Assembly: GCA_963713865.1 (NCBI GenBank)
Contig: OY970208.1
Coordinates: 928,001 to 992,000, forward strand
Reading direction: 5' to 3'
Source of the DNA: an uncultured candidate division Zixibacteria bacterium
GTDB taxonomy: Bacteria > Zixibacteria > MSB-5A5 > RBG-16-43-9
DNA length: 64,000 nucleotides
The notes under the pieces were generated by a model that was not told where the DNA came from, did not search any database, and was given only the letters and a program-made list of their open reading frames with translations. The stretch's first letter is position 1, and every line of letters starts with the position of its first letter. Position numbers and translations under genes: made by a program. Shown here piece after piece: positions 1 to 64,000 of this stretch.

Positions 1-28
1 TAAAATATTTTCAGCATAGAACCCTAAT

Positions 29-1396
29 TTATCTTTGAGTTATACATTTCTCAAAAACAGAACTGAGCTTATGGGTTAGTCTTTTTCTTTCAAATTCCTG
101 GATGAAGAGCTTATCCTGTTCCACTTTTAACTCACCTTTCAGGAACAATTCATAAGACTCTTTTAGCTTATTTTTAATCCCCTGGTGGTCCTGGGGGTTA
201 AATACCCAGCCGGATTTTGCTTGCTGGATTATCTTCTCCACCTCCCCCTGGGGTGGGGCTAGGGATAAAATCGGTTTTCCGCTGGCCAGATATTCAAAGA
301 GCTTTCCGGTCACTACCCCCTTCCAGAAATTTCCATTTGATCCTATGAGATGAAGAAGGAGGTGGCTTTTCAGCAAAAAATTTATGGATGAGTTGTGCTC
401 CCTATATCCCCAGGATTTGATAACTCCTCCAAGTTGATTCTGAATAATCCAGTCTTTGTATTCTTCCTCTAAGTAACCGACTAAGTCAACCTGAATTTTT
501 TCTCTTAAACCCGGGTTCTCAGCAAAAAATTCTCTTAATATCTCAAACAGGGGAAAGGCGGTATTTGGGTAGAAATAACCGCAATGACATATATGAAACT
601 TGCCATCCAGCCATTTATCCTCCTTTTCTCGAGCCCTATCTAAATCTTCGATATCATATCCATTATAGATGACCTCAATCCTCTTAGCCTGAGGATAATT
701 TTCTTGATGGGTCTTTTTTTGAAATTCGTTTATGGCTATGATGAAGGAGGTATTTGAAAATGCTTTATCCGCTAACGATCTTTCCAATCTCAAGCGCAAG
801 CTGGAATAAACTTTTCTCATTTTTTCGTACTCCAGCCAATCGTCCCGAATATCCGCCACCCAGGGTTTTTGGGTAAGCTTACTTAAAGCCCAACCCACTA
901 AATGCGAGGAATGAGGGGGCGAGGTTACATAGATCAAATCAATCTTCTGTGAGTTAATCAGAGAAAAGCCCCTTAGCACTGCAAAAGGGACCCAGCCGAC
1001 TTTTTCGTCTGGAATCCTCAGACCGGAGGTTAGAAATATATATATTCTTTTCAGGAAGTTTCTGAGTTTAGAACCTTGAGAGCTTACCTTTTCAGTTGAA
1101 TGAGACTTATCCTGATTTCCCCCTTTTTTTAACCTTAAAACATGCTTAATCAGGTATAGAAATTTCCTCTCCCATCGAGTGAACTCAAAAGCTGGAGCCC
1201 GATAAACCGGTATGTCAGAAGGAAGCTCTTTTAAAAGGGAATAATCCCAGACCGGGGAGTCAGGATTGGAAACCGAAAGGATTATTGGTTCCCATCCAAA
1301 AAGAGGTAAGTATTTAGCGAACTTTAAGGTCCGATAAACACCCCCTCCTCCTAAGGGAGGGAAATGGTAGGCTATGATCAAAACCTTTTTTCTCAT
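29..1396 (-). CDS. Glycosyltransferase family 4 (GT-B fold)
   Basis: N-terminal IAYHFPPLGGGGVYRTLKFAKYL and TSPPHSSHL, C-terminal GKLFEYLASGKPI motifs typical of GT4-like polysaccharide enzymes. Confidence 0.85.
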   Translation of the reverse strand: MRKKVLIIAYHFPPLGGGGVYRTLKFAKYLPLFGWEPIILSVSNPDSPVWDYSLLKELPSDIPVYRAPAFEFTRWERKFLYLIKHVLRLKKGGNQDKSHSTEKVSSQGSKLRNFLKRIYIFLTSGLRIPDEKVGWVPFAVLRGFSLINSQKIDLIYVTSPPHSSHLVGWALSKLTQKPWVADIRDDWLEYEKMRKVYSSLRLRLERSLADKAFSNTSFIIAINEFQKKTHQENYPQAKRIEVIYNGYDIEDLDRAREKEDKWLDGKFHICHCGYFYPNTAFPLFEILREFFAENPGLREKIQVDLVGYLEEEYKDWIIQNQLGGVIKSWGYREHNSSINFLLKSHLLLHLIGSNGNFWKGVVTGKLFEYLASGKPILSLAPPQGEVEKIIQQAKSGWVFNPQDHQGIKNKLKESYELFLKGELKVEQDKLFIQEFERKRLTHKLSSVFEKCITQR

Positions 1397-2875
1397 CTTT
1401 TTTTAAGCTTGAGTTTCTCTAAAAGCTCCGGGATGAAATCTTTAGCCCTTTTCATCTCACCTGAAGTAAAGAAGCCTGATACCCATAGAAGTAAAGGAAA
1501 AATGAAAAGCAAAAGGAATTTGTATAGCAATTCCCTTTTCCAGGAACTGACCTGGACCTGATTAATGATAAAAAGTGATAAAATTGTAACTGAGATTATC
1601 TTTAAAATCCTTATCCACTCATAAGGTATAGGATAGACTCGGACATTGATTATATAAGCTAAAAGGTCCATCAGAAGATAAGAGAAAAAGGTGGCATAAG
1701 CCGCACCCAACATACCGTAAGGCGGTATCAAAAGGAAGTTGAGTAAAAGGTTGAAGATGGCGGCGATACCTATGATCAATGGATTATATTTGGTTTTACT
1801 CTGGATAAATATCCCTACGTTCAAAAGGCTGAAAAACCCATACAACAGGACCGAGAATACTAAAAGAGGTATAACCTTATATGTACCCCAATACTGGGGG
1901 TCTGCCATAATTTTGATGGCTGGATTAGATAGGGCGATTATCCCCAAACTAAAGAAACTACCGATTAAAAGGAAATAGGTGGTCAAGCGGGAAAAGGTTA
2001 AAGGAGCATCCTTCTCCTTGGCTAAAGGGAAATAGATTGAAGGCCAGGTAGTTAAAAAAGGCTGGATTATCAAGAATTCCAAGATGCCGGAGAATCTACT
2101 CCCTAAAGAATACAGACCAAGCTCAGTAGTAGTGGAAAACCTTTCTAAAAAATACCGGTCAGCCACTGAAAGAACCCAGATGGAAAGCCCACCCGGGATT
2201 AAAGGGAGACCATAATTTAACATATTTTTCAATTTGTAAATAGAGATTTTCAAGGAGAGGTTTTTATAGATTAAGAAGAAAGTTAGAATTGAGATCAAAA
2301 TGGAAGTATATAGATTGCCATAGACGACGCCAGAGAGTCCCATTTTAAGTTTTAAGATGAAGTAGATATTGAAAGAGACATTTAATAAAAACCTCAAGAT
2401 AGATACTAAGCTGAATTTTACTGACTGAAGCTTAGCCCGAAAAAGCTGAAAGGTGATGGTGGAGAGGGTATTAAAGAACCCAGTATAAATGGTTAACCGC
2501 ACTAGGAGGGTATAGTCTTTAGATTGAAAAAGTAGATTATTTATCTGTTCTGGCGAAAAGGGAGATGGCTCCTAAGAAAATAAAAGTGGACAGAAGAAGA
2601 TAAAGATAAGAGGTGCTGATCACCTCCTTTTTCTCCTCCTCACTATCTTTATAATCAAAAGAGTAAGCCCGGAAGAAGGAGGTCTGCATACCCTGTTGCA
2701 CCAATATTATGATTATGGTTAAACTTACAGATAGAAGTTCTAAGATCCCGTAATCTGCCGGACTTAAATAGCGGGTATATATAGGCAGAAGGAAAAATCC
2801 AACTGCTTTAGCTAAGAGGTCTGCAGTGCTGTAAATAGCAGTATGTTTGGCTATGGTCTTTAAGGTCCTATACAT
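1393..2875 (-). CDS. Wzx-type polysaccharide flippase, split by a 1-bp frameshift near 2548
   Basis: ORFs 2537..2875 (GFFLLPIYTRYLSPADYG) and 1393..2502 (DRYFL, ELGLYSLG, LIPPYGMLGAAYAT) are the two halves of one multi-TM flippase. Removing one base from AGAACAG restores LFARQINNLLFQSKDYTLLVRLT. Confidence 0.85.
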
Positions 2876-2876
2876 A

Positions 2877-3800
2877 TTAGCAATTTCGGTAAATTGAAAG
2901 GCATTTTAGAGCTATCTTTTGAATATCATGATAGTTTTCTACGTAAATCCTGCCTTTTCCCCCTAACTCTTTCCTTAACTTCTCATCCTCAATCAGTTTT
3001 TTAAGATTTTCCTTCAAATTATCCGTACAGGTGTTCATCACTGGAAGCTCCTTCGGATATAATGAGGAAACCTCTTCCTTAATAAACACACAGACTGGCT
3101 TTTTCAAAGCCATCCCCTCAACTGCAAAGTTACCATAAGCTCCTATGATGATCTGATCCATAAAGATATCCCCTTTTTGATAATAAGATTTTAAACTCTC
3201 ATAAGATTTCCCCTCAATTAAAGAAAGCTCCACCGGGTAACCTTCTCTTTTCAATTCCTCTATAGTTGAGATGATTAAGTCAGTACCTTTCTTTTTTCGA
3301 TGGCTTGGAGCATGGATTATGATGACGGCTCTCTCCTTTTTCTCAATTGATAGAGGTTTCCAGTAGTCCAGATCGATTGGCTGGGGTATCCAGATCCCAT
3401 CCGGAACATACTCAAGCAGGTCCGGAGTAGAGACCAGATGAGCATCTGCAAATTTTATGCGGGGATGCATCTTTTTAACTCTAATCTCGCTTCCATGAAA
3501 ATGAAAGATAACCTTTTTACCTAACTTTTTTAATAGAGGGATATCCTTGAATTCCGCGGCGAAAATAGATTCTGAATGAAAATGGAAGATGTCATAGTCC
3601 TGCAGGCATTTTAATAGGAAAAAAAGTTTTTTGGTTCGAGACCAACCACCTTTTTCATCCCTCAAAACGAAATCTACAGGGAAACGTAAGTAAGAGGAAC
3701 GGAAAACTGCAAAGTCACTTCTGTGCCCTAATTTCCTCTGAGCCCGCGATATCTTAGATCCCTGTCCCCCATAATCATGGGGACCGTGTAGAATTCTCAT
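2877..3800 (-). CDS. Glycosyltransferase (GT4-like)
   Basis: HAPSHRKKKGT, DQIIIGAYGNFAVEGMALKKPV and GRIYVENYHD motifs; polysaccharide locus. Confidence 0.8.
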   Translation of the reverse strand: MRILHGPHDYGGQGSKISRAQRKLGHRSDFAVFRSSYLRFPVDFVLRDEKGGWSRTKKLFFLLKCLQDYDIFHFHSESIFAAEFKDIPLLKKLGKKVIFHFHGSEIRVKKMHPRIKFADAHLVSTPDLLEYVPDGIWIPQPIDLDYWKPLSIEKKERAVIIIHAPSHRKKKGTDLIISTIEELKREGYPVELSLIEGKSYESLKSYYQKGDIFMDQIIIGAYGNFAVEGMALKKPVCVFIKEEVSSLYPKELPVMNTCTDNLKENLKKLIEDEKLRKELGGKGRIYVENYHDIQKIALKCLSIYRNC

Positions 3801-4105
3801 CTTTTTACCCTGGATATTCCTGGCAAAACCAAGCTGACAAGTTTTCTAATTTTGTCAATCAGTTACCAATTTGAAGTTCTCTTCATTTCTGCCTTTCGAT
3901 TTCTTAAAACGTTCGATGGCTTTTGCATTAGGAAACGAAATCCAGCAATAAATCTTGGTGCACGAGTGCTTTTTTCTAGGTATAAGGTAAAGCCGACTTT
4001 CTTTTGAATCAAGTCCTTTTTTAGTTGAATTAGAGGTCGGTTATAGATTGAAATTGCCACACACATACAATATATATAAAAGACTTTCTTTTCAACTTTC
4101 CAAGA

Positions 4106-5140
4106 CTAACATAATAAAAGCTCCCTGACGATCAGGGATTTCCATGCGGACATTGGCAAAGTCGTCCTTCTCAAGAAAAAAGGATCAAAATTGGATAAGT
4201 TCACCCTCCTCCAGCCAGCACAGGCACATTCATATTTTAAATTGATTAAAATAGGTCTAACCCGAAGGTGTGTTTCAAAATGGGCCTCGACGGGATAAGC
4301 AAAACTAACCACCTTGACTTTAATGTTATCTTCAATAATCTCTTTGGATTTAGCTAATTCCTCCTTAACCCTTTCCAGGGAGGCAAATTTAAGGTTCAGA
4401 TGAGAACAGGTATGAGACCCGAAACTGATACCTTGCCGGGACATCTCCACTATTTGATCCCAGCTTAAGTTTCTTGGTTTTGCTAATTTCACATGCTGAT
4501 CTGTCAGCAGGAGTTCTTTAAGTTTTTCGATCTTTTCCTGTCTTAATCCCTCCTCGATGCTCTTTAAATAGAACTCCAGAGATTCCAGAAATTGTTCTCT
4601 ACGTTTAAAATCTTTCTCTGTTTCATTGAACTGTTTTGCCAGTTTCTCTCCAATAACAGGAATCAAAACGGATGCGGATTCACCTGACGGAACAGCATAA
4701 GCTATGACCTGATGCAACTCATCCCACCAAAATATTCTCTGGTTGTTGATAAAATCGGTGGGCAAAAACACGGTAGCTGGGAAATTATATTTTTTTAGCA
4801 GGGGAAAGGCTATGGTGTAAAAGGATTCATAACTATCATCGAAGGTAATCGCTATAAACTTATCCTTCAACTCTTTTCCCCTTTTCAAAAACTTTATGCC
4901 CTCTTCCAGCGATACAACCTGGTAGGACTTCTTCAAAATCTCCAGTTGGAGTTCGAGTTGCTGGGCAGTGATCTCGGGCCTGAGGTTAACAGGATGACTG
5001 GCTCCATCCGAGATGTTGTGATAGGCCAGAATTATCAATTTCCCTTCCTCCGGATTGTTCAATTTCTCCCAGAACCTAACAAGGTGGTAATATCCAGAGT
5101 AGTATAGAATACTTTTAGCTAAATTTTTAATTTTCTCCAT
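4106..5140 (-). CDS. Polysaccharide deacetylase (NodB/CE4 family)
   Basis: LAYHNI, AITFDD, FGSHTCSH and FAYP motifs. Confidence 0.85.
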   Translation of the reverse strand: MEKIKNLAKSILYYSGYYHLVRFWEKLNNPEEGKLIILAYHNISDGASHPVNLRPEITAQQLELQLEILKKSYQVVSLEEGIKFLKRGKELKDKFIAITFDDSYESFYTIAFPLLKKYNFPATVFLPTDFINNQRIFWWDELHQVIAYAVPSGESASVLIPVIGEKLAKQFNETEKDFKRREQFLESLEFYLKSIEEGLRQEKIEKLKELLLTDQHVKLAKPRNLSWDQIVEMSRQGISFGSHTCSHLNLKFASLERVKEELAKSKEIIEDNIKVKVVSFAYPVEAHFETHLRVRPILINLKYECACAGWRRVNLSNFDPFFLRRTTLPMSAWKSLIVRELLLC

Positions 5141-5207
5141 AGCTTAGCAACAGCCAAACGAAATCAGAGGTACGGTTAATAATGGTCGAAAAAAAGGTGT
5201 TTTTTGA

Positions 5208-6344
5208 TCAAGCTTCTAAGTCCCTTTCTACCTCGCTATTGTTTCTGAAAATCCCTCTCAGGCTTCGCAGGAAGGGTAAGGCTTTGTTCTTTGCAAACAT
5301 AACTACCCTTCCTTTAATATTTTGGTTCCCGAGCGTGACAGTCACATGTTTGCGGATTTTCCGACACCATTCCATCTTATAGGGGTCATCGTCACCCCCC
5401 ATGTCGTATTCGCAAGTTTCAGGTTTACTAAACAGATCTTTAACTATCGCGATTCTCAAACTGTTGCCCGGTGAATAATAATTGTATTCCTCATTATAAT
5501 CACATCTCAGCAGTAAATACTTATTGTTGTCCCTTAATAGATACTCGAAACCGATGAGCTCCTTATTGATCCTGATAGTGTATAGTGTGATCCAGTCATG
5601 TACCAAGCCGATCGGGGTAAAATTGACATAGAGTTGGCCCTGCGCAGAATCAAAAGTAAGATGATCGCCGAAATCCGCCTTCCAGCTTTTACGGGAAATA
5701 TCAAACATATCCTGAAGAAACATCTTGAACGCCTCAGGTGTAGCGATTCGGTTGATTTCGTACGAGTCCGCCTTCTCAAGGCGTCTCAAGCACATACGGT
5801 TGAGGTATTTCCGGCGTTCTGGCGATAGCTGGTTCCAATAATCCTCCCAGCTACCTTCAGTCGTCAAAAACGGAGAATTGAATCCTCTGGTAATTTGACA
5901 GTTGTACTTGTTCAGGTGGTGGTTCACCAGTCCAAGAAAGTTGCGGGTAGTCTCGATATCTGTATATAAGTTCTCCGCCACAAAAACATCCCAGCAGTCA
6001 AGTTGTAAAATATGCGTCACCAGCTCCGCCACAAGAGCCGGATCAGCGGTTATGAAGTTTACTGTCAGACCGAGATCAGAAGCCAGAAAACCGATTCCAT
6101 TAGTCTTAATTTTTCTAAAGAGAAAAGATTTTCTGAATATCGGTGCAACAGCAGTCAGTAGGCCGTCAACCCAGATAGCGATAATCGACAATGAGCTTTC
6201 CAGGCGATAAGCCTTTATAAACTCCGCAAACCACTGGTGTTTCATGAAAATATGAGAAACTTCGGAGTTGATAACCAGTTCATTCCAGGCCTGCTCAAGC
6301 TCCAAAAACTTATCAAATGCTGTAATAACTTTGTATGTAACCAA
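5208..6344 (-). CDS. GNAT family acetyltransferase (CelD/BcsL-like)
   Basis: LEQAWNEL..HIFMKHQW, YSPGNSL, YDMGGDDDPYKMEW. Confidence 0.8.
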   Translation of the reverse strand: MVTYKVITAFDKFLELEQAWNELVINSEVSHIFMKHQWFAEFIKAYRLESSLSIIAIWVDGLLTAVAPIFRKSFLFRKIKTNGIGFLASDLGLTVNFITADPALVAELVTHILQLDCWDVFVAENLYTDIETTRNFLGLVNHHLNKYNCQITRGFNSPFLTTEGSWEDYWNQLSPERRKYLNRMCLRRLEKADSYEINRIATPEAFKMFLQDMFDISRKSWKADFGDHLTFDSAQGQLYVNFTPIGLVHDWITLYTIRINKELIGFEYLLRDNNKYLLLRCDYNEEYNYYSPGNSLRIAIVKDLFSKPETCEYDMGGDDDPYKMEWCRKIRKHVTVTLGNQNIKGRVVMFAKNKALPFLRSLRGIFRNNSEVERDLEA

Positions 6345-6816
6345 AGGACTCCCTTTACTAAGTAATTTAACCCATCTTGATTATCCTAATGTCTATATTC
6401 AATATCTACCTTTAGTGACTAATACCTTTAGATTCCTCAAAAGTTACTTCATCTTATTTACATAAGACAGTCAGGCTCTTCCGATAAGACGCGACTTCCT
6501 GCCTTTGAATTACCAGTTTGGTTACTCAAAAACGTTACCACACTGCTGAAGCGCGGGTTCCTGAAAACAGTCCCCCCCACCAAGAACCACTCGTCCAACT
6601 CGATAAGGGGTAGCCCGGAGAAGATCCATAGTCATTGAGATACCACCTTTGCGCTGTTCTCCTGCCATTACCCTCCAAAACCCGGTTTCCTTCTTTAGCT
6701 TCCATTCATAACTTTGATTGGTCTTTTCTTTCGAATGCTTACTATAGAATCCTTTCTCATACTAAAATCCTGTATCATATGGTCACGAGTAGTTCTACTA
6801 AATACTTGGGAGAATT

Positions 6817-7872
6817 TCATATATCTCTATCCCCTTCCAACAGAAACCAATTACTTTTATTCAAAATAAGCTCGGCGTATGGAGAATTTTTATCAAGATA
6901 AACCATGATCCTCGACTCCTCCTCGCGACAAAAAAACCCAAAGCTTCTTAACTTTTTAACCAAAGTGGGACAACCAAAAAGAAAGATGGATATAGATTCA
7001 ACCTCTTGACCTCTTGAGTAAAGAATAAACTCTGTTAATAAGGTCTCAAAGGTTGGATCGAAATTAAGAAATAACATGTCGATGATAAAACAGACCTGAT
7101 CCTGAAGATAGTAAACTATATATCCCCAGATCTCCTGGTTATCTTTCTGGGTTAGCGAAAAAATATGATAGTGTCTGTGTGGAGATTTTCCATATCTCCA
7201 GTTTAGATATTCTTTAGATCTTTCGCTAATTATGTTAAACTGCTTTGAGGCTTTTTCCCATAAATGATCAAACCTTTGATCAAAAGAGTTTAAACTCTGG
7301 ATAGCGTAGTCTTTCCCTCTTCGGTATCTTGCTTCTTTGGAGAGAATCTTCATTATAAAATCTAAAGGTTTTGACACCAGCCAATGGAGGGCTGAAGCCT
7401 TGAAGTATCTTCTGGTCTTCAGCAATTTCGCCCATCTATCGATTTTGCCCAATAGAAGGTATCCCACTCTAAGCTGGACCAGTTCTGCCTTTCGATTCGA
7501 GATGCCAAAAATGAATTCGAAGTTATTTTGATTCAGGCTGGCAGTAACTGCCCTCTGTAATTTTATAGCGACATTGGAGCCTCTGTGCTCCCGGTTAACT
7601 GTAAAATCCCCGGCTATTCCCACCCATACCTCCCTACCCATTATCCTCATCTTCCGAGGGAATAAGCTCACCGTGCCAACGGATGTTCCTTTTTCGGTCT
7701 CAAGTGCAATCCAGCTTAAAACCTTTCCATCTGGATTTTGTTGATAAATCCAGTCATATCTTTCCTGGGGCAGATGTGGAAAATTATTTTTCCAAAGCAA
7801 AAGAATATCATTCTTATCTCTTTCTAAATCTACACTTACTACTGAATAATTCATAGAAAAACACCAGTTCAC
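6817..7872 (-). CDS. GNAT family N-acetyltransferase (tandem-domain, polysaccharide-associated)
   Basis: WIYQQNP, GDFTVNREHRG, RSKEYLNWRY, C-terminal NWFLLEGDRD. Confidence 0.75.
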   Translation of the reverse strand: MNWCFSMNYSVVSVDLERDKNDILLLWKNNFPHLPQERYDWIYQQNPDGKVLSWIALETEKGTSVGTVSLFPRKMRIMGREVWVGIAGDFTVNREHRGSNVAIKLQRAVTASLNQNNFEFIFGISNRKAELVQLRVGYLLLGKIDRWAKLLKTRRYFKASALHWLVSKPLDFIMKILSKEARYRRGKDYAIQSLNSFDQRFDHLWEKASKQFNIISERSKEYLNWRYGKSPHRHYHIFSLTQKDNQEIWGYIVYYLQDQVCFIIDMLFLNFDPTFETLLTEFILYSRGQEVESISIFLFGCPTLVKKLRSFGFFCREEESRIMVYLDKNSPYAELILNKSNWFLLEGDRDI

Positions 7873-7875
7873 AGG

Positions 7876-8877
7876 TTAGATTGAGGTAAGTCCCAACTTA
7901 CTTCTCACCTGTTCAACTGTATTAAGGTCTTCAGGAAGATTTATCCTTTTTAAAGCTTCCTGGCGGTCCAGATAACCCTCTCGAACTAATTTTGCCAACT
8001 CAAAGGCATAGGGATGAAAGCCGAACCTTTGTTTATGCACTAAGTTGGCAAATGAATTCAAAAGGCAGTTGGTTGAATTCGAATCTGTGTCAACCGGCAT
8101 ATTCCAACCTAACTCTTCGATCTTTTTGAAAATCTTCTTCTCGTCATATTCCAGAAAGGCTAAAGGGCTGATATTATAAGGAAAAACCTCTTTCTTTTGG
8201 AAATCGTTCTCCTCTAAGAAATATGGATTAATCTTTTCACCTGCGATCTCGACCAGTGGTCCTTTTATAACTTCCTGCATCTGTTTTAGCATAGAGGGGT
8301 TATTCTTAAAAATCGAAGCAGAGATTGGAGCCTGACCTGGCGACCAGCCATAGGTTATAAAGGGTATTTTCTTTTCCAGGGCCAATCTTAGTGTAGTGAA
8401 CTTGACTATCCCCATACAAGATGTGCAGATGGTGCTTGCCCGATCTAAGGTTTTACGGGAGAAGATATCCTCCCTTGTCCCGGTTAAAAAGATTTTTTTT
8501 AAGAGTGCGAAGTTCGGTTTAAAAAATATATGGTCAACTCCTAAATTTTCCACCACTTCACGGATATTCCTTAGAGCCTGTTCTGAAAGGAAACCGTTAT
8601 CAAAGGTTAAGGCTAAGACTTTTAAGTCATATTTTTCTTTTAAAATATATAAAGTATAAGTACTGTCTTTTCCACCGGAATAAGCCATCAGGGTATCGTA
8701 AGAAGAGGAACCTTTATATTTACTCAGAAGCTCATCGAATCGCTGTCTGTATTTCTCCTTCTCCTTTTCCAGATGCTCTTTCCCCTTAAATTCCTGACAG
8801 AAATTACAAACCCCATCTGAATTAAAACTGATACCCGGAAAGGTTTCCGGTAACACGCAATTGCTGCAGATTTTCAT
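7876..8877 (-). CDS. N-acetyl-sugar amidotransferase-like / adenine nucleotide alpha-hydrolase (PP-loop) protein
   Basis: CSNCVLP...GVCNFC N-terminus, PP-loop SGGKDS, C-terminal STNC and LVREGYLDRQEAL. Confidence 0.75.
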   Translation of the reverse strand: MKICSNCVLPETFPGISFNSDGVCNFCQEFKGKEHLEKEKEKYRQRFDELLSKYKGSSSYDTLMAYSGGKDSTYTLYILKEKYDLKVLALTFDNGFLSEQALRNIREVVENLGVDHIFFKPNFALLKKIFLTGTREDIFSRKTLDRASTICTSCMGIVKFTTLRLALEKKIPFITYGWSPGQAPISASIFKNNPSMLKQMQEVIKGPLVEIAGEKINPYFLEENDFQKKEVFPYNISPLAFLEYDEKKIFKKIEELGWNMPVDTDSNSTNCLLNSFANLVHKQRFGFHPYAFELAKLVREGYLDRQEALKRINLPEDLNTVEQVRSKLGLTSI

Positions 8878-8929
8878 AACCTTTTCCTCGATTACTCAGG
8901 CAGTTGCTTAATTTGTTAAGTATCTTTTT

Positions 8930-8951
8930 GCTCGATAAATCGAGCAACTAC
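8930..8951. repeat. REP-like palindrome GCTCGATAAATCGAGCAACTAC (GTAG family)
   Basis: Hairpin GCTCGAT-AA-ATCGAGC ending in CTAC; near-identical copies at 12992-13012 (inverted), 45971-45992 and 58194-58215. Confidence 0.8.
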
Positions 8952-8957
8952 AGATTC

Positions 8958-9926
8958 TCAGCCAAGCAGATTTGGAGCAGTCTGGTCAAGATGAGCAGAA
9001 GCTTTCCTTTTCTGGTCAAAATCCCTGTAAGCTCTTTTTACCTGTTCCTCTGAAAGGTTTAAAGCCTGGCTTACCTTATCCAGGAGGATTTTGTTCTCCT
9101 GGGCATACAAGAGCAGGTCTAAAAGGTCATACGGGATGCAGAAATAAAATTCCTGATCACTTACCACTGCAGAGAAAGTATCCGGGCTGGGTTCTCTCCT
9201 GATTATTTCCTCAGGGATATCCAAAAATTCAGCCAGTTGATAAACCTGAGTCTTATAAAGATGAGCTATCGGCTCTAAATCTACCCCTCCATCCCCGAAT
9301 TTCACATAAAATCCTTGAGCATATTCGCTATAGTTAGTCGTGCCGATAACTAAATAGTTATTTTTCTCTGCATAGTAGTAGAGCTGAGTCATCCTCGTCC
9401 GCTGTTTCATATCCGTAGCTGCAATAATTCCTAAAAGCTGGTCTTTGGATAGCCGGAATCTTTTTTCATCCCCTTTGGGATCTATTATTTTCAAGCTGAA
9501 ATAGTTAAGCCGGTCCCTTTCCAAGAGGTCCTGAGGAAGCCCGATCTTGATCTTATAGTTGCTGTCATATTCCGGGAAAATCTTTTTTATTATCTCGTCC
9601 CTTCTTCCATAAGCTCCCAGATTCTCTAAGGCTGAAGATATATCAACTTTTTCACTTTTTATGCCAAGTTTTTTGACTAAAATCTCTCCGTAGGTAAGGC
9701 TTATCGGGTTCGACTCTTTCTCCGGCAAAAAGACTCCAAAGACCTTGTCCTTACCTAAAGCTCTAACTGTTAAAGCCGCTGTCAAAGCTGAGTCAATCCC
9801 GCCACTTATCCCGACCACCCCCCCCTCTCTTCTGAAATGTAAAAAGACCTGCTCTTTTATAAATTCGCAAATCCTGTTGCATTCCTTTTCAGGGTCTATG
9901 TCCAGTATATTTTTATGAAACTCCAT
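8958..9926 (-). CDS. nadE: NH3-dependent NAD+ synthetase family protein (NadE-like, within the polysaccharide modification module)
   Basis: GISGGIDS, KQRTRM, GTTNYSE, GFYVKFGDG, LYKTQV, PSPD. Confidence 0.75.
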   Translation of the reverse strand: MEFHKNILDIDPEKECNRICEFIKEQVFLHFRREGGVVGISGGIDSALTAALTVRALGKDKVFGVFLPEKESNPISLTYGEILVKKLGIKSEKVDISSALENLGAYGRRDEIIKKIFPEYDSNYKIKIGLPQDLLERDRLNYFSLKIIDPKGDEKRFRLSKDQLLGIIAATDMKQRTRMTQLYYYAEKNNYLVIGTTNYSEYAQGFYVKFGDGGVDLEPIAHLYKTQVYQLAEFLDIPEEIIRREPSPDTFSAVVSDQEFYFCIPYDLLDLLLYAQENKILLDKVSQALNLSEEQVKRAYRDFDQKRKASAHLDQTAPNLLG

Positions 9927-9935
9927 TTCCCTCCT

Positions 9936-11477
9936 TTATTTCAAACCAATTTTTCTGATTTTCCCTGATTCAGTCTTAGGCAAGGTCTCAACTATTTCCA
10001 CATATTTGGGAACCATAAAGTCCTCTAAATTCTTTGAACAATACCTCAAAATATCTTTTTCTGAAAGGTTCACCCCTTCTTTTAAGACCACAAATGCCTT
10101 AATGGCCTGCCCTAAGATCTCATCTGGTACTCCTACCACTTTAGTCTCTAATACACCTCCTAGGTTATATAAAACGTTCTCTATCTCTTTAGGGCTAACC
10201 TTCTCACCCCGGCATTTGATTATATCATCCTTTCTCCCTACAAAATACAAGAAACCTTCCTCATCCATCTTAAATAAATCTCCGGTATATAAAATCCTTT
10301 CCCAGGGCAATGAACCTATCTTTAAAACCCTAGCAGTCTCCTCCGGGAGTTCCCAGTAACCAAGCATTACATTAGAGCCCCTTACTATCAATTCTCCTAC
10401 TTCTCCCGGACCAATTCTTTCTCCATCCTCATTCACTATGTAAACTTCTTCATTTGGCATTCCTTTGCCTATGGAGGTAGGTCTTCTATCAAGCTCCTCT
10501 GGAGGAAGGTAAGATACCCTTTTGCATTCGGTTAAACCATACATTGAATAAAGTCTGGCATTAGGGAAAGTCTCCCGTATTTTTTTTATGAAAGAGACCG
10601 GTAAAGCTGCAGCAGTGTTGGTGATATATTTTAAGGAATCGAAATTCTGCTTTTTCAAATCCTCTAATTGCAGAAGTATGGCGAAGATAGTTGGAACACC
10701 TGGGAATCCGGTTACCTTCTCCTTTAACATAAGATCGATTATCACATAAGGGTATAAAAAGCTTTTCTCTAAGATTACCCTTCCTCCGATTTTGAACCCC
10801 ATCAGAACCTGATAGAGCCCGTAATCGAAAGATAAGGGCAAAACGTCAAGGATTATATCATCGCTGGTATTTTCTAAATACTGGGTGATAGAGTTTGCTG
10901 CAGAGACCATATTCAGATGGGAAAGCATCACCCCTTTGGGGTTCCCGGTTGTGCCTGAGGTGTAGATGATACTGGCTAAATCTATGTCGATATTTCTATT
11001 TACAGGAGGATTATCCGGATAGGAGCTTACGAGTTCTTTAAAATTAAAGACTTTTTTATCATCAAAAACCCTTTCTTCAGTTTTAAGCTCCCCAGCCAGA
11101 GCTACAAATTTAACCCAGGGAGTTTTTTGTAAAACTTCTTTGATCAGCTCCCATTTATCAGAGCTGGTGATCAGGGCTTTAACCCGACAGTTGTTCAAGA
11201 TATAAATTAGTTTATCCTTTTTAGTGGTGGAGTTTATAACCACAAAAACTACATCGGCTTTCAAGACCCCGAAGATGGATATAACTGATTCAACTGAGTT
11301 CTCTGAGAAAATTGCGATCCGCTCACCTCTTTCCAATCCCATATCTTTTAATCCCTGAGCTAATCTATTAGCGGATTTATCAATTTCCTGATAAGTCAAC
11401 CTTCCTTTTTGAAAGACCAAGGCAACTTTATCTGGAAATTTTTCTGCACTATTTTCTAAGAAATGGTTTAAGAGCAT
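9936..11477 (-). CDS. AMP-dependent acyl-CoA/acyl-ACP ligase
   Basis: YTSGTTGNPKG, MYGLTECKR, TGDL, GRKDD, LPKTESGK. Confidence 0.9.
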   Translation of the reverse strand: MLLNHFLENSAEKFPDKVALVFQKGRLTYQEIDKSANRLAQGLKDMGLERGERIAIFSENSVESVISIFGVLKADVVFVVINSTTKKDKLIYILNNCRVKALITSSDKWELIKEVLQKTPWVKFVALAGELKTEERVFDDKKVFNFKELVSSYPDNPPVNRNIDIDLASIIYTSGTTGNPKGVMLSHLNMVSAANSITQYLENTSDDIILDVLPLSFDYGLYQVLMGFKIGGRVILEKSFLYPYVIIDLMLKEKVTGFPGVPTIFAILLQLEDLKKQNFDSLKYITNTAAALPVSFIKKIRETFPNARLYSMYGLTECKRVSYLPPEELDRRPTSIGKGMPNEEVYIVNEDGERIGPGEVGELIVRGSNVMLGYWELPEETARVLKIGSLPWERILYTGDLFKMDEEGFLYFVGRKDDIIKCRGEKVSPKEIENVLYNLGGVLETKVVGVPDEILGQAIKAFVVLKEGVNLSEKDILRYCSKNLEDFMVPKYVEIVETLPKTESGKIRKIGLK

Positions 11478-11498
11478 AAGGATAGTCTTTTTAAAATC

Positions 11499-11753
11499 TT
11501 AACTTATAGACCCGTTTTTTCTTTTTATATAGGCCACTAAGTTCTTAAGGGAATCCAAGTTCTCCGGGATAAGCTCCTCATCTTCCACCTTAATCTTATA
11601 GGTTTCCTCGATAAAATTGACCAGCTCTAAGACCCCGGTTGAATCTATTATCCCTCCCTTAAGAAAGGACTCATCCTCTTTTATGACTTTCTTTTTATCC
11701 CCTAAAAGGAAATTGTCCTGAATGAAACTTTTTACCTTCTCTTCTATTAACAT
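11499..11753 (-). CDS. Acyl carrier protein
   Basis: 84 aa acidic protein with GIIDSTGVLELV phosphopantetheine site. Confidence 0.9.
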   Translation of the reverse strand: MLIEEKVKSFIQDNFLLGDKKKVIKEDESFLKGGIIDSTGVLELVNFIEETYKIKVEDEELIPENLDSLKNLVAYIKRKNGSIS

Positions 11754-11825
11754 TTGTTCTCCTTAGGTTTGACCAGTCAATATAAAAACCATTAATCTTT
11801 ATCGGAACATTTCTCACTGATTTAA

Positions 11826-11854
11826 CTTATACGTCAGGAGATTAAATTTGTCAA
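11826..11854 (-). promoter_or_regulatory. Putative sigma70 promoter for the ACP/polysaccharide operon
   Basis: TTGACA (11849-11854), 17-bp spacer, TATAAG on the minus strand, about 75 bp before the ACP start. Confidence 0.5.
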
Positions 11855-11930
11855 GATTTTTAAATAGGTTTTTAAAAAAGGAACTGGAGTGTAAAGCCTT
11901 AGCTTCACAGTATATCACATAGATACTCTT

Positions 11931-12944
11931 TCAATAATTGCAGTACATCAAAATACCACCGGAGATTTTCGTAACCTCAGCACAATATGCCAGATTGCAG
12001 TTTTCCATTACATCCTTCTCTGTAAAAGTATAAGGATTGAAATGAAATTCTTCAAAGAATATCGCGGGACAACCTGTCTTGCAAAAATAATAGGCATCTG
12101 TGTAATTTATATGGTCATTTGTGTCCACGGGAGTGATTTTAGTATATTTTTCGCAAATGCTGTGAGCTAAACCAGTTACCCATTCAGAACCGGGGTAATT
12201 TTGGAAATCGAGCTTCCACATCTCTGAAGGAGGAGAATAGCTGATTTGATTATTATCGATCATCAGCTTTATCGTTTGATTAGATTTAGAAATTTGATTA
12301 ACGTAATGTTCGCTTCCACTTTTCCCCTCTACAAAAAGGGTCATAAATTCCTCAGCTCCGAAAGCTACGAATTTAATTGAGGATTTTGGCTTAAAATCTT
12401 TTTTCTTCATAACCCTAGCTATCTCCAGACAGGCGGCAACCCCTGAGGCATTATTATTGGCACCAGGAGAGAACTTGAACGGATCTGTCTCTGGACCCAT
12501 TATAAAACAATCATAGTGAGCTCCAAGTATATAAATATCATCAGGATTTTTAATCCCTTTTAAAGTCGCGATCACATTATACTGCCAGGTGGCGTGAAGA
12601 TTTTTTGATCCTGGAGGGAACTCAATTGTATTTTGAAAAGAGTCAATCACCACATCTGTATATCCTAAGGATTCAAATCTGTCCTTGATCCAAACCGCTA
12701 TATCCCTGCGATTATCCGCCAGCATGAACCTGGTCTTAAAATTTACCAATCCCTGGATGAGATATTTAATGCTATCTGGATTAATCTCCTTAAGATAATC
12801 TGCGATCAGGCTGTCAATGCCGGGCTCATCCGCAAAGCGCCTGTCAATATCATCAGCACGGGGAGATACCTTTTTCTCTGAATGAACAAGTATTGCCAAG
12901 ACTGTTATTAAGCTTAAAAATAAAATTGTGAATTTTCCTTTCAT
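11931..12944 (-). CDS. M28 peptidase-fold exported protein with several Zn ligands substituted
   Basis: NVIATLKG, GAHYD, GANNNASG, FGAEE; signal-like N-terminus from ATG 12944 with GAGGAG RBS. Confidence 0.75.
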   Translation of the reverse strand: MKGKFTILFLSLITVLAILVHSEKKVSPRADDIDRRFADEPGIDSLIADYLKEINPDSIKYLIQGLVNFKTRFMLADNRRDIAVWIKDRFESLGYTDVVIDSFQNTIEFPPGSKNLHATWQYNVIATLKGIKNPDDIYILGAHYDCFIMGPETDPFKFSPGANNNASGVAACLEIARVMKKKDFKPKSSIKFVAFGAEEFMTLFVEGKSGSEHYVNQISKSNQTIKLMIDNNQISYSPPSEMWKLDFQNYPGSEWVTGLAHSICEKYTKITPVDTNDHINYTDAYYFCKTGCPAIFFEEFHFNPYTFTEKDVMENCNLAYCAEVTKISGGILMYCNY

Positions 12945-12991
12945 AGTATCGTTCTCCTCTTTCTTCAAGGGATGTTATAATCACGGCTTTT

Positions 12992-13097
12992 GTAGTTGCT
13001 CGATTCATCGAGTCTGTAGCGGCCGGTCCTACGGATCCGTTTCTCGGAGTTTATCCCGGACGTTTCCTTTTTCGTCAGGCATAAAACCTGACGCTAC
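12992..13097. repeat. Cluster of REP-like GTAG...CTAC palindromes
   Basis: GTAGTTGCTCGATTCATCGAG, then GTAGC...CGTCAGG-CATAAAA-CCTGACG-CTAC; 16-mer TCCTACGGATCCGTTT (13027-13042) recurs at 55206-55221. Confidence 0.65.
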
Positions 13098-13117
13098 GAA
13101 TTGGAATCTTGGTCTAT

Positions 13118-13903
13118 CTATTCTCCTTCCGCCGGAGTAAATTCGATCACCTTACTCCCAAATTGCGTGTAAATCGAAAAATTATAATTGTAGTGCTCTG
13201 GTTCGATAAGGTCTTCTTCTACGTAGGGGTAGAAGGGGGTTGTATGTTTAGTTTTAGGAAGAGGAAAATATACGTACCCATTAACACTTTCACCTGGAAA
13301 AATTGTATTGCGTCGTAAGATTCCAGTATTTATGCTATTCATAAACATATCGTATAGAATAGTTGTATTTACCATTGAAGTCATTGTTCTTGACTCAATA
13401 GCATCTACTTTAGTATCTCTATCATTTACGACCCATTTATCTCCTTTTGGGCTTGTTATTGTAGTTGGCTGCGCAGACATTGCTTTCAACGTTCCACCTA
13501 TTGCCTGTGCTATCAAGCTTACTGTTTTTTCATTTTTTATGTGTGCTAAGATTTTTGTTGGTGATTCAGGAGTTATGTCATCAAAGGATTTCCTATCTCC
13601 CTTAATGCTAAGAATGCTAAGTTTTACTGCTTTTAAAGGTTCTAAGAGGTACGGTGTATTGGAATTGTTTTTATAAAGCAACCATAACCTCATATAATCT
13701 GTGTCGCCTACATCAGTTGGTTCCAACAAAACTATGATGAATGAACTATCTGTGTTCACTACCCCAATAGGAAGACCATTTCTATAAAAAGACATTACCT
13801 CAGAATTCTGAGTGGGCAAATAAATTACTGGTGGTTTTGTACTGGCACAACTAGAAATTATCAAAGTTGTTAGAACTAAGATCAATAAATCTATTCGTCT
13901 CAT
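13118..13903 (-). CDS. Hypothetical lipoprotein
   Basis: Lipobox IISSC; C-terminal LRRNTIFPGESVNGYVYFP; AGGAG RBS. Confidence 0.75.
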   Translation of the reverse strand: MRRIDLLILVLTTLIISSCASTKPPVIYLPTQNSEVMSFYRNGLPIGVVNTDSSFIIVLLEPTDVGDTDYMRLWLLYKNNSNTPYLLEPLKAVKLSILSIKGDRKSFDDITPESPTKILAHIKNEKTVSLIAQAIGGTLKAMSAQPTTITSPKGDKWVVNDRDTKVDAIESRTMTSMVNTTILYDMFMNSINTGILRRNTIFPGESVNGYVYFPLPKTKHTTPFYPYVEEDLIEPEHYNYNFSIYTQFGSKVIEFTPAEGE

Positions 13904-14157
13904 ATCCTATCTCCTTATTTGTTTTAAATGTATCGTAAATCCATTACAGCCTTAATAAAAGGTTGCCACGTAATGCAGAGAGGCATACAGCGAAAGTTTA
14001 ATTACATTATCAAAATCGTTTCTAAAATTAAGTTAGAAGATATTTTAAATCTGTCAAGAGAAAAGTAATTCTTTTTAAAATCAGCTCCGCTAAATTTCTC
14101 TTGACTTACCCTTTTTCTTATTACTAAATATGATCGCGTAGGATGAGGTAAAGAATA

Positions 14158-14283
14158 GAGATTCTTCGGTCATCTCGCCAAAGGCGGACTCCCTCAGAAT
14201 GACAGAAAAGGATCGAAGAATCAACTTCGGGCGGAGACCCTGTAAAGCTGGGTTTCGCAAAGCTCAACGAGCTCCGCCCCTAC
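14158..14283. repeat. Half copy of the GAGATTCTTC...CTCAGAATGACA palindromic element plus a GGGCGGAG...CTCCGCCCCTAC REP
   Basis: 14158-14204 matches 52952-52990; 14229-14283 is an inverted repeat ending in CTAC. Confidence 0.65.
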
Positions 14284-14315
14284 GCGAATTACGCGGATTT
14301 TCAAACCGAGGGATT

Positions 14316-16631
14316 ATGACTGGGGAATATCCGAAGTTCAGGCAAGATTTAATCATAAGCCAGCAGGAATTTGAGGGGAAGACTTACTATGTTATCAAAG
14401 ACCCCCTCACCAGGAAATTCTTCAGACTAAAAGAGCCTGAATATTTTATCACCCGGAATTTAGACGGGGAGAAATCAAATCAAGATATAGTTGAAGAATT
14501 TGAGAAAAAATTCCAGATAAAATTAGATTTACCCACTTTAGAGAATTTCCTTTCCCAGTTAGAGAAATTGGGTTTTTTAGAGGGGGAGATTTCTCAAAGG
14601 GAACTTTCCAGGTTACAATACAGGGCAGAAAAGGAAAAAACTCTTATCAGGAAAATCCTCTTCATAAAGCTCAAAGCTTTTGATCCGGACAAATTCTTAA
14701 ATAAGCTATTGAAGAAATTCAAATTCCTTTATACCAAAGGATTTTTGTACTTCTCCCTTTTCATAATCTTTTTAGCTTTGGTGATTACCATCTCCAACTG
14801 GGGAGACTTAGGATACAGTTTCAAAGGGTTATTCCGCCTGACCACTATTGTCAAGCTCTGGTTAGCTATTTTCTTGATCGCTTTAGTACATGAGTTGGGA
14901 CATGCACTAACCTGCAAATATTTCGGGGGGGAAGTCCACGAGATGGGGTTTTTATTGATCTATTTCCAGCCCGCTTTCTTCACCAACGTCTCGGATGCCT
15001 GGATGTTCAAGGAAAAAAAGAAAAAGCTTTTGGTTTCCTGGGCAGGGATTTATATTCACCTTTTCCTCTGGGCAACTGCCACCCTTTTGTGGAGAATAAC
15101 CGATCTGGAGACCCAGCTTAGCTCTTTTCTTTTTGTGGTTATGATTGTCTCCGGGGTCTTAATCATCTTCAACTTCAATCCCCTGATAAAGTTAGATGGT
15201 TATTATCTTTTATCCGACTGGCTGGAGATACCCAATCTGCGTAAAAAAGCTTTTGGATACCTGGGATCTTTTTTTAAAAGTAAAATTATTAAGACCGGAG
15301 AGAAGACAGTTGAAGCTTCACCAAGAGAAAAAAAGATTTTTCCCTGGTACGGAACCCTGTCCATACTTTACTCTTTTCTCTTGATCTTCTATTTTTTCAT
15401 AAGAGCGGGTAACTTTTTGGTTTCCAGGTATCAGGGTTATGGATTTGCCTTGTTTTTGGTTATCCTTTATTTTATCTTTCAACAGCCGCTGAAAATTGTT
15501 CTGGCTGGTGGCTTTCATCTTTTTTTAATAAAGAAAGAAGGATTTATGAAGCCAAAAAAACTCTTCACCTATACGGGCATAGTTCTCGTTCTCCTGATCT
15601 TATTATTCGTGGTGAAGCTGGATTTGAAGATCAGCCAGGAATGTGAATTCGCTGCCCTGGAGACCTATTCCATAATCAATAGCCCCTCGACCGAGTTTTT
15701 AGAGGAACAGCTCTATCAGGAAGATAAGGAAGAAAAAAGGCAGGTTAATATCCTGAGGATGATCTCCTCCACCTACGGGATTGTGAATTTGGAACCGGTG
15801 GTAAAGGAAGGGCAGAGGGTAAAAAAGGACGAGGTTATCATCCGCCTGCTCTCCAATCAATACACCAATGAACTGGAGGAGACTGAAGCAGCTATCCGAA
15901 AGGAGAAGGCTAATTTAGAGCTTCTGATTAAAGGTGCCAGACCCGAGGAGATCGAGCAGGCAGAGGAGCAGGTTAGAAAAGCGGAAACGAAACTGCAGTC
16001 CAGCGAAAAAGAGCTTAACCGGCTGAAGGAACTTAACTCGCAGGATCTTATCTCCAAAGAGGAGTGGGAGAAGAAAGAATCCGATAACAATGTTCTGGTT
16101 TCAGAACTTAATATCGTCCGGAACAACCTGAAGATACTTAAGAAAGGTGCCAAAGAAGAAGAGATCGAGATGTCCAAGGCAGAGATCAGTGGCCTGGAGG
16201 CGAAAGCGAAATTTTTCAAAGACCAGGTATCAGCCTCGGATTTAAAAACCCCGATCTCCGGAATAGTAACCCAGGTAATGCCTGCCGGGGAAATACTAAG
16301 CATTGCTAACTACGATACGATGAGGGTATTAATCCCGGTATCTGAAAAAGATTTAGATGTCATCAAATTAGGTCAGAAGGTAAAAGCCAAGGTGAGGAGC
16401 TTCCCTTTTAAGTCCTGCTCCGGGGTTGTAACCAGGATTGCTCATCAGGGGGAAAAATATAAATCCCGCCTGATTTTTTTGGTCACCAGCAAAATAGATA
16501 ACACCCAGTCTCTTCTGAAGCCGGGGATGACCGGACAGGCAAAAATCTACTGCGGTAAAAGAAGCATTATCTCACTTATACTGCGCAGGATAATCCGCTG
16601 GCTCAGGGTCGAGGTCTGGTCCTGGTTCTAA
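14316..16631 (+). CDS. PqqD/RRE-like domain + M50 (site-2) Zn metalloprotease + HlyD-type membrane-fusion domain
   Basis: YVIKDPLTRKFFRL...LDGEKS...FLSQLEKLGFLE (winged-helix RRE-like); HELGH and NFNPLIKLDGY; coiled coil plus LKPGMTGQAKI. Start moved to ATG 14316 (GAGGGA RBS) because the longer ORF begins in repeat DNA. Confidence 0.85.
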   Translation: MTGEYPKFRQDLIISQQEFEGKTYYVIKDPLTRKFFRLKEPEYFITRNLDGEKSNQDIVEEFEKKFQIKLDLPTLENFLSQLEKLGFLEGEISQRELSRLQYRAEKEKTLIRKILFIKLKAFDPDKFLNKLLKKFKFLYTKGFLYFSLFIIFLALVITISNWGDLGYSFKGLFRLTTIVKLWLAIFLIALVHELGHALTCKYFGGEVHEMGFLLIYFQPAFFTNVSDAWMFKEKKKKLLVSWAGIYIHLFLWATATLLWRITDLETQLSSFLFVVMIVSGVLIIFNFNPLIKLDGYYLLSDWLEIPNLRKKAFGYLGSFFKSKIIKTGEKTVEASPREKKIFPWYGTLSILYSFLLIFYFFIRAGNFLVSRYQGYGFALFLVILYFIFQQPLKIVLAGGFHLFLIKKEGFMKPKKLFTYTGIVLVLLILLFVVKLDLKISQECEFAALETYSIINSPSTEFLEEQLYQEDKEEKRQVNILRMISSTYGIVNLEPVVKEGQRVKKDEVIIRLLSNQYTNELEETEAAIRKEKANLELLIKGARPEEIEQAEEQVRKAETKLQSSEKELNRLKELNSQDLISKEEWEKKESDNNVLVSELNIVRNNLKILKKGAKEEEIEMSKAEISGLEAKAKFFKDQVSASDLKTPISGIVTQVMPAGEILSIANYDTMRVLIPVSEKDLDVIKLGQKVKAKVRSFPFKSCSGVVTRIAHQGEKYKSRLIFLVTSKIDNTQSLLKPGMTGQAKIYCGKRSIISLILRRIIRWLRVEVWSWF

Positions 16632-16652
16632 AAATATTTTTCAAAAAAGTCC

Positions 16653-16682
16653 TTGACAATTTTTTCAGGGGGGGGGTATAAT
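16653..16682 (+). promoter_or_regulatory. Sigma70 promoter with G9 tract in the spacer
   Basis: Perfect TTGACA (16653-58) and TATAAT (16677-82) separated by 18 bp that include G9 (16668-16676). Confidence 0.8.
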
Positions 16683-16811
16683 AACCATTGCTAGGTTTTT
16701 ATTTGGCTAATTAAAAAGAAATAATTACTTAATTTTTAGATAGAATATACTTATTTCAGACTAAATTCACCAGAGGGTTATGTCTTAATATTTTGACAGG
16801 GGAGGATAAAG

Positions 16812-17453
16812 ATGCTTAAAAATTGTTTCAAGATAGTTATAATATTAAGTATCATCCTGCTTTTTTGTTTTAATTTAGCTTCTTCCCAGCATTTTGTAAA
16901 GATGAATGACCAGCAATGGATTGAGCTGGCTGTTGATATGATCAGGAAGGGGGTTCAACAGCAGGATACTTTAAAGATCGCGATGGTTTCTGCTCCTACA
17001 GTATTGGTGAAACAAAATAGATTTGAACTTAATGGTGTTTTGACTAAAAAGTTTCAGGATATTTTTAACAACTCCTCTAAAAGGAAACTCTCCCTTCAAA
17101 AACCTTTATTCAATCAGCCAAATCCTCTTACTTATTCAAATTTCTGGGATTTTGATATAGTGAACCTGGAAACAAAAATAATAGGAGATAGTGCAGTGGT
17201 GGATTGTGAGCTGGTTTTATGGGGTGCCCCGCCTGTGACCGGAAGCAAGGAAACTGGACGAAGGGCTCAGGAAAGATTCATTTTCAAATCCCCTCCTCGG
17301 ATGCTGAGTGTGTCATCTGACAAAGATGAGGGAGGAATGTTTTCTAACAAAGGAGCAAAACCAAATCGAACCTGGCAATTGGTGAGGTTTGAAAAACTAC
17401 TGGATTTCATGAATCTAACAATCGAGAATTTTGTAGATGAGAAGCAAAAATAA
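16812..17453 (+). CDS. Hypothetical secreted protein
   Basis: Sec signal peptide, GGAGGA RBS; no family recognised. Confidence 0.75.
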   Translation: MLKNCFKIVIILSIILLFCFNLASSQHFVKMNDQQWIELAVDMIRKGVQQQDTLKIAMVSAPTVLVKQNRFELNGVLTKKFQDIFNNSSKRKLSLQKPLFNQPNPLTYSNFWDFDIVNLETKIIGDSAVVDCELVLWGAPPVTGSKETGRRAQERFIFKSPPRMLSVSSDKDEGGMFSNKGAKPNRTWQLVRFEKLLDFMNLTIENFVDEKQK

Positions 17454-17472
17454 TAGAGGGGGGAGGTCAGAA

Positions 17473-18225
17473 ATGAATACAAAATTAAAGCTTTTAATAC
17501 TTATAATGTTATCTATTTTTACATTTAATGTCACTTGCTGGTTAGACTGGCCTGGTATACCGACAGAAACCCCAGAAGATACCTGTCCAAGCTGGGATAC
17601 CGATTGTGATAGTATCAGTAATGCAGTGGAAACAAATAGTGCTAATTCATATCTGGGATTAAACCCTAACTCAGTCGATGACAACCCAAGTATCGCCCAT
17701 GGTTCGCCTGGCGATGGCTGGATTGAGAAAGCACTAAACTTAGTCGACGCTGGAACAGGATATTGGCACAATAGGGGTTCTGATCCAATAGACACTGATG
17801 ACTGGGGCGTATTACATTTGATTAATATGATAGAAGGAGCTGGACGAGATTGGTATGGCAACGGTTATACTACTCCAAGGATTACAGCCAACGATTTGAG
17901 CCAAGGAAATGCCCAGACACAAGAATTTGGCGGATATTGGGAAGATCATTCTTGTCATCAAAATGGACTCGAAGTAGATATAAGATATGTGAGAAATGAT
18001 GGACAAGAAATTGGGCTGAATATTGCAGGTCCGGACTCTATTTACTATGATGTTGATGCCACAATAGATCTAATGAATTTTCTAATCGATAATGCTAATG
18101 TCACGATTATCTATGTTGACACGGTTCACGCTTGGATTGTAGTTTCTGATCCAATCGTACATTTGCCGGGCCATAGTGATCATTTCCACGTTAGAATTGA
18201 AGACCCGGATGGAACTGGTAATTAA
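17473..18225 (+). CDS. Secreted MepA-like (M74/LAS-type) murein endopeptidase
   Basis: NDLS..GG..HSCHQNGLEVD and HSDHFHVR match MepA Zn motifs; N-terminal DTDCDSISNAVE Ca-binding-like repeat; signal peptide; GGAGG RBS before ATG 17473. Confidence 0.75.
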   Translation: MNTKLKLLILIMLSIFTFNVTCWLDWPGIPTETPEDTCPSWDTDCDSISNAVETNSANSYLGLNPNSVDDNPSIAHGSPGDGWIEKALNLVDAGTGYWHNRGSDPIDTDDWGVLHLINMIEGAGRDWYGNGYTTPRITANDLSQGNAQTQEFGGYWEDHSCHQNGLEVDIRYVRNDGQEIGLNIAGPDSIYYDVDATIDLMNFLIDNANVTIIYVDTVHAWIVVSDPIVHLPGHSDHFHVRIEDPDGTGN

Positions 18226-18255
18226 ATATCATTTACTGAAAGGAGGAAAATAAAA

Positions 18256-19314
18256 ATGCTAAAATTAGTAACTTACTGGATAGTTATAACGACACTCTTT
18301 TTATCGTTAATTTTTGCTGCTTCAAGAAAGACTATCACCACAGATGAAAGTTGTATGGCAAGGTTGGAGAAGGGGAATTGGATCACTAAATTAAATATAT
18401 CAACAAGGCAACCCCAAAAAATATATAAATCTGATAAATACTGGGTTCATAGTCTCACTGTTTCTCCTGATAATAAATATATCGCTTTTATCGAGGAGAC
18501 ACAACCAAAATATACAAGAAATGGTTATGAAGTTGCACCTCATTATAGTCTAGCAGTAATAAATACAGAAGGCAAGCTAATAAGTCGAGTGGAGCAAGAT
18601 GTGAAAAAGTATGTATGGAATCCACAAGGGGATAAAATAGCTTTTCTAACTTTTGCTCCTAAAGACCCGGACTACGAGTTCAAATATCCAACAGGTGTAT
18701 GGATTTTTGATATATCTACACTGAAGAAAAAGAAGATTGCTGAAAAAGGGATAGAAATAAACTGGGCAAACTTCGATAAGAATATCTACTTTTTAGATAG
18801 AAAGAAGGTTTTTAGGTGGAATCCAAATACGGAACAACTCGATTCTACTAAATTTCAGGATATATATTTCTCACCAGATGGGAAATATTACCTAAGACTT
18901 TGGAAAGATGAAGGCAAACCTATTCAACTCTTTGAGACAAGTTCCAATAAAGAAATCTTTACTATAAAAGCTTACAAAAAACTTCTCCCAGCAGGAGATA
19001 CTACTGAATCTTTCCCAAAAAATATTGGAGATCTCTGGAGTTCACACGACCTCGACACCCCCCATAGCTGGGTTTTCAACCAGGGACACTATCTATTATT
19101 TACAAAAGCAGAAGTAATCATCGAGACAAAAGGAGAAGGTCCTGTTAAGGCAATTAAGTCACGCGAAGTTAAAGACATAAGAAATTTCATTTACGACCCC
19201 GAACAAAGAAGAGTCATTAAGGAATTCGAAGGCTCTATTAGTTCTTGGATCGGGGATGGAAGCCGAATAATATTAGAACATAAAGGGGAAATTATATTCG
19301 AGGAAATTAAATAA
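18256..19314 (+). CDS. Secreted beta-propeller (TolB/PD40-like) protein
   Basis: Signal peptide; repeats VSPDNKYIAF, WNPQGDKIAF, FSPDGKYY. Confidence 0.75.
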   Translation: MLKLVTYWIVITTLFLSLIFAASRKTITTDESCMARLEKGNWITKLNISTRQPQKIYKSDKYWVHSLTVSPDNKYIAFIEETQPKYTRNGYEVAPHYSLAVINTEGKLISRVEQDVKKYVWNPQGDKIAFLTFAPKDPDYEFKYPTGVWIFDISTLKKKKIAEKGIEINWANFDKNIYFLDRKKVFRWNPNTEQLDSTKFQDIYFSPDGKYYLRLWKDEGKPIQLFETSSNKEIFTIKAYKKLLPAGDTTESFPKNIGDLWSSHDLDTPHSWVFNQGHYLLFTKAEVIIETKGEGPVKAIKSREVKDIRNFIYDPEQRRVIKEFEGSISSWIGDGSRIILEHKGEIIFEEIK

Positions 19315-19363
19315 GATAGTTTGCTTGAATACAATTTTTCTCTATCAAAGAGAAGATTCTACT

Positions 19364-20332
19364 ATGGAGAAAAAGTTTTATTTGATCTGTCTTTTCTTGT
19401 TAATTACATTATTTCCTCTCAAAATCGGTGTGAATAGGACGTCGCTATCATATTTATATTTCATTGACAGTAAAGGTATCCATAGGCTAGATACTACCAG
19501 TAATGAAAAAAAGGTTATTTTCAATACTGTAGGGATCTATCAGGTGTCGCTTTCACTTTCACCGTCAGACACAGTAATTGCTTTATTGGTTACGAAAGAA
19601 GGTGTGACCCTACCAGGAGAGCACGACTATTCTGTTTTGCCAAGGAATTCGGTAATCTTTATAACCCCAGAGGGGAAAGAGATAGCAAAATTGGAAGAGG
19701 ATGTCCGGGAATTCTCATGGAGCCCGGATGGAGAGGAGATTGCTTATATCACGGGAACTTACTACGAAGGAGGTGTAGGATTCAAAACAACAGGGGTATA
19801 TATTTTCGACCTAAAAGATGGGAGCAAGAATCAGATTGTTAAAGAATTTACACATCCTACAATAAAAGATTACGAAGGTGGAGGATACGATTTAAATTGG
19901 GCTGTGCACGACAGCAATATCTATATTCAAGAATTTGATTACTTAGGGGGGAATTATATGTATAACTCAAAGACTGGAAGAACTGAAAAAGTGCCTTATA
20001 AGGGTGTTCATTTTTCACCCGATGGGAATTATTACCTCGCCCTTCCTTCAGAAGATTTTCCTCGCCTTTATGTTTCCACTAACAACAGAGAGATAACAGA
20101 ACAGGTAAAATTAAAAATTGGTTATCTCCCCCAGAGTTGGATGGTGGACCAGAAACACCATATGCTTGTGGAGAAAGTTGACTTTGAACCAAGCTTCGAA
20201 GATACAGTTAAACAAGGTAAACCAAAAGTAATGGTGAAGGGTGAAAGAAAAATCAGACTGAAGACATTTTTCATATACGATGTAGAAAAAGATCAAATAA
20301 TAAAAGAGTGGATTGAAAAACCTGAGAAATAA
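19364..20332 (+). CDS. Secreted beta-propeller (TolB/PD40-like) protein, paralog of the upstream gene
   Basis: LSPSDTVIAL, WSPDGEEIAY, TGVYIFDL, FSPDGNYY; colinear with 18256..19314. Confidence 0.75.
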   Translation: MEKKFYLICLFLLITLFPLKIGVNRTSLSYLYFIDSKGIHRLDTTSNEKKVIFNTVGIYQVSLSLSPSDTVIALLVTKEGVTLPGEHDYSVLPRNSVIFITPEGKEIAKLEEDVREFSWSPDGEEIAYITGTYYEGGVGFKTTGVYIFDLKDGSKNQIVKEFTHPTIKDYEGGGYDLNWAVHDSNIYIQEFDYLGGNYMYNSKTGRTEKVPYKGVHFSPDGNYYLALPSEDFPRLYVSTNNREITEQVKLKIGYLPQSWMVDQKHHMLVEKVDFEPSFEDTVKQGKPKVMVKGERKIRLKTFFIYDVEKDQIIKEWIEKPEK

Positions 20333-20376
20333 AATATGTGAACTCTTGACTACTATAGCTTTTTAGGAGGTAAATT

Positions 20377-22059
20377 ATGACAAGAAAAATAAGTATAGTT
20401 ATAATTATTTTTTTGCTTTTTTCTGTATCTTCTGAGATAGGTCAATGTCAAAGCCCCAGTCAATATGCTTTAATTCAGCGCCCAGTTATGGAAAATCCTC
20501 TAATATGGAAGTTAACCAAATTTCAAACTGATAGCCTATGGAGTAAGAGTCTATTTTACAATCCCGTGTCCGCCTCTCAGTCCTATATTATGGATCCAAC
20601 ATATTATCTTTATAGTGGAATGGCATTTGAACTTGATATGGGCTGGAACAGGATGTTGTATTCGGAGTGTTTGGATGACTGGATAAGAGCTTATGGGACT
20701 TATGGCTCTGGTAGCGGGCAATTTAGCTGGCCCAAAAGATTGGATTGTGAGGCAGTCTGTAATCAAGATTTCTTTAGTGCTTATTACCGTATCTTTATTG
20801 CAGATGCATCCAATAACCGTATAGTAAAGTTAAGATATGACTGGCGTTTTGAAAATCAGACCATAATCAATGATGGGGTAATAAGCGGAAATGGATTAGA
20901 ACTGCCTCTGGATATTGACATAAATAACGGATTTGACTTTTACCCGGTGACTAATGACTATCTCTGGGTTTTAAATGGAAATTCACAGATTAAAAGATTT
21001 ACTTTCGATGGAACTTTAAAGAACACCTATGGTAGCTATGGATCTGGCGTAGATCAATTCTGCAGACCCACTGCTATAGTCAGTGGTAGACATTATGCTC
21101 TTTCCTATCCTTATGAGCCGTTTGCCAATACGAATTATTTCTATGTTGCTGATCGGGGTAACAACCGGATTGTATGGCTTTACAAAAATCCCGGGAGTGA
21201 GGCGATAACCTGGATTAGTGAAACAAATACAGACCGGGACATTGTCGATTTAGAAACGGATAATTTTGGTCATATCTGGGCAGTTGATAGAACGAATGGT
21301 CAAGTTATTAAATATTTAATGCAGGCTGGAGGGATCCTGTTTCCATTATGTACCTTTGGGAGTTCAGGCTTTGGTGAGAATCAGTTCTATCATCCGGTAA
21401 GCTTATCTAATACCGGTGGATATTTAGGCTGTGGCAATGTTTATGTGCTTGAATCCTGGACCGATTCAAGCGGAGGACAATATTTTACAATTGCCACTGA
21501 TATAGTTGATTACAACGTCTATTCAGACAGTAACCATTTCACTCACTGTGCTAATTATATATTAGTTGATCCAGCCGGGATTTACTTTAAAATTTACAAC
21601 GAATCAGGAAATCTTATCAGAACAGTTCAACCGGTTTATGTTTATTATTCAGGTCCTATTTCACATTGGTGGGATGGAAAAGATGATGCCGGGCAAAAAG
21701 TTGCCAGTGGCAATTATTTGATGAAAGTTAGTGCTGTATCGGTTTATGTTAATATTAATGAACCTGGAAATCCACCTGCTGATTCTATTACCAAAGAGGG
21801 CTGGGTATGTAACGTGCATCCCAATGATATTTTAGGTGATGTCAATAGTAATCTTACAGTTGAAAGCGCAGATATCGTTTATTTAATCAACTATATATTT
21901 AAAGGCGGGCCTGGATTTGCTCCTTTCTGGAAAGGTGATACCAATGGAGATTGCAAGGTTTCACTAGGTGATATAGTCTATCTGATAAATTATCTTTTTA
22001 AAGGTGGACCTGCCCCACAGTTAAACTTCAGTTGTTCTCCCTGGAGATGTCAGTCTTAA
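20377..22059 (+). CDS. Secreted NHL-repeat propeller + FlgD-Ig-like domain + C-terminal dockerin-like domain
   Basis: GSGSGQFSWP / GSGVDQFCRP / GFGENQFYHP NHL repeats; WDGKDDAGQKVASGNY; duplicated GDxNxxxxVxxxDIVYLINY. Confidence 0.85.
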   Translation: MTRKISIVIIIFLLFSVSSEIGQCQSPSQYALIQRPVMENPLIWKLTKFQTDSLWSKSLFYNPVSASQSYIMDPTYYLYSGMAFELDMGWNRMLYSECLDDWIRAYGTYGSGSGQFSWPKRLDCEAVCNQDFFSAYYRIFIADASNNRIVKLRYDWRFENQTIINDGVISGNGLELPLDIDINNGFDFYPVTNDYLWVLNGNSQIKRFTFDGTLKNTYGSYGSGVDQFCRPTAIVSGRHYALSYPYEPFANTNYFYVADRGNNRIVWLYKNPGSEAITWISETNTDRDIVDLETDNFGHIWAVDRTNGQVIKYLMQAGGILFPLCTFGSSGFGENQFYHPVSLSNTGGYLGCGNVYVLESWTDSSGGQYFTIATDIVDYNVYSDSNHFTHCANYILVDPAGIYFKIYNESGNLIRTVQPVYVYYSGPISHWWDGKDDAGQKVASGNYLMKVSAVSVYVNINEPGNPPADSITKEGWVCNVHPNDILGDVNSNLTVESADIVYLINYIFKGGPGFAPFWKGDTNGDCKVSLGDIVYLINYLFKGGPAPQLNFSCSPWRCQS

Positions 22060-22216
22060 AAAAAGTATAATAATTACACTTTATTTCGTATATTAATTTG
22101 AAAAGTTGAAAAATTTGTGTTTTAGCTTCTGAGCTATAGATAAAATAAGGGGTTCCCTCTCTTAAATAATATCAATATAATAATATCTTTGATTACAATA
22201 TTTTTTAAAAAAGTCC

Positions 22217-22244
22217 TTGACAAAGAAGACTTTACCGATATATT
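22217..22244 (+). promoter_or_regulatory. Putative sigma70 promoter
   Basis: TTGACA-N16-TATATT; same AAAAAAGTCCTTGACAA upstream context as the 16653 promoter. Confidence 0.5.
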
Positions 22245-22455
22245 AGCTTAATTTATTTTAGGAGAATAGAGAGGTTTAAAATATTCCCCGGTTAAAGATA
22301 AATCAAGAAAATGTTTAAATATATTTATAAATACGAGATGATCTTCAATAGCTGGAATAGACCTCCCCCATAAAAAAGGAGGAGTAGAAATTTTTGTTAA
22401 TGCTTTTTTTAAAGAAAACTTTAAAAATCAAAGTAGGAAAGGAAAAAAAAACAAA

Positions 22456-23004
22456 ATGTTAAAGAATAGATTTTTCGGGATAAGCTTACTTCTCGTCTTG
22501 GGAATGGTACTATTAAGCTCCTGCGCCAAGCCTCCGGAACAGGAGATGCAGGCGGCCAGGGATGCAATCGCCAATGCTACTAACGCAGAAGCCAACCTTT
22601 ATGCGGCTGATCTTCTCACTCTCGCTCAGGATTCCTTAACTCAGGCTGAGACCTTCTTCGGAGAGAAGAAATTTGCAGATGCAAAAAGATTAGCCCTTTT
22701 TACCAAGAGTTGGGCTGACTCCGCCGCTGCTATGGCTGTAACCAATAAAGAGCAGATGAAAACCACTGCAGAAACTGCAGTAAACGACGCCAGCGCTAAG
22801 CTTGAGACTTTGAAAAAAGGTAAGATTCCTCCGAAGATGAAGGCTGAGGTAAAGACTTGCGATACCAATCTGGCTGAGGCGAAAACTGCCTTAGGAGCTG
22901 GGGATTATAAGAAAGCCTCGGATCTGGCAACTGATGTAACCACCAAGATAACTGCCATTGAAGAAGGGATGAAAAAGCCGGCAGGAGGGACAAAAAAGAA
23001 ATAA
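22456..23004 (+). CDS. Ala-rich helical lipoprotein (DUF4398-like)
   Basis: Lipobox LLSSC then AKPPEQEMQAARDAIANA...A..YA; repeated helical segments. Confidence 0.75.
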   Translation: MLKNRFFGISLLLVLGMVLLSSCAKPPEQEMQAARDAIANATNAEANLYAADLLTLAQDSLTQAETFFGEKKFADAKRLALFTKSWADSAAAMAVTNKEQMKTTAETAVNDASAKLETLKKGKIPPKMKAEVKTCDTNLAEAKTALGAGDYKKASDLATDVTTKITAIEEGMKKPAGGTKKK

Positions 23005-23038
23005 AACCTTTTTGTTTCAAATTGGATGAGGTGAAAAG

Positions 23039-23092
23039 ATGCCCAAAGTAAAAAAGAAAAAGGGCAGTTGCAAAACCAAAAAGCCCTGTTAA
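23039..23092 (+). CDS. Putative 17-aa basic small protein MPKVKKKKGSCKTKKPC
   Basis: GAGGTG RBS 5 nt upstream of the ATG, terminator just downstream. Confidence 0.35.
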   Translation: MPKVKKKKGSCKTKKPC

Positions 23093-23109
23093 GAAAAAGG
23101 GCTGGTTTT

Positions 23110-23140
23110 AAAAAACCCCGCCAGAGGCGGGGTTTTTTTT
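23110..23140 (+). terminator. Rho-independent terminator (possibly bidirectional)
   Basis: AAAAAACCCCGCC-AGA-GGCGGGGTTTTTTTT. Confidence 0.85.
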
Positions 23141-23222
23141 GTAAAAAATCAATTTTATTATTGCATTTTAAAAACTAATAATAGATATTAAAAACCACTT
23201 TTTAGCATAAAGGAGGTGGAAT

Positions 23223-23777
23223 ATGATCATAGTTCCCAATGAAGTTTTTTTGACCAAGGGGGTGGGAAGGCACACTGAAAAACTTTCCAGCTTTGAACTG
23301 GCTTTAAGAAATGCCGGGATAGCCCGCTTCAACATCGTAAGCGTCTCCTCAATTTTTCCACCAGGATGCAAGCTAATTACCAGAGCTCAAGGGATGAAGA
23401 AGCTGCAGGATGGTCAGATAATCTTCTGTGTGATGAGCCGTAACTCAACCAATGAGCCCAATCGTTTGATCTCTGCTTCGGTAGGTTTAGCCATCCCCAA
23501 GGAAAAACAGTATTATGGATTTCTCTCTGAGCACTCCGCCTTCGGGCAGACCGAGAAAAAGGCTGGAGATTATGCAGAGGATTTAGCCGCCTCTATGCTG
23601 GCTACGACCCTGGGGTTAGATTTTGATGTGGATAAAAATTATGACATGAGAAAGGAGATCTGGAAGATCTCTGGCAAGATAGTCCGTACTATGAATGTCA
23701 CCCAGTCAGCCGAAGGGGATAAGAATGGACTGTGGACAACGGTGCTTGCAGCTGCTATCTTTATAACCCAGGAATAG
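23223..23777 (+). CDS. pdaD: Pyruvoyl-dependent arginine decarboxylase
   Basis: SSFELALRNAGIARFNIVSVSSIFPP (Ser-Ser self-cleavage site), YGFLSEH. Confidence 0.85.
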   Translation: MIIVPNEVFLTKGVGRHTEKLSSFELALRNAGIARFNIVSVSSIFPPGCKLITRAQGMKKLQDGQIIFCVMSRNSTNEPNRLISASVGLAIPKEKQYYGFLSEHSAFGQTEKKAGDYAEDLAASMLATTLGLDFDVDKNYDMRKEIWKISGKIVRTMNVTQSAEGDKNGLWTTVLAAAIFITQE

Positions 23778-23810
23778 TTCTAATAAGTTAGTTTGAGGAG
23801 GTATTTCAAA

Positions 23811-24842
23811 ATGGATAAATTCTTGAGAAATCCTACCCATCCGGTTGAGATCGAAAATATTAAAGACATAGCTCAGCTTTTAGAAAAGATGAGCGGAATA
23901 TCGTTTCAGGGAAGAAATTTGTCCACAGCTCTCTCTATCTGGAAAGAGATGTTGAAAGATAATCTGGTTATCTTTTTTGGTTTAGCCGGGGCGATGGTTC
24001 CTGGAGGCTTAAGGCAGGTTCTCGTCTATCTCATTAAAAACCGGTTGGTCGACTGTTCTGGTCTCCACTGGTGCCAATCTTTTTCATGACCTGCATGAAA
24101 GCCTGGGTAAATACCACTGGATAGGAAATCACAACATAAGCGACCTTAAGTTAAGAAAGGCAGGGATCGACCGGATTTACGATACCTATGCCTTAGAAAC
24201 TGAGTTCAGACAAGTAGATAATTTTATCAAAGAATTTGCCCTTTCTTTCGATTTTGGGAAAAATTATTCTACCAGGGAATTTTTCTATTCCTTGGGGAAA
24301 AAACTGTCTAAAATAAAGAAAAAAGAAGGGTTGATAAGCTCAGCTTATGCTAATGAAGTTCCAATCTTCTGTCCGGCTATAGGTGATTCATCTTACGGGA
24401 TTGCCTTAGTTGAGCTGGCTAAGACAAAAGGTAAAAGATTTCAATTTGATGTGATCAAAGATGCAGAGGAGATTCCAACTTAGTTTTGTGGGCTAAATCA
24501 ACCGGGGTTATTTATATAGGAGGAGGGACACCCAAGAATTTCATCCAGCAGGCTGAGGTCATAGCCTCCCTCCAGAGGAAAAGTAAAAATTCCGGGCATA
24601 AGTATGCTATCCAGATAGCGGTGGATGCACCTCACTGGGGAGGGCTTTCCGGATGCACTTTTACTGAGGCACAATCTTGGGGCAAAATTCATCCCCGGGC
24701 TAAGATGGTAACGGTCTATTCAGATGCTACCATCGCATTGCCTTTTTTGGTCGCTGCTCTCTCACAAGGGTCAAAAGATTTAATCCGAAAAAGAAAAAAA
24801 CCTGAATTCAAGTTTGGAAAAGAACTTTTGATGGAAAGGTAA
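23811..24842 (+). CDS. Deoxyhypusine synthase-like protein (homospermidine pathway), with two single-base frameshifts (~24057 and ~24474)
   Basis: FQGRNL, LAGAMVPGG, VSTGANLFHD, IDRIYD, VPIFCPAIGDSSYG, GGGTPKNF, GGLSGCTFTEAQSWGK, DATIALP reconstructed across three ORF fragments. Confidence 0.85.
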
Positions 24843-24847
24843 AGATC

Positions 24848-25756
24848 TTGTTAGACAATAAACTTTTTCTACCACATAATTTCTTAGGCATTCCTCGGAT
24901 CTACTCAGATTATAAGAGGTCAAAATTTGTCATCCTGCCAGTTCCGTATGAACAGACCACCACCTACAAAGGGGGAACCAGGGAAGGTCCTCAGGCGATT
25001 ATTTCAGCCTCAAAGCAGGTTGAGCTTTTTGACGAGGAGCTGAAATCCGAACCTTATAAGGTTGGAATCTATACTTCAGATGAGTTAGAGTCCACCTCCA
25101 AAGGGGCTGAGGAGATGATTGAAAAAATCTACAAAGTCGGTCGAAGTTTTCTCAAAAATAATAAGATAATAGTTATGTTAGGTGGCGAACACACCATCTC
25201 TATCGGGATGATTAAAGCATTTAAGGAGAAATATAAAGACCTTTCGGTCCTGCAACTGGATGCGCATGCAGATTTAAGGGAAAATTATCAGGAAAACCGG
25301 TTCAGCCATGCCTGCACTATGAGGAGAGTAAGGGAGTTTGTCCCGGCAGTTGGTGTGGGGATAAGAAACTTAAGCCGGGAGGAGCATAACTGGATAAAGA
25401 AAAATAAGATCAACCTTTTCTATGCCCAAAAAAGGGAGAAGGATTGGAGCGATAAGGTCTTGAGCTCTCTTTCAGATGAGGTCTATCTCTCCTTTGACTT
25501 GGATTTTCTTGACCCTTCGATTATGCCTTCAGTAGGAACGCCAGAGCCGGGAGGTTTATTATGGTACGAGACCTTAGATTTTCTTAAGACTTTGACTTTA
25601 AAGAAAAAAATAGTTGGTTTCGATATAGTTGAACTATGTCCCCAGCCCGGAAATGTTGCTCCGGATTTTCTGACGGCTAAATTGATTTATAAACTAATTG
25701 GATATATAGTAACAGAGAATGAAAAAAGGAAGAAGGGAAAAAGAAAGAATCTCTAA
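24848..25756 (+). CDS. speB: Agmatinase (ureohydrolase)
   Basis: GGEHTIS, DAHADL, SHAC, DLDFLDPSIMPSVGTPEPGG. Confidence 0.9.
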   Translation: MLDNKLFLPHNFLGIPRIYSDYKRSKFVILPVPYEQTTTYKGGTREGPQAIISASKQVELFDEELKSEPYKVGIYTSDELESTSKGAEEMIEKIYKVGRSFLKNNKIIVMLGGEHTISIGMIKAFKEKYKDLSVLQLDAHADLRENYQENRFSHACTMRRVREFVPAVGVGIRNLSREEHNWIKKNKINLFYAQKREKDWSDKVLSSLSDEVYLSFDLDFLDPSIMPSVGTPEPGGLLWYETLDFLKTLTLKKKIVGFDIVELCPQPGNVAPDFLTAKLIYKLIGYIVTENEKRKKGKRKNL

Positions 25757-25779
25757 AAAAACAGAGGGAGATAGAAAAA

Positions 25780-26517
25780 ATGAAATGGTGGGAAAAACTT
25801 TTTGACGAATATTATCCAAAGACTTATGCACCTTTAGATGCTTCAGCCTCCCGGGAAATAGATGGAGTGATAAGGATGCTGGGGCTTAAGCCCCCAAAAA
25901 AAATTTTAGATTTGTGCTGCGGATATGGAAGACACTTGGTGGAATTGGCCCGTAAAGGTTTCAGGGTCACAGGATACGATCTCTCCTCTCATTTTCTGGA
26001 TAGAGCAAGAATAGAAGCTGTCCGGCTTAAATTAAAAGTGAAGCTTGTGCGGGGGGATATGAGGGAAATCCCTTTCAAAAAAGAATTCGATGCAGTTATA
26101 AATCTCTTTACCTCTTTTGGTTATTTCCAGAACGAAAAAGAAGATTTACAGGTTTTAAAGGGAATCAACCGGGCTTTGAAGGAAAAGGGGTTATGCCTTA
26201 TTGATACTGCTAACCGAGAATTTCTGTTAAAGAATTTTCAGAGGAGAATGTGGTACCCTCGAGAGGGGTTTTTCATGTTAGACGAGTCCATCTTCGACCC
26301 TTTTACCAGTCGAGTTGAAACTACCCGTACCCTCCTTTTCGAAAATCAACCCAAAAGGGAATATTTCTTCTCCTTCCGAGCTTACACCCTCACCGAGATG
26401 ATCTCCAACCTGAAAAAAACAAGTTTTATAACCGAGCAGGTTTTTGGTGATTATGAATTAAAGGATTATACCATACAAAGCCCTCGAATGATAATCCTGG
26501 CTAAGAAGATAAGCTAA
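25780..26517 (+). CDS. Class I SAM-dependent methyltransferase
   Basis: ILDLCCGYGRH, GDMREI, FDAVINLFTSFGYF. Confidence 0.9.
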   Translation: MKWWEKLFDEYYPKTYAPLDASASREIDGVIRMLGLKPPKKILDLCCGYGRHLVELARKGFRVTGYDLSSHFLDRARIEAVRLKLKVKLVRGDMREIPFKKEFDAVINLFTSFGYFQNEKEDLQVLKGINRALKEKGLCLIDTANREFLLKNFQRRMWYPREGFFMLDESIFDPFTSRVETTRTLLFENQPKREYFFSFRAYTLTEMISNLKKTSFITEQVFGDYELKDYTIQSPRMIILAKKIS

Positions 26518-26590
26518 AAGGGTTTTTCTATCCAATTTTTTCTTTAAACTTATCGTTTTAAATTATTGGGTTTTAGAAAGAGACCAAGAA

Positions 26591-29500
26591 ATGTCCTTGT
26601 CTATATTGCTGGAGCAGGCTCATAGATCGCATAGCTTCTCTATTCTGGCGGAAAAGATCGCAGAAGGTAAAAAGTCCCTTGCTTTATCCGGCCTGGTAGG
26701 TTCTGGAAAATCTTTTCTTTTGGCTTATTTAGAGAAAAAACTCAGCCTTCCGTTTTTGATTTTGTCCTATCATCCGGAGGAAGCCATAAAGCTTTTTGAG
26801 GACCTGCAATCTTTTTTGGGAGAAGGGGAAGTTCTGTTTTTCCCCAGCCGGGAGATCTTGCCTTACGAGCTTCAAGTTCCTCATTCAGAGGTCTTGGGTG
26901 CCAGGCTTTCCTGTTTACATAACCTCCTGTTCCGCAAAAATAACGTAGTTGTAACCCACGTCCGTGCAATTATTGAAAAGACTATTCCCCGGGACGAGTT
27001 GAAAAACAAAACCGTCCAGCTGAAAACCGGAGATGAGCTGGAATTAGAAAACCTGATCCTGAAAATATCAGAATTAGGATTTAAAAGATTTCCTCAGGTG
27101 GAAGAGGTAGGAACTTACAGCCAGAGGGGCGGGATTCTGGACCTTTTCCCTTATACTTCAGAGAACCCTTTAAGGTTAGAGTTCTTCGGGGATAAGATCG
27201 AATCGATAAGGGAGTTTTCCGTTTTTAATCAGAGAACTATTAACAAAAAAGATGGGGTTATCCTTCTTCCTAAAAGGGAGTTTCATCTTAAAGATGAGGA
27301 GCTTGAAAAATATCTTGGCAGGATAGAAGAAAAAGAAGCTCAAAGATTAAGAGGAAGAATAAATTTTTATCAGGAGATCCCGGGTTTGGAATGGATGGCA
27401 CCTCTTTTAGAATTACCCCAGGGCGAGCTTTTTGATTACCTCCCTGAAGAGAGTTTAGTCTTTATGGATGAGCCAGAGCTTATCCGAAAGGAGATAGATT
27501 ATATCCGGGAAGAGGCTCAGAGAAGATATGAAGAGGCAAGTCTGAAAAAGGAGTTAGTCCCTCAACCATCTTTTCTTTTCAGGGATGTCGCCTCCTTTGA
27601 GAGGAAGATTGAAAGTTTTCAGGTTTTGAAAAATTTCTATTTGAGGAAGGAAAACTTAGATTTTGATCTGGGTATGTGCGAGCCTGAAAGCGCTGTCTCC
27701 AATTTCCCCTTGTTGAAGAAAACCCTGAAAGAAGAAGAAAAAATGGGGAAAAAGGTCTATATCTCCTGTGAGAATTCAGGCCAAAAGGAAAGGCTGGAGG
27801 AACTCTTAGAAAAAGAGGTTGAAAAGGTTGTCTTTTTATTAGACAACCTGAGCTCCGGCTTTATCTATCCGGAGCTGGAATTAGTTGTTTTACCAGAGCA
27901 CCAGATCTTTAGTCGTTATTTGAGGAGAAGAAGGAAGAGGAAATTTAAAGAGGGGTTGCCTCTATCTAATTACGCCAGCCTTTCCTCAGGTGATTTTGTA
28001 GTGCATGTCGATTTCGGGATAGGGAGATATTCCGGTCTGCAAAATCTTTTGATTGATGGAAGAAAAAGAGATTGTCTGCTCCTCTTATACAAGGATGAGG
28101 ATAAGTTATACGTACCGGTAGAGGAATTCAACCGAATCCAGAAATATATAGGAAAAGATGGAGAGCCGATACTTTCCAGATTGGGTTCGCCTTTATGGGA
28201 GAAAAACAAGGAGAAAACCAAGAAAGCTTTAAAGGAGATGGCTGAGGATCTTATCCAGCTTTATGCTGAGAGGAAGGCAAAGCCGGGATTTGCTTTTTCT
28301 GCAGATACTCCCTGGCAAAAAGAGCTGGAATCCTCCTTCATCTATGAGGAGACTCCGGACCAGTTTGAAGCAATTGAATCTATTAAAACAGACATGGAGA
28401 AACCTGTACCTATGGACCGTTTGGTGTGTGGAGATGTGGGTTATGGTAAAACCGAGGTGGCTATAAGGGCTGCTTTTAAGTCGGTTATGGACGGGAAGCA
28501 GGTAGCAATTTTGGTCCCCACAACGATTTTAGCACAGCAGCATTACACCACTTTTTCAGAAAGGCTAAAAGATTATCCGGTTAGAATCGAAGTCCTCTCC
28601 CGTTTCAAATCTTCAAAAGAGCAAAAAGAGATAATAAAATCCTTAGAACAGGGGAAAATCGATATAGTGATTGGAACTCACAAATTGCTCCAAAAAGATG
28701 TTAAGTTTAAAGACTTAGGGCTTTTGATAATCGATGAAGAACAAAGGTTCGGAGTAGCTCACAAAGAAAAGCTGAAAAAAGTTAAAAGCACCGTAGATTG
28801 CCTGACCTTAACTGCCACACCCATCCCCAGAACCCTGCAGCTCTCCTTGTTAGGGGCTAAAGATATGTCCATAATCAATACCTCTCCTAAGGATCGTCTT
28901 CCGATCCAGACCATAATCTCCGAGTTCGATAAGGAATTAATAGCTGAGGCAACCTTAAGAGAAGTGGATCGGGGCGGACAGGTCTATTTTGTGCATAACC
29001 GGGTAGAATCTATAGGTTCTATGTATAATTTTTTAAAAAAACTACTTCCAGAGTTGAGGTTGGGAATAGCTCATGGTCAGATGGAGGAAAAGGTTTTAGA
29101 GAAGATCATGCTGGCATTTTTAGATGGCAAGTATGATTGCCTTCTCTGTAGCAATATAATTGAATCTGGATTGGATATACCCAGCGTCAATACCATTATC
29201 ATCAACCGGGCAGATCGGTTCGGTCTGGCACAGCTCTATCAACTAAGAGGCAGGGTAGGAAGGTCTAATCATAAAGCTTATGCCTATCTTTTAGTCCCGC
29301 CTTTTGAGAATTTAAATCCGCAAGCCCAAAAAAGGATAAGAGCAATTCAGCAATATACCGAATTAGGCTCAGGCTTCTATTTAGCCTTGAGGGATTTAGA
29401 GATCAGGGGTACAGGTAATATCCTGGGACCCCAGCAGCATGGTTTTATAGAGGAGATCGGTTTTGACCTCTATTGCCAGCTTTTAGAGGAAGCAGTAAGA

Positions 29501-29962
29501 GAACTAAAAGGGGAAGAGATAAAAAAATCACCAGAGGTGAAATTGGAGATAGATTCAGATCTTTACCTTCCATCAGATTATATAGAAGATGGACAACAGA
29601 GGATGGAAATCTATAAAAAGCTATCAGAGATAAAAAGAGAAGAGCAAATAAAGGACTTGCAGGTGGAGTTAAGGGATAGATTCGGGCTCCTTCCCAGGGA
29701 GGCAGAGGAGCTTTTAAAAGTAGCTGAGCTTAAGCTCATTTGTCAGGGAAAAGAGGTGTCTAAGCTTACACTTAAGGGGGTAAGGGTGAAACTTGAGTTC
29801 AGCCTGAGTAAAAAGACTGGAAAAGAAGAGATAAAAAAATACCGGCAGACAATCGATTTCCCTTTGGAGTTTTCCGTTGTTGGAAATTTCAAAATGGAAA
29901 TAGACTTAAAGGGTGTAAAAAATCGACTGGAAGAGTTGAAAAAACTCTTGCTAAAATTATAG
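26591..29962 (+). CDS. mfd: Transcription-repair coupling factor
   Basis: CGDVGYGKTEVA, DEEQRFG, TATPIPRT, QLRGRVGR, RDLEIRG. Confidence 0.97.
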   Translation: MSLSILLEQAHRSHSFSILAEKIAEGKKSLALSGLVGSGKSFLLAYLEKKLSLPFLILSYHPEEAIKLFEDLQSFLGEGEVLFFPSREILPYELQVPHSEVLGARLSCLHNLLFRKNNVVVTHVRAIIEKTIPRDELKNKTVQLKTGDELELENLILKISELGFKRFPQVEEVGTYSQRGGILDLFPYTSENPLRLEFFGDKIESIREFSVFNQRTINKKDGVILLPKREFHLKDEELEKYLGRIEEKEAQRLRGRINFYQEIPGLEWMAPLLELPQGELFDYLPEESLVFMDEPELIRKEIDYIREEAQRRYEEASLKKELVPQPSFLFRDVASFERKIESFQVLKNFYLRKENLDFDLGMCEPESAVSNFPLLKKTLKEEEKMGKKVYISCENSGQKERLEELLEKEVEKVVFLLDNLSSGFIYPELELVVLPEHQIFSRYLRRRRKRKFKEGLPLSNYASLSSGDFVVHVDFGIGRYSGLQNLLIDGRKRDCLLLLYKDEDKLYVPVEEFNRIQKYIGKDGEPILSRLGSPLWEKNKEKTKKALKEMAEDLIQLYAERKAKPGFAFSADTPWQKELESSFIYEETPDQFEAIESIKTDMEKPVPMDRLVCGDVGYGKTEVAIRAAFKSVMDGKQVAILVPTTILAQQHYTTFSERLKDYPVRIEVLSRFKSSKEQKEIIKSLEQGKIDIVIGTHKLLQKDVKFKDLGLLIIDEEQRFGVAHKEKLKKVKSTVDCLTLTATPIPRTLQLSLLGAKDMSIINTSPKDRLPIQTIISEFDKELIAEATLREVDRGGQVYFVHNRVESIGSMYNFLKKLLPELRLGIAHGQMEEKVLEKIMLAFLDGKYDCLLCSNIIESGLDIPSVNTIIINRADRFGLAQLYQLRGRVGRSNHKAYAYLLVPPFENLNPQAQKRIRAIQQYTELGSGFYLALRDLEIRGTGNILGPQQHGFIEEIGFDLYCQLLEEAVRELKGEEIKKSPEVKLEIDSDLYLPSDYIEDGQQRMEIYKKLSEIKREEQIKDLQVELRDRFGLLPREAEELLKVAELKLICQGKEVSKLTLKGVRVKLEFSLSKKTGKEEIKKYRQTIDFPLEFSVVGNFKMEIDLKGVKNRLEELKKLLLKL

Positions 29963-30019
29963 AATGATTTATATTTAAAACTTGAGTATTTAAACTAAAC
30001 CCTAATTAAGGAGGTAGAG

Positions 30020-31774
30020 GTGAAAAGAGTAGTTGTAATCTTGGCGGTGTTGGCACTTAGCCTGGTTTGGATAACCGGCTGCGCTTCAAAACAAAGTAAG
30101 ATAGTCGCACAGATAGGAAAGGATAAAATAACTGTGGGAGGGCTGGCAGGAGATTATATAGAAATGAAGAAAAATGCCCAAATACAAACAATATCCGACC
30201 TTCCTCTATATGACCAGTTTAAAGAATTTTTAGACCAGAGAATCGATAGCCGGCTTCTGGTTCAGGCAGCTTATGAAAAAGGTTTTGATAAAGATCCTCA
30301 AATTGAAGGCCGGCTCGAACCGGAAAAGGAGAAACTTTTGATGAATGAGCTTTTCCGCAGAGAGGTTTTGAGCAAAGTCAAAGTTACCGATAAGGACGTG
30401 GCTGATTTCTATAAAAAATTAGGTGAGAGTATCAAGGTAAGACATATATTGGTAAAGACCAAAAAGGAAGCAGATCAAATCTACCGCGATCTTAAGAAAG
30501 GAGCAGATTTCGATACCCTGGCAAAGGAGAAATCAATCGATACACGAACTAAAGATAAGGGAGGGGACCTGGGTTTCATCAGCTGGCGAGGTATGGCAGG
30601 TGCGGCTTCATTTAAGGAAGTAGCCTTCAAATTAAAGCCCCAGGAGTTCTCCCGCCCGGTCAAGACCCTGGCAGGCTGGCATATAATCAAATTGGATGAA
30701 AGAAAAAAGGAAACCCAGAGAAGCTTTGAGGAAGAAAAGGAAAATCTGAAGACGAGTTTGCAGACGATGAATCAGCAGGAGATCGGGATAAACTATATGG
30801 TCAATTTAATGGAGCAATCCGACCTTAAAATGGTTAGCTCCACTATAAAGATGTTAGAGGAAAAGACCAACGCTTTAGCTGTTACAGATACTCTTAAATC
30901 ACCAATGCAGGGTTTAAACTTAGACCCTGCCCAGCTCACCGAAGAGGAGAAATCCTTAGCAGTTATTAACTATAAGGGTGGAGAGTTAAAGGTATCAGAG
31001 TTCCTTCCCTTCTATAACCGCTGGCCCTCTTTCCAGAGACCAACTTTAAATGATGAGGAAAATATCAAAGGTTTAGTTTTCAATTATCTTTTAGCTCCAG
31101 AGATATTAAAAAAGTTAGCCCTTAAGAAAAAGATCGACCAGAGCAAGGAATATAAGGATAAGCTTACTCGTACCAAAGAGGCGATGATTGCGGATAAATA
31201 CCGGAGTGAGATTATCTGGAAAGATTTAGCTGTAGATTCAGCCGATCTGGAGAATTTCTATCAAATAAATAAGGAGAAATATATTACTCCAGCTCAGGTA
31301 CATGTCTTAGAGATTATGGTCAAAACCGAGGGGGAAGCCAAGCAAGTTCTCAAACAGCTTCGCGCCGGTGCTGATTTCAAAAAGCTGGCTGAGGAGAAAA
31401 CGATCCGGACTTATGCAAAACAAAGCGGAGGAGACCTGGGCAGAATTATGAAAAGCAATTATCCAGAGCTTTTCGATGCAGCCTTCAAGCTCAAGAAGAA
31501 CGAGACCGGAGGTCCTATTCATCTTTTACAGAGTCCGGTGGGTGAAGGATATTCGGTCATAAAGTTATTAGAAAAAACGGAGCAGAAACAGAAAACCTTG
31601 GCAGAGGTAGAACCTATGGTGCGAAACGCAGTTACCTACGAGAAGAAAAATAGCGTTTCTCGAAAGTGGGTGGAGGAGGCTCGTGCGAAAACCGAGATCA
31701 AAATCAACGAACCGGCCCTGCAGGAGGCTTTTGGGATAGTTCAAAAGGAACTTCCACCCCAGGAGAAAATGTGA
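30020..31774 (+). CDS. Parvulin-type peptidyl-prolyl isomerase lipoprotein (two PPIase domains)
   Basis: Lipobox ITGC; RHILV...GADF..LAKEKS...GGDLG twice. Confidence 0.85.
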   Translation: MKRVVVILAVLALSLVWITGCASKQSKIVAQIGKDKITVGGLAGDYIEMKKNAQIQTISDLPLYDQFKEFLDQRIDSRLLVQAAYEKGFDKDPQIEGRLEPEKEKLLMNELFRREVLSKVKVTDKDVADFYKKLGESIKVRHILVKTKKEADQIYRDLKKGADFDTLAKEKSIDTRTKDKGGDLGFISWRGMAGAASFKEVAFKLKPQEFSRPVKTLAGWHIIKLDERKKETQRSFEEEKENLKTSLQTMNQQEIGINYMVNLMEQSDLKMVSSTIKMLEEKTNALAVTDTLKSPMQGLNLDPAQLTEEEKSLAVINYKGGELKVSEFLPFYNRWPSFQRPTLNDEENIKGLVFNYLLAPEILKKLALKKKIDQSKEYKDKLTRTKEAMIADKYRSEIIWKDLAVDSADLENFYQINKEKYITPAQVHVLEIMVKTEGEAKQVLKQLRAGADFKKLAEEKTIRTYAKQSGGDLGRIMKSNYPELFDAAFKLKKNETGGPIHLLQSPVGEGYSVIKLLEKTEQKQKTLAEVEPMVRNAVTYEKKNSVSRKWVEEARAKTEIKINEPALQEAFGIVQKELPPQEKM

Positions 31775-32631
31775 AAAAGGTTACGTTCTTTCTATTATTC
31801 TTATGTCTAATAATTCTTTTAAGCTGTAAGAGCTCAAAGTTAGAGAATAAGGGGAAGGCGCTGGTTGAGGTTAATGGTCAGAAATTAACCGAGGAGGCTA
31901 TAAACGCTGAGCTTTCCTTAGCCTTTGAAGATAGTATCCCCCGGAGGGCAAAACTGGACTATCTGAATCGCTGGATCGAGAATGAACTTTTGTACCAGGA
32001 GGCAAAGAAGAGAGGATTGGATAAAAGCCCGCAGGTGAAAATAAGAATCGAACAGGCAGTCAAGGATGTGCTAGTTCTCAGTTTGTTAAAAGATCAGTCC
32101 ATCAAGCAGATCCAGGTCTCAGAAGAAGAAGCTAAAAAATTTTATGAGCAGAACAGGGACTTTTTCAAAAGGGATCAGGACGAGATCAGAGCAAGCCACA
32201 TCCTTTTTTCCACTCAAGCTCAGGCGGAAAACGCTTTTGACCGGATAAAAAAGGGGGAGGATTTCAAGCTCCTGGCTCAGGAATTGTCCCTTGATTCACA
32301 GACCAGAAATTCAGGAGGAGATATCGGATATTTTGACCTCTCCAGTATGCCTCCGGTTATAGCTAACGTGGTATCTGAACTTCAGATCGGGAAAGTCTCC
32401 GCCCCTTTTAAAACCGAAATGGGTTTTCATATCTTAAAGGTTACAGACAGAAAACCTAAAGGGAGCTTAAGAGAGTTTGCAGAGATCAAAGATAAGCTTA
32501 TAGCTCAGATGAGCGAACAAAAAAAGAGCGAGGCGGTTACCAAACTCTTGGAGGAGTTAAAGAGTAAAGCTAAGATCGAGAAATACGATTGGGCAAAAGA
32601 TACGCTAACCACAGAACAAAAAACCTTTTAA
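31771..32631 (+). CDS. Parvulin-type peptidyl-prolyl isomerase lipoprotein (PrsA-like)
   Basis: GTG start overlapping the upstream stop, AGGAG RBS; lipobox LLSC; RASHIL, GGDIG, GFHILK. Confidence 0.85.
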   Translation: MKKVTFFLLFLCLIILLSCKSSKLENKGKALVEVNGQKLTEEAINAELSLAFEDSIPRRAKLDYLNRWIENELLYQEAKKRGLDKSPQVKIRIEQAVKDVLVLSLLKDQSIKQIQVSEEEAKKFYEQNRDFFKRDQDEIRASHILFSTQAQAENAFDRIKKGEDFKLLAQELSLDSQTRNSGGDIGYFDLSSMPPVIANVVSELQIGKVSAPFKTEMGFHILKVTDRKPKGSLREFAEIKDKLIAQMSEQKKSEAVTKLLEELKSKAKIEKYDWAKDTLTTEQKTF

Positions 32632-32635
32632 GCAG

Positions 32636-33925
32636 ATGAAAACCAGGATAATTTCTCTTCTTGTTATTTTTTATTTACTTTTTTTACCTTCAATTATTTT
32701 TGCTCAGGAGAGCTTAGATCAAATCGTGGCTATAGTGGGCAAAGATATTATCCTGGATTCGGAGCTTAAGACTCAGCTCGAACTCTATCTGGCTCAGACA
32801 GGTAAGAAAACTGAAAATCCTGAGGAATTAAATGACTTAAGAAAAACCCTTTTAGACCAGATGATAAATGATCGTCTCCTGCTGGCTAAAGCGGAGAAGG
32901 ATACTCTCTTGAAGATAAACGACAATGAGATAGAGCAGACCCTGGAAGAGCAGTTAACTAAAATAAAAAGTCAGTTTTCGTCTGAGGAGGCTTTCCAGAA
33001 GGAGTTGAAAACCGAAGGGTTGACTGAGGCAGAGCTTAAAAGAAATTACCGGGAGCAGATCAAAGAGCAGCTTTTAAGAGATAAACTCATCTCCTCTAAG
33101 TTATCCAAGTCTAATATCTCCTCGAGAGAGGTTAAGGAGTTCTATCAGAGCTATAAAGATAGTCTGCCAGAACAACCTGAATCAGCCAAGCTTAGCCAGA
33201 TCCTCTTGAAAATAGAGCCAAGCCAGAAAACTCTGGACTCGCTGAAAGATTTCGCATCTATGATCTTAGCCAGAGCTAAAGCCGGTGAGGATTTCTCAGA
33301 ACTGGCAAAAAGATATTCAGAAGACCCCAGTGCTAAACAGGGCGGGGATTTAGGCTTTTTAAAAAGAGGTGAGATCTTGCCTGAATTTGAAATGAAAGCT
33401 TTTTCCCTTAATCCCGGTGAGATAAGCGATCTGGTTCAGACCTCTCTGGGTTATCATATAATTAAATTGGAAGAGAAAAAAGAAGAGGAGATTCATGTTC
33501 GCCATATTCTGATAAAGATAACACCATCCCAAGTTGATTCTGCAAAGATTTTAAGCCTGGCAGATACGCTTTATCAAAAACTAAAAAGTGGAGCAGATTT
33601 TGTCCAGTTGGTTAAAGACTATTCTCAGGATGATGAATCCAAGAAAAAAGGTGGGGAGATAGGTTGGTTTCCATTAGCCCAGCTTCCAGAAGAGTTAAAA
33701 GAAAAGATCGCTCAAACAGAAATTGGCCAGATAACTTCTCCGGTAATCACAGAGGAAGGTGTGCACATCCTGAAAATCCTGGATAGAAAAGAAAAAAGGG
33801 GGTTGACCCTGGAAGAGGATTACGATACGATTAAAGAGATGGCAAAAAGGAAAAAAGGAAGCGATGAGATTTTGAAATGGATCGAGGAGCTTAAGAGCAA
33901 AACTTATGTAGAGGTGAGGATTTAA
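32636..33925 (+). CDS. surA: SurA-like chaperone / PPIase
   Basis: DQIVAIVGKDIILDSE SurA N-domain followed by two parvulin domains. Confidence 0.8.
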   Translation: MKTRIISLLVIFYLLFLPSIIFAQESLDQIVAIVGKDIILDSELKTQLELYLAQTGKKTENPEELNDLRKTLLDQMINDRLLLAKAEKDTLLKINDNEIEQTLEEQLTKIKSQFSSEEAFQKELKTEGLTEAELKRNYREQIKEQLLRDKLISSKLSKSNISSREVKEFYQSYKDSLPEQPESAKLSQILLKIEPSQKTLDSLKDFASMILARAKAGEDFSELAKRYSEDPSAKQGGDLGFLKRGEILPEFEMKAFSLNPGEISDLVQTSLGYHIIKLEEKKEEEIHVRHILIKITPSQVDSAKILSLADTLYQKLKSGADFVQLVKDYSQDDESKKKGGEIGWFPLAQLPEELKEKIAQTEIGQITSPVITEEGVHILKILDRKEKRGLTLEEDYDTIKEMAKRKKGSDEILKWIEELKSKTYVEVRI

Positions 33926-33932
33926 ACCTGAA

Positions 33933-34208
33933 TTGCGTTTAGACCAATTCCTTTCCATATCCCGGCTTTTAAAGAGAAGGACTCAGGCAAAATTAGCCTG
34001 CGATAAAGGGCTGGTATATGTAGATGGGATTAAAGCCAAACCAGGCAAAGAAGTTAAGGTGGGGCAGAAGATTATCTTAGATTTTACTAACAGGAAAATT
34101 GAATTAGAGGTATTAAAACTCCCTCCCAAAAGTTTAAGAAAAGAGGAAACAAAGGAGTTATACCGTATCATCTCAGAAGAAAAGAAAAATGACAGTCTTT
34201 TCGAATAA
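33933..34208 (+). CDS. S4 RNA-binding protein (Hsp15/YabO-like)
   Basis: MRLDQFL...KRRTQAKLACDKG...KPGKEVKVG. Confidence 0.85.
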   Translation: MRLDQFLSISRLLKRRTQAKLACDKGLVYVDGIKAKPGKEVKVGQKIILDFTNRKIELEVLKLPPKSLRKEETKELYRIISEEKKNDSLFE

Positions 34209-34276
34209 CCCGATAGATCCACCCTGTCATCAATGAGGATTAATTCTTTATCTTGACCTTTTGTCTCAAATCACTT

Positions 34277-34306
34277 AGGGGTGGAGATTATCTCCACCCC
34301 TTTCTT
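34277..34306 (+). terminator. Hairpin/terminator between convergent operons
   Basis: AGGGGTGGAGA-TTA-TCTCCACCCCT followed by TTCTT. Confidence 0.65.
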
Positions 34307-34349
34307 ATTATAGTTAGATTTCTTTACTGTTTTGGAGATATTATCTTTT

Positions 34350-36440
34350 TCAAGAACAACTCCAGCAATCTGTATTACAAGTTGGAGCTGGACCTCCTTT
34401 GAAAAGATAGTTGATTAGCCAAACTACATCCGCCACACTTACATTACAATCGCCATTGGTATCCCCCTTCCATAAAGGCTCAAATCCAGGACCTAACTTA
34501 AAGAGATAATTTATCAGGTAAACTATATCTGCAAGCGATACTTTACCATCACAATTAACATCTCCGGAAACCGGGAGTATTATATGATGCTGGGCAAAAA
34601 TCTTTATCAAATGCTCTTTCTCCCAGTCTTCCAGTCCAGGATAGCTCTGCCAGTAGTTCATAAACTCAATCATATTCTGAGGTTTATTGGTTTTAAAGAT
34701 ATCAAAAATCTTTGCAAATTCATCATGTAATTCATAATATTCTGTATTACTACGTTCGTTTGGATAATCAATATTTGCATCCTCCATATCATACCAGGCA
34801 CTTGCCACTGCTCCTTCTACTATAGAGCCATCAACATTTTTCCCATCAGGTCCTGCCCACCAATCGTTGTTTTCAAGGTCCCAACCATTATCCTTTAAAT
34901 ATCTGGCTTTATCTCCTGTTATAACACAACTTAAATATTCAGCCCACCCCTCATCAAAGGCACAGGAGGGGGTGGAGGTGGTATTAAAAGAATGGATAAG
35001 GGGACATCCCATGGTATGCATTGAGTTGAGATTCCAGGCTTTTACCTGGATAAGATGGGCATATTCATGAATCGGAGCATATAATCTATACCCAAAATTA
35101 GGGGGACCCATACTTGTTAGATACATCCAGTATATCTGATACAGGGAATCATATGCGCTATATGCAAGACCGTTTATATTGTTGTAATCATACATGACCA
35201 GAACAGGAGGGGTGTCCCAGGGGTAAGGGGGGACTGTTTGGATTAAATATTTTGTTTCTTGTAGATAGTGATAGCTATAACAAGCTCTAGCGAACATAGT
35301 ATCTTGCTCTTCACGAGATTGCTCGTCTTTTACTAAATTAAAGGAGTTATCAGGTCCTAAAGTGTCAGTAGAGGTACATATCAGAGAGTCATTACCCCAG
35401 ATTTTAACAGCCAACGAGTTATCCTGGTTAACTAAATGGAATTTCACATAAATAGGATGCTCTACGCGGGGGAGAAAAGTCACGAAATACCCGGATCTAT
35501 CTGTATATAGAGATTCTGTAGCAAATAAGTAACCTGTTACTCCATCCCAGATTGAGACTAGAACATTTGGTAGGGAAACTATCTGAGGATAATAAGAATA
35601 GTCGGCATATTGGTCATCATAGTTCACATATTTCAATTCTCCTGAAACACAAACATCCTCACAATAGGAAGACATGGCACCAGCCAGGGGCCAGGATGGT
35701 TTGCTTATGGCTCCATACATAGATACTAACCTCATCCGGATGTAATAATAATCCACGCACTTCAACCAGTTAAGTGTTTTGGAAGTGTAGTCGCAGTCCA
35801 GGACTGAAGCCTCTCCTTCTATTATATTGTCATCATTCAATAAATCTGCGTTCCTGTTCCATTCTATCTTGTAACTTACACATTGAGTGTCAAAAACCGG
35901 GGTCCAGCTCACATCAATCTCTCTTTGACCTGTGCCAGTGTTTGCCCATACATATGCAGGCGGGTCTGGTGGAACATGATAACGCACCTTCAATGTCCAG
36001 GTATCCAGCGTGCCAGTTATACCTTGATCACAATCACTTATCTTCAACTTCCAATTCGCATTTGCCTTTAAACCAAAAAAGCTCCAGTCTTCAGTCTTAG
36101 AAAAGGTGGAGCCATGCACGCTCCCATAACTCCATAAAACCTCATAGTGCATTGTGTCATCATCATATTGCAATACCACCACTAAATCCCTGGACCAATT
36201 ATGTGAGACTGCAAAATAAATATCTATTGAAAGAACTATAGCCTCATCTGGAGCAAGAGTATTATTATAGCTCTCAACCTCATCTCCACATTCATTTTCT
36301 CCCGTACCATCTGGAATATATAAATAAGGTGAGCTGGTTACAGTAGTCGAGTCTTCATAGGCCTCAGCTAACTCATACCTGAAGAAAGGCAGGATAAAAA
36401 ATAAAAGCAGAAAAACCCTTAAATAAGCTTTAATATTCAC
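34350..36440 (-). CDS. Secreted gluzincin metalloprotease: P-domain + FN3-like + HExxH domain + dockerin-like domain
   Basis: Signal peptide; HNWSRDLVVVL...NWKLKISDCDQGITGTLDTWTL (proprotein-convertase P-domain); HEYAH...FDEGWAE; GDVNCDGKVSLADIVYLINYLF duplicated. GTG start overlaps the upstream stop. Confidence 0.8.
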   Translation of the reverse strand: MNIKAYLRVFLLLFFILPFFRYELAEAYEDSTTVTSSPYLYIPDGTGENECGDEVESYNNTLAPDEAIVLSIDIYFAVSHNWSRDLVVVLQYDDDTMHYEVLWSYGSVHGSTFSKTEDWSFFGLKANANWKLKISDCDQGITGTLDTWTLKVRYHVPPDPPAYVWANTGTGQREIDVSWTPVFDTQCVSYKIEWNRNADLLNDDNIIEGEASVLDCDYTSKTLNWLKCVDYYYIRMRLVSMYGAISKPSWPLAGAMSSYCEDVCVSGELKYVNYDDQYADYSYYPQIVSLPNVLVSIWDGVTGYLFATESLYTDRSGYFVTFLPRVEHPIYVKFHLVNQDNSLAVKIWGNDSLICTSTDTLGPDNSFNLVKDEQSREEQDTMFARACYSYHYLQETKYLIQTVPPYPWDTPPVLVMYDYNNINGLAYSAYDSLYQIYWMYLTSMGPPNFGYRLYAPIHEYAHLIQVKAWNLNSMHTMGCPLIHSFNTTSTPSCAFDEGWAEYLSCVITGDKARYLKDNGWDLENNDWWAGPDGKNVDGSIVEGAVASAWYDMEDANIDYPNERSNTEYYELHDEFAKIFDIFKTNKPQNMIEFMNYWQSYPGLEDWEKEHLIKIFAQHHIILPVSGDVNCDGKVSLADIVYLINYLFKLGPGFEPLWKGDTNGDCNVSVADVVWLINYLFKGGPAPTCNTDCWSCS

Positions 36441-37942
36441 CAACTGTCACCCCTTTCTTCTTAAAATATTTAAAGAAGATTTTAGATTCTTTTTGAGTTC
36501 TAACTATATATAATAATTTACCATCTTTATCCAAATGATACCGAGCAAGGAATCTATCATTCTTTGGCTTAACCCCCTCTCTTGGCGGCTCCTCAATACC
36601 AAGAGCAAAGCTATTCGCACCTAACCTTGGAGGCACTACCTTGAAAGAACCCTCCAGGGTGTCGCCTTTGGTAATCGGTCCGGGTAGCATTTTAAAGCTA
36701 ATTTTACCATCACGAGTTACTATTTTCATCCCATCTGGATAATAATCCTTGGTTATAACCCGGTAATAAACCGTTGAAGTATCATTTAAAGAAAGAGGCG
36801 GAGTTATATGAAATAGATTGGTTACATACTGACCATTGAATTTTACATAAATCTCCCTATCAGTTATAAGAGGATGGAAAGGTAAATCGCTTTCTGGGAA
36901 ACCACCTCTATTTGAAAGGTGAACCAGCTCTCCGTTCTCATCAAAACCAAAGTAGAAACAGGGTTCTACTGTTTCCAATTGAATACATATTCCATGCCTC
37001 CCTATTTCCCTGGGTACTATAGTGATACTTCCTTCATAAATATCACCTTTCTTAATGGGACGATGCCATTTAGGCTCAAGTTCTGTAAAATCCATATTTT
37101 CTTCACTGGCATGTACTATAAAACGAGGGTCTTGGTTATAAGGGGGTTGTTGAGCTTCTTCAGGTCTTATATCCCAGTTCCAGCAGGATTTTAATTTTAC
37201 ATAAATCTTAGAGGGTTTATTCAATTCTGGTAAAGGTTCAAACCTAATCTGCCAAGCAAAAGAAGCCCTTCCATCACAGGAATCCAAAGGTTGACCCCAT
37301 CTATATTCAAAAACCTGTCTTATCTCCTGTTTGGGTTCCTCATGTGTTGTATCTACACCCGGTGGTAGAGATGGCTTTGGCCATTTCTTAGTAATTATAT
37401 CTTTAGCTGTCTTACCATCAGAAAAGATCGTCCCAGGTAAAAAATAATATCCTACAAGAATAACTACCAATAAAATACTTAAACCCAAACCTAATCTTTT
37501 CTTGTTGTTCATAAATATTCCTCCTTAAACTCTTAAATAAGTTTTAATATTCACCAACTGTCACCCCTTTCTTCTTATAATATTCATAGAAGATTTTAGA
37601 TTCTTTTTGAGTTTTAACTATATATAATAATCTACCATCTTTATCTAAATGATAGAGAGCAATGAATCTATCATTCTTTGGCTTAACTCCCTCTCTTGGC
37701 GGCTCCTCAATATCAAGAGCAAAACCATTCGCACCTGACCTTGAAGGCACTACCTTAAAAGAGCCCTCCAGGGTATCGCCCTTGGTAATCGGGCCGGGTA
37801 ACATCTTAAAGCTAATTTTACCATCACGAGTTACTATTTTCATCCCATCTGGATAATAATCTTTGGTTATAACCCGGTAATAAACCGTTGAAGTATCGTT
37901 CAAAGAAAGAGGTGGAGTTATATGAAAAAGATTGGTAACGTA
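36414..37942. repeat. Direct repeat of about 415 bp from tandem gene duplication (36414-36828 vs 37528-37942; offset 1114)
   Basis: Near-identical DNA across the 3' halves of the two paralogs, extending a few codons into the downstream gene start. Confidence 0.85.
36430..37512 (-). CDS. Membrane-anchored/exported protein with two internal beta-sandwich-like repeats (paralog A)
   Basis: N-terminal TM segment; internal repeat KGDIYEGSITIVP...FDENGEL / KGDTLEGSFKVVP...LDKDGKL. Confidence 0.75.
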   Translation of the reverse strand: MNNKKRLGLGLSILLVVILVGYYFLPGTIFSDGKTAKDIITKKWPKPSLPPGVDTTHEEPKQEIRQVFEYRWGQPLDSCDGRASFAWQIRFEPLPELNKPSKIYVKLKSCWNWDIRPEEAQQPPYNQDPRFIVHASEENMDFTELEPKWHRPIKKGDIYEGSITIVPREIGRHGICIQLETVEPCFYFGFDENGELVHLSNRGGFPESDLPFHPLITDREIYVKFNGQYVTNLFHITPPLSLNDTSTVYYRVITKDYYPDGMKIVTRDGKISFKMLPGPITKGDTLEGSFKVVPPRLGANSFALGIEEPPREGVKPKNDRFLARYHLDKDGKLLYIVRTQKESKIFFKYFKKKGVTVGEY

Positions 37943-38617
37943 AGTTCCACCAAATTTTACGTAAATCTCATTCTCAGTTATAGCTGGATGGTTAGGTAAA
38001 TCATTCTTTGGGAAAATACCTCTATCTGAGAGATGAACTAGTTCCCCCTTTTCATTAAAACCAAAATTTAAGAAGGTCTCAAACCTTCCTCCTATTATGT
38101 GTAATCTGTATTTACCAATCTCTCTCGGTACAATGGCGATTGTTCCATCATAGATTTCACCCTTTTTAATAGGATATAGCCACCTGGGTTCAACAAATGG
38201 AGTATAGTCCAGAGCATTTTCATCAGAAGATACTCTAAAGAGAGGACCCTCGTTATAAATGGGATGAGATCCAACACCACTGGTCTTCATTTCCCAGCAG
38301 GATTTTAACTTCACATAAATATTGGATGGTTTATTTACCTGGGGTAAAGGGTCAAACTTTATCTGCCATAAATAGGAGTCCCATCCATCACATGAGTCCA
38401 CAGGCAGATCCCATTTATACTCAAAAACCTGTTTTATCTCTTGCTTGGGTGGCTCGTTTTTAGTTTTTGGTATATTTAATTTTTTTATTTTCTTATATAC
38501 CTCATCAACGGCTGGCTGCCCATTAGTAAAAACAAAGTTAGGCAAATACCAGAAAAACCCAAGCAAAATTACCAGCAAAACACTTAGGCTTAAACCTAAT
38601 CTTTTCTTGTTATTCAT
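37544..38617 (-). CDS. Paralog B of 36430..37512
   Basis: Same MNNKKRLGL start (GGAGG RBS fits ATG 38617); last 132 aa differ from paralog A at 11 positions. Confidence 0.8.
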   Translation of the reverse strand: MNNKKRLGLSLSVLLVILLGFFWYLPNFVFTNGQPAVDEVYKKIKKLNIPKTKNEPPKQEIKQVFEYKWDLPVDSCDGWDSYLWQIKFDPLPQVNKPSNIYVKLKSCWEMKTSGVGSHPIYNEGPLFRVSSDENALDYTPFVEPRWLYPIKKGEIYDGTIAIVPREIGKYRLHIIGGRFETFLNFGFNEKGELVHLSDRGIFPKNDLPNHPAITENEIYVKFGGTYVTNLFHITPPLSLNDTSTVYYRVITKDYYPDGMKIVTRDGKISFKMLPGPITKGDTLEGSFKVVPSRSGANGFALDIEEPPREGVKPKNDRFIALYHLDKDGRLLYIVKTQKESKIFYEYYKKKGVTVGEY

Positions 38618-38638
38618 AACCATTCCTCCTTTACTCCT

Positions 38639-39562
38639 CTATTTTTTCTGAGGTGTTTCTTTGTCTATAGATTTAAGTTTGCCTTGTTCGTCCAGATTAA
38701 AGATAACCTTAAAATCCTTTTTTCCAAAAGAAATTTTATCAAGTTCGGGTGCTTGCTCTACCTGTAGAATAAAATAACCATCTCCGGTCTTTGTAGGTAT
38801 AATCTGGAAATAACTTTTATAGTGATAAACCGAACCTATGGTATCTGAAGCTCTATCTGGTAGTTCTATTATATCCAATCCATCAGAACCGATTAGAGAA
38901 ATCTTCAAATCCTGCGGAATCTCATCCTTTATTACAATATGATACAAGACCAGAGAGGTATCATTTAAAGAAGGGGGAGGGTTTATCCTGAAACTGTTGG
39001 TAAAGCTGGCTTCTTCAAATTTTAATATAATCGCATTATTTTCAGGGATGGATTTTCTTCCCTGAAGAGAGACTAACTTCCCGGATTCATCAAAACTGAA
39101 AAAGACATGAAAAACCGATTCAGTCTTCTCTGCGCAGGCGGAACTGGTGTTAATTTTAATCCCGATTACATAATCACCGGGCTTTTCTGCTTTAAAACTG
39201 AATTTACCCTCATAAATATCTCCCTTCTTAACTGGAGGATTCCACCCTGGCTCTATTTCGCTACATTCAAAGGCTCCTGTTACATCCCCTTTATGATAGG
39301 CTCTCAAAATACTTATTACTGGCGTCTGATAGCAGAACTGGTGTGCTTGTAATTTAAGAATAACGGTTGTGGTTTTACCTAATTCAGGTAAAGATTCAAA
39401 GGTTATCAAAGCTGAATAAGGGTAAAGCTTAATCTCATCTTCGTTAAACTGAAGTCCCCATTGATAATTAATCGTATGTTCGATATTTTCTTCTCCATTA
39501 AGCAAGTTAGAAGAAAATAGCCATAGGTTAATCGTTAATAACATAAATCCATATTTAAACAT
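38639..39562 (-). CDS. Diverged paralog C of the same exported family
   Basis: YQWG, FESLPELGK, KKGDIYEG, FDESGKLV, PPPSLNDTS, LDEQGKL align with paralogs A and B; signal peptide; GGAGGTG RBS best fits ATG 39562. Confidence 0.75.
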   Translation of the reverse strand: MFKYGFMLLTINLWLFSSNLLNGEENIEHTINYQWGLQFNEDEIKLYPYSALITFESLPELGKTTTVILKLQAHQFCYQTPVISILRAYHKGDVTGAFECSEIEPGWNPPVKKGDIYEGKFSFKAEKPGDYVIGIKINTSSACAEKTESVFHVFFSFDESGKLVSLQGRKSIPENNAIILKFEEASFTNSFRINPPPSLNDTSLVLYHIVIKDEIPQDLKISLIGSDGLDIIELPDRASDTIGSVYHYKSYFQIIPTKTGDGYFILQVEQAPELDKISFGKKDFKVIFNLDEQGKLKSIDKETPQKK

Positions 39563-39627
39563 TTTCATGTCACCTCCAGATTAATCTTTCCCAATCTTGA
39601 ACTTTTAAGCATACTTTCTTTTCTTCC

Positions 39628-39656
39628 TCCGCCCGGGCCCACGTTACCCGGGCGGA
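39628..39656. other. GC-rich hairpin in the operon leader
   Basis: TCCGCCCGGG-9nt-CCCGGGCGGA perfect 10-bp stem in an AT-rich context. Confidence 0.7.
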
Positions 39657-39709
39657 TGATTGGAACTACAAGAAAGAAGTAAAAGAGGTAAAAACCTGCT
39701 AAGGTGTGT

Positions 39710-39725
39710 ATCAAAAAATATGCCA
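39710..39725 (-). promoter_or_regulatory. Putative sigma54 (-24/-12) promoter
   Basis: Minus strand TGGCATATTTTTTGAT = GG-N10-GA versus consensus TGGCAC-N5-TTGC; directly downstream of a sigma54 activator gene. Confidence 0.65.
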
Positions 39726-39833
39726 GCTTAATAAAAACATCGCTCTCTCGATACTAACTCTTTGTGTATAAAAAAGATGGGGTGAAAAGAATTGGAAATC
39801 TCAGATGTAAAAATATGGAGAATAAAAAAATCT

Positions 39834-39938
39834 ATTTCAAGTATGAAATGACTAATTAATAAAAATTCAGATAATGTGTTGTTTAAATTAGACTTATGAG
39901 TATTTCAAGAATGAAATGGGATTTTGCAGAAATGAAAT
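39834..39938. promoter_or_regulatory. Putative enhancer (UAS) palindromes ATTTCA-N4-TGAAAT
   Basis: Perfect at 39834-39849 and 39902-39917, degenerate TTTGCA-GAAA-TGAAAT at 39923-39938. Confidence 0.65.
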
Positions 39939-39939
39939 A

Positions 39940-42309
39940 CTAAAGGGGGATATTATAAAACTTTATCTTCCGGCATAAAGTTGCCTCAGAGATTCCTAAA
40001 AACTCAGATGCTAATTTCCGATTACCGTTATATTTTTTCAGAGTGTCTATAATCTCTTTCTTCTCCAGCTCCTGTATTTTACTATTTAATGTTAGTGATT
40101 GGTTGTCTGGTTCATTGTGATATTTATTTGAAGTTTCTAAAAACTTCTTTTCAGGGAAAAGCACAATACTTTTTACTTCATTCTCTAACTCCCTTATATT
40201 CCCGGGCCAATCATATTCCTGGAGCTTTTCTATTAGTTTCGGATATCCTAAAAGCTTCAGGTTATCCTCAGCTATTCCAGTTTCCTTCAGAAAATACACT
40301 ATCAACAACGGTATATCCTCTTTCCTCTCCCTCAAAGGCTGGAGTTTTAAGTTGAACGTATTAAGCCGAAAATAGAGGTCTTTTCTGAAGAATTCTTTTG
40401 AGACTCTCTCCATAAGATTACGGGAAGTGGAAACGATAATCCTTACATCTATCTTTTTAGGCTTGGTCTCACCTATCCGGGTAATCTCTTTATCCTCAAT
40501 TGCCCTTAGTAATTTTACCTGAGTGGATAAAGGTATCTCTGCTACCTCATCTATATACAAAGTCCCGCCAGCCGCCTCCTCAAATAACCCTACACTGCTC
40601 TCGTCAGCACCGGTATAAGCTCCTTTAATATGTCCGAAGAGTGCATTCTCTAACAAGGTCTCTGGAACCGTAGAACATTGAGCTACTACAAACTTCTTAT
40701 CTTTTCTTTTACTCTCATAATGAATACATTTCGCTAACAAATCTTTTCCTGTGCCAGTCTCTCCCTCTATTAGAATGGTCATATCTGTATCTTTTATCCT
40801 CTTTGCTTCTTCTAGTATATCCAGCATCTTTCTATTCCGGGTGATGATATTAGAAAAGGTATATTTCTTTTGTGAATCAGGTACCCCAAGCTCCCCGCTA
40901 AACTTTGTTAGCTTATTTCTAAACTCCCTAACCAGACTCAAATCTCTTTCCTCTTTTAATTCAAAAAATACCTTTTCCGCATCTTTTAGATAAAGACCCG
41001 CACTCACATATTCCTGCTTCTCGAAAAATAGATTAAATTGGGCTAATTTGATTAATCCAAGATGGTATTTCGATTCTAAATTTTTGAAGATGTCCTCAGC
41101 CAGTCCCAAATACATTATCCGCTCATAATAATCATAACAGTCAGATCTTCCTGCTTCTAAATAGGTTTTGGCTAATTCATATTTAGCGTTTATCTCTTGA
41201 AAGATATTCAGACTCCTGTTGAAATACTCCTGAGCTTTTTCCTTATCACCTCTAAATGTATAAATCTGCCCAAGAATACGATAACAGGCAGACTCCTCAA
41301 CTCTTTCTCCTAAAGATTTACTAACCCTTAGAGCTTTTTGACAAGAGCTAAATGCCTGGTCGTATTCTTTCTTAGTTACCTGCAAATCTGCCAGGAGACG
41401 ATAAGTCTGGCTTATCATATCCCCTTCTGGGGCTCTTTCATCCATTATCTCAAAGACTTTTTTATAATGATTTTCTGCAGATTGATGGTCTCCCTGAATA
41501 AAAGCTAATTCACCAGAGTACTCATGATAAATTGATAGCTCACGCACACAGTTGTTCTTCTGAATCAGAGATAAAGATTCTTCATAGAATTTTTTTGCTT
41601 TTGAAAACTCTCTTTTCAGAAAATATACGTAACCCAAGGAGAGCAAACCCCTGCTTAGATTGAGTTCATCTTTTGCCTGTCGATTCAATCCTATGTTTAA
41701 AAGTAAACTCCTCTCTGCCTTTTTCCAGTTACCTATCTTTAAAAACATCTGACCTAAATTACCATATAAAAAAGCTTTTTTTTCTGGCTGTCCTGCTTTA
41801 TCAACAAAACTAAGAGCATCTTGAAGATATTCTATAGATTTAGAATAACTTCCCTTAATGTATTCAACATTAGAAAGCCGACTAAGACAATTAATGACCC
41901 CTTTTAAATCATTAATTCTTCTATAACCAGTTGAGGCGTCCCTTATCTCTGTCTCTGCAGATTTAAGATTGCCAAGAGCTATATAAATTAAGCCCAGGAG
42001 GAACTGAGCCTGGGATATTTTTAAATCATTATGTAGTTCAATGAATATGGAAATAGCTCTTTTACCTGTTTCCAATGCCTCCTCATAACTCCCGAAATGT
42101 CGTAAAACTTTAGCCGCAGAATAATAAAACTGCCCCATCTCTTCTGTAAATGGTTCTTCTGGCAATGCAAAAGAACCTAACTTTCCCGTGCTCTGAACCT
42201 CCCTGATCTGAGCTAAGGCTGTTATATAATCATTATCCTCAATCAGCTTTTCTATTTCCTCAAGCTGATGAGTTAAATCCACCTTTGAGTTCTGGAAATT
42301 ATCTTTCAT
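39940..42309 (-). CDS. TPR-repeat sigma54-dependent transcriptional activator (TPR + AAA+ + Fis-type HTH)
   Basis: About 470 aa of TPR-like helical repeats; GETGTGKD, LFGHIKGAYTGA, LYIDEV, FRKDLYFRL, WPGNIRELEN; HTH NRKLASEFLGISEATLCRK. Confidence 0.92.
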   Translation of the reverse strand: MKDNFQNSKVDLTHQLEEIEKLIEDNDYITALAQIREVQSTGKLGSFALPEEPFTEEMGQFYYSAAKVLRHFGSYEEALETGKRAISIFIELHNDLKISQAQFLLGLIYIALGNLKSAETEIRDASTGYRRINDLKGVINCLSRLSNVEYIKGSYSKSIEYLQDALSFVDKAGQPEKKAFLYGNLGQMFLKIGNWKKAERSLLLNIGLNRQAKDELNLSRGLLSLGYVYFLKREFSKAKKFYEESLSLIQKNNCVRELSIYHEYSGELAFIQGDHQSAENHYKKVFEIMDERAPEGDMISQTYRLLADLQVTKKEYDQAFSSCQKALRVSKSLGERVEESACYRILGQIYTFRGDKEKAQEYFNRSLNIFQEINAKYELAKTYLEAGRSDCYDYYERIMYLGLAEDIFKNLESKYHLGLIKLAQFNLFFEKQEYVSAGLYLKDAEKVFFELKEERDLSLVREFRNKLTKFSGELGVPDSQKKYTFSNIITRNRKMLDILEEAKRIKDTDMTILIEGETGTGKDLLAKCIHYESKRKDKKFVVAQCSTVPETLLENALFGHIKGAYTGADESSVGLFEEAAGGTLYIDEVAEIPLSTQVKLLRAIEDKEITRIGETKPKKIDVRIIVSTSRNLMERVSKEFFRKDLYFRLNTFNLKLQPLRERKEDIPLLIVYFLKETGIAEDNLKLLGYPKLIEKLQEYDWPGNIRELENEVKSIVLFPEKKFLETSNKYHNEPDNQSLTLNSKIQELEKKEIIDTLKKYNGNRKLASEFLGISEATLCRKIKFYNIPL

Positions 42310-42607
42310 CTTGTTTTTTAACTAAGTTAGTAGAATTTTTCACTGGTTCTTCTGTTTTAAGTTGCGCCTGATTTGATGATTTATCAATAATTATCAGTGC
42401 TGGAAGATTTTGAGTATTTGTAATAAGGAGGAATTTTATTATTGAAGGAGAATTATCAATAGTTTGCGGAGTAACAGGTACTTTCTCACAATCTTGCCAT
42501 GGATCTCCATAAAGTTTAGCTCTTCTTGCATCCACTGCCCAGGTAGAGGTGATAAAAAACAAAAGAAGCAACCCCAACAAAAGCCCTAAAATAAGTCTCT
42601 TTTTCAT
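42299..42607 (-). CDS. Small secreted protein / putative pro-peptide, coupled to the activator
   Basis: MKKR + Leu-rich core + TWA|V signal cleavage; AAGGAG RBS; overlaps the activator start by 11 nt. Confidence 0.75.
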   Translation of the reverse strand: MKKRLILGLLLGLLLLFFITSTWAVDARRAKLYGDPWQDCEKVPVTPQTIDNSPSIIKFLLITNTQNLPALIIIDKSSNQAQLKTEEPVKNSTNLVKKQDER

Positions 42608-42660
42608 TGTTTTCTCCTTTCAGGTAAGTAATTAAACAAATCTAAGGTTATTACGGACTT

Positions 42661-42688
42661 AAAATAAGATATAAAAAGGATTTGTCAA
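42661..42688 (-). promoter_or_regulatory. Putative sigma70 promoter for the peptide-activator pair
   Basis: TTGACA (42683-88)-N16-TATTTT on the minus strand. Confidence 0.5.
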
Positions 42689-42796
42689 GGGGAAAATTAA
42701 AATTTTATGATATTTATGGTTAAAATTGAATAAAGGGTGTTAGAATGGTCAGGATATTATACTTTTAGATATTAGACCTGATAGTAAATATATTTT

Positions 42797-44203
42797 TTAT
42801 TCAGATTCTTCCCTTATCCTTATGTTATATTTTCTCATCAGGGCTTGAAAGTTAGTTCTCTGCATACTGACCTCTTTAGCTGAGCGGGTGACGTTCCAGT
42901 CATTCCGGTTCAAGGCTTCAAGGATGAACATCTTCTCAATATTCTCCACTGCGCTTTCCCGGAGATACTTTTTCATCGTTTTCAGCTCTTCGGAGTTTTT
43001 CGGGATTTGGGTATCCATTCCTGCACCCTGTCCCAAAATAGTAGCTGGAAGGTACTCTGAGATAATGGTTTTACTTTCAGCCATTACTACTGCTCTTTCT
43101 ATCACATTTTCCAATTGTCTGACATTTCCGGGCCATTCATAATTTATGAGCTTGTTCATAGCCTCTACGGAGATACTCTTGATCTCCTTATTCATTTCCT
43201 GATTGAACTTCTTGAGAAAATGATAAGCCAAAATCGGGATATCATCTTTTCTTACCCTTAAAGGGGGTATAGTAATTGAAACCACATTCAACCTGTAATA
43301 AAGGTCTTCTCTGAACTTCTTTTCATTGACCAAGTTCTCCAGATTCTTATTAGTAGCCACGATAAACCGTAAATCTACCTTTTTGGGCTGAATCCCTCCT
43401 ACTGGCAGAAACTCCTGTTCCTGGATAACTCTTAAGAGCTTCCCCTGGATAATCGGATTAATATCCCCGATCTCATCCAAAAATACCGAGCCCCCGTCTG
43501 CTACTTCAAAAAGACCCGGTTTAGTAACTACCGCCCCGGTGAACGAGCCTTTGATATGACCGAAAAGCTCGCTTTCTAAAAGGTCCTGGGATAACACCCC
43601 ACAATCTACCGTGAAAAAGGGTTTGTTTTTTCTTTGACTGTTAAAATGAATAGCCCTGGCAATTAACTCTTTGCCGGTTCCACTCTCACCGCAGATCAAT
43701 ACGGTGCTATCAGTCGGGGCAACCTTGCGAATGAATTTGAAAACCTCCTGTATTTTAGGGCTATTACCTACGATATTTTCAAAGGAATATTTAGCCTCTA
43801 ATTCTTTATGCAGGTAGATATTTTCAAAAATCAGTTTTTTTTTCTCCAGAGCTTTCTCCACCACCACGATCAGTTCTTCCGGGGTGAAAGGTTTCGGGAT
43901 ATAGTCTAAGGCACCCATCTTCATTGCCTGGACCGCAGTCTGGACAGTGGAATATCCGGTGATTATAATTACGATTATCTCCGGGTCCTTCTCCTTTATC
44001 TTGGTTAAAAGCTCCATCCCATCCATACCTGGCATCTTCAGATCAGTAATCACTATATCGAAAGATTCCTGATTGAGCTTTTCTAAAGCCTCTTCTCCGG
44101 AAAGAGCGATTCCTACCTCATAACCCTCAGGTGAAAGTATTCTCTGGACGCTTTTACAGATCACTACCTCATCATCCACTACCAGGATATTACCTTTTGC
44201 CAT
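42797..44203 (-). CDS. NtrC-family sigma54 response regulator
   Basis: REC (VVDDE, TDLKMPGMDG, KPF), GESGTGKE, ESELFGHIKGSFTGA, WPGNVRQLEN, HTH. Confidence 0.93.
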   Translation of the reverse strand: MAKGNILVVDDEVVICKSVQRILSPEGYEVGIALSGEEALEKLNQESFDIVITDLKMPGMDGMELLTKIKEKDPEIIVIIITGYSTVQTAVQAMKMGALDYIPKPFTPEELIVVVEKALEKKKLIFENIYLHKELEAKYSFENIVGNSPKIQEVFKFIRKVAPTDSTVLICGESGTGKELIARAIHFNSQRKNKPFFTVDCGVLSQDLLESELFGHIKGSFTGAVVTKPGLFEVADGGSVFLDEIGDINPIIQGKLLRVIQEQEFLPVGGIQPKKVDLRFIVATNKNLENLVNEKKFREDLYYRLNVVSITIPPLRVRKDDIPILAYHFLKKFNQEMNKEIKSISVEAMNKLINYEWPGNVRQLENVIERAVVMAESKTIISEYLPATILGQGAGMDTQIPKNSEELKTMKKYLRESAVENIEKMFILEALNRNDWNVTRSAKEVSMQRTNFQALMRKYNIRIREESE

Positions 44204-44235
44204 CTTCTATTTTAATCTCCTTAATTAAGACTTTA

Positions 44236-45795
44236 TTATTCTAAAGGCAATTTAACTGTAAAGGTCGAGCCTTTTCCTAACTGGCTTTTTACTTCTAAGT
44301 ATCCGTTATGTCGTTGAATTATCCCGTAACTTACCGATAGACCTAAACCAGTTCCCCTTCCAGACCTTTTGGTAGTAAAGAAGGGGTCAAAGATCTTGGG
44401 TAAGTTCTCCTCGGAGATTCCTGAACCGGTGTCCGTGAAGCTTATCTTTACAAACTTCTTCTCAGGATCGAAATCTGATCCTATGGTCAGAGTACCACCC
44501 TGAGACATAGCCTCAGCTGCATTTAAGATTATATTCACAAATACCTGTTTTATCTGGTCAACATCCATCATCACTGCAGGCAGATTTTCATTTAGCTTTT
44601 TTTCAACGCTTATATTAAGGAAAAGCGCTTGATTTTCCAGCAGAGAAAGGGTCTCCTCCACCACTTTATTTATATCTGCACGGGTTTTACTTGGCTCAGT
44701 CTGCCGTGCAAATTCTAAAAGACCTTTCACGATTTTCCTGCAGCGGGTGGTTTCGCTAACTATCACCTCTAAATCCTCTTTCATCTGCGGATTCTCTTTA
44801 TGTTCTTTCAAAAGCAGAGAGCTGTAAGTCAAAATACCCGTCAGGGGGTTATTTATCTCATGAGCAATCCCGGCCGCCAACTTACCTAAGGAAGCTAATT
44901 TTTCAGACTGGATTAGTTGCTCCTGGGTTTTCTTGAGCTCCTTTGTCTTTTCCTCCACCCTTTTCTCTAAAACCCGGCTCCATTCTTCTAATTCCTCTTG
45001 AGCTCCGGATAAATCCTTGGTCATCCGGTTGAAAGAGTTTGCCAGCTCACCGATCTCATCTTTAGAATCTATTTTCAAAGTATATTCTAAATCCCCGGAA
45101 GCAATCTTCTTGGTCTCATCCACTAAGGCTCTAACCGGACGGCTAACCGACCGCTTAACAAACATGGCGATAGTTCCAGAAATACCTAAAAATAGCACTA
45201 CTGCAAAAGCTAACATTTTGTTCTGATTTCCCTTTATCTGGTGATCTACGTCTGCTAAGGACATCCCGATATCTAAAACCCCTAAGACCTTTTGAGTAGA
45301 AGGATGAGCATGGCAGTCTGCAGTATAACAATCCTTTTCATTATAGATAGGATTTATCATCCCCAGGACCCGGTGTCCCTCTTTAGATTTATAGATCCGA
45401 TTCCTCTCCGGAGTAGGGAGTTTTTCCAGAGGTTTTTCAGCCGAATGGCAGGCATAACAGGCTTCAGCCTTTTTATCCACCATCGAGCCGATATCCTTTT
45501 TATCCGTGGAGAACATTATCTCTCCCTCTTTATTAAAAATCCTGATCTTCTCAATCCCTTCCTGTTCTCCTATGGTTTCGATGATCTTATGCACTGCCTC
45601 GCTCTCATATTTTAACATATCATAGCGCGTGCTTCTTTTAACCGTTTCGCTTATGCGGTTAGCACTCCGCAGAACCTCACTCGTCAACTGCCCTTTCTGA
45701 GAATTTATGCTCACATAAGCGAATATCCCCAGAGCTATAATTAGAATAGACCCCACAAATAAGATTAGTTTAAACCCTAAGCGATTATACCACAT
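44236..45795 (-). CDS. Sensor histidine kinase with periplasmic heme-c-like motifs and HAMP domain
   Basis: 2 TM; CYACH and CYTADCH; DEIGELANSFN; AHEINNPL; GTGLGL. Start probably ATG 45795. Confidence 0.9.
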   Translation of the reverse strand: MWYNRLGFKLILFVGSILIIALGIFAYVSINSQKGQLTSEVLRSANRISETVKRSTRYDMLKYESEAVHKIIETIGEQEGIEKIRIFNKEGEIMFSTDKKDIGSMVDKKAEACYACHSAEKPLEKLPTPERNRIYKSKEGHRVLGMINPIYNEKDCYTADCHAHPSTQKVLGVLDIGMSLADVDHQIKGNQNKMLAFAVVLFLGISGTIAMFVKRSVSRPVRALVDETKKIASGDLEYTLKIDSKDEIGELANSFNRMTKDLSGAQEELEEWSRVLEKRVEEKTKELKKTQEQLIQSEKLASLGKLAAGIAHEINNPLTGILTYSSLLLKEHKENPQMKEDLEVIVSETTRCRKIVKGLLEFARQTEPSKTRADINKVVEETLSLLENQALFLNISVEKKLNENLPAVMMDVDQIKQVFVNIILNAAEAMSQGGTLTIGSDFDPEKKFVKISFTDTGSGISEENLPKIFDPFFTTKRSGRGTGLGLSVSYGIIQRHNGYLEVKSQLGKGSTFTVKLPLE

Positions 45796-45904
45796 ACAAA
45801 AAAACTCCACAAGTTAAGCATTAATATAAAATCTCAGGAGTAAAATGTCAAATCTTTAACCTGAAAGATTATACTGGAATAAAAAAGATATATTTGTTTT
45901 GTTT

Positions 45905-46125
45905 AGGGAGCGCATCCAAAGAGATGCGGCATTGACCTCGTCTTTGGCGGAGCACTCAATAAAGTTTTTAGCTCGATAAATCGAGCAACTTCAGTCCTGT
46001 ACTCTAAATCCACTTACCTATTCCCATCTCCCCTCCACGAATCGCAAAGCTTTTAACGGCTTGTAGGAGAGAGGTCACCCTCTCTGCATCCATATCTACC
46101 AGAGCGAGGAGACCTCGCCGCTGCT
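45905..46125. repeat. Cluster of REP-like palindromes
   Basis: CGCATC-N5-GATGCG, TCGTCTTTGGCGGA, GCTCGATAAATCGAGCAACT, AGAGAGG-TCAC-CCTCTCT, GCGAGG-AGA-CCTCGC. Confidence 0.55.
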
Positions 46126-46304
46126 ATTTTTTTTCATAGATAATTTTTATAGAATAATCCTATGGATGGTTTATTAAAAATAATATAGTAATTGTTTCTG
46201 ATAATACGTTATATTTTACTAAAGTGAGGTTTTTATTGAAAATTGAACGGTGCAGATTTTAGAATGACCGAGAATTATCTGAAATTCAATAGGGAGATAA
46301 TTTT

Positions 46305-47235
46305 ATGAGCCAGGATAAAAAGAAAGTTGACTGGTCAGAAGGGTGCTGGAAAGATATGCTGATAGACCAGCGAAAATATATATGGCTCAACGACACGGTG
46401 GCTAAGTTAGCCCTGTGGCTGGACCTCAAGCCCGGAATGACCGCAGTCGACGTCGGTTGTGGACTGGGTAACCTGGGTTATACTTACTGGCCTTATTTTG
46501 GCGAAGTCGGGCGCTATTTCGGGGTGGATGAGTCGCCGGAGTTAATCCGGGAAGCAACGGAGGCAGCAGAGGAGTGGGCAACTGGCGGTGAGACAAAATT
46601 TGTAACTGGTGACGCTTATAAATTGCCGTTTCCAGAACGACTTCGCGGACTGGGTTATGTGCCAGACCCTTTTGATGCATCTGGAAAAACCTGAACTTGC
46701 CCTGGCTGAGATGGTCCGGGTGGTTAAGCCAGGCGGACTTATTATGTGCAACGAGCCGGATAACCTGTCGACAATGCTGGCAAAACACTACTGGTCTATA
46801 CCAGAGCTGGATATTGAAGAGGAGCTGTTAATTAAGAAAGTCTATTTGATCACCAACAAGGGCCATATCAAACTGGGCCGAGGGGACCAGAACATCGGCT
46901 CCAAGGTTCCGGTGATGATGAAACGACTGGCTCTTACCGAGATTGAAGCCCGGATGAACGACAAGGTTCAATTCCTCCATCCGCCTTACGAAGGTCCACT
47001 CCAGTAGAACCTTCTGCACATGATAAAGAAAAGAGTCTTGGATCAGAGTGAATTCTGGATGTTACGTACCCGTGAAGAGTTTCTGGCGGGAGGTGGAAAT
47101 CCGGATGAATATGAACGTTTTCGAGAAATATCCGATAAGATCAAGCGTGTTTTCAAGCAGCAGCTTGAGGATGGTAAATATACTGCTTGCACGGCTGGTT
47201 TTTTCTACGTGATTAAAGGAAGGAAGCCAAAATAA
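46305..47235 (+). pseudogene. Class I SAM methyltransferase, interrupted (frameshift ~46635, in-frame TAG 47005-47007)
   Basis: VDVGCGLG, GDAYKLPF, then in another frame CQTLLMHLEKPELALAEMVRVVKPGG; PLQ-TAG-NLLHMIKK continues in frame. Confidence 0.75.
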
Positions 47236-47336
47236 TCAGGTTTATGCTGCCAAGAATTAACTTTCGGGAATCTGTTTGAGTATAATTCTAACTTCTTAGG
47301 GTTCAAAATGTAGCAGGATTTTCGAGGAGATTTTTA

Positions 47337-47711
47337 TTAACTCATTTTTATAATTTCCTGAATCGTTTGCTCGATATCTTTTTTACTAAAAGGTTTTTTC
47401 ATGAAAGCTTTAGCTCCAGCATTTAATACCTTCTCAACTTCCTCTGTTCCGACATGTCCGGTGATTGCCACTATCTTTACGTCTCTATCCAGTTCAAGCA
47501 ATTTCCGGGTTAAATCTATTCCATCCATTTCTGGCATAGAGATGTCAGTGAATACAATATCGAATTTCTCTTTTTGGTAAGCTTCCAGTGCTTTTTTGCC
47601 TTCATAGGTGACAGTGACCTTATGGCCATCCACCTCTATCAGTTTTCCCAGAACCTCAGCTACTACCTCTTCGTCATCCACAATTAATATTTTTAAATTT
47701 TTCTGATTCAT
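47337..47711 (-). CDS. Single-domain response regulator (CheY-like)
   Basis: IVDDE, TDISMPEMDG, ITG, KPF. Confidence 0.92.
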   Translation of the reverse strand: MNQKNLKILIVDDEEVVAEVLGKLIEVDGHKVTVTYEGKKALEAYQKEKFDIVFTDISMPEMDGIDLTRKLLELDRDVKIVAITGHVGTEEVEKVLNAGAKAFMKKPFSKKDIEQTIQEIIKMS

Positions 47712-47833
47712 TAGCCCCCACCCGGATCAGATAAAGCGAACTCTATAATTCCTTCTGGATTATCAAGCTTTAGCTTGATTTCTGCTCTATCAGCTCAGAG
47801 AACCAAATGGTAACATCTGGATAAAGTAAAATC

Positions 47834-50734
47834 TTACACTCCCCCTGCTACTAATTTCGATATAGCCAGGCATAACACCTCGTTTTTAAATGGCTTGATC
47901 AGGACCTCATCTGCACCAGCTTCTCTGGCTTTATCCTCTTTCTCTTTCAATATATGACCGGTAATCGCTATTACTTTTGTTTCCCCTTTTTTCTCCTTTA
48001 TCTTTTTAATCAGCTCTATCCCATCCATCTCCGGCATAGCAATATCGGACAGAACCAGGTCGAACTTCTCCTTTTCGAAATGTTCTAATCCCTCTTCAGC
48101 CTTCAAGGATGCGGTTACCTGATGTCCTCTGGATTCCAAATACTTCTTTAAGCCAGATGAAATTGCCTTCTCATCATCCACCAACAGGATTTTCAACCTC
48201 CTCTCTATCTCTATGGAAGGTTTAATCTTAATTTCTTTAATAGCTTTAGGAGGTAAGTTCTTTGAGACCGGGATTAAGATGGTGAACTTTACTCCCTTAC
48301 CAGCTTCTGATTCCACCTCTATTTTACCCTGATAGCCATCTATAATTCCATAGGAAAGGAAAAGCCCTAAACCGGTCCCGGGTATTTCGCTTTTGCCTAA
48401 AGCTCCCTTGGTGGTGACAAAAGGCTCAAAGATTTTTCCCTTTAACTTTTCAGGGATACCGCAACCTGTATCCTCAAAGATGATTTGAATATTTTCTCCA
48501 ACCCCTTCTACCTGTATGGTTAACTTGCCTCCTTTGGCTCTCATTGCATCCCGGGCATTGGTGACCATATTCAAGAAAACCTCGGATAGTTGTCCGGCAT
48601 CACAGTAAATCTTAGGGACAGGCTTGAATTTCTCCTCGATCTCTATGTTGAGCTTCTCCAGCTCTCGTCGAGTAATAGCCAGGGCGCTTCTTAAAGGCTC
48701 GGTTATGTCAATTAGCTCTTTCTTTGCTTCCTTATTGCTTGAGAAAGCCAGGAGGTTTCGGGTTATGCTGGAGGCACGATAGGAGTTATCCGAAATGATT
48801 TCGAAGCATTTCTTAATCTGTTTACGATCATCAGTGATTAACCCTAATTCTGCATTTGCCAGCATGCCAGCCAGGATATTGTTGAACTCATGTGCTATGC
48901 CATAAGCTAAGGTTCCTACTGCAACTAACTTCTCTGTCTGAATGAGCTGCTGCTGGAGCTGTTTTCTTTCGGTGATATCCCGAAAGATTCCAAAAGTAGA
49001 AGTCAATTTTCCATCTTTATCAAACCAGGGTGCGGCAGTTAAAAGAAGAAAATGTTTTTCCCCTTTTGCATTCATAATCTCTATTTCATAAGAGTCTTTT
49101 TCTCCGATCTGGCGTCTTTTTGTTTGTTCCTGGATAAATTTAAACTGTTCTGGGGAGGTGAACTCCTTAAAGTTCCTTCCAACTAAACCTCCCTTGGTAA
49201 CACCAAAGATTTTCTCTGCGGCTGGGTTGTTAAAAATAAAGTTCTCTTCAAGATCAGCTGTGGCAATTCCCTCACCCTGATTTTCAATTAGGAGTCGGTA
49301 TTTCTCCTCGCTATCTCGCAGAGCCTCTTCTACTCTTTTTCTCTCAGTAATGTCTTGATTCGCGCCAAAAGTCTTGACTGTACGACCCTGACTATCCTTG
49401 ATGATGAAGAAGCGGACGGTGATGTAGCCGGTCTCACCATCAGCGTAGATAATGCGGTGTTCCAGTTGGCGGCTGTAATGTGGATCTGTTGATTCAAGGG
49501 CTTTCTGAATCTCAATACCGACTACTGCCATATCGTCGGGGTGAACGAAAAGTTGAGCGTAACGGGCAGAAGACATCGTATAGCCACCGACTCGTTCAGC
49601 CGACGTGCGAAAAATAGCATAGAAGTGATCGTTGAAAATGAACAGGTCTTTAGCTACGTCATACTCCCAATACCCCAGTTTAGCGATCTTCATGGCGTTG
49701 GACAGTTGAGCTTCGCTGGTACATAGAGTCTCCTCCGCCTGTTTGCGCTCGGTGATGTCTGTATCAGCTCCCCTGTAACCTAAAAGATTACCCTTTTCAT
49801 CCAAAATCGGTACACCACTTATCTCGAGAATAATTCTATTACCGTTTTTGTGTATACCGGGATTGACAAATCTGGTGAAAGATTCTTTCCTGGCAAAAGC
49901 CTCAAAAGCCGCTTTCTTTAATTCATCCTTCACCTCTGGTGCAAAAAAATCATAGAAATATTTTTTACCCACAACCTCTTCCGGCTTGAAGCCAAGCACT
50001 TTTTCAATCACCGGACTGGAATAAGTGTATAGGCCATTTACATCCACCTCCCAGATCCATTCACCGGCACTTTCCACTACATCCTTGAAACGCTTCTCGC
50101 TTTCCTTTAATAACTCCTCTGCTTTTTTACGCTTGGTTATGTCTTTGCAAATAATCGTGAGATATTTCTTCCCGTCAATCTCTATTAAAGAAGGACTAAG
50201 ATCAGCGTATATCAATCCGTTACCTTTTTTCTTAAAGACGATATCATACCGTATTCCAACGTCTCCCTTTATAAAACATTCAATTTGATCAAAAATAAAG
50301 GGCAAGTCTTCTTTGCGGTGTATATCCTTAATATCAATATTCTTAAACTCTTCTTGAGTATAACCCAACATTTGAAGAAATGCTTTATTGCACATTGAGA
50401 ATTTTCTTTTTCCCAAATCTAAAATGCCAATGCCATCAATAGCGTTATCAAAAATAGACTTGAATTTTTGTTCGGACTCCCGCAGTGTCTTTTCAGTTTT
50501 CTCTCGCTTAACTTCAGATTTGTGGATAAAAACAAAAGCAATCAAACCAATAGAAAATACAACTATTAGATCAATAAATACTTCAAGTAACTTGTGGTGT
50601 GGAGCTGTTCCGAAGAGAAGATAAGGAAAATGTACCAGGTTCTCCAGCGTAATCACAATACCAAAAACGATTATCAGACTTATAAATATCAGTCCCGTTT
50701 TCCCACCGACGAGCTTTACCAGCTCATTTTTCAT
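47834..50734 (-). CDS. Hybrid sensor histidine kinase (2 TM, 4 PAS/PAC, HisKA, HATPase, REC)
   Basis: Four DIT(K/E)RK-terminated PAS domains; AHEFNNIL; GTGLGL; C-terminal receiver. Confidence 0.92.
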   Translation of the reverse strand: MKNELVKLVGGKTGLIFISLIIVFGIVITLENLVHFPYLLFGTAPHHKLLEVFIDLIVVFSIGLIAFVFIHKSEVKREKTEKTLRESEQKFKSIFDNAIDGIGILDLGKRKFSMCNKAFLQMLGYTQEEFKNIDIKDIHRKEDLPFIFDQIECFIKGDVGIRYDIVFKKKGNGLIYADLSPSLIEIDGKKYLTIICKDITKRKKAEELLKESEKRFKDVVESAGEWIWEVDVNGLYTYSSPVIEKVLGFKPEEVVGKKYFYDFFAPEVKDELKKAAFEAFARKESFTRFVNPGIHKNGNRIILEISGVPILDEKGNLLGYRGADTDITERKQAEETLCTSEAQLSNAMKIAKLGYWEYDVAKDLFIFNDHFYAIFRTSAERVGGYTMSSARYAQLFVHPDDMAVVGIEIQKALESTDPHYSRQLEHRIIYADGETGYITVRFFIIKDSQGRTVKTFGANQDITERKRVEEALRDSEEKYRLLIENQGEGIATADLEENFIFNNPAAEKIFGVTKGGLVGRNFKEFTSPEQFKFIQEQTKRRQIGEKDSYEIEIMNAKGEKHFLLLTAAPWFDKDGKLTSTFGIFRDITERKQLQQQLIQTEKLVAVGTLAYGIAHEFNNILAGMLANAELGLITDDRKQIKKCFEIISDNSYRASSITRNLLAFSSNKEAKKELIDITEPLRSALAITRRELEKLNIEIEEKFKPVPKIYCDAGQLSEVFLNMVTNARDAMRAKGGKLTIQVEGVGENIQIIFEDTGCGIPEKLKGKIFEPFVTTKGALGKSEIPGTGLGLFLSYGIIDGYQGKIEVESEAGKGVKFTILIPVSKNLPPKAIKEIKIKPSIEIERRLKILLVDDEKAISSGLKKYLESRGHQVTASLKAEEGLEHFEKEKFDLVLSDIAMPEMDGIELIKKIKEKKGETKVIAITGHILKEKEDKAREAGADEVLIKPFKNEVLCLAISKLVAGGV

Positions 50735-50860
50735 TTAAACATTCTCCCTTATTTGCTCAATTTAAACCTGTCAAAATTCCTCTTTTCCCTCTAATCTCAA
50801 AATTTTATTAGAGCAATCTTTCAGCTTCTCTCTGTCAATCAAAAAGTACAAACAACTAAT

Positions 50861-50940
50861 GGAGTTTAAGGTCTCAATCCGCCTGATGTGGACTGGCGAC
50901 TTTAGCTCTGCCAAATAGTAAACCTAAAGGTTTACACTCC
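50861..50940. repeat. GGAG...CTCC REP-like doublet
   Basis: GTAAACCT-AA-AGGTTTACACTCC; related GGAGTGTAAAGCCTTAGCTTCAC at 11886-11908. Confidence 0.5.
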
Positions 50941-51140
50941 TAAAAAATATAGCTATAACTTAACCAGAATAGAGATCAAGTTATAATTGTCTTCAAACGC
51001 TTATCATTTTCAATGTGTGAATATAAAATTTAAAAGTTAGATTAATACCCCCCCTTTGAATAATGGGATAAGAGACTTCTTTATTCTTATCGGAATTATG
51101 ACAGGATTGGTTTACTGACAAAATCCCAGTATAATAAGAA

Positions 51141-51167
51141 AAGGGCAGGCACGAGACCTGCCCTTAC
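51141..51167. repeat. REP-like hairpin, probably also acting as the kbl terminator
   Basis: AAGGGCAGG-CACGAGA-CCTGCCCTT-AC; related AGGGCAGACACGGGGGTCTGTCCCTAC at 55280-55306. Confidence 0.6.
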
Positions 51168-51193
51168 ATTTTCCTTTTTACGTCTTCCTTTTT

Positions 51194-52441
51194 TTAAAGC
51201 CCGTATTTCTCGATTATCGCTTTTTTATCCCTTCCCAGGATATCATATTTTTTTCCAATTCTGGTAAAGGCATCAATCGCCTTATCCAGGTGTTGTGTCT
51301 CGTGGTCGGCTGAAATCTGAACCCTGATCCGGGCTTCCCCCTTTGGAACCACCGGGAAGAAAAATCCGATAACGTAAATCCCCTCGTAATACAGGTCTTT
51401 AGCAAAATCAGAAGCCAGCTTAGCATTGTATAACATTATCGGAACAATCGGATGAATGCCCTGTTTGATATCAAAACCGGCTTCAGTCATCTTTTTTCTG
51501 AAATACAGGGTATTCTTTTCTAACTTATCCCTTCTTTCAGTAGTTTTTGAGATAATGTCCAGTACCTTGCTGGCCGCAGAAACAATTACCGGCGGAACAG
51601 TGTTGGAGAAAAGATAGGGTCTGGCTCTCTGCCGCAGTAAATCCACCAGCTCTTTTCTGCCACTGACACAGCCACCGGAAGCCCCTCCTAAAGCCTTACC
51701 CATAGTAGTGGTGATAAGATCGATCCTGCCCATTACTCCGCAATGCTCGTGCGTTCCCCTGCCAGTCTTTCCCATAAAGCCGGTGGAATGGGAATCGTCC
51801 ACTAAAACCATAGCATCATATTTCTCTGCTAAATCGCAGATAACATCCAGCTTGGCAATATCTCCGTCCATTGAAAAAACACCATCGGTGATAATCATTC
51901 TGTGACGGTTTTCCTGAGACTCCTGCAGCTTTTCCTCCAAATGATCCATGTTGGAATGCTTATAAACATATTGCTGGGCTTTGCAGAGCCTCATCCCATC
52001 CACGATCGAGGCATGCACTAATTTATCCGCAATCATCGCATCTTCCCGATCTAAGAGCACATCGAAAACGCCGGCATTAGCATCCATACAGGAGGGGAAT
52101 AAAATGGTATCCTCCGTCCCTAAGAATTCAGTTAATTTTCTTTCCAGCTGCCGGTGAATGTCCTGAGTCCCGCAGATAAACCTGACTGAGGACATACCAT
52201 AACCTCTGGCATCTAATCCCTGATGAGCTGCTTTTACCACTTCCGGATGGCTGGAAAGTCCCAGATAATTATTGGCGCAGAAATTAATAACCTGTTTTTC
52301 CTGAGCCCCTTCAGGAAACTCCACCTTGATATCCGCTCCTTGTGGAGTATGAATATACCTCTCTTCTTTATTCAGCCCTGCCTCTTTGATGTTCTTCAAT
52401 TCATTTTGATAAAACTCTTTTGCCTTACTTCCATAAGCCAT
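51194..52441 (-). CDS. kbl: Glycine C-acetyltransferase (2-amino-3-ketobutyrate CoA ligase; alpha-oxoamine synthase)
   Basis: [50 protein letters not shown]. Confidence 0.9.
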
Positions 52442-52528
52442 AAGACCTCCTGCATAATCATTTAAAAATTTTGATTCTATTCACTAAAAGGTCATTTAAT
52501 CTATTAATTCATCTTTTGGCTGAAGGGG

Positions 52529-52780
52529 TCATATTTTTACAAATTCCTTGAGCAAAGTGATAATATTATTTACCGAATCAAATGCCTCTGGAGTTGCTTT
52601 AGCATCCGGGATTTGAATTTTAAATTTTTTCTCTAAGAAAGTTTTTAAAGAGACCATCGAAAAAGAATCTACAATACCGGAAGAGATCAGAGGAGTATCC
52701 TCCTTAATCTCCATATCGCTATCCTCTTCCAGGAATTCCTTCTTAACGTAATCGATGATCATCTTTTTCGCATCATCCAT
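52529..52780 (-). CDS. Acyl carrier protein
   Basis: 83 aa acidic; LISSGIVDSFSMV. Confidence 0.88.
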   Translation of the reverse strand: MDDAKKMIIDYVKKEFLEEDSDMEIKEDTPLISSGIVDSFSMVSLKTFLEKKFKIQIPDAKATPEAFDSVNNIITLLKEFVKI

Positions 52781-52841
52781 TTTTTGCTCCTTTCAAATTT
52801 TATTTTAAGAATAGAATTGCTTAATAATCTCTTTTGTTATC

Positions 52842-53036
52842 ATAGTGCGAACCTTTCAGGTTCGCTAAGCGAGGCTGAAAGGAACTGTTGAAAAGTCCAC
52901 CCTGTCATTCTGAGGGAGAGTAACGACCGAAGAATCTCTTTGATTAATATGGAGATTCTTCGTCTCGCCTTCGGCGGACTCAGAATGACACTCTATTAGT
53001 TCCGTTTTTCAACATGTCATAAAAGCCTCGCACTAT
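52842..53036. mobile_element. Nested non-autonomous elements: REP doublet interrupted by a MITE-like element that contains a long palindrome
   Basis: Outer ATAGTGCGAACC...GGTTCGC and GCGAGGCT|...|AGCCTCGCACTAT; TIR-like GAACTGTTGAAAA (52882) / TTTTCAACATGTC (53018); inner TGTCATTCTGAG...CTCAGAATGACA (52903-52990). Confidence 0.65.
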
Positions 53037-53045
53037 ATTTTTCTA

Positions 53046-54746
53046 TCAATCGTTTTCGAGAGTAGAGACATCTCCTATCGGCTCACCCCTCTCCTGTGCC
53101 CGGAGAAGCCGCCTCATTATTTTCCCGCTTCTGGTCTTGGGTAAGGACTGGACAAATTCTATCTCCTGCGGCATAGCTAAGGGGGATAACCTTTTGCGGA
53201 TGAAATTCATTATATCCAGCTCCATATCGTCACTTTTTTCAAATCCTGGCTTTAGCGCTACAAAGACTTTAACCACCTCCATATTTATCGGATCAGGTTT
53301 TCCAATGGCAGCTGATTCAGCCACGGCTTTATGCTCCAAAAGTGCGGATTCCACCTCAAAGGGACTGACCAGATGTCCAGCCGTATTGATGACGTCATCA
53401 ACCCTTCCGATAAACCAGTAATACCCGTCCTTATCGATACTTGCCCGATCCCCGGTTAAATACCATCCATTTCTGAATTTATTATTATAGATCTCCGGAT
53501 TGTTCCAGTAAGTCCGGAACATAGAGGGCCACCCTGGTTCTAAGGCGATCAGACCAACCGAGCCAATTTTATTTATAGGGTTAAAATTGGAATCCAGAAC
53601 AGTGGCAGTAATTCCAGGGAACGGTTTTCCCATAGAGCCGGGCCTGACCTCCATCCCCGGATAATTTGAAATCACGATGCTTCCGGTTTCTGTCTGCCAG
53701 TAGGTATCATAAAAGGGGAGACCATAAACCTTTTTGGACCACAAAACCGCCTCAGCATTTAAGGGTTCTCCTACACTGCAAAGGTATCTCAGAGAAGAGA
53801 GGTCATATTTTTTCACTATCTCTTTGCCTTCTCTCATCAAAAGCCTTATGGCAGTAGGTGCAGAATACCAGACCGTTATTTTATGTCTCTCAATCAAACT
53901 ATACCATTTCTCCGGCTGAAAGCCGCTATCTAAAACCACCTGAGTTATACCCAGGCTCCAGGGTCCTATAATCCCGTAGGAGGTGCCGGTAACCCAGCCC
54001 GGATCAGCCGTGCACCAGTAGATATCGTCCAGTTTTAAATCCAGGCACCATTTCGTAGTTAAGGACTGAGCAAAAATAGAAGAATGCACGTGCAAAGCCC
54101 CTTTTGGTTTTCCTGTGGTGCCGGAAGTATAATGGAGAACCGATGGCGTTTCAGGATTGCTCGGGAAAATGTCAAAACTTTCAATCCTTTTAACTTTCCT
54201 GACTGCAAAAACTATCTCTTTTTCCTCAAGTTTGAGATTCTCCTCCTCAGTTGCAATGATTATCTTTTTCAGTTGAGGTAGTTTATCTTTTATTCTCCTG
54301 ATCTTTTTCATCAGTTTCGTGGTGGTGATTACAGCAGAAGCTTTACCATCCTCCATTCGGGTTAGAAGAGAATCCTCTCCAAAAGCGGAGAATAATGGTG
54401 CCACAATTCCCCCCATTTTCAAAACCCCCAAGAATGAAAAATAAAGGTCCGGCACCCGGTCCATAAAGATGAAAACTCTCTCTCCCTCTTTAATTCCTGA
54501 ATTTTTCAAGAGATGCGCGTAGTTGTTAGAATAGACCTTAAGGTCATCGTAGGTAAATTTTTCAATTTCTCCAGAGTACCCCTCCCAGATCATAGCTAAT
54601 TTTTTCCCCAGCCCCATTTCGCAGATTCTATCTGAACAATAATAACCGATATTCAGGGGAGAACCCTCTCTATAACCTAACTCCTTTCTGGCAAGAGTCC
54701 AGTTAAATCCTTTGTATTTTTCTTCATAAGAACCTATGTTGCTCAT
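53046..54746 (-). CDS. acsA: Acetate-CoA ligase (AcsA-type)
   Basis: YTSGTTGKPKG, WCTADPGWVTG, SVGEPL, DTYWQTETG, LPKTRSGKIMRRLL; AAGGAG RBS before ATG 54746. Confidence 0.85.
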   Translation of the reverse strand: MSNIGSYEEKYKGFNWTLARKELGYREGSPLNIGYYCSDRICEMGLGKKLAMIWEGYSGEIEKFTYDDLKVYSNNYAHLLKNSGIKEGERVFIFMDRVPDLYFSFLGVLKMGGIVAPLFSAFGEDSLLTRMEDGKASAVITTTKLMKKIRRIKDKLPQLKKIIIATEEENLKLEEKEIVFAVRKVKRIESFDIFPSNPETPSVLHYTSGTTGKPKGALHVHSSIFAQSLTTKWCLDLKLDDIYWCTADPGWVTGTSYGIIGPWSLGITQVVLDSGFQPEKWYSLIERHKITVWYSAPTAIRLLMREGKEIVKKYDLSSLRYLCSVGEPLNAEAVLWSKKVYGLPFYDTYWQTETGSIVISNYPGMEVRPGSMGKPFPGITATVLDSNFNPINKIGSVGLIALEPGWPSMFRTYWNNPEIYNNKFRNGWYLTGDRASIDKDGYYWFIGRVDDVINTAGHLVSPFEVESALLEHKAVAESAAIGKPDPINMEVVKVFVALKPGFEKSDDMELDIMNFIRKRLSPLAMPQEIEFVQSLPKTRSGKIMRRLLRAQERGEPIGDVSTLEND

Positions 54747-54971
54747 CTGCAATAACTCCTTCTTTCGTAAAATCAACAATTCCAAATTAAACGAAATAAT
54801 AATATCTGATAATGGTTTTTGCAAGTGGAAAATTGGTAAGAATCTTACCTTATAAACGTATTATATTAAGTTCTCCTATTAGATATGAAGGTATAATATT
54901 ACCAGTGCGGATGAATACTTATTAGTTGAATTCTTGAGATATTTTCAACTATTAACTCTGAACCAACCACC

Positions 54972-55009
54972 GAAAAATATCCCCCCGCCGTAGGCGGGGA
55001 ATATTTTTC
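54972..55009 (-). terminator. Terminator after the tRNA
   Basis: GAAAAATAT-CCCCCCGCC-GTA-GGCGGGG-AATATTTTTC inverted repeat. Confidence 0.7.
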
Positions 55010-55081
55010 TGAGGGTGGAAGGGATTGAACCTTCGGCCACCTGCTTAAAAGGCAGATGCTCTACCACTGAGCTACACCCCC
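55010..55081 (-). tRNA. tRNA-Lys(UUU), CCA not encoded
   Basis: GGGGGTG TA GCTC AGTGGTA GAGC A TCTGC CTTTTAA GCAGG TGGCC GAAGG TTCAATC CCTTC CACCCTC A cloverleaf. Confidence 0.95.
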
Positions 55082-55357
55082 AAAATCTCTTTTCGTAAAA
55101 CTACTATACGCAAAAATCATCAAAAGTTAAAAACCTATATCTAAAAAAACAAAAATATAGATTTAAACCCATTTGTCAAGGGAAATGAATAGTGAGGACA
55201 TTCAATCCTACGGATCCGTTTACAGCATTTGATAAAGATAAACAGGCAGGAATTTTTGTTCTACCTTTAAAAAGCCCTAAGGGCAGACACGGGGGTCTGT
55301 CCCTACAAATACTTGCTTGCATCTTCCTGAAAAGTTATATTATTACTTAAAGAAGGA

Positions 55358-56155
55358 GTGAATTTGAAAAAGGATAAAGATTTTAAAAAAATTGCAATAC
55401 AGTCTGCTTTGAAGGGTGGGGAGATTTTGCAGGGATATCGTGGGAAGGTTAAAAAGATTGGTTATAAAGGAGTGGTGAATTTAGTTACAGAAGCAGACCG
55501 TTTATCTGAAGATGCAATTATAAAAATTATCCAAAAGAATTTTCCCGAGCATAATATCTTGACCGAAGAAAGCAAAGGATACGAAAAGGAATCGGATTAT
55601 AAATGGATAATCGACCCTCTGGATGGGACGACCAATTATGCTCACGGGTTTCCCGTATATTGCATATCTATTGCTTTGGAAAAAGGAGGAGAAATCATCT
55701 TAGGTGTGGTCTATAATCCGGTTTTGAAGGAGCTTTTTGTGGCGGAGAAAAACAAAGGTGCTTTTTTGAATGATAAAAGAATATGCGTATCAAAAACCAG
55801 AGAGTTATCTAAGAGTCTTTTGGCAACCGGTTTTCCTTATGATATTAGAGAAAGCCAGATTAACAATTTAGACCATTTTAAAAATTTTGCCCTTACTTCT
55901 CAGGCTATAAGAAGGGCTGGATCTGCGGCATTGGATCTATGCTATTTAGCTAAAGGTATTTTCGATGGGTTCTGGGAGCTTAAGCTTTCACCCTGGGATA
56001 CTGCTGCCGGGATTTTGATGGTGAAAGAAGCAGGTGGAAAAGTTACTAACTTTTCAGGTAATAAGTTCAGTATCTATGCAAAAGATATTTTAGCTACGAA
56101 TGGTAAAATACATAAGCAGATGATTGAGGTTTTGAAGAAGGGTAGAAAAGTTTAA
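55358..56155 (+). CDS. suhB: Inositol monophosphatase family protein
   Basis: [37 protein letters not shown]. Confidence 0.9.
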
Positions 56156-56157
56156 GA

Positions 56158-57957
56158 ATGAATCAGAAATATATCAGAAACTTTTCCATAATTGCCCATA
56201 TCGATCATGGAAAATCGACTTTGGCAGATAGGCTTTTAGAGTTTACCAAAACTCTACCTCCCAGAGAGATGAGGGAACAGGTCCTGGATAATATGGACCT
56301 GGAAAGGGAAAGGGGGATTACGATAAAGGCTCATGCTATCCGGATGAACTATAAGAGTAAAGATGGGCAGGAATATATATTGAACCTTATCGATACTCCA
56401 GGACACGTGGATTTCACCTATGAGGTTTCCAGTTCATTAGCCGCTTGTGAAGGTGCGCTTTTAGTCGTGGATGCCTCTCAGGGGGTTGAGGCACAGACGA
56501 TTTCCAATCTCCTTTTAGCCTTTGATAATAATCTTTCCATTATCCCCATAATCAATAAAATAGACCTGCCGAGTGCACAAATAGAATTAGTAAAAGGTCA
56601 GTTAAAAGAGCTTTTAGGAGTTGAGCAGAAAGAGATACTATTAGCCTCTGCAAAACTTGGTATAGGGATTGAAGAGATATTGGGAGCCATTATAAAAAGG
56701 ATTCCTCCTCCTTCTGGAAAGGATGAAAATCCACTAAAAGGGTTGATCTTCGATTCGGTCTTTGACCAATACCGTGGTGCTATCCCTTACATAAGGGTTA
56801 AAGATGGCTGCCTGAAGAAAGGTGATCGTATAAAATTCTTTTTCAATCAGAAGATTTACGAAGTCGACGAGGTAGGGTATCTCAGGTTGAAATTAGTCCC
56901 GGCTGAAAAGCTTTCAACTGGCGAGGTGGGATATGTGATAGCCAATGTCAAGAATGTTACTGACACCAAAGTAGGGGATACCATAACCTTAGCTGATAAT
57001 CCGGCAAATGAACCTCTACCAGGTTTTCGAGATATCAAATCGATGGTTTTTTCCGGGTTTTATCCGGCTGATTCTGAGAACTATGAGGAGTTAAGAGATG
57101 CGATGGAAAAGCTAAAGATGAACGATGCCTCTTTGATCTTTGAGCCAGAGAGTTCCAATGCTTTAGGATTTGGTTTCAGGTGTGGTTTTTTAGGACTTCT
57201 TCATTTAGAGATAGTGCAGGAAAGGTTAAGAAGGGAATACGGTCAGCCGATAATAGCCACTGTTCCAAATGTGGAATATAAAGTTACCCTGACGGATGGG
57301 AAAACCATCTATATCGATAATCCTGCTTTTTTACCATCAACCGGTAAAGTTGAGAAGATCGAAGAGCCATATGTTCTGGTTCAGATAATCTCTCCTTCTG
57401 AATATATAGGTAACATCATGAAATTAGTTATGGAGAGAAGGGGTATTTATAAGAACACGGTATATGTAGATAAGACCAGGGTTTCTCTCCATTTTGACCT
57501 GCCATTATCTGAGATAATCTTCGATTTCTATGATAAATTGAAGTCTATCACCCGGGGATATGCCTCTTTAGATTATGAATTAGCTGATTTTAAAGAATCA
57601 GATTTAGTGAAATTGAGTATCCTGATCAATGGGGAGCCAGTGGATGCTTTATCCTCTATCGTACACAAAGAAAAAGCCTATTTCTGGGGAAGAAGCCTGT
57701 GTCAGAAACTAAGAGAGCTTATACCCAGGCAGCTTTTTGAGGTAGCTATTCAGGCATCTATTGGCTCAAAGGTGATTGCCCGGGAGTCGGTCAAACCTTT
57801 GAGGAAAAATGTGACGGCTAAATGCTATGGTGGTGATATAACCCGGAAAAGGAAACTTCTGGAAAGGCAAAGAGAGGGGAAGAAAAGGATGAAACAGGTA
57901 GGCTCGGTCGAAATCCCGCAAGAAGCTTTCTTAGCTATTCTGCAGGTTGAAAGATAG
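56158..57957 (+). CDS. lepA: Elongation factor 4
   Basis: [53 protein letters not shown]. Confidence 0.98.
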
Positions 57958-57961
57958 CTCT

Positions 57962-58215
57962 CACCCTCCCTTTATCCCACCTCTACGAGCCGTAATGCTT
58001 TTATCGGCCTTCGAGGGAGGGAATAAGAATTGTAGTTACCCAATTTTATTGGGCTGAGACGGTAGCGTTGACTCTCCTGAGGCAACCTGGTGCCGTCCCT
58101 ATCCTGGGAACGGAGACTACGAGCCTGCCCGCCCTTTGGGCGTCTGGCGTAGCCATCGCAGGACTGGAGTGAGGACGCTACAGCCCATTTTTTGCTCAAT
58201 AAATCGAGCAACTAC
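57962..58215. repeat. Dense REP/palindrome cluster between lepA and lepB
   Basis: CCCTCCC...GGGAGGG arms, two GTAGC...CTAC doublets (58061-58120, 58149-58181) and a GCTCAATAAATCGAGCAACTAC copy. Confidence 0.6.
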
Positions 58216-58339
58216 AAATTTACATTCTCAATATTTATTGTATATATAAACTCTTTTCTATACAAGCTTAAATTTTTTCCTCATTTACCGATAACTTTAT
58301 AAGTAAAGCTTAATTTTACCTTTTCAAGGATATAAGATA

Positions 58340-58997
58340 ATGAAGAGAAAAGAGAAACCTTCTATAAAAGGTTATATAGAAGTAATAGCATTGGCGATTT
58401 TGATCGCTTTTATCTTAAGGACGTTTGTGGTTCAGGCATATAAGATTCCCTCTTCTTCTATGGAGGATTTGCTTTTAGGTGGAGATTTCATCCTGGTAAA
58501 TAAAATTTATTATCACTATAAAGAGCCCCAGCCGGGAGAAATCATTGTTTTTAAGTATCCTCTAAACCCCAGCAAGGATATGGTGAAAAGAGTGGTGGCT
58601 ACAGAAGGTCAAACAGTGGAAATAATAAATAAGATAGTATATATAGATGGAAAAATAGTACCAGATCCTATCCTGGCTAAACATATAGATCCTCGGGTAC
58701 TTCCACAAGATTATTCTACCAGGGATAATTTTGGACCAGCTCAAGTTCCAGCGGGCCATCTTTTCGTCTTGGGTGATAACCGGGATGATAGTCAGGATTC
58801 CAGGGATTGGGGTTTTCTGGATATGAATTATATTAAGGGGAAGGCAATTATCGTTTACTGGTCCTGGGCGATAGATCCGCATGCTCCAAAGTTTGAAAGC
58901 CCTTATATTATCCCGCTTTTTGAGATAATCTTCTATAATTTAGGACATCTCACCGAAAGATCTGCGTTTGGGTCGCATTGGAACTGTAGTTGAATAA
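58340..58997 (+). CDS. lepB: Signal peptidase I (probable 1-bp frameshift near the 3' end, ~58961)
   Basis: IPSSSM, GDFILVNK, MVKRV, LGDNRDDSQDSR; an alternative frame gives a typical RLGRIGTVVE* ending. Confidence 0.9.
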
Positions 58998-59193
58998 AAG
59001 TATACAGTAGACAATAGACAGGAAGTAGGGGTGCCCCCCCTGTGGTCGCCCAATTTTCTATGATATATCGGCATTAGGAAATACCGATGCCCATTGTTAG
59101 CTTCGAGAATTCTCCCCGTAGGAAACTTGAGACTATGCCCGAAACATCAATTAATCCTTTGTTTCCTTCCAGCTTTTTAGTAATATTAATATT

Positions 59194-60326
59194 ATGGTTA
59201 TAGGCATTTATATCCATATTCCTTTCTGCCTTTCCAAATGTCCCTATTGCGATTTCAACTCCATAGTCTATAACTCTGAGCTGGCAGATGAATACGTTAA
59301 ATCTCTTATAAAAGAAATTCAGCTCTTTTCCCAAAATCAAACTGAAAAGCTTATTGCAGAAACTATATTCTTTGGAGGGGGGACCCCTTCGGTTCTGAAA
59401 ACTTCTCAGCTCGGAGACATCTTAGAAAAGCTTTTCACTTCTTTTGGGACTCAAGCTGATTCAGAGGTTAGTTTAGAAGCCAATCCAGGGACTTTGACAA
59501 AGATAAAAACCAAAGAATTAAAAGGATTGGGTTTCAATCGGGTTAGTTTGGGGGCTCAATCGTTTATTGATAAAGAGTTAAAGACATTAAGGAGAGCCCA
59601 TACCAGCAAAGAGGCTATAAAATCATACAAAATTCTAAGAGATTTTTTTGAAAACTTAAGCTTAGATTTGATCTTCGGTATTCCGGGACAGAATTTAATG
59701 ACCTGGAGAAAAAGTTTGAATATGGCTCTTAAGCTTCATCCAGAACATCTCTCGGCTTATAGTCTAACCCTGGAAGAGGGAACCCCTTTCTATTTATTAT
59801 GGAAAGATAAAAAATTAAGTTTACCGGAGGAAGATTCAGTCGTAAAAATGTATCTGGAGGCTATAGGGTTACTTAAATCTTATGGATATAGACATTATGA
59901 GATTCAAATTTTGCTTTAAAGGGTTTTGAATGTCGTCATAATCTCAGGTACTGGGATGGGGCTGAATATATCGGTTTTGGTGCAGGCGCCCATTCTCATC
60001 AAAAGGGAGGAAGATGGGGGAACATCAAAGATATTAATAAATATATTGAGTGCTGCCTAAAGGGTGTTTCAATTAGGGATTTTAAAGAAAGGCTTTCCTC
60101 TACTCAAAAGATAAATGAATTTATCCTTCTGGGGTTAAGAAGAATGGAAGGAATAAACTTGAAAAAAATGAGAGCGAATTTGGATTTTGATCTTGAAAAG
60201 CAGAAAAGATTAGAGATTCGGGACTTGATGAAGGAAAAATTCCTGATCAAGGAAAAGGATAATCTAAGGCTTACACTGAAGGGGATTTTAGTGGCGGATT
60301 CAGTCATTCAAAAACTTAATATGTAA
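59194..60326 (+). CDS. hemW: Radical SAM heme chaperone HemW (HemN-like), frameshift at ~59903
   Basis: YIHIPFCLSKCPYCDF, FGGGTPS, EANP; adding one T restores HYEISNFA...CRHNLRYW...GFGAGAHS. Confidence 0.88.
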
Positions 60327-60327
60327 T

Positions 60328-60357
60328 AAAAAAAAGCCTCCACAGGAGGCTTTTTTT
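60328..60357. terminator. Bidirectional rho-independent terminator
   Basis: A8-GCCTCC-ACA-GGAGGC-T7 between convergent genes. Confidence 0.88.
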
Positions 60358-60379
60358 ATGTTTTTCCAAAAGTAAAATA

Positions 60380-61741
60380 TCAGGGCGCAGTGAAACAATC
60401 AGAATGGAATTTCAAGACCTTTCTTAAGCGGTCATATATAAAACTGTTGTTCAAGGCTGGATATCCAGGATAACCGGAATAGGTTTCAATGGTGATATTG
60501 CTGGCTGGGACTTTATCCACAAGTGCGAGGTAGAATGCTGCTGCCTGTCCCTCGAATCCGAACTCATCCTGCTCCCCACAATCGATATAAAATTTGAGCT
60601 TTTTTATGAGAGTATCACTCGAAGGGAGGTTCGCGATTCTGGTCTTCATATCGTTACTAAGCCATTTCTGCCAGATCACGGAGACTGTATCCCCCAAGGA
60701 ATCAAAGGGAAGGTTTACTCCTCTATCTGAAAAAAGCTCAAAGTTAGTGGTTGTGGGATCAGAAGGGTTATGGGGTGAAAAGGCAACGGCCATAGCGAAG
60801 AAAAGACAGCTCAACCGGTCTAACGTATTCGGGTCAGGATCGATCTGAGAATAACCCTTACCATCTTCATCTACTCCATTTGAATCCATAAATGCAGGTA
60901 TAAAGTCTAAAAGGGACTCAAAGTTCAAAGGTGCAGACATAGCGCTGGCTGAACCAAATACCAGAGGATAATCCGTAGCTATCCTCAATGCTCCATATCC
61001 GCCATTACCATGCCCGGAGATACCAAGATTTTGCTGGAATACGCCCTCTGAAATCTTTATTGAGGTATCCTTCCAGGTAACAACAATAGTGTCTATATCT
61101 ATATATACATGGGTAATTACTGTGTCAATACTGTCTGAGGGGCATGGTCTAGTGGGAACCAGGCAGGTAGTATCATTAATAATGGTTGTCTCTACACTGA
61201 CATAAGATGATTCTTTTTCGACTTCTATATAGCTTATTCCTCTTATCCATTGGCCATAGTTATACAGAATTTTATCCATCAAATCTTGAGTTATATAATC
61301 CTCATATTTCCCGCCGAAGTTAGTAGAGTCTGCAAGAACTGAATTGTTGAAGAAACTGCCTCCGAAGATACCAGCACCATCCGGCATGACGATCATCATT
61401 GGCTGGATCTCTCCTGAGGAGATCATCTGGTCAGCAACGGCTTTTACATTGTAGAAATGCTCATTACTCCATCCATTTTCCTTAAAGCCGTGCAGTAGAA
61501 ACAGCACCGGATATTTATATTTATTAGCTATCCCTTCTTGATAACCTGGAGGCAGGTAAACCAGAAGTGTTCTTCCAGTCGGATCATTCAAAACATTGGT
61601 TAGAGAGGAAGATTCAAAAGTGAACTCGAAAATTCCTCCATTATCAATTCCCATCCTGAGCGGATTTTTCCTCTGGCTACAACCTGAGATTATTAAGAGG
61701 AAAAGGAGGACTAAAAAGATTAGTTTAACTACTTTTCTCAT
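60380..61741 (-). CDS. Esterase-fold (alpha/beta hydrolase) lipoprotein with degenerate catalytic triad
   Basis: Lipobox ISGC; VYLPPGY, YPVLFLLHG, MIVMPD, GHGNGGYGA (Ser position is Gly), YIDCGEQDEF. Confidence 0.8.
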   Translation of the reverse strand: MRKVVKLIFLVLLFLLIISGCSQRKNPLRMGIDNGGIFEFTFESSSLTNVLNDPTGRTLLVYLPPGYQEGIANKYKYPVLFLLHGFKENGWSNEHFYNVKAVADQMISSGEIQPMMIVMPDGAGIFGGSFFNNSVLADSTNFGGKYEDYITQDLMDKILYNYGQWIRGISYIEVEKESSYVSVETTIINDTTCLVPTRPCPSDSIDTVITHVYIDIDTIVVTWKDTSIKISEGVFQQNLGISGHGNGGYGALRIATDYPLVFGSASAMSAPLNFESLLDFIPAFMDSNGVDEDGKGYSQIDPDPNTLDRLSCLFFAMAVAFSPHNPSDPTTTNFELFSDRGVNLPFDSLGDTVSVIWQKWLSNDMKTRIANLPSSDTLIKKLKFYIDCGEQDEFGFEGQAAAFYLALVDKVPASNITIETYSGYPGYPALNNSFIYDRLRKVLKFHSDCFTAP

Positions 61742-61755
61742 TTGAACTCTCCTCT

Positions 61756-63180
61756 TTAGAATTTATAGGTTAAGGTGAAATAGGAAGTATGGTTTCCATT
61801 CTCATATCTTCCAGGAAGATTAGTTTGAGAATAGGGGTTTGCATCTTCTGAAGGTTTCAGGAAATTCTGCTGGTAACCGGTGAATTCATAAGAGTATCCT
61901 AACTCAAAAGATTTAAACTTATAACCAACTCCAAGGGTAATACCATTTTTTTCTCCCGAATCGAAGAATAATGGAGTAAGTGTTTCATCCGGGATAGGAG
62001 TAGGGTTCAGGAAATAACCGCCTCTTAGAGCTAAGCTGGTATGAGGTCGATATTCCAAACCAAGGCTGAATCTGGTTACATCTTTCCACTTTAACGGAAT
62101 TGTATATTCTGTAACTTCGTTACCAAATGGGTCCTTCCCATTTTCCTCAAATTTAAGCTCTTTTAAAGTGGACCAGGTAGTAAAGTTTACATCACAAGTC
62201 AAGGTAAGATTAGCATAGGGCATATATGCAATTCCCACTCCAAAGTCTGCCGGGAGTTTAAGCTTAACATCAGAGTCAAGTATAGAGTTCAAAGTAGAAC
62301 CTCTCATATGATTTGCAGCAACTGGATCGATCCGCTGAATCGAATCTGCGGTTAGGGAATCATTGGGGAAATATACAGTAAGCTCTCTGGTTCCGGAAAG
62401 GTTTATAGTTATCGGACTTTTCATAGAAACACCAATCTGAAACTTAGGAGAAGCCTTAAACAATAAACCGATATTACCTCCAAATCCCCAGCCATCCCCT
62501 TCATACAGGTTGTCAACCGGGAAGAGATTATTCGGTGTGTTGTTATAGGGATAAGGGAAGTCTGTAGGGATTAAGTCTAACTTTTTTAAGGTTAAATCTC
62601 CTTTTTGGATACTTATTCCTGCACCAAGGGATAGTTTCCCTTCCATAAACTGCTTGGCTACACTGGGATGAAAGTCCAGAACAGTCAAGTCTACTTCGTG
62701 GTCGTATTCTGGATAAGGAACATTGTTATCATAGCCCCGTGGTGGATCATAAATGTCCCATTTATAACTGTTGCGGTAAGGGATATAGAAAGCCAGGCCG
62801 GTTATAAAACCGTTTAGTTCTGGAAATTTTAAAAAACCGCTGAAACTGGGCAAGAAGAAATTTTTGTCTTCTGGATACCATTTCATACCATTTTTGTAAC
62901 CAACTTCCCAGCCATTATAAGTAACATCCGGGGTAAATTTTGGTCTGGGGCTTAATATCATAAAAGAGAAATTAACCTCAGATTTTGTCTGGAAGGCAAG
63001 ACCAGCCGGATTCCAGTATGTGGCGCTCCAGTCATCCGCTAACCCGCGGAAAGCTCCTCCCAAGCTAAGTGCTTTTGCACCTATACCCGAAGGGGTTAGT
63101 CCAGATGAATATGTTTTTAAAGGATAGATAAGGAGGAATAACAGTAATACAGAAACAATCAGGTTTTTAATTCTCATCAT
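61756..63180 (-). CDS. OmpP1/FadL/TodX family outer-membrane transporter
   Basis: GAKALSLGGAFRGLADDWSATYWNPAGL, GWGFGGNIG, WSTLKEL, LRGGY, terminal YKF; AAGGAG RBS before ATG 63180/63177. Confidence 0.88.
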   Translation of the reverse strand: MMRIKNLIVSVLLLFLLIYPLKTYSSGLTPSGIGAKALSLGGAFRGLADDWSATYWNPAGLAFQTKSEVNFSFMILSPRPKFTPDVTYNGWEVGYKNGMKWYPEDKNFFLPSFSGFLKFPELNGFITGLAFYIPYRNSYKWDIYDPPRGYDNNVPYPEYDHEVDLTVLDFHPSVAKQFMEGKLSLGAGISIQKGDLTLKKLDLIPTDFPYPYNNTPNNLFPVDNLYEGDGWGFGGNIGLLFKASPKFQIGVSMKSPITINLSGTRELTVYFPNDSLTADSIQRIDPVAANHMRGSTLNSILDSDVKLKLPADFGVGIAYMPYANLTLTCDVNFTTWSTLKELKFEENGKDPFGNEVTEYTIPLKWKDVTRFSLGLEYRPHTSLALRGGYFLNPTPIPDETLTPLFFDSGEKNGITLGVGYKFKSFELGYSYEFTGYQQNFLKPSEDANPYSQTNLPGRYENGNHTSYFTLTYKF

Positions 63181-63594
63181 CTGCTCCTTGAATTTAAAGG
63201 TTAAATATAAAAGTATTAGCAAAAAAATTAAAAAGCTTCCACCTCCTTTTAATATGACCAAAAAGACCTTATTTTTATTCTTTCTCCTACAACAAAAAAC
63301 TTTTAAGTCTTGAAATTACAACATAACCTTTTTTTTGTCAACTATTTTTTTGGGAATTATTTACAAAATAAAAAAAAGAGGAAAAGTAAAATATTGAGAC
63401 TCTTGAGAAATTATATAGAAAAACAAGTATGCGGTCTTAAATCTCAGTAGTCGAATTTAAAAATAGCTTCAAGAGATTAAGATTATTTTTAATATAAATG
63501 ATAGCATAAAATTTTACATCATATAGACTTACAATAATTAGAGATATAACCTTATTATTTGTTAATAAAATATTTACAAATTTCAATTTTTTAC

Positions 63595-63624
63595 TTGACA
63601 GTTTATATTATTTTATGTTAATAT
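63595..63624 (+). promoter_or_regulatory. Putative sigma70 promoter
   Basis: TTGACA, then TGn-TAATAT extended -10. Confidence 0.4.
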
Positions 63625-63916
63625 AAGAAAGATAAAATTCAAATTACTGGAAAAACAGATGAAAAGTCTAACTTTTTCTCCGGGTTATAAATTGAATTTA
63701 GGTCTTTTTTCCTAAGTATTTGAAAATTTCATCCCGTTCAGACGGGATGATGAATGGTTGGCTTACTCCTTCATTGAAAGTTAAAAACCAATTTTTTGTT
63801 AGAAAAATTGGAAAGGGTAACTTTTTGTCTTTTCAAAAAACTTTTGGGGATGATTATTCTCCTTATAAATGATGTAAAACAGTATTAAAAATCTTTAATC
63901 TTAAAAGGAGACAGAA

Positions 63917-64000
63917 ATGATCAAGAAACTGATTATATTGGGAATTTTACTATTAGTCAGTGTACCTGCTTTTGGTCAACATCTTGACACTGCCTGGGTG
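63917..64000 (+). CDS. Start of a secreted protein (partial; likely beta-propeller repeat protein)
   Basis: AAGGAG RBS; MIKKLIILGILLLVSVPAFGQHLDTAWV runs off the window. Confidence 0.7.
   Translation, partial: MIKKLIILGILLLVSVPAFGQHLDTAWV

Follow-up and report, generated by a model that had tools for sequence, protein, structure and literature searches.

Organization of the Locus

The analysed window is a stretch of 64,000 nucleotides from the single-contig, 94%-complete genome (2.72 Mb) of an uncultured Zixibacteria bacterium, and the features under study all lie on its minus strand (Table 1). A small gene whose product starts with a predicted signal peptide is followed by the gene of a TPR-AAA+-HTH sigma-54 enhancer-binding protein (EBP), the stop of the former and the ATG of the latter (42309) overlapping by 11 nt. 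Beyond the activator gene come two palindromes and a -24/-12 promoter, and then four more genes. This arrangement, noticed earlier in a sequence-only reading, was confirmed from the sequence and by Pfam. The Shine-Dalgarno sequence AGGAG is located 7 nt upstream of the small ORF. The sigma-70-like element in front of it, read from 42688 to 42661, is the best-scoring match of its kind between positions 34000 and 43000 (10/12); since the total of such matches in this region is not above that of shuffled sequences (25 found versus 27.1 expected), it is regarded as a promoter candidate only.

Table 1. Coordinates of the features of the cassette in the window.
Feature	Position (nt)	Strand	Remarks
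Sigma-70-like promoter candidate	42661..42688	-	TTGACA-16-TATTTT, just upstream of small gene
Small exported-protein gene, 102 aa	42299..42607	-	Sec-like signal peptide (predicted), D-P-W-acidic motif
Activator gene, 789 aa	39940..42309	-	TPR-AAA+-HTH sigma-54 EBP (Pfam)
Activator, TPR part	40870-42309	-	Pfam
Activator, AAA+ part	40348-40848	-	Pfam
Activator, HTH_8 part	39961-40074	-	Pfam
Activator-operon intergenic region	39569..39939	-	Two palindromes, promoter, hairpin
Enhancer palindrome 1	39901..39918	-	CATTTCATTCTTGAAATA, copy of 18-mer
Enhancer palindrome 2	39833..39850	-	CATTTCATACTTGAAATA, copy of 18-mer
Sigma-54 -24/-12 promoter	39710..39725	-	TGGCATATTTTTTGAT, 215 nt past activator stop
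Conserved 5' leader	39593..39702	-	CU-rich box, GC-rich hairpin, purine-rich tract
Leader, CU-rich box	39679-39696	-	GGTTTTTACCTCTTTTAC
Leader, GC-rich hairpin	39629-39655	-	
First operon gene, 309 aa	38639..39568	-	Hydrophobic N-terminus, all-beta, family unassigned
Second operon gene, 359 aa	37544..38623	-	Paralog, 30% identical to 309-aa protein
Third operon gene, 360 aa	36430..37512	-	Paralog, 34% identical to 309-aa protein
Fourth operon gene, 697 aa	34350..36443	-	Exported; C-terminal type I dockerin, HEYAH...EGWAEY string
Terminator-like palindromic hairpin	34277..34301		Operon end

The Small Protein and the Activator

The small protein begins with MKKRLILGLLLGLLLLFFITSTWA followed by VD, residues 1-24 being the predicted signal peptide, and from this N-terminus it is predicted to be exported. 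Further on it contains YGDPWQDCEK, with D-P-W-Q-D at residues 35-39 (nt 42491-42505), then a hydrophobic hairpin-like segment (residues ~55-75) and a K/E-rich tail. In the family alignment (A1) P36 is invariant and W37 and P47 are kept in at least 90% of rows; the C-terminal 30 residues, beside the activator start, are unconserved in sequence. The family, which has no match in Pfam or NCBIfam, comprises 178 representative clusters among 1.84 billion proteins. Its members are long (85-131 aa) and retain, besides a basic tail, a segment that is hydrophobic or amphipathic, features needless for a mere propeptide, which counts against taking the pair for signal and receptor.

In the activator the TPR models (TPR_12, E 4.8e-38; PF17874, TPR_MalT, E 9.2e-20; and others) cover residues ~58-390 and are followed by Sigma54_activat (PF00158; residues 488-654, E 1.3e-62), AAA_lid_14 (residues 660-726), and HTH_8 (residues 746-783, E 1.1e-9), with GETGTGK as Walker A and GAYTGA as the second signature. 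Receiver, GAF, PAS, and kinase domains were not found by Pfam in the window activator, while its long paralogs also contain a GAF domain; intact members of the family measure 735-991 aa. Every NCBIfam EBP equivalog scores under its cut-off, and no family of Pfam, NCBIfam, or Rfam covers the TPR part as such.

The TPR part is modelled as a superhelix of 24 helices (pLDDT 92.8), for which the top Foldseek matches in PDB are TSK, LGN/Pins, designed consensus TPRs (CTPR), APPBP2, OGT, and APC subunits. The best solved look-alikes bind extended peptides, namely, LGN/Pins with Inscuteable, NuMA, and Frmpd, TSK with H3.1, and the degron receptor APPBP2. The array of ~11-12 repeats is far larger than a short peptide requires, another observation at odds with a signal-receptor reading.

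Regulatory Region and Operon

Both palindromes of this intergenic region are copies of the 18-mer CATTTCATWCTTGAAATA and lie 108-208 bp upstream of the sigma-54 promoter; no other copy with up to 2 mismatches exists in the 2.72-Mb genome. Paralogous cassettes possess different, paralog-specific palindromes in the same place. The promoter itself reads TGGCAT-N5-TTGAT, with the variant -12 element TTGA instead of TTGC, and this variant, too, speaks against the signal-receptor reading. A sigma-54 site at +185..+270 nt past the activator stop is present in 21 of the 45 short-class cassettes versus 0.009 expected per locus. The proposed enhancer, promoter, and operon layout is real and conserved in position across cassettes. 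The leader in front of the operon, which has no Rfam family, folds with a z-score of -3.93, and its hairpin covaries: compensatory changes are seen in 9 of its 13 pairs, and the share of paired cells, 73.8% in shuffles, is 88.7% here, which none of 500 shuffles attains.

Successive operon genes are 15 or 31 nt apart or, in one case, overlap by 14 nt, and each of the four products possesses a hydrophobic N-terminus. The 309-aa protein is modelled with low confidence (pLDDT 61.8), and the C-terminal halves of the 360-aa and 359-aa proteins are nearly identical; none of these three has a family match. In the 697-aa protein the dockerin (E 9.5e-10) is the only recognised domain, in addition to the HEYAH string, and it alone is shared with the S8 peptidases of orthologous cassettes. 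The secreted protease set suggested in the sequence-only reading was not confirmed for this window. In related cassettes, the cargo that can be recognised is exported: the orthologous ones encode S8-dockerin peptidases, and others an M16 peptidase, a protein with a T9SS tail, and an outer-membrane barrel.

Conservation of the Gene Pair across Zixibacteria

The expectation that a small signal-peptide gene consistently precedes homologous activators was borne out at all 83 evaluable loci, all of one phylum, where an ORF of 85-131 aa ends at the activator start. In the order and class sample 61 of 61 loci (including L086, resolved separately) have such a Sec-like ORF ending at ~-150 to +120 nt from that start, and in other families of the phylum the same ORF precedes 22 of 22 evaluable loci, L118 having been left out as it has no upstream DNA. 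All 83 small proteins, assessed by a heuristic and by eye, have a basic n-region, a core of hydrophobic residues, and small residues at positions -3 and -1. A short core matching the predicted xPW[Q/E/D] is found as well: 76 of the 83 loci carry the [HD]-P-W-acidic motif with its W, and beyond the order to which the window belongs most families have it 0-3 residues past the predicted cleavage site.

The activator family was detected in 220 of the 251 sampled genomes of the phylum (E<=1e-25), in up to 7 copies per genome (G012). Small-protein subfamilies are each associated with a particular activator subfamily, palindrome, and cargo, a pattern expected if the channels are separate; the cargo varies between subfamilies while the small gene persists, and one subfamily has convergent genes downstream, leaving the small gene and activator on their own. 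Neither Pfam, NCBIfam, and Rfam nor a literature search yielded a description of the pair. The exported W-acidic protein and the TPR-sigma-54 activator are, according to these data, an undescribed pair recurring phylum-wide.

Do the Two Proteins Interact?

Modelling of the complex between the small protein and the TPR part, recommended in the sequence-only reading, gave a score of 0.40 versus 0.00 for the best control, that is, weak support for the predicted binding. In the calibration set, 58 of the 80 solved complexes and 2 of the 110 mismatched pairs attain this mark; among those that attain it with a score of 0.60 or below are only 7 of the 80 solved complexes, but both of the mismatched pairs that passed. 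The partner pLDDT is 38-44, and the runs agree in at least 47% of contacts.

The check for covariation with the TPR part gave an uneven picture. Pairwise identities of the small protein correlate with those of the TPR (r 0.69) no better than with those of AAA+ (r 0.68), so that this comparison shows no TPR-specific coupling. W has been lost twice independently (L032; L033-L037), and in each case TPR position 143, usually Asn, is occupied by Ser; this is only suggestive because Ser143 also occurs where W is retained, in the window itself and in L046, L067, and L105.

Proposed Mechanism and Its Alternatives

Taken as a pair, the small protein and the activator look like a signal with its receptor, under whose control exported proteins are made. 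The tight translational coupling of their genes, however, suggests a stoichiometric protein partner and counts against the signal-receptor reading. Tentatively, and with somewhat less than even confidence, the cassette may be considered a self-contained signalling unit of a cognate pair, in which a peptide is released, re-imported, and bound by the TPR, activating the operon. Transcribed probably from a constitutive sigma-70-type promoter, the two genes would be translated together in a coupled manner; the small protein would be exported by Sec and lose its signal peptide, and the N-terminus left by this cleavage would have the Trp-acidic motif [E/G]-[H/D]-P-W-[Q/E/D]-[D/E] exposed at its end or close to it. 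Envelope or extracellular proteolysis may then free a motif-bearing fragment, which would re-enter the cell, most plausibly via an OPT-family transporter, and be bound in the concave groove of the TPR superhelix. Such binding may alter AAA+ assembly or ATPase activity, and the activator, sitting on the two palindromes past its own stop, would open the sigma-54 promoter and drive the four-gene operon through the structured leader. Export, direct TPR binding, processing, uptake, and the sign of regulation are what we infer.

Of the peptide-sensing circuit proposed earlier, the gene linkage, motif, and layout hold, binding by the TPR is predicted with weak support from the complex model, and no Opp route was found. 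OppA-type binding protein (PF00496) has 0 matches in the genome, although 11 of the 14 named genomes searched as a control contain it, and PTR2 is also not found in this 94%-complete genome; therefore the canonical RRNPP import route is absent. The genome does encode one OPT transporter. By Sec, a diderm exports to the periplasm only, and no route for the small protein across the outer membrane was identified, which likewise counts against the signal-receptor reading.

A functional link without contact, where the small protein is an envelope component, e.g., an anchor or chaperone of the exported cargo, some machine outside the cytoplasm reads its Trp-acidic motif, and the TPR senses something else, such as a host protein, a foreign imported peptide, or a metabolite, appears rather unlikely. 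It agrees with the predicted extracytoplasmic position of the mature motif, with the export of the cargo, often with dockerin or T9SS-type tails, with the weak complex prediction, and with the mirror-tree correlation lacking TPR-specific coupling. However, the small gene pairs with the activator gene and not with the cargo, which varies by subfamily and in the subfamily with convergent downstream genes leaves the pair on its own, and both W losses meet Ser143.

Also unlikely is a secretion-coupled partner switch, in which the TPR would hold the full-length small protein in the cytoplasm before export, and Sec export would free or silence the activator. FlgM and sigma-28 offer a model for this, as do type III secretion chaperones, which act as co-activators after their substrate has left. 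Here the pair would be made 1:1 from one mRNA, in line with coupling or near-coupling at the examined loci, and no re-import would be required, in line with the missing OppA-type importer. A ~100-aa protein completes translation soon after its signal peptide leaves the ribosome, and at this length a cytosolic preprotein state is expected; moreover, the large superhelix resembles receptors that wrap 30-40-residue segments, and the small-protein architecture is conserved beyond the motif. Nevertheless, Sec is constitutive, so there is no evident cue to sense, up to 7 diverged pairs per genome would be redundant if all reported Sec status, and no fusion of the small protein to the activator was found among longer proteins, which is weak evidence.

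Highly improbable is a monitoring leader like SecM, VemP, or MifM, setting activator translation by export status via ribosome stalling, because, despite a signal-peptide ORF with a conserved Trp motif upstream of and overlapping the regulated gene, known arrest peptides have their conserved motif near the stop codon, close to the ribosome-binding site of the next gene, whereas here ~65 codons separate the motif from the stop, placing it at a distance from the junction, and the C-terminal 30 residues are unconserved.

Comparison with Known Systems

By our analysis the signal-receptor reading would follow RRNPP logic, but the cassette does not appear to be an RRNPP member. As in RRNPP(A) systems of Bacillota (Rap-Phr, NprR-NprX, PlcR-PapR, PrgX, AimR-AimP), a small gene with a Sec-like signal adjoins a cytoplasmic TPR regulator, paralogous pairs are numerous and diverged, and exported enzymes are among the cargo. 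The published signature is a Sec-secreted propeptide of 10-100 aa and a receptor of ~250-500 aa with TPRs, encoded by neighbouring genes (PMC10075063), and on that basis four of five features are found or nearly found here. The propeptide is at or above the upper bound (102 aa, in the family 85-131 aa), the receptor has TPRs (Pfam TPR_12 and a superhelical model), and the genes are direct neighbours in 83/83 evaluable loci, while the receptor size is exceeded (789 aa; in the family 735-991 aa). Re-import by Opp finds no counterpart, and neither an RRNPP-related fold nor an RRNPP receptor chain (Rap/NprR/PlcR/Rgg) is among the Foldseek PDB matches listed, to rank 50. Unlike RRNPP, whose output is HTH or phosphatase, the output here is AAA+ sigma-54, sometimes with GAF, and the host belongs to a diderm phylum instead of Bacillota.

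With EBPs that have sensory domains or partners (NifA/NorR GAF, XylR/DmpR V4R, PspF-PspA, NifA-NifL) the cassette shares AAA+ with Walker A and a GAFTGA-type loop, a Fis-type HTH with upstream palindromic enhancers, and rpoN (found in the genome at E 1.5e-55) with a -24/-12 promoter (variant -12), and the long paralogs share GAF as well. It differs in the N-terminal 470-aa TPR superhelix and in the conserved partner, a small signal-peptide protein; the literature search found no TPR-type EBP with such a partner.

For the predicted binding, kinesin light chain offers a parallel in mechanism only, being eukaryotic and unrelated by descent: its TPR_12-type solenoid takes a short disordered motif of Trp flanked by acidic residues, e.g., SKIP TNLEWDDSAI, into the concave groove, relieving autoinhibition (PMC6214655).

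FlgM/sigma-28 and the type III chaperones IpgC/SicA with MxiE/InvF likewise have an exported partner encoded beside a cytoplasmic regulator, and the type III TPR chaperones bind their substrate before export; in those systems, however, the signal is the completion of a dedicated secretion machine, whereas ordinary Sec-type signal peptides are present here. Finally, in MalT-type STAND regulators (TPR/SUPR sensors) a TPR sensor also governs an ATPase-driven transcription activator, and the TPR region of the window activator matches PF17874 (TPR_MalT). MalT, however, has a STAND NTPase, works with sigma-70, and binds maltotriose, whereas the TPR of this activator precedes a sigma-54 AAA+ domain.

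Conservation of the gene pair across the phylum

A small gene for a putatively exported protein precedes the TPR-sigma-54 activators in 83 of 83 evaluable loci, and the conservation that the sequence-only reading had set beforehand as a test is confirmed across the phylum. For the first set the TPR region was searched in 41 related genomes and 60 wide loci with 61 activator genes were taken; a same-strand ORF of 85–131 aa stood before every activator, ending within about −150 to +120 nt of its start, and all 61 ORFs carried a Sec-like N-terminus by a heuristic (locus L086 by inspection, reading ...VVWAGEHPWDGD). The second set comprised 23 loci from eleven other families, one of them without upstream DNA, and the small ORF was found in all 22 evaluable loci (L110 by inspection, reading ...VLSGSGDEDPWDAD). 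At E ≤ 1e-25 the activator family was present in 220 of the 251 sampled genomes of the phylum, and the same search did not find it in families f5, f6, f11, and f18. When the single TPR sequence was scanned more widely against genome contigs, the sole match was an unrelated Prevotellaceae TPR.

The small proteins share a short core, as had been predicted, with the motif [E/G]-[H/D]-P-W-[Q/E/D/G]-[D/E/H] and Trp in 76 of 83 loci, the exceptions being L032 (RPEQD), L033–L037 (HP[D/E]QE), and L112 (GPFD). In the family alignment every row has P36 and at least 90% have W37 and P47, while the mean column identity is 18%. In most families outside the order of the window the motif starts 0–3 residues past the predicted cleavage site, and C-terminal to it the layout comprises a linker rich in P/G/S/D, then about 15–22 residues of hydrophobic or amphipathic character, and a basic tail. 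The profile of this alignment matched 178 representative clusters at E ≤ 0.001 in 1.84 billion proteins, and 150 clusters among the matches listed span 52–195 aa. In a collection of 5.8 billion proteins the relatives formed 59 clusters, all labelled "hypothetical protein" and lacking Pfam domains; those named by NCBI all belong to Zixibacteria, as do all activator relatives that bear an NCBI name ("sigma 54-interacting transcriptional regulator" or "tetratricopeptide repeat protein"). The small protein of the window gave no match in Pfam or NCBIfam, and a weakly sensitive search for its fusion with a longer protein found none. No TPR-type enhancer-binding protein (EBP) with a small exported partner was found described in the accessible portions of the full-text literature, including PMC12316311, which, together with the family searches, agrees with the earlier opinion that this is not a described system.

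The gene pair and operon of the window

The features of the cassette and of its flanks are collected in the table.

Features of the window cassette and its flanks, with palindromes of related loci
Feature	Position	Strand	Remarks
Kinase and regulator genes	45810..42797	minus	Cache/HAMP histidine kinase and NtrC-type response regulator (GSFTGA loop), directly 5' of small gene
Small gene	42607..42299	minus	102 aa; good Shine-Dalgarno; ORF listing and sequence
Activator	42309..39940	minus	789 aa; start overlapped 11 nt by small-gene stop
Palindrome copies	39901-39918 and 39833-39850	minus	CATTTCATWCTTGAAATA; sequence
Sigma-54 site	39725-39710	minus	TGGCATATTTTTTGAT; sequence
Leader	39593-39702	minus	3' of sigma-54 promoter: CU-rich box, GC hairpin, purine-rich tract
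Two adjacent SurA/PpiC-like ORFs	31666-33925	plus	Hydrophobic N-termini; convergent to operon end; assigned by eye
L030 palindrome	past activator stop		TCACCA-N5-TGGTGA
L032 palindrome	past activator stop		TCTCTCA-N5-GAGA
L035 palindrome	past activator stop		ATCCTCC-N6-GGAGGAT
L043 palindrome	past activator stop		CTACCA-N5-TGGTAG

The signal-peptide gene and its overlap with the activator, both claimed from the sequence, are seen in the ORF listing and the sequence; the N-terminus of the product reads as basic and hydrophobic, ending TWA/VD, and the string YGDPWQDCEK is present. TPR models cover residues ~58–390 of the activator in Pfam (TPR_12, E 4.8e-38; TPR_MalT, E 9.2e-20), followed by Sigma54_activat at 488–654 (E 1.3e-62), an AAA lid, and HTH_8 at 746–783. 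Receiver, GAF, PAS, and kinase domains are all absent from its Pfam matches, in agreement with the claim that TPR is its only N-terminal module before AAA+ and HTH. A Walker A motif (GETGTGK) and a GAYTGA loop are read in the sequence, and the genome holds rpoN and about 18 sigma-54 activators. The window activator is a true sigma-54 EBP whose input module and partner are undescribed. The upstream kinase and regulator pair is not consistently kept, receiver-domain genes standing 5' in some related loci only.

The activator stop is followed by a 371-nt intergenic region (39939..39569) with two palindromes, a sigma-54 site, a CU-rich box, and a hairpin. At up to 2 mismatches the palindromic 18-mer has two copies in the 2.72-Mb genome, both in this region; the GC hairpin, a perfect 9-bp structure, occurs once in the genome, by which a genome-wide REP-type repeat was ruled out. 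The four operon genes are separated by 15 and 31 nt, with one overlap of 14 nt, and a terminator-like palindrome stands at the end. Thus the palindromes, the −24/−12 promoter, and the four-gene operon described earlier are all seen, and every operon protein has a hydrophobic N-terminus.

The label of a protease set was not confirmed in the window. The first three genes are paralogs without a family match in Pfam or NCBIfam; the 309-aa protein is 30–34% identical to the other two and was modelled at low confidence (pLDDT 61.8) as an N-terminal helix followed by all-beta domains. In the fourth protein (697 aa) a type I dockerin is the sole recognised domain, and it is also all that this protein has in common with the S8 peptidases encoded in orthologous cassettes. 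A metalloprotease identity, for which the string HEYAH...EGWAEY was the sole basis, is not claimed, since the protein atlas gave nothing above 0.76 and the PDB sequence search returned dockerins only.

The structured 5' leader

The three leader elements are common to the window and 18 related leaders (CU box consensus TTGGTTTTTACCTCCTTC), the leader being seen in the window and at L030, L031, L032, L034–L040, L043, L045, L046, and L111. RNAalifold gave 13 pairs with compensatory changes in 9; 88.7% of leader cells were paired, versus 73.8 ± 1.6% in shuffles (0 of 500 as high) and at most 54.7% with slid partners. The sense strand is rich in G-U pairs, which points to a structure of RNA and not of DNA. 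The 151-nt window leader folds at −50.3 kcal/mol (z = −3.93), and Rfam holds no family for the intergenic region or the leader. In the folds inspected, several relatives show complementarity between the CU box and the Shine-Dalgarno of the first cistron, which suggests translational control, and the leader may sequester the ribosome-binding site of that cistron.

Additional copies of the leader box were sought in the genome of the window, where near matches all lay inside coding sequence. At four related loci a second box and hairpin lie kilobases downstream of the activator stop (L030 +4608, L031 +4778, L037 +3812, L038 +5144), and one activator may therefore serve two promoter-leader units. 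Two paralogous cassettes of one genome, L030 and L032, carry between hairpin and first cargo gene an identical 8-codon mini-ORF (ATG ATT GAT TTC CCA AGT GGG TTT ATC TAA) with its own Shine-Dalgarno.

Activator classes, promoters, and cargo

The activators are divided into a short class of 735–825 aa (TPR-AAA+-HTH) and a long class of 941–991 aa with GAF between TPR and AAA+. A sigma-54 site (at least 9/11 versus TGGCAC-N5-TTGCW, GG and TG fixed) was located 185–270 nt past the activator stop in 21 of 45 short-class loci, where 0.009 per locus was expected, and in 0 of 32 long-class loci. Each subfamily has its own set of 2–3 palindromes directly 3' of the activator stop. In one subfamily (L041, L042, L044, L049, L050) a strong site of the TGGCGCAGTTTTTGCA type lies ~430 nt 5' of the activator start, ahead of the small gene, which suggests autoregulation. 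At L057 (G016:C26) the sigma-54-like 16-mer TGGCAGGGCTTTTGAA recurs at +209, +408, and +606 past the activator stop, and this period of ~199 nt suggests a promoter region repeated in tandem.

The cargo varies by subfamily: orthologs of the window cassette (in genomes G003 and G005) are followed by CarboxypepD_reg lipoproteins and S8-dockerin peptidases, and elsewhere there are an M16 peptidase, a FlgD_ig/T9SS-tail protein, an outer-membrane barrel, a PD40 protein, a radical SAM enzyme, and unknown signal-peptide proteins. In one subfamily the genes past the activator are convergent.

Possible binding of the small protein by the TPR domain

The TPR model is confident (pLDDT 92.8, 24 helices), and the PDB structures that match it best are solenoids accommodating extended peptides: TSK/BRU1-H3.1, LGN/Pins-Inscuteable/NuMA/Frmpd, APPBP2-degron, OGT, and APC subunits. 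The near-invariant polar residues of the TPR alignment (Q102, N184, S224, R256, Y261, E263, Y264, Q301, R304) are mostly on the first helix of repeats; the concave groove of a TPR solenoid is lined by these helices, and the conserved residues are thus predicted to map to it. According to the accessible part of PMC6214655, kinesin light chain TPRs take ligands with Trp flanked by acidic residues, a likeness to the small protein that is an analogy of mechanism only.

Modelling of the complex, proposed earlier as a check, gave 0.40, 0.39, and 0.46 versus 0.00 for three controls, with a verdict of "weak support", the partner pLDDT being 38–44 with contact agreement of at least 47%. Of 80 solved complexes 58 attained the mark in question, as did 2 of 110 mismatched pairs; at values up to 0.60 it was attained by 7 of the 80 and by both passing mismatched pairs. 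These counts are approximate here because own alignments were used.

TPR position 143, in the third repeat, is Asn in most pairs and Ser in 6 of 6 pairs that lost Trp (two independent losses), as well as in four pairs that kept it, including the window; in these alignments the coupling is suggestive, not decisive. The mirror-tree correlations (r 0.69 for the small protein with TPR, r 0.68 with AAA+) do not single out the TPR and are uninformative. That the two genes are linked without physical contact of their products is ranked second among the explanations and appears improbable.

Possible routes between the putatively exported protein and its proposed receptor

The mature Trp-acidic motif is predicted to stand outside the cytoplasm. 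The explanation ranked first, and tentatively preferred, is that the small protein would be exported, processed outside the cytoplasm, and then taken up. In the one-contig genome of the window (94% complete) neither an OppA-type binding protein nor a PTR2 transporter was found, and one OPT-family transporter and one CstA are present. The third-ranked and unlikely possibility is that the TPR captures the small protein before export, as a stoichiometric protein partner; the length and conserved architecture of the small protein would fit this, as would the very large size of the TPR and the tightly coupled translation. A SecM-like leader role of the small gene is highly improbable.

The export-and-uptake route would resemble RRNPP signalling (Rap, Rgg, NprR, PlcR, PrgX). 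This analogy, drawn from the sequence, holds for the logic but fails on receptor size, fold neighbours, and the missing OppA-type importer; no RRNPP receptor was among the PDB structure matches listed for the TPR model. That a genome holds many diverged pairs, every one having a palindrome and cargo of its own, speaks for separate signals, and the exported cargo fits a logic of proteolysis or public goods. It is conceivable, if rather doubtful, that Zixibacteria employ genetically encoded peptide signalling with the RRNPP logic of Gram-positives via sigma-54 EBPs in up to seven orthogonal channels per genome, with processing, re-uptake, own TPR receptors, and cis-linked cassettes. In each channel an exported Trp-acidic pro-protein would be cut outside the cytoplasm, re-imported, and read by its own TPR receptor, which would switch on the cis-linked enhancer/promoter/leader cassette for exported enzymes.

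For sigma-54 activators the known means of control are phosphorylation, small ligands, and anti-activator proteins, and nearly all known TPR receptors that read genetically encoded secreted peptides in the cytoplasm come from Bacillota and their mobile elements. A phylum-wide pair of exported Trp-acidic protein and TPR-sigma-54 activator would give EBPs a new input class, and, if the peptide route is true, peptide signalling would reach into an uncultured diderm phylum. The cassette consists of no more than two genes, two palindromes, one promoter, and one leader; this compactness and the paralog-specific palindromes make it directly testable in a heterologous host, and it could serve again as a group of orthogonal switches.

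Variation of the module

The two genomes of the same genus have no ortholog of the window cassette, the best match being 39% identical, which indicates that the cassette is accessory. The closest ortholog of the activator among the numbered loci, in G005:C121 (L010/L031) and 68% identical, contains one in-frame TAG. The small gene is duplicated in tandem before one activator at L103 (G169:C24; 119 and 124 aa) and at L049 (G019:C151; 131 and 115 aa), the latter locus also having two complete modules in tandem. The genome of the window holds a second module outside it (G000:C1:1206285-1210640; L002/L089), in which the small protein reads ...VLEHPWEEVK and the activator is split into a 502-aa TPR ORF and a 465-aa AAA+ ORF, while its relatives are single TPR-GAF-AAA+ proteins of ~960 aa; a frameshift, pseudogene formation, or faulty assembly could explain this split.
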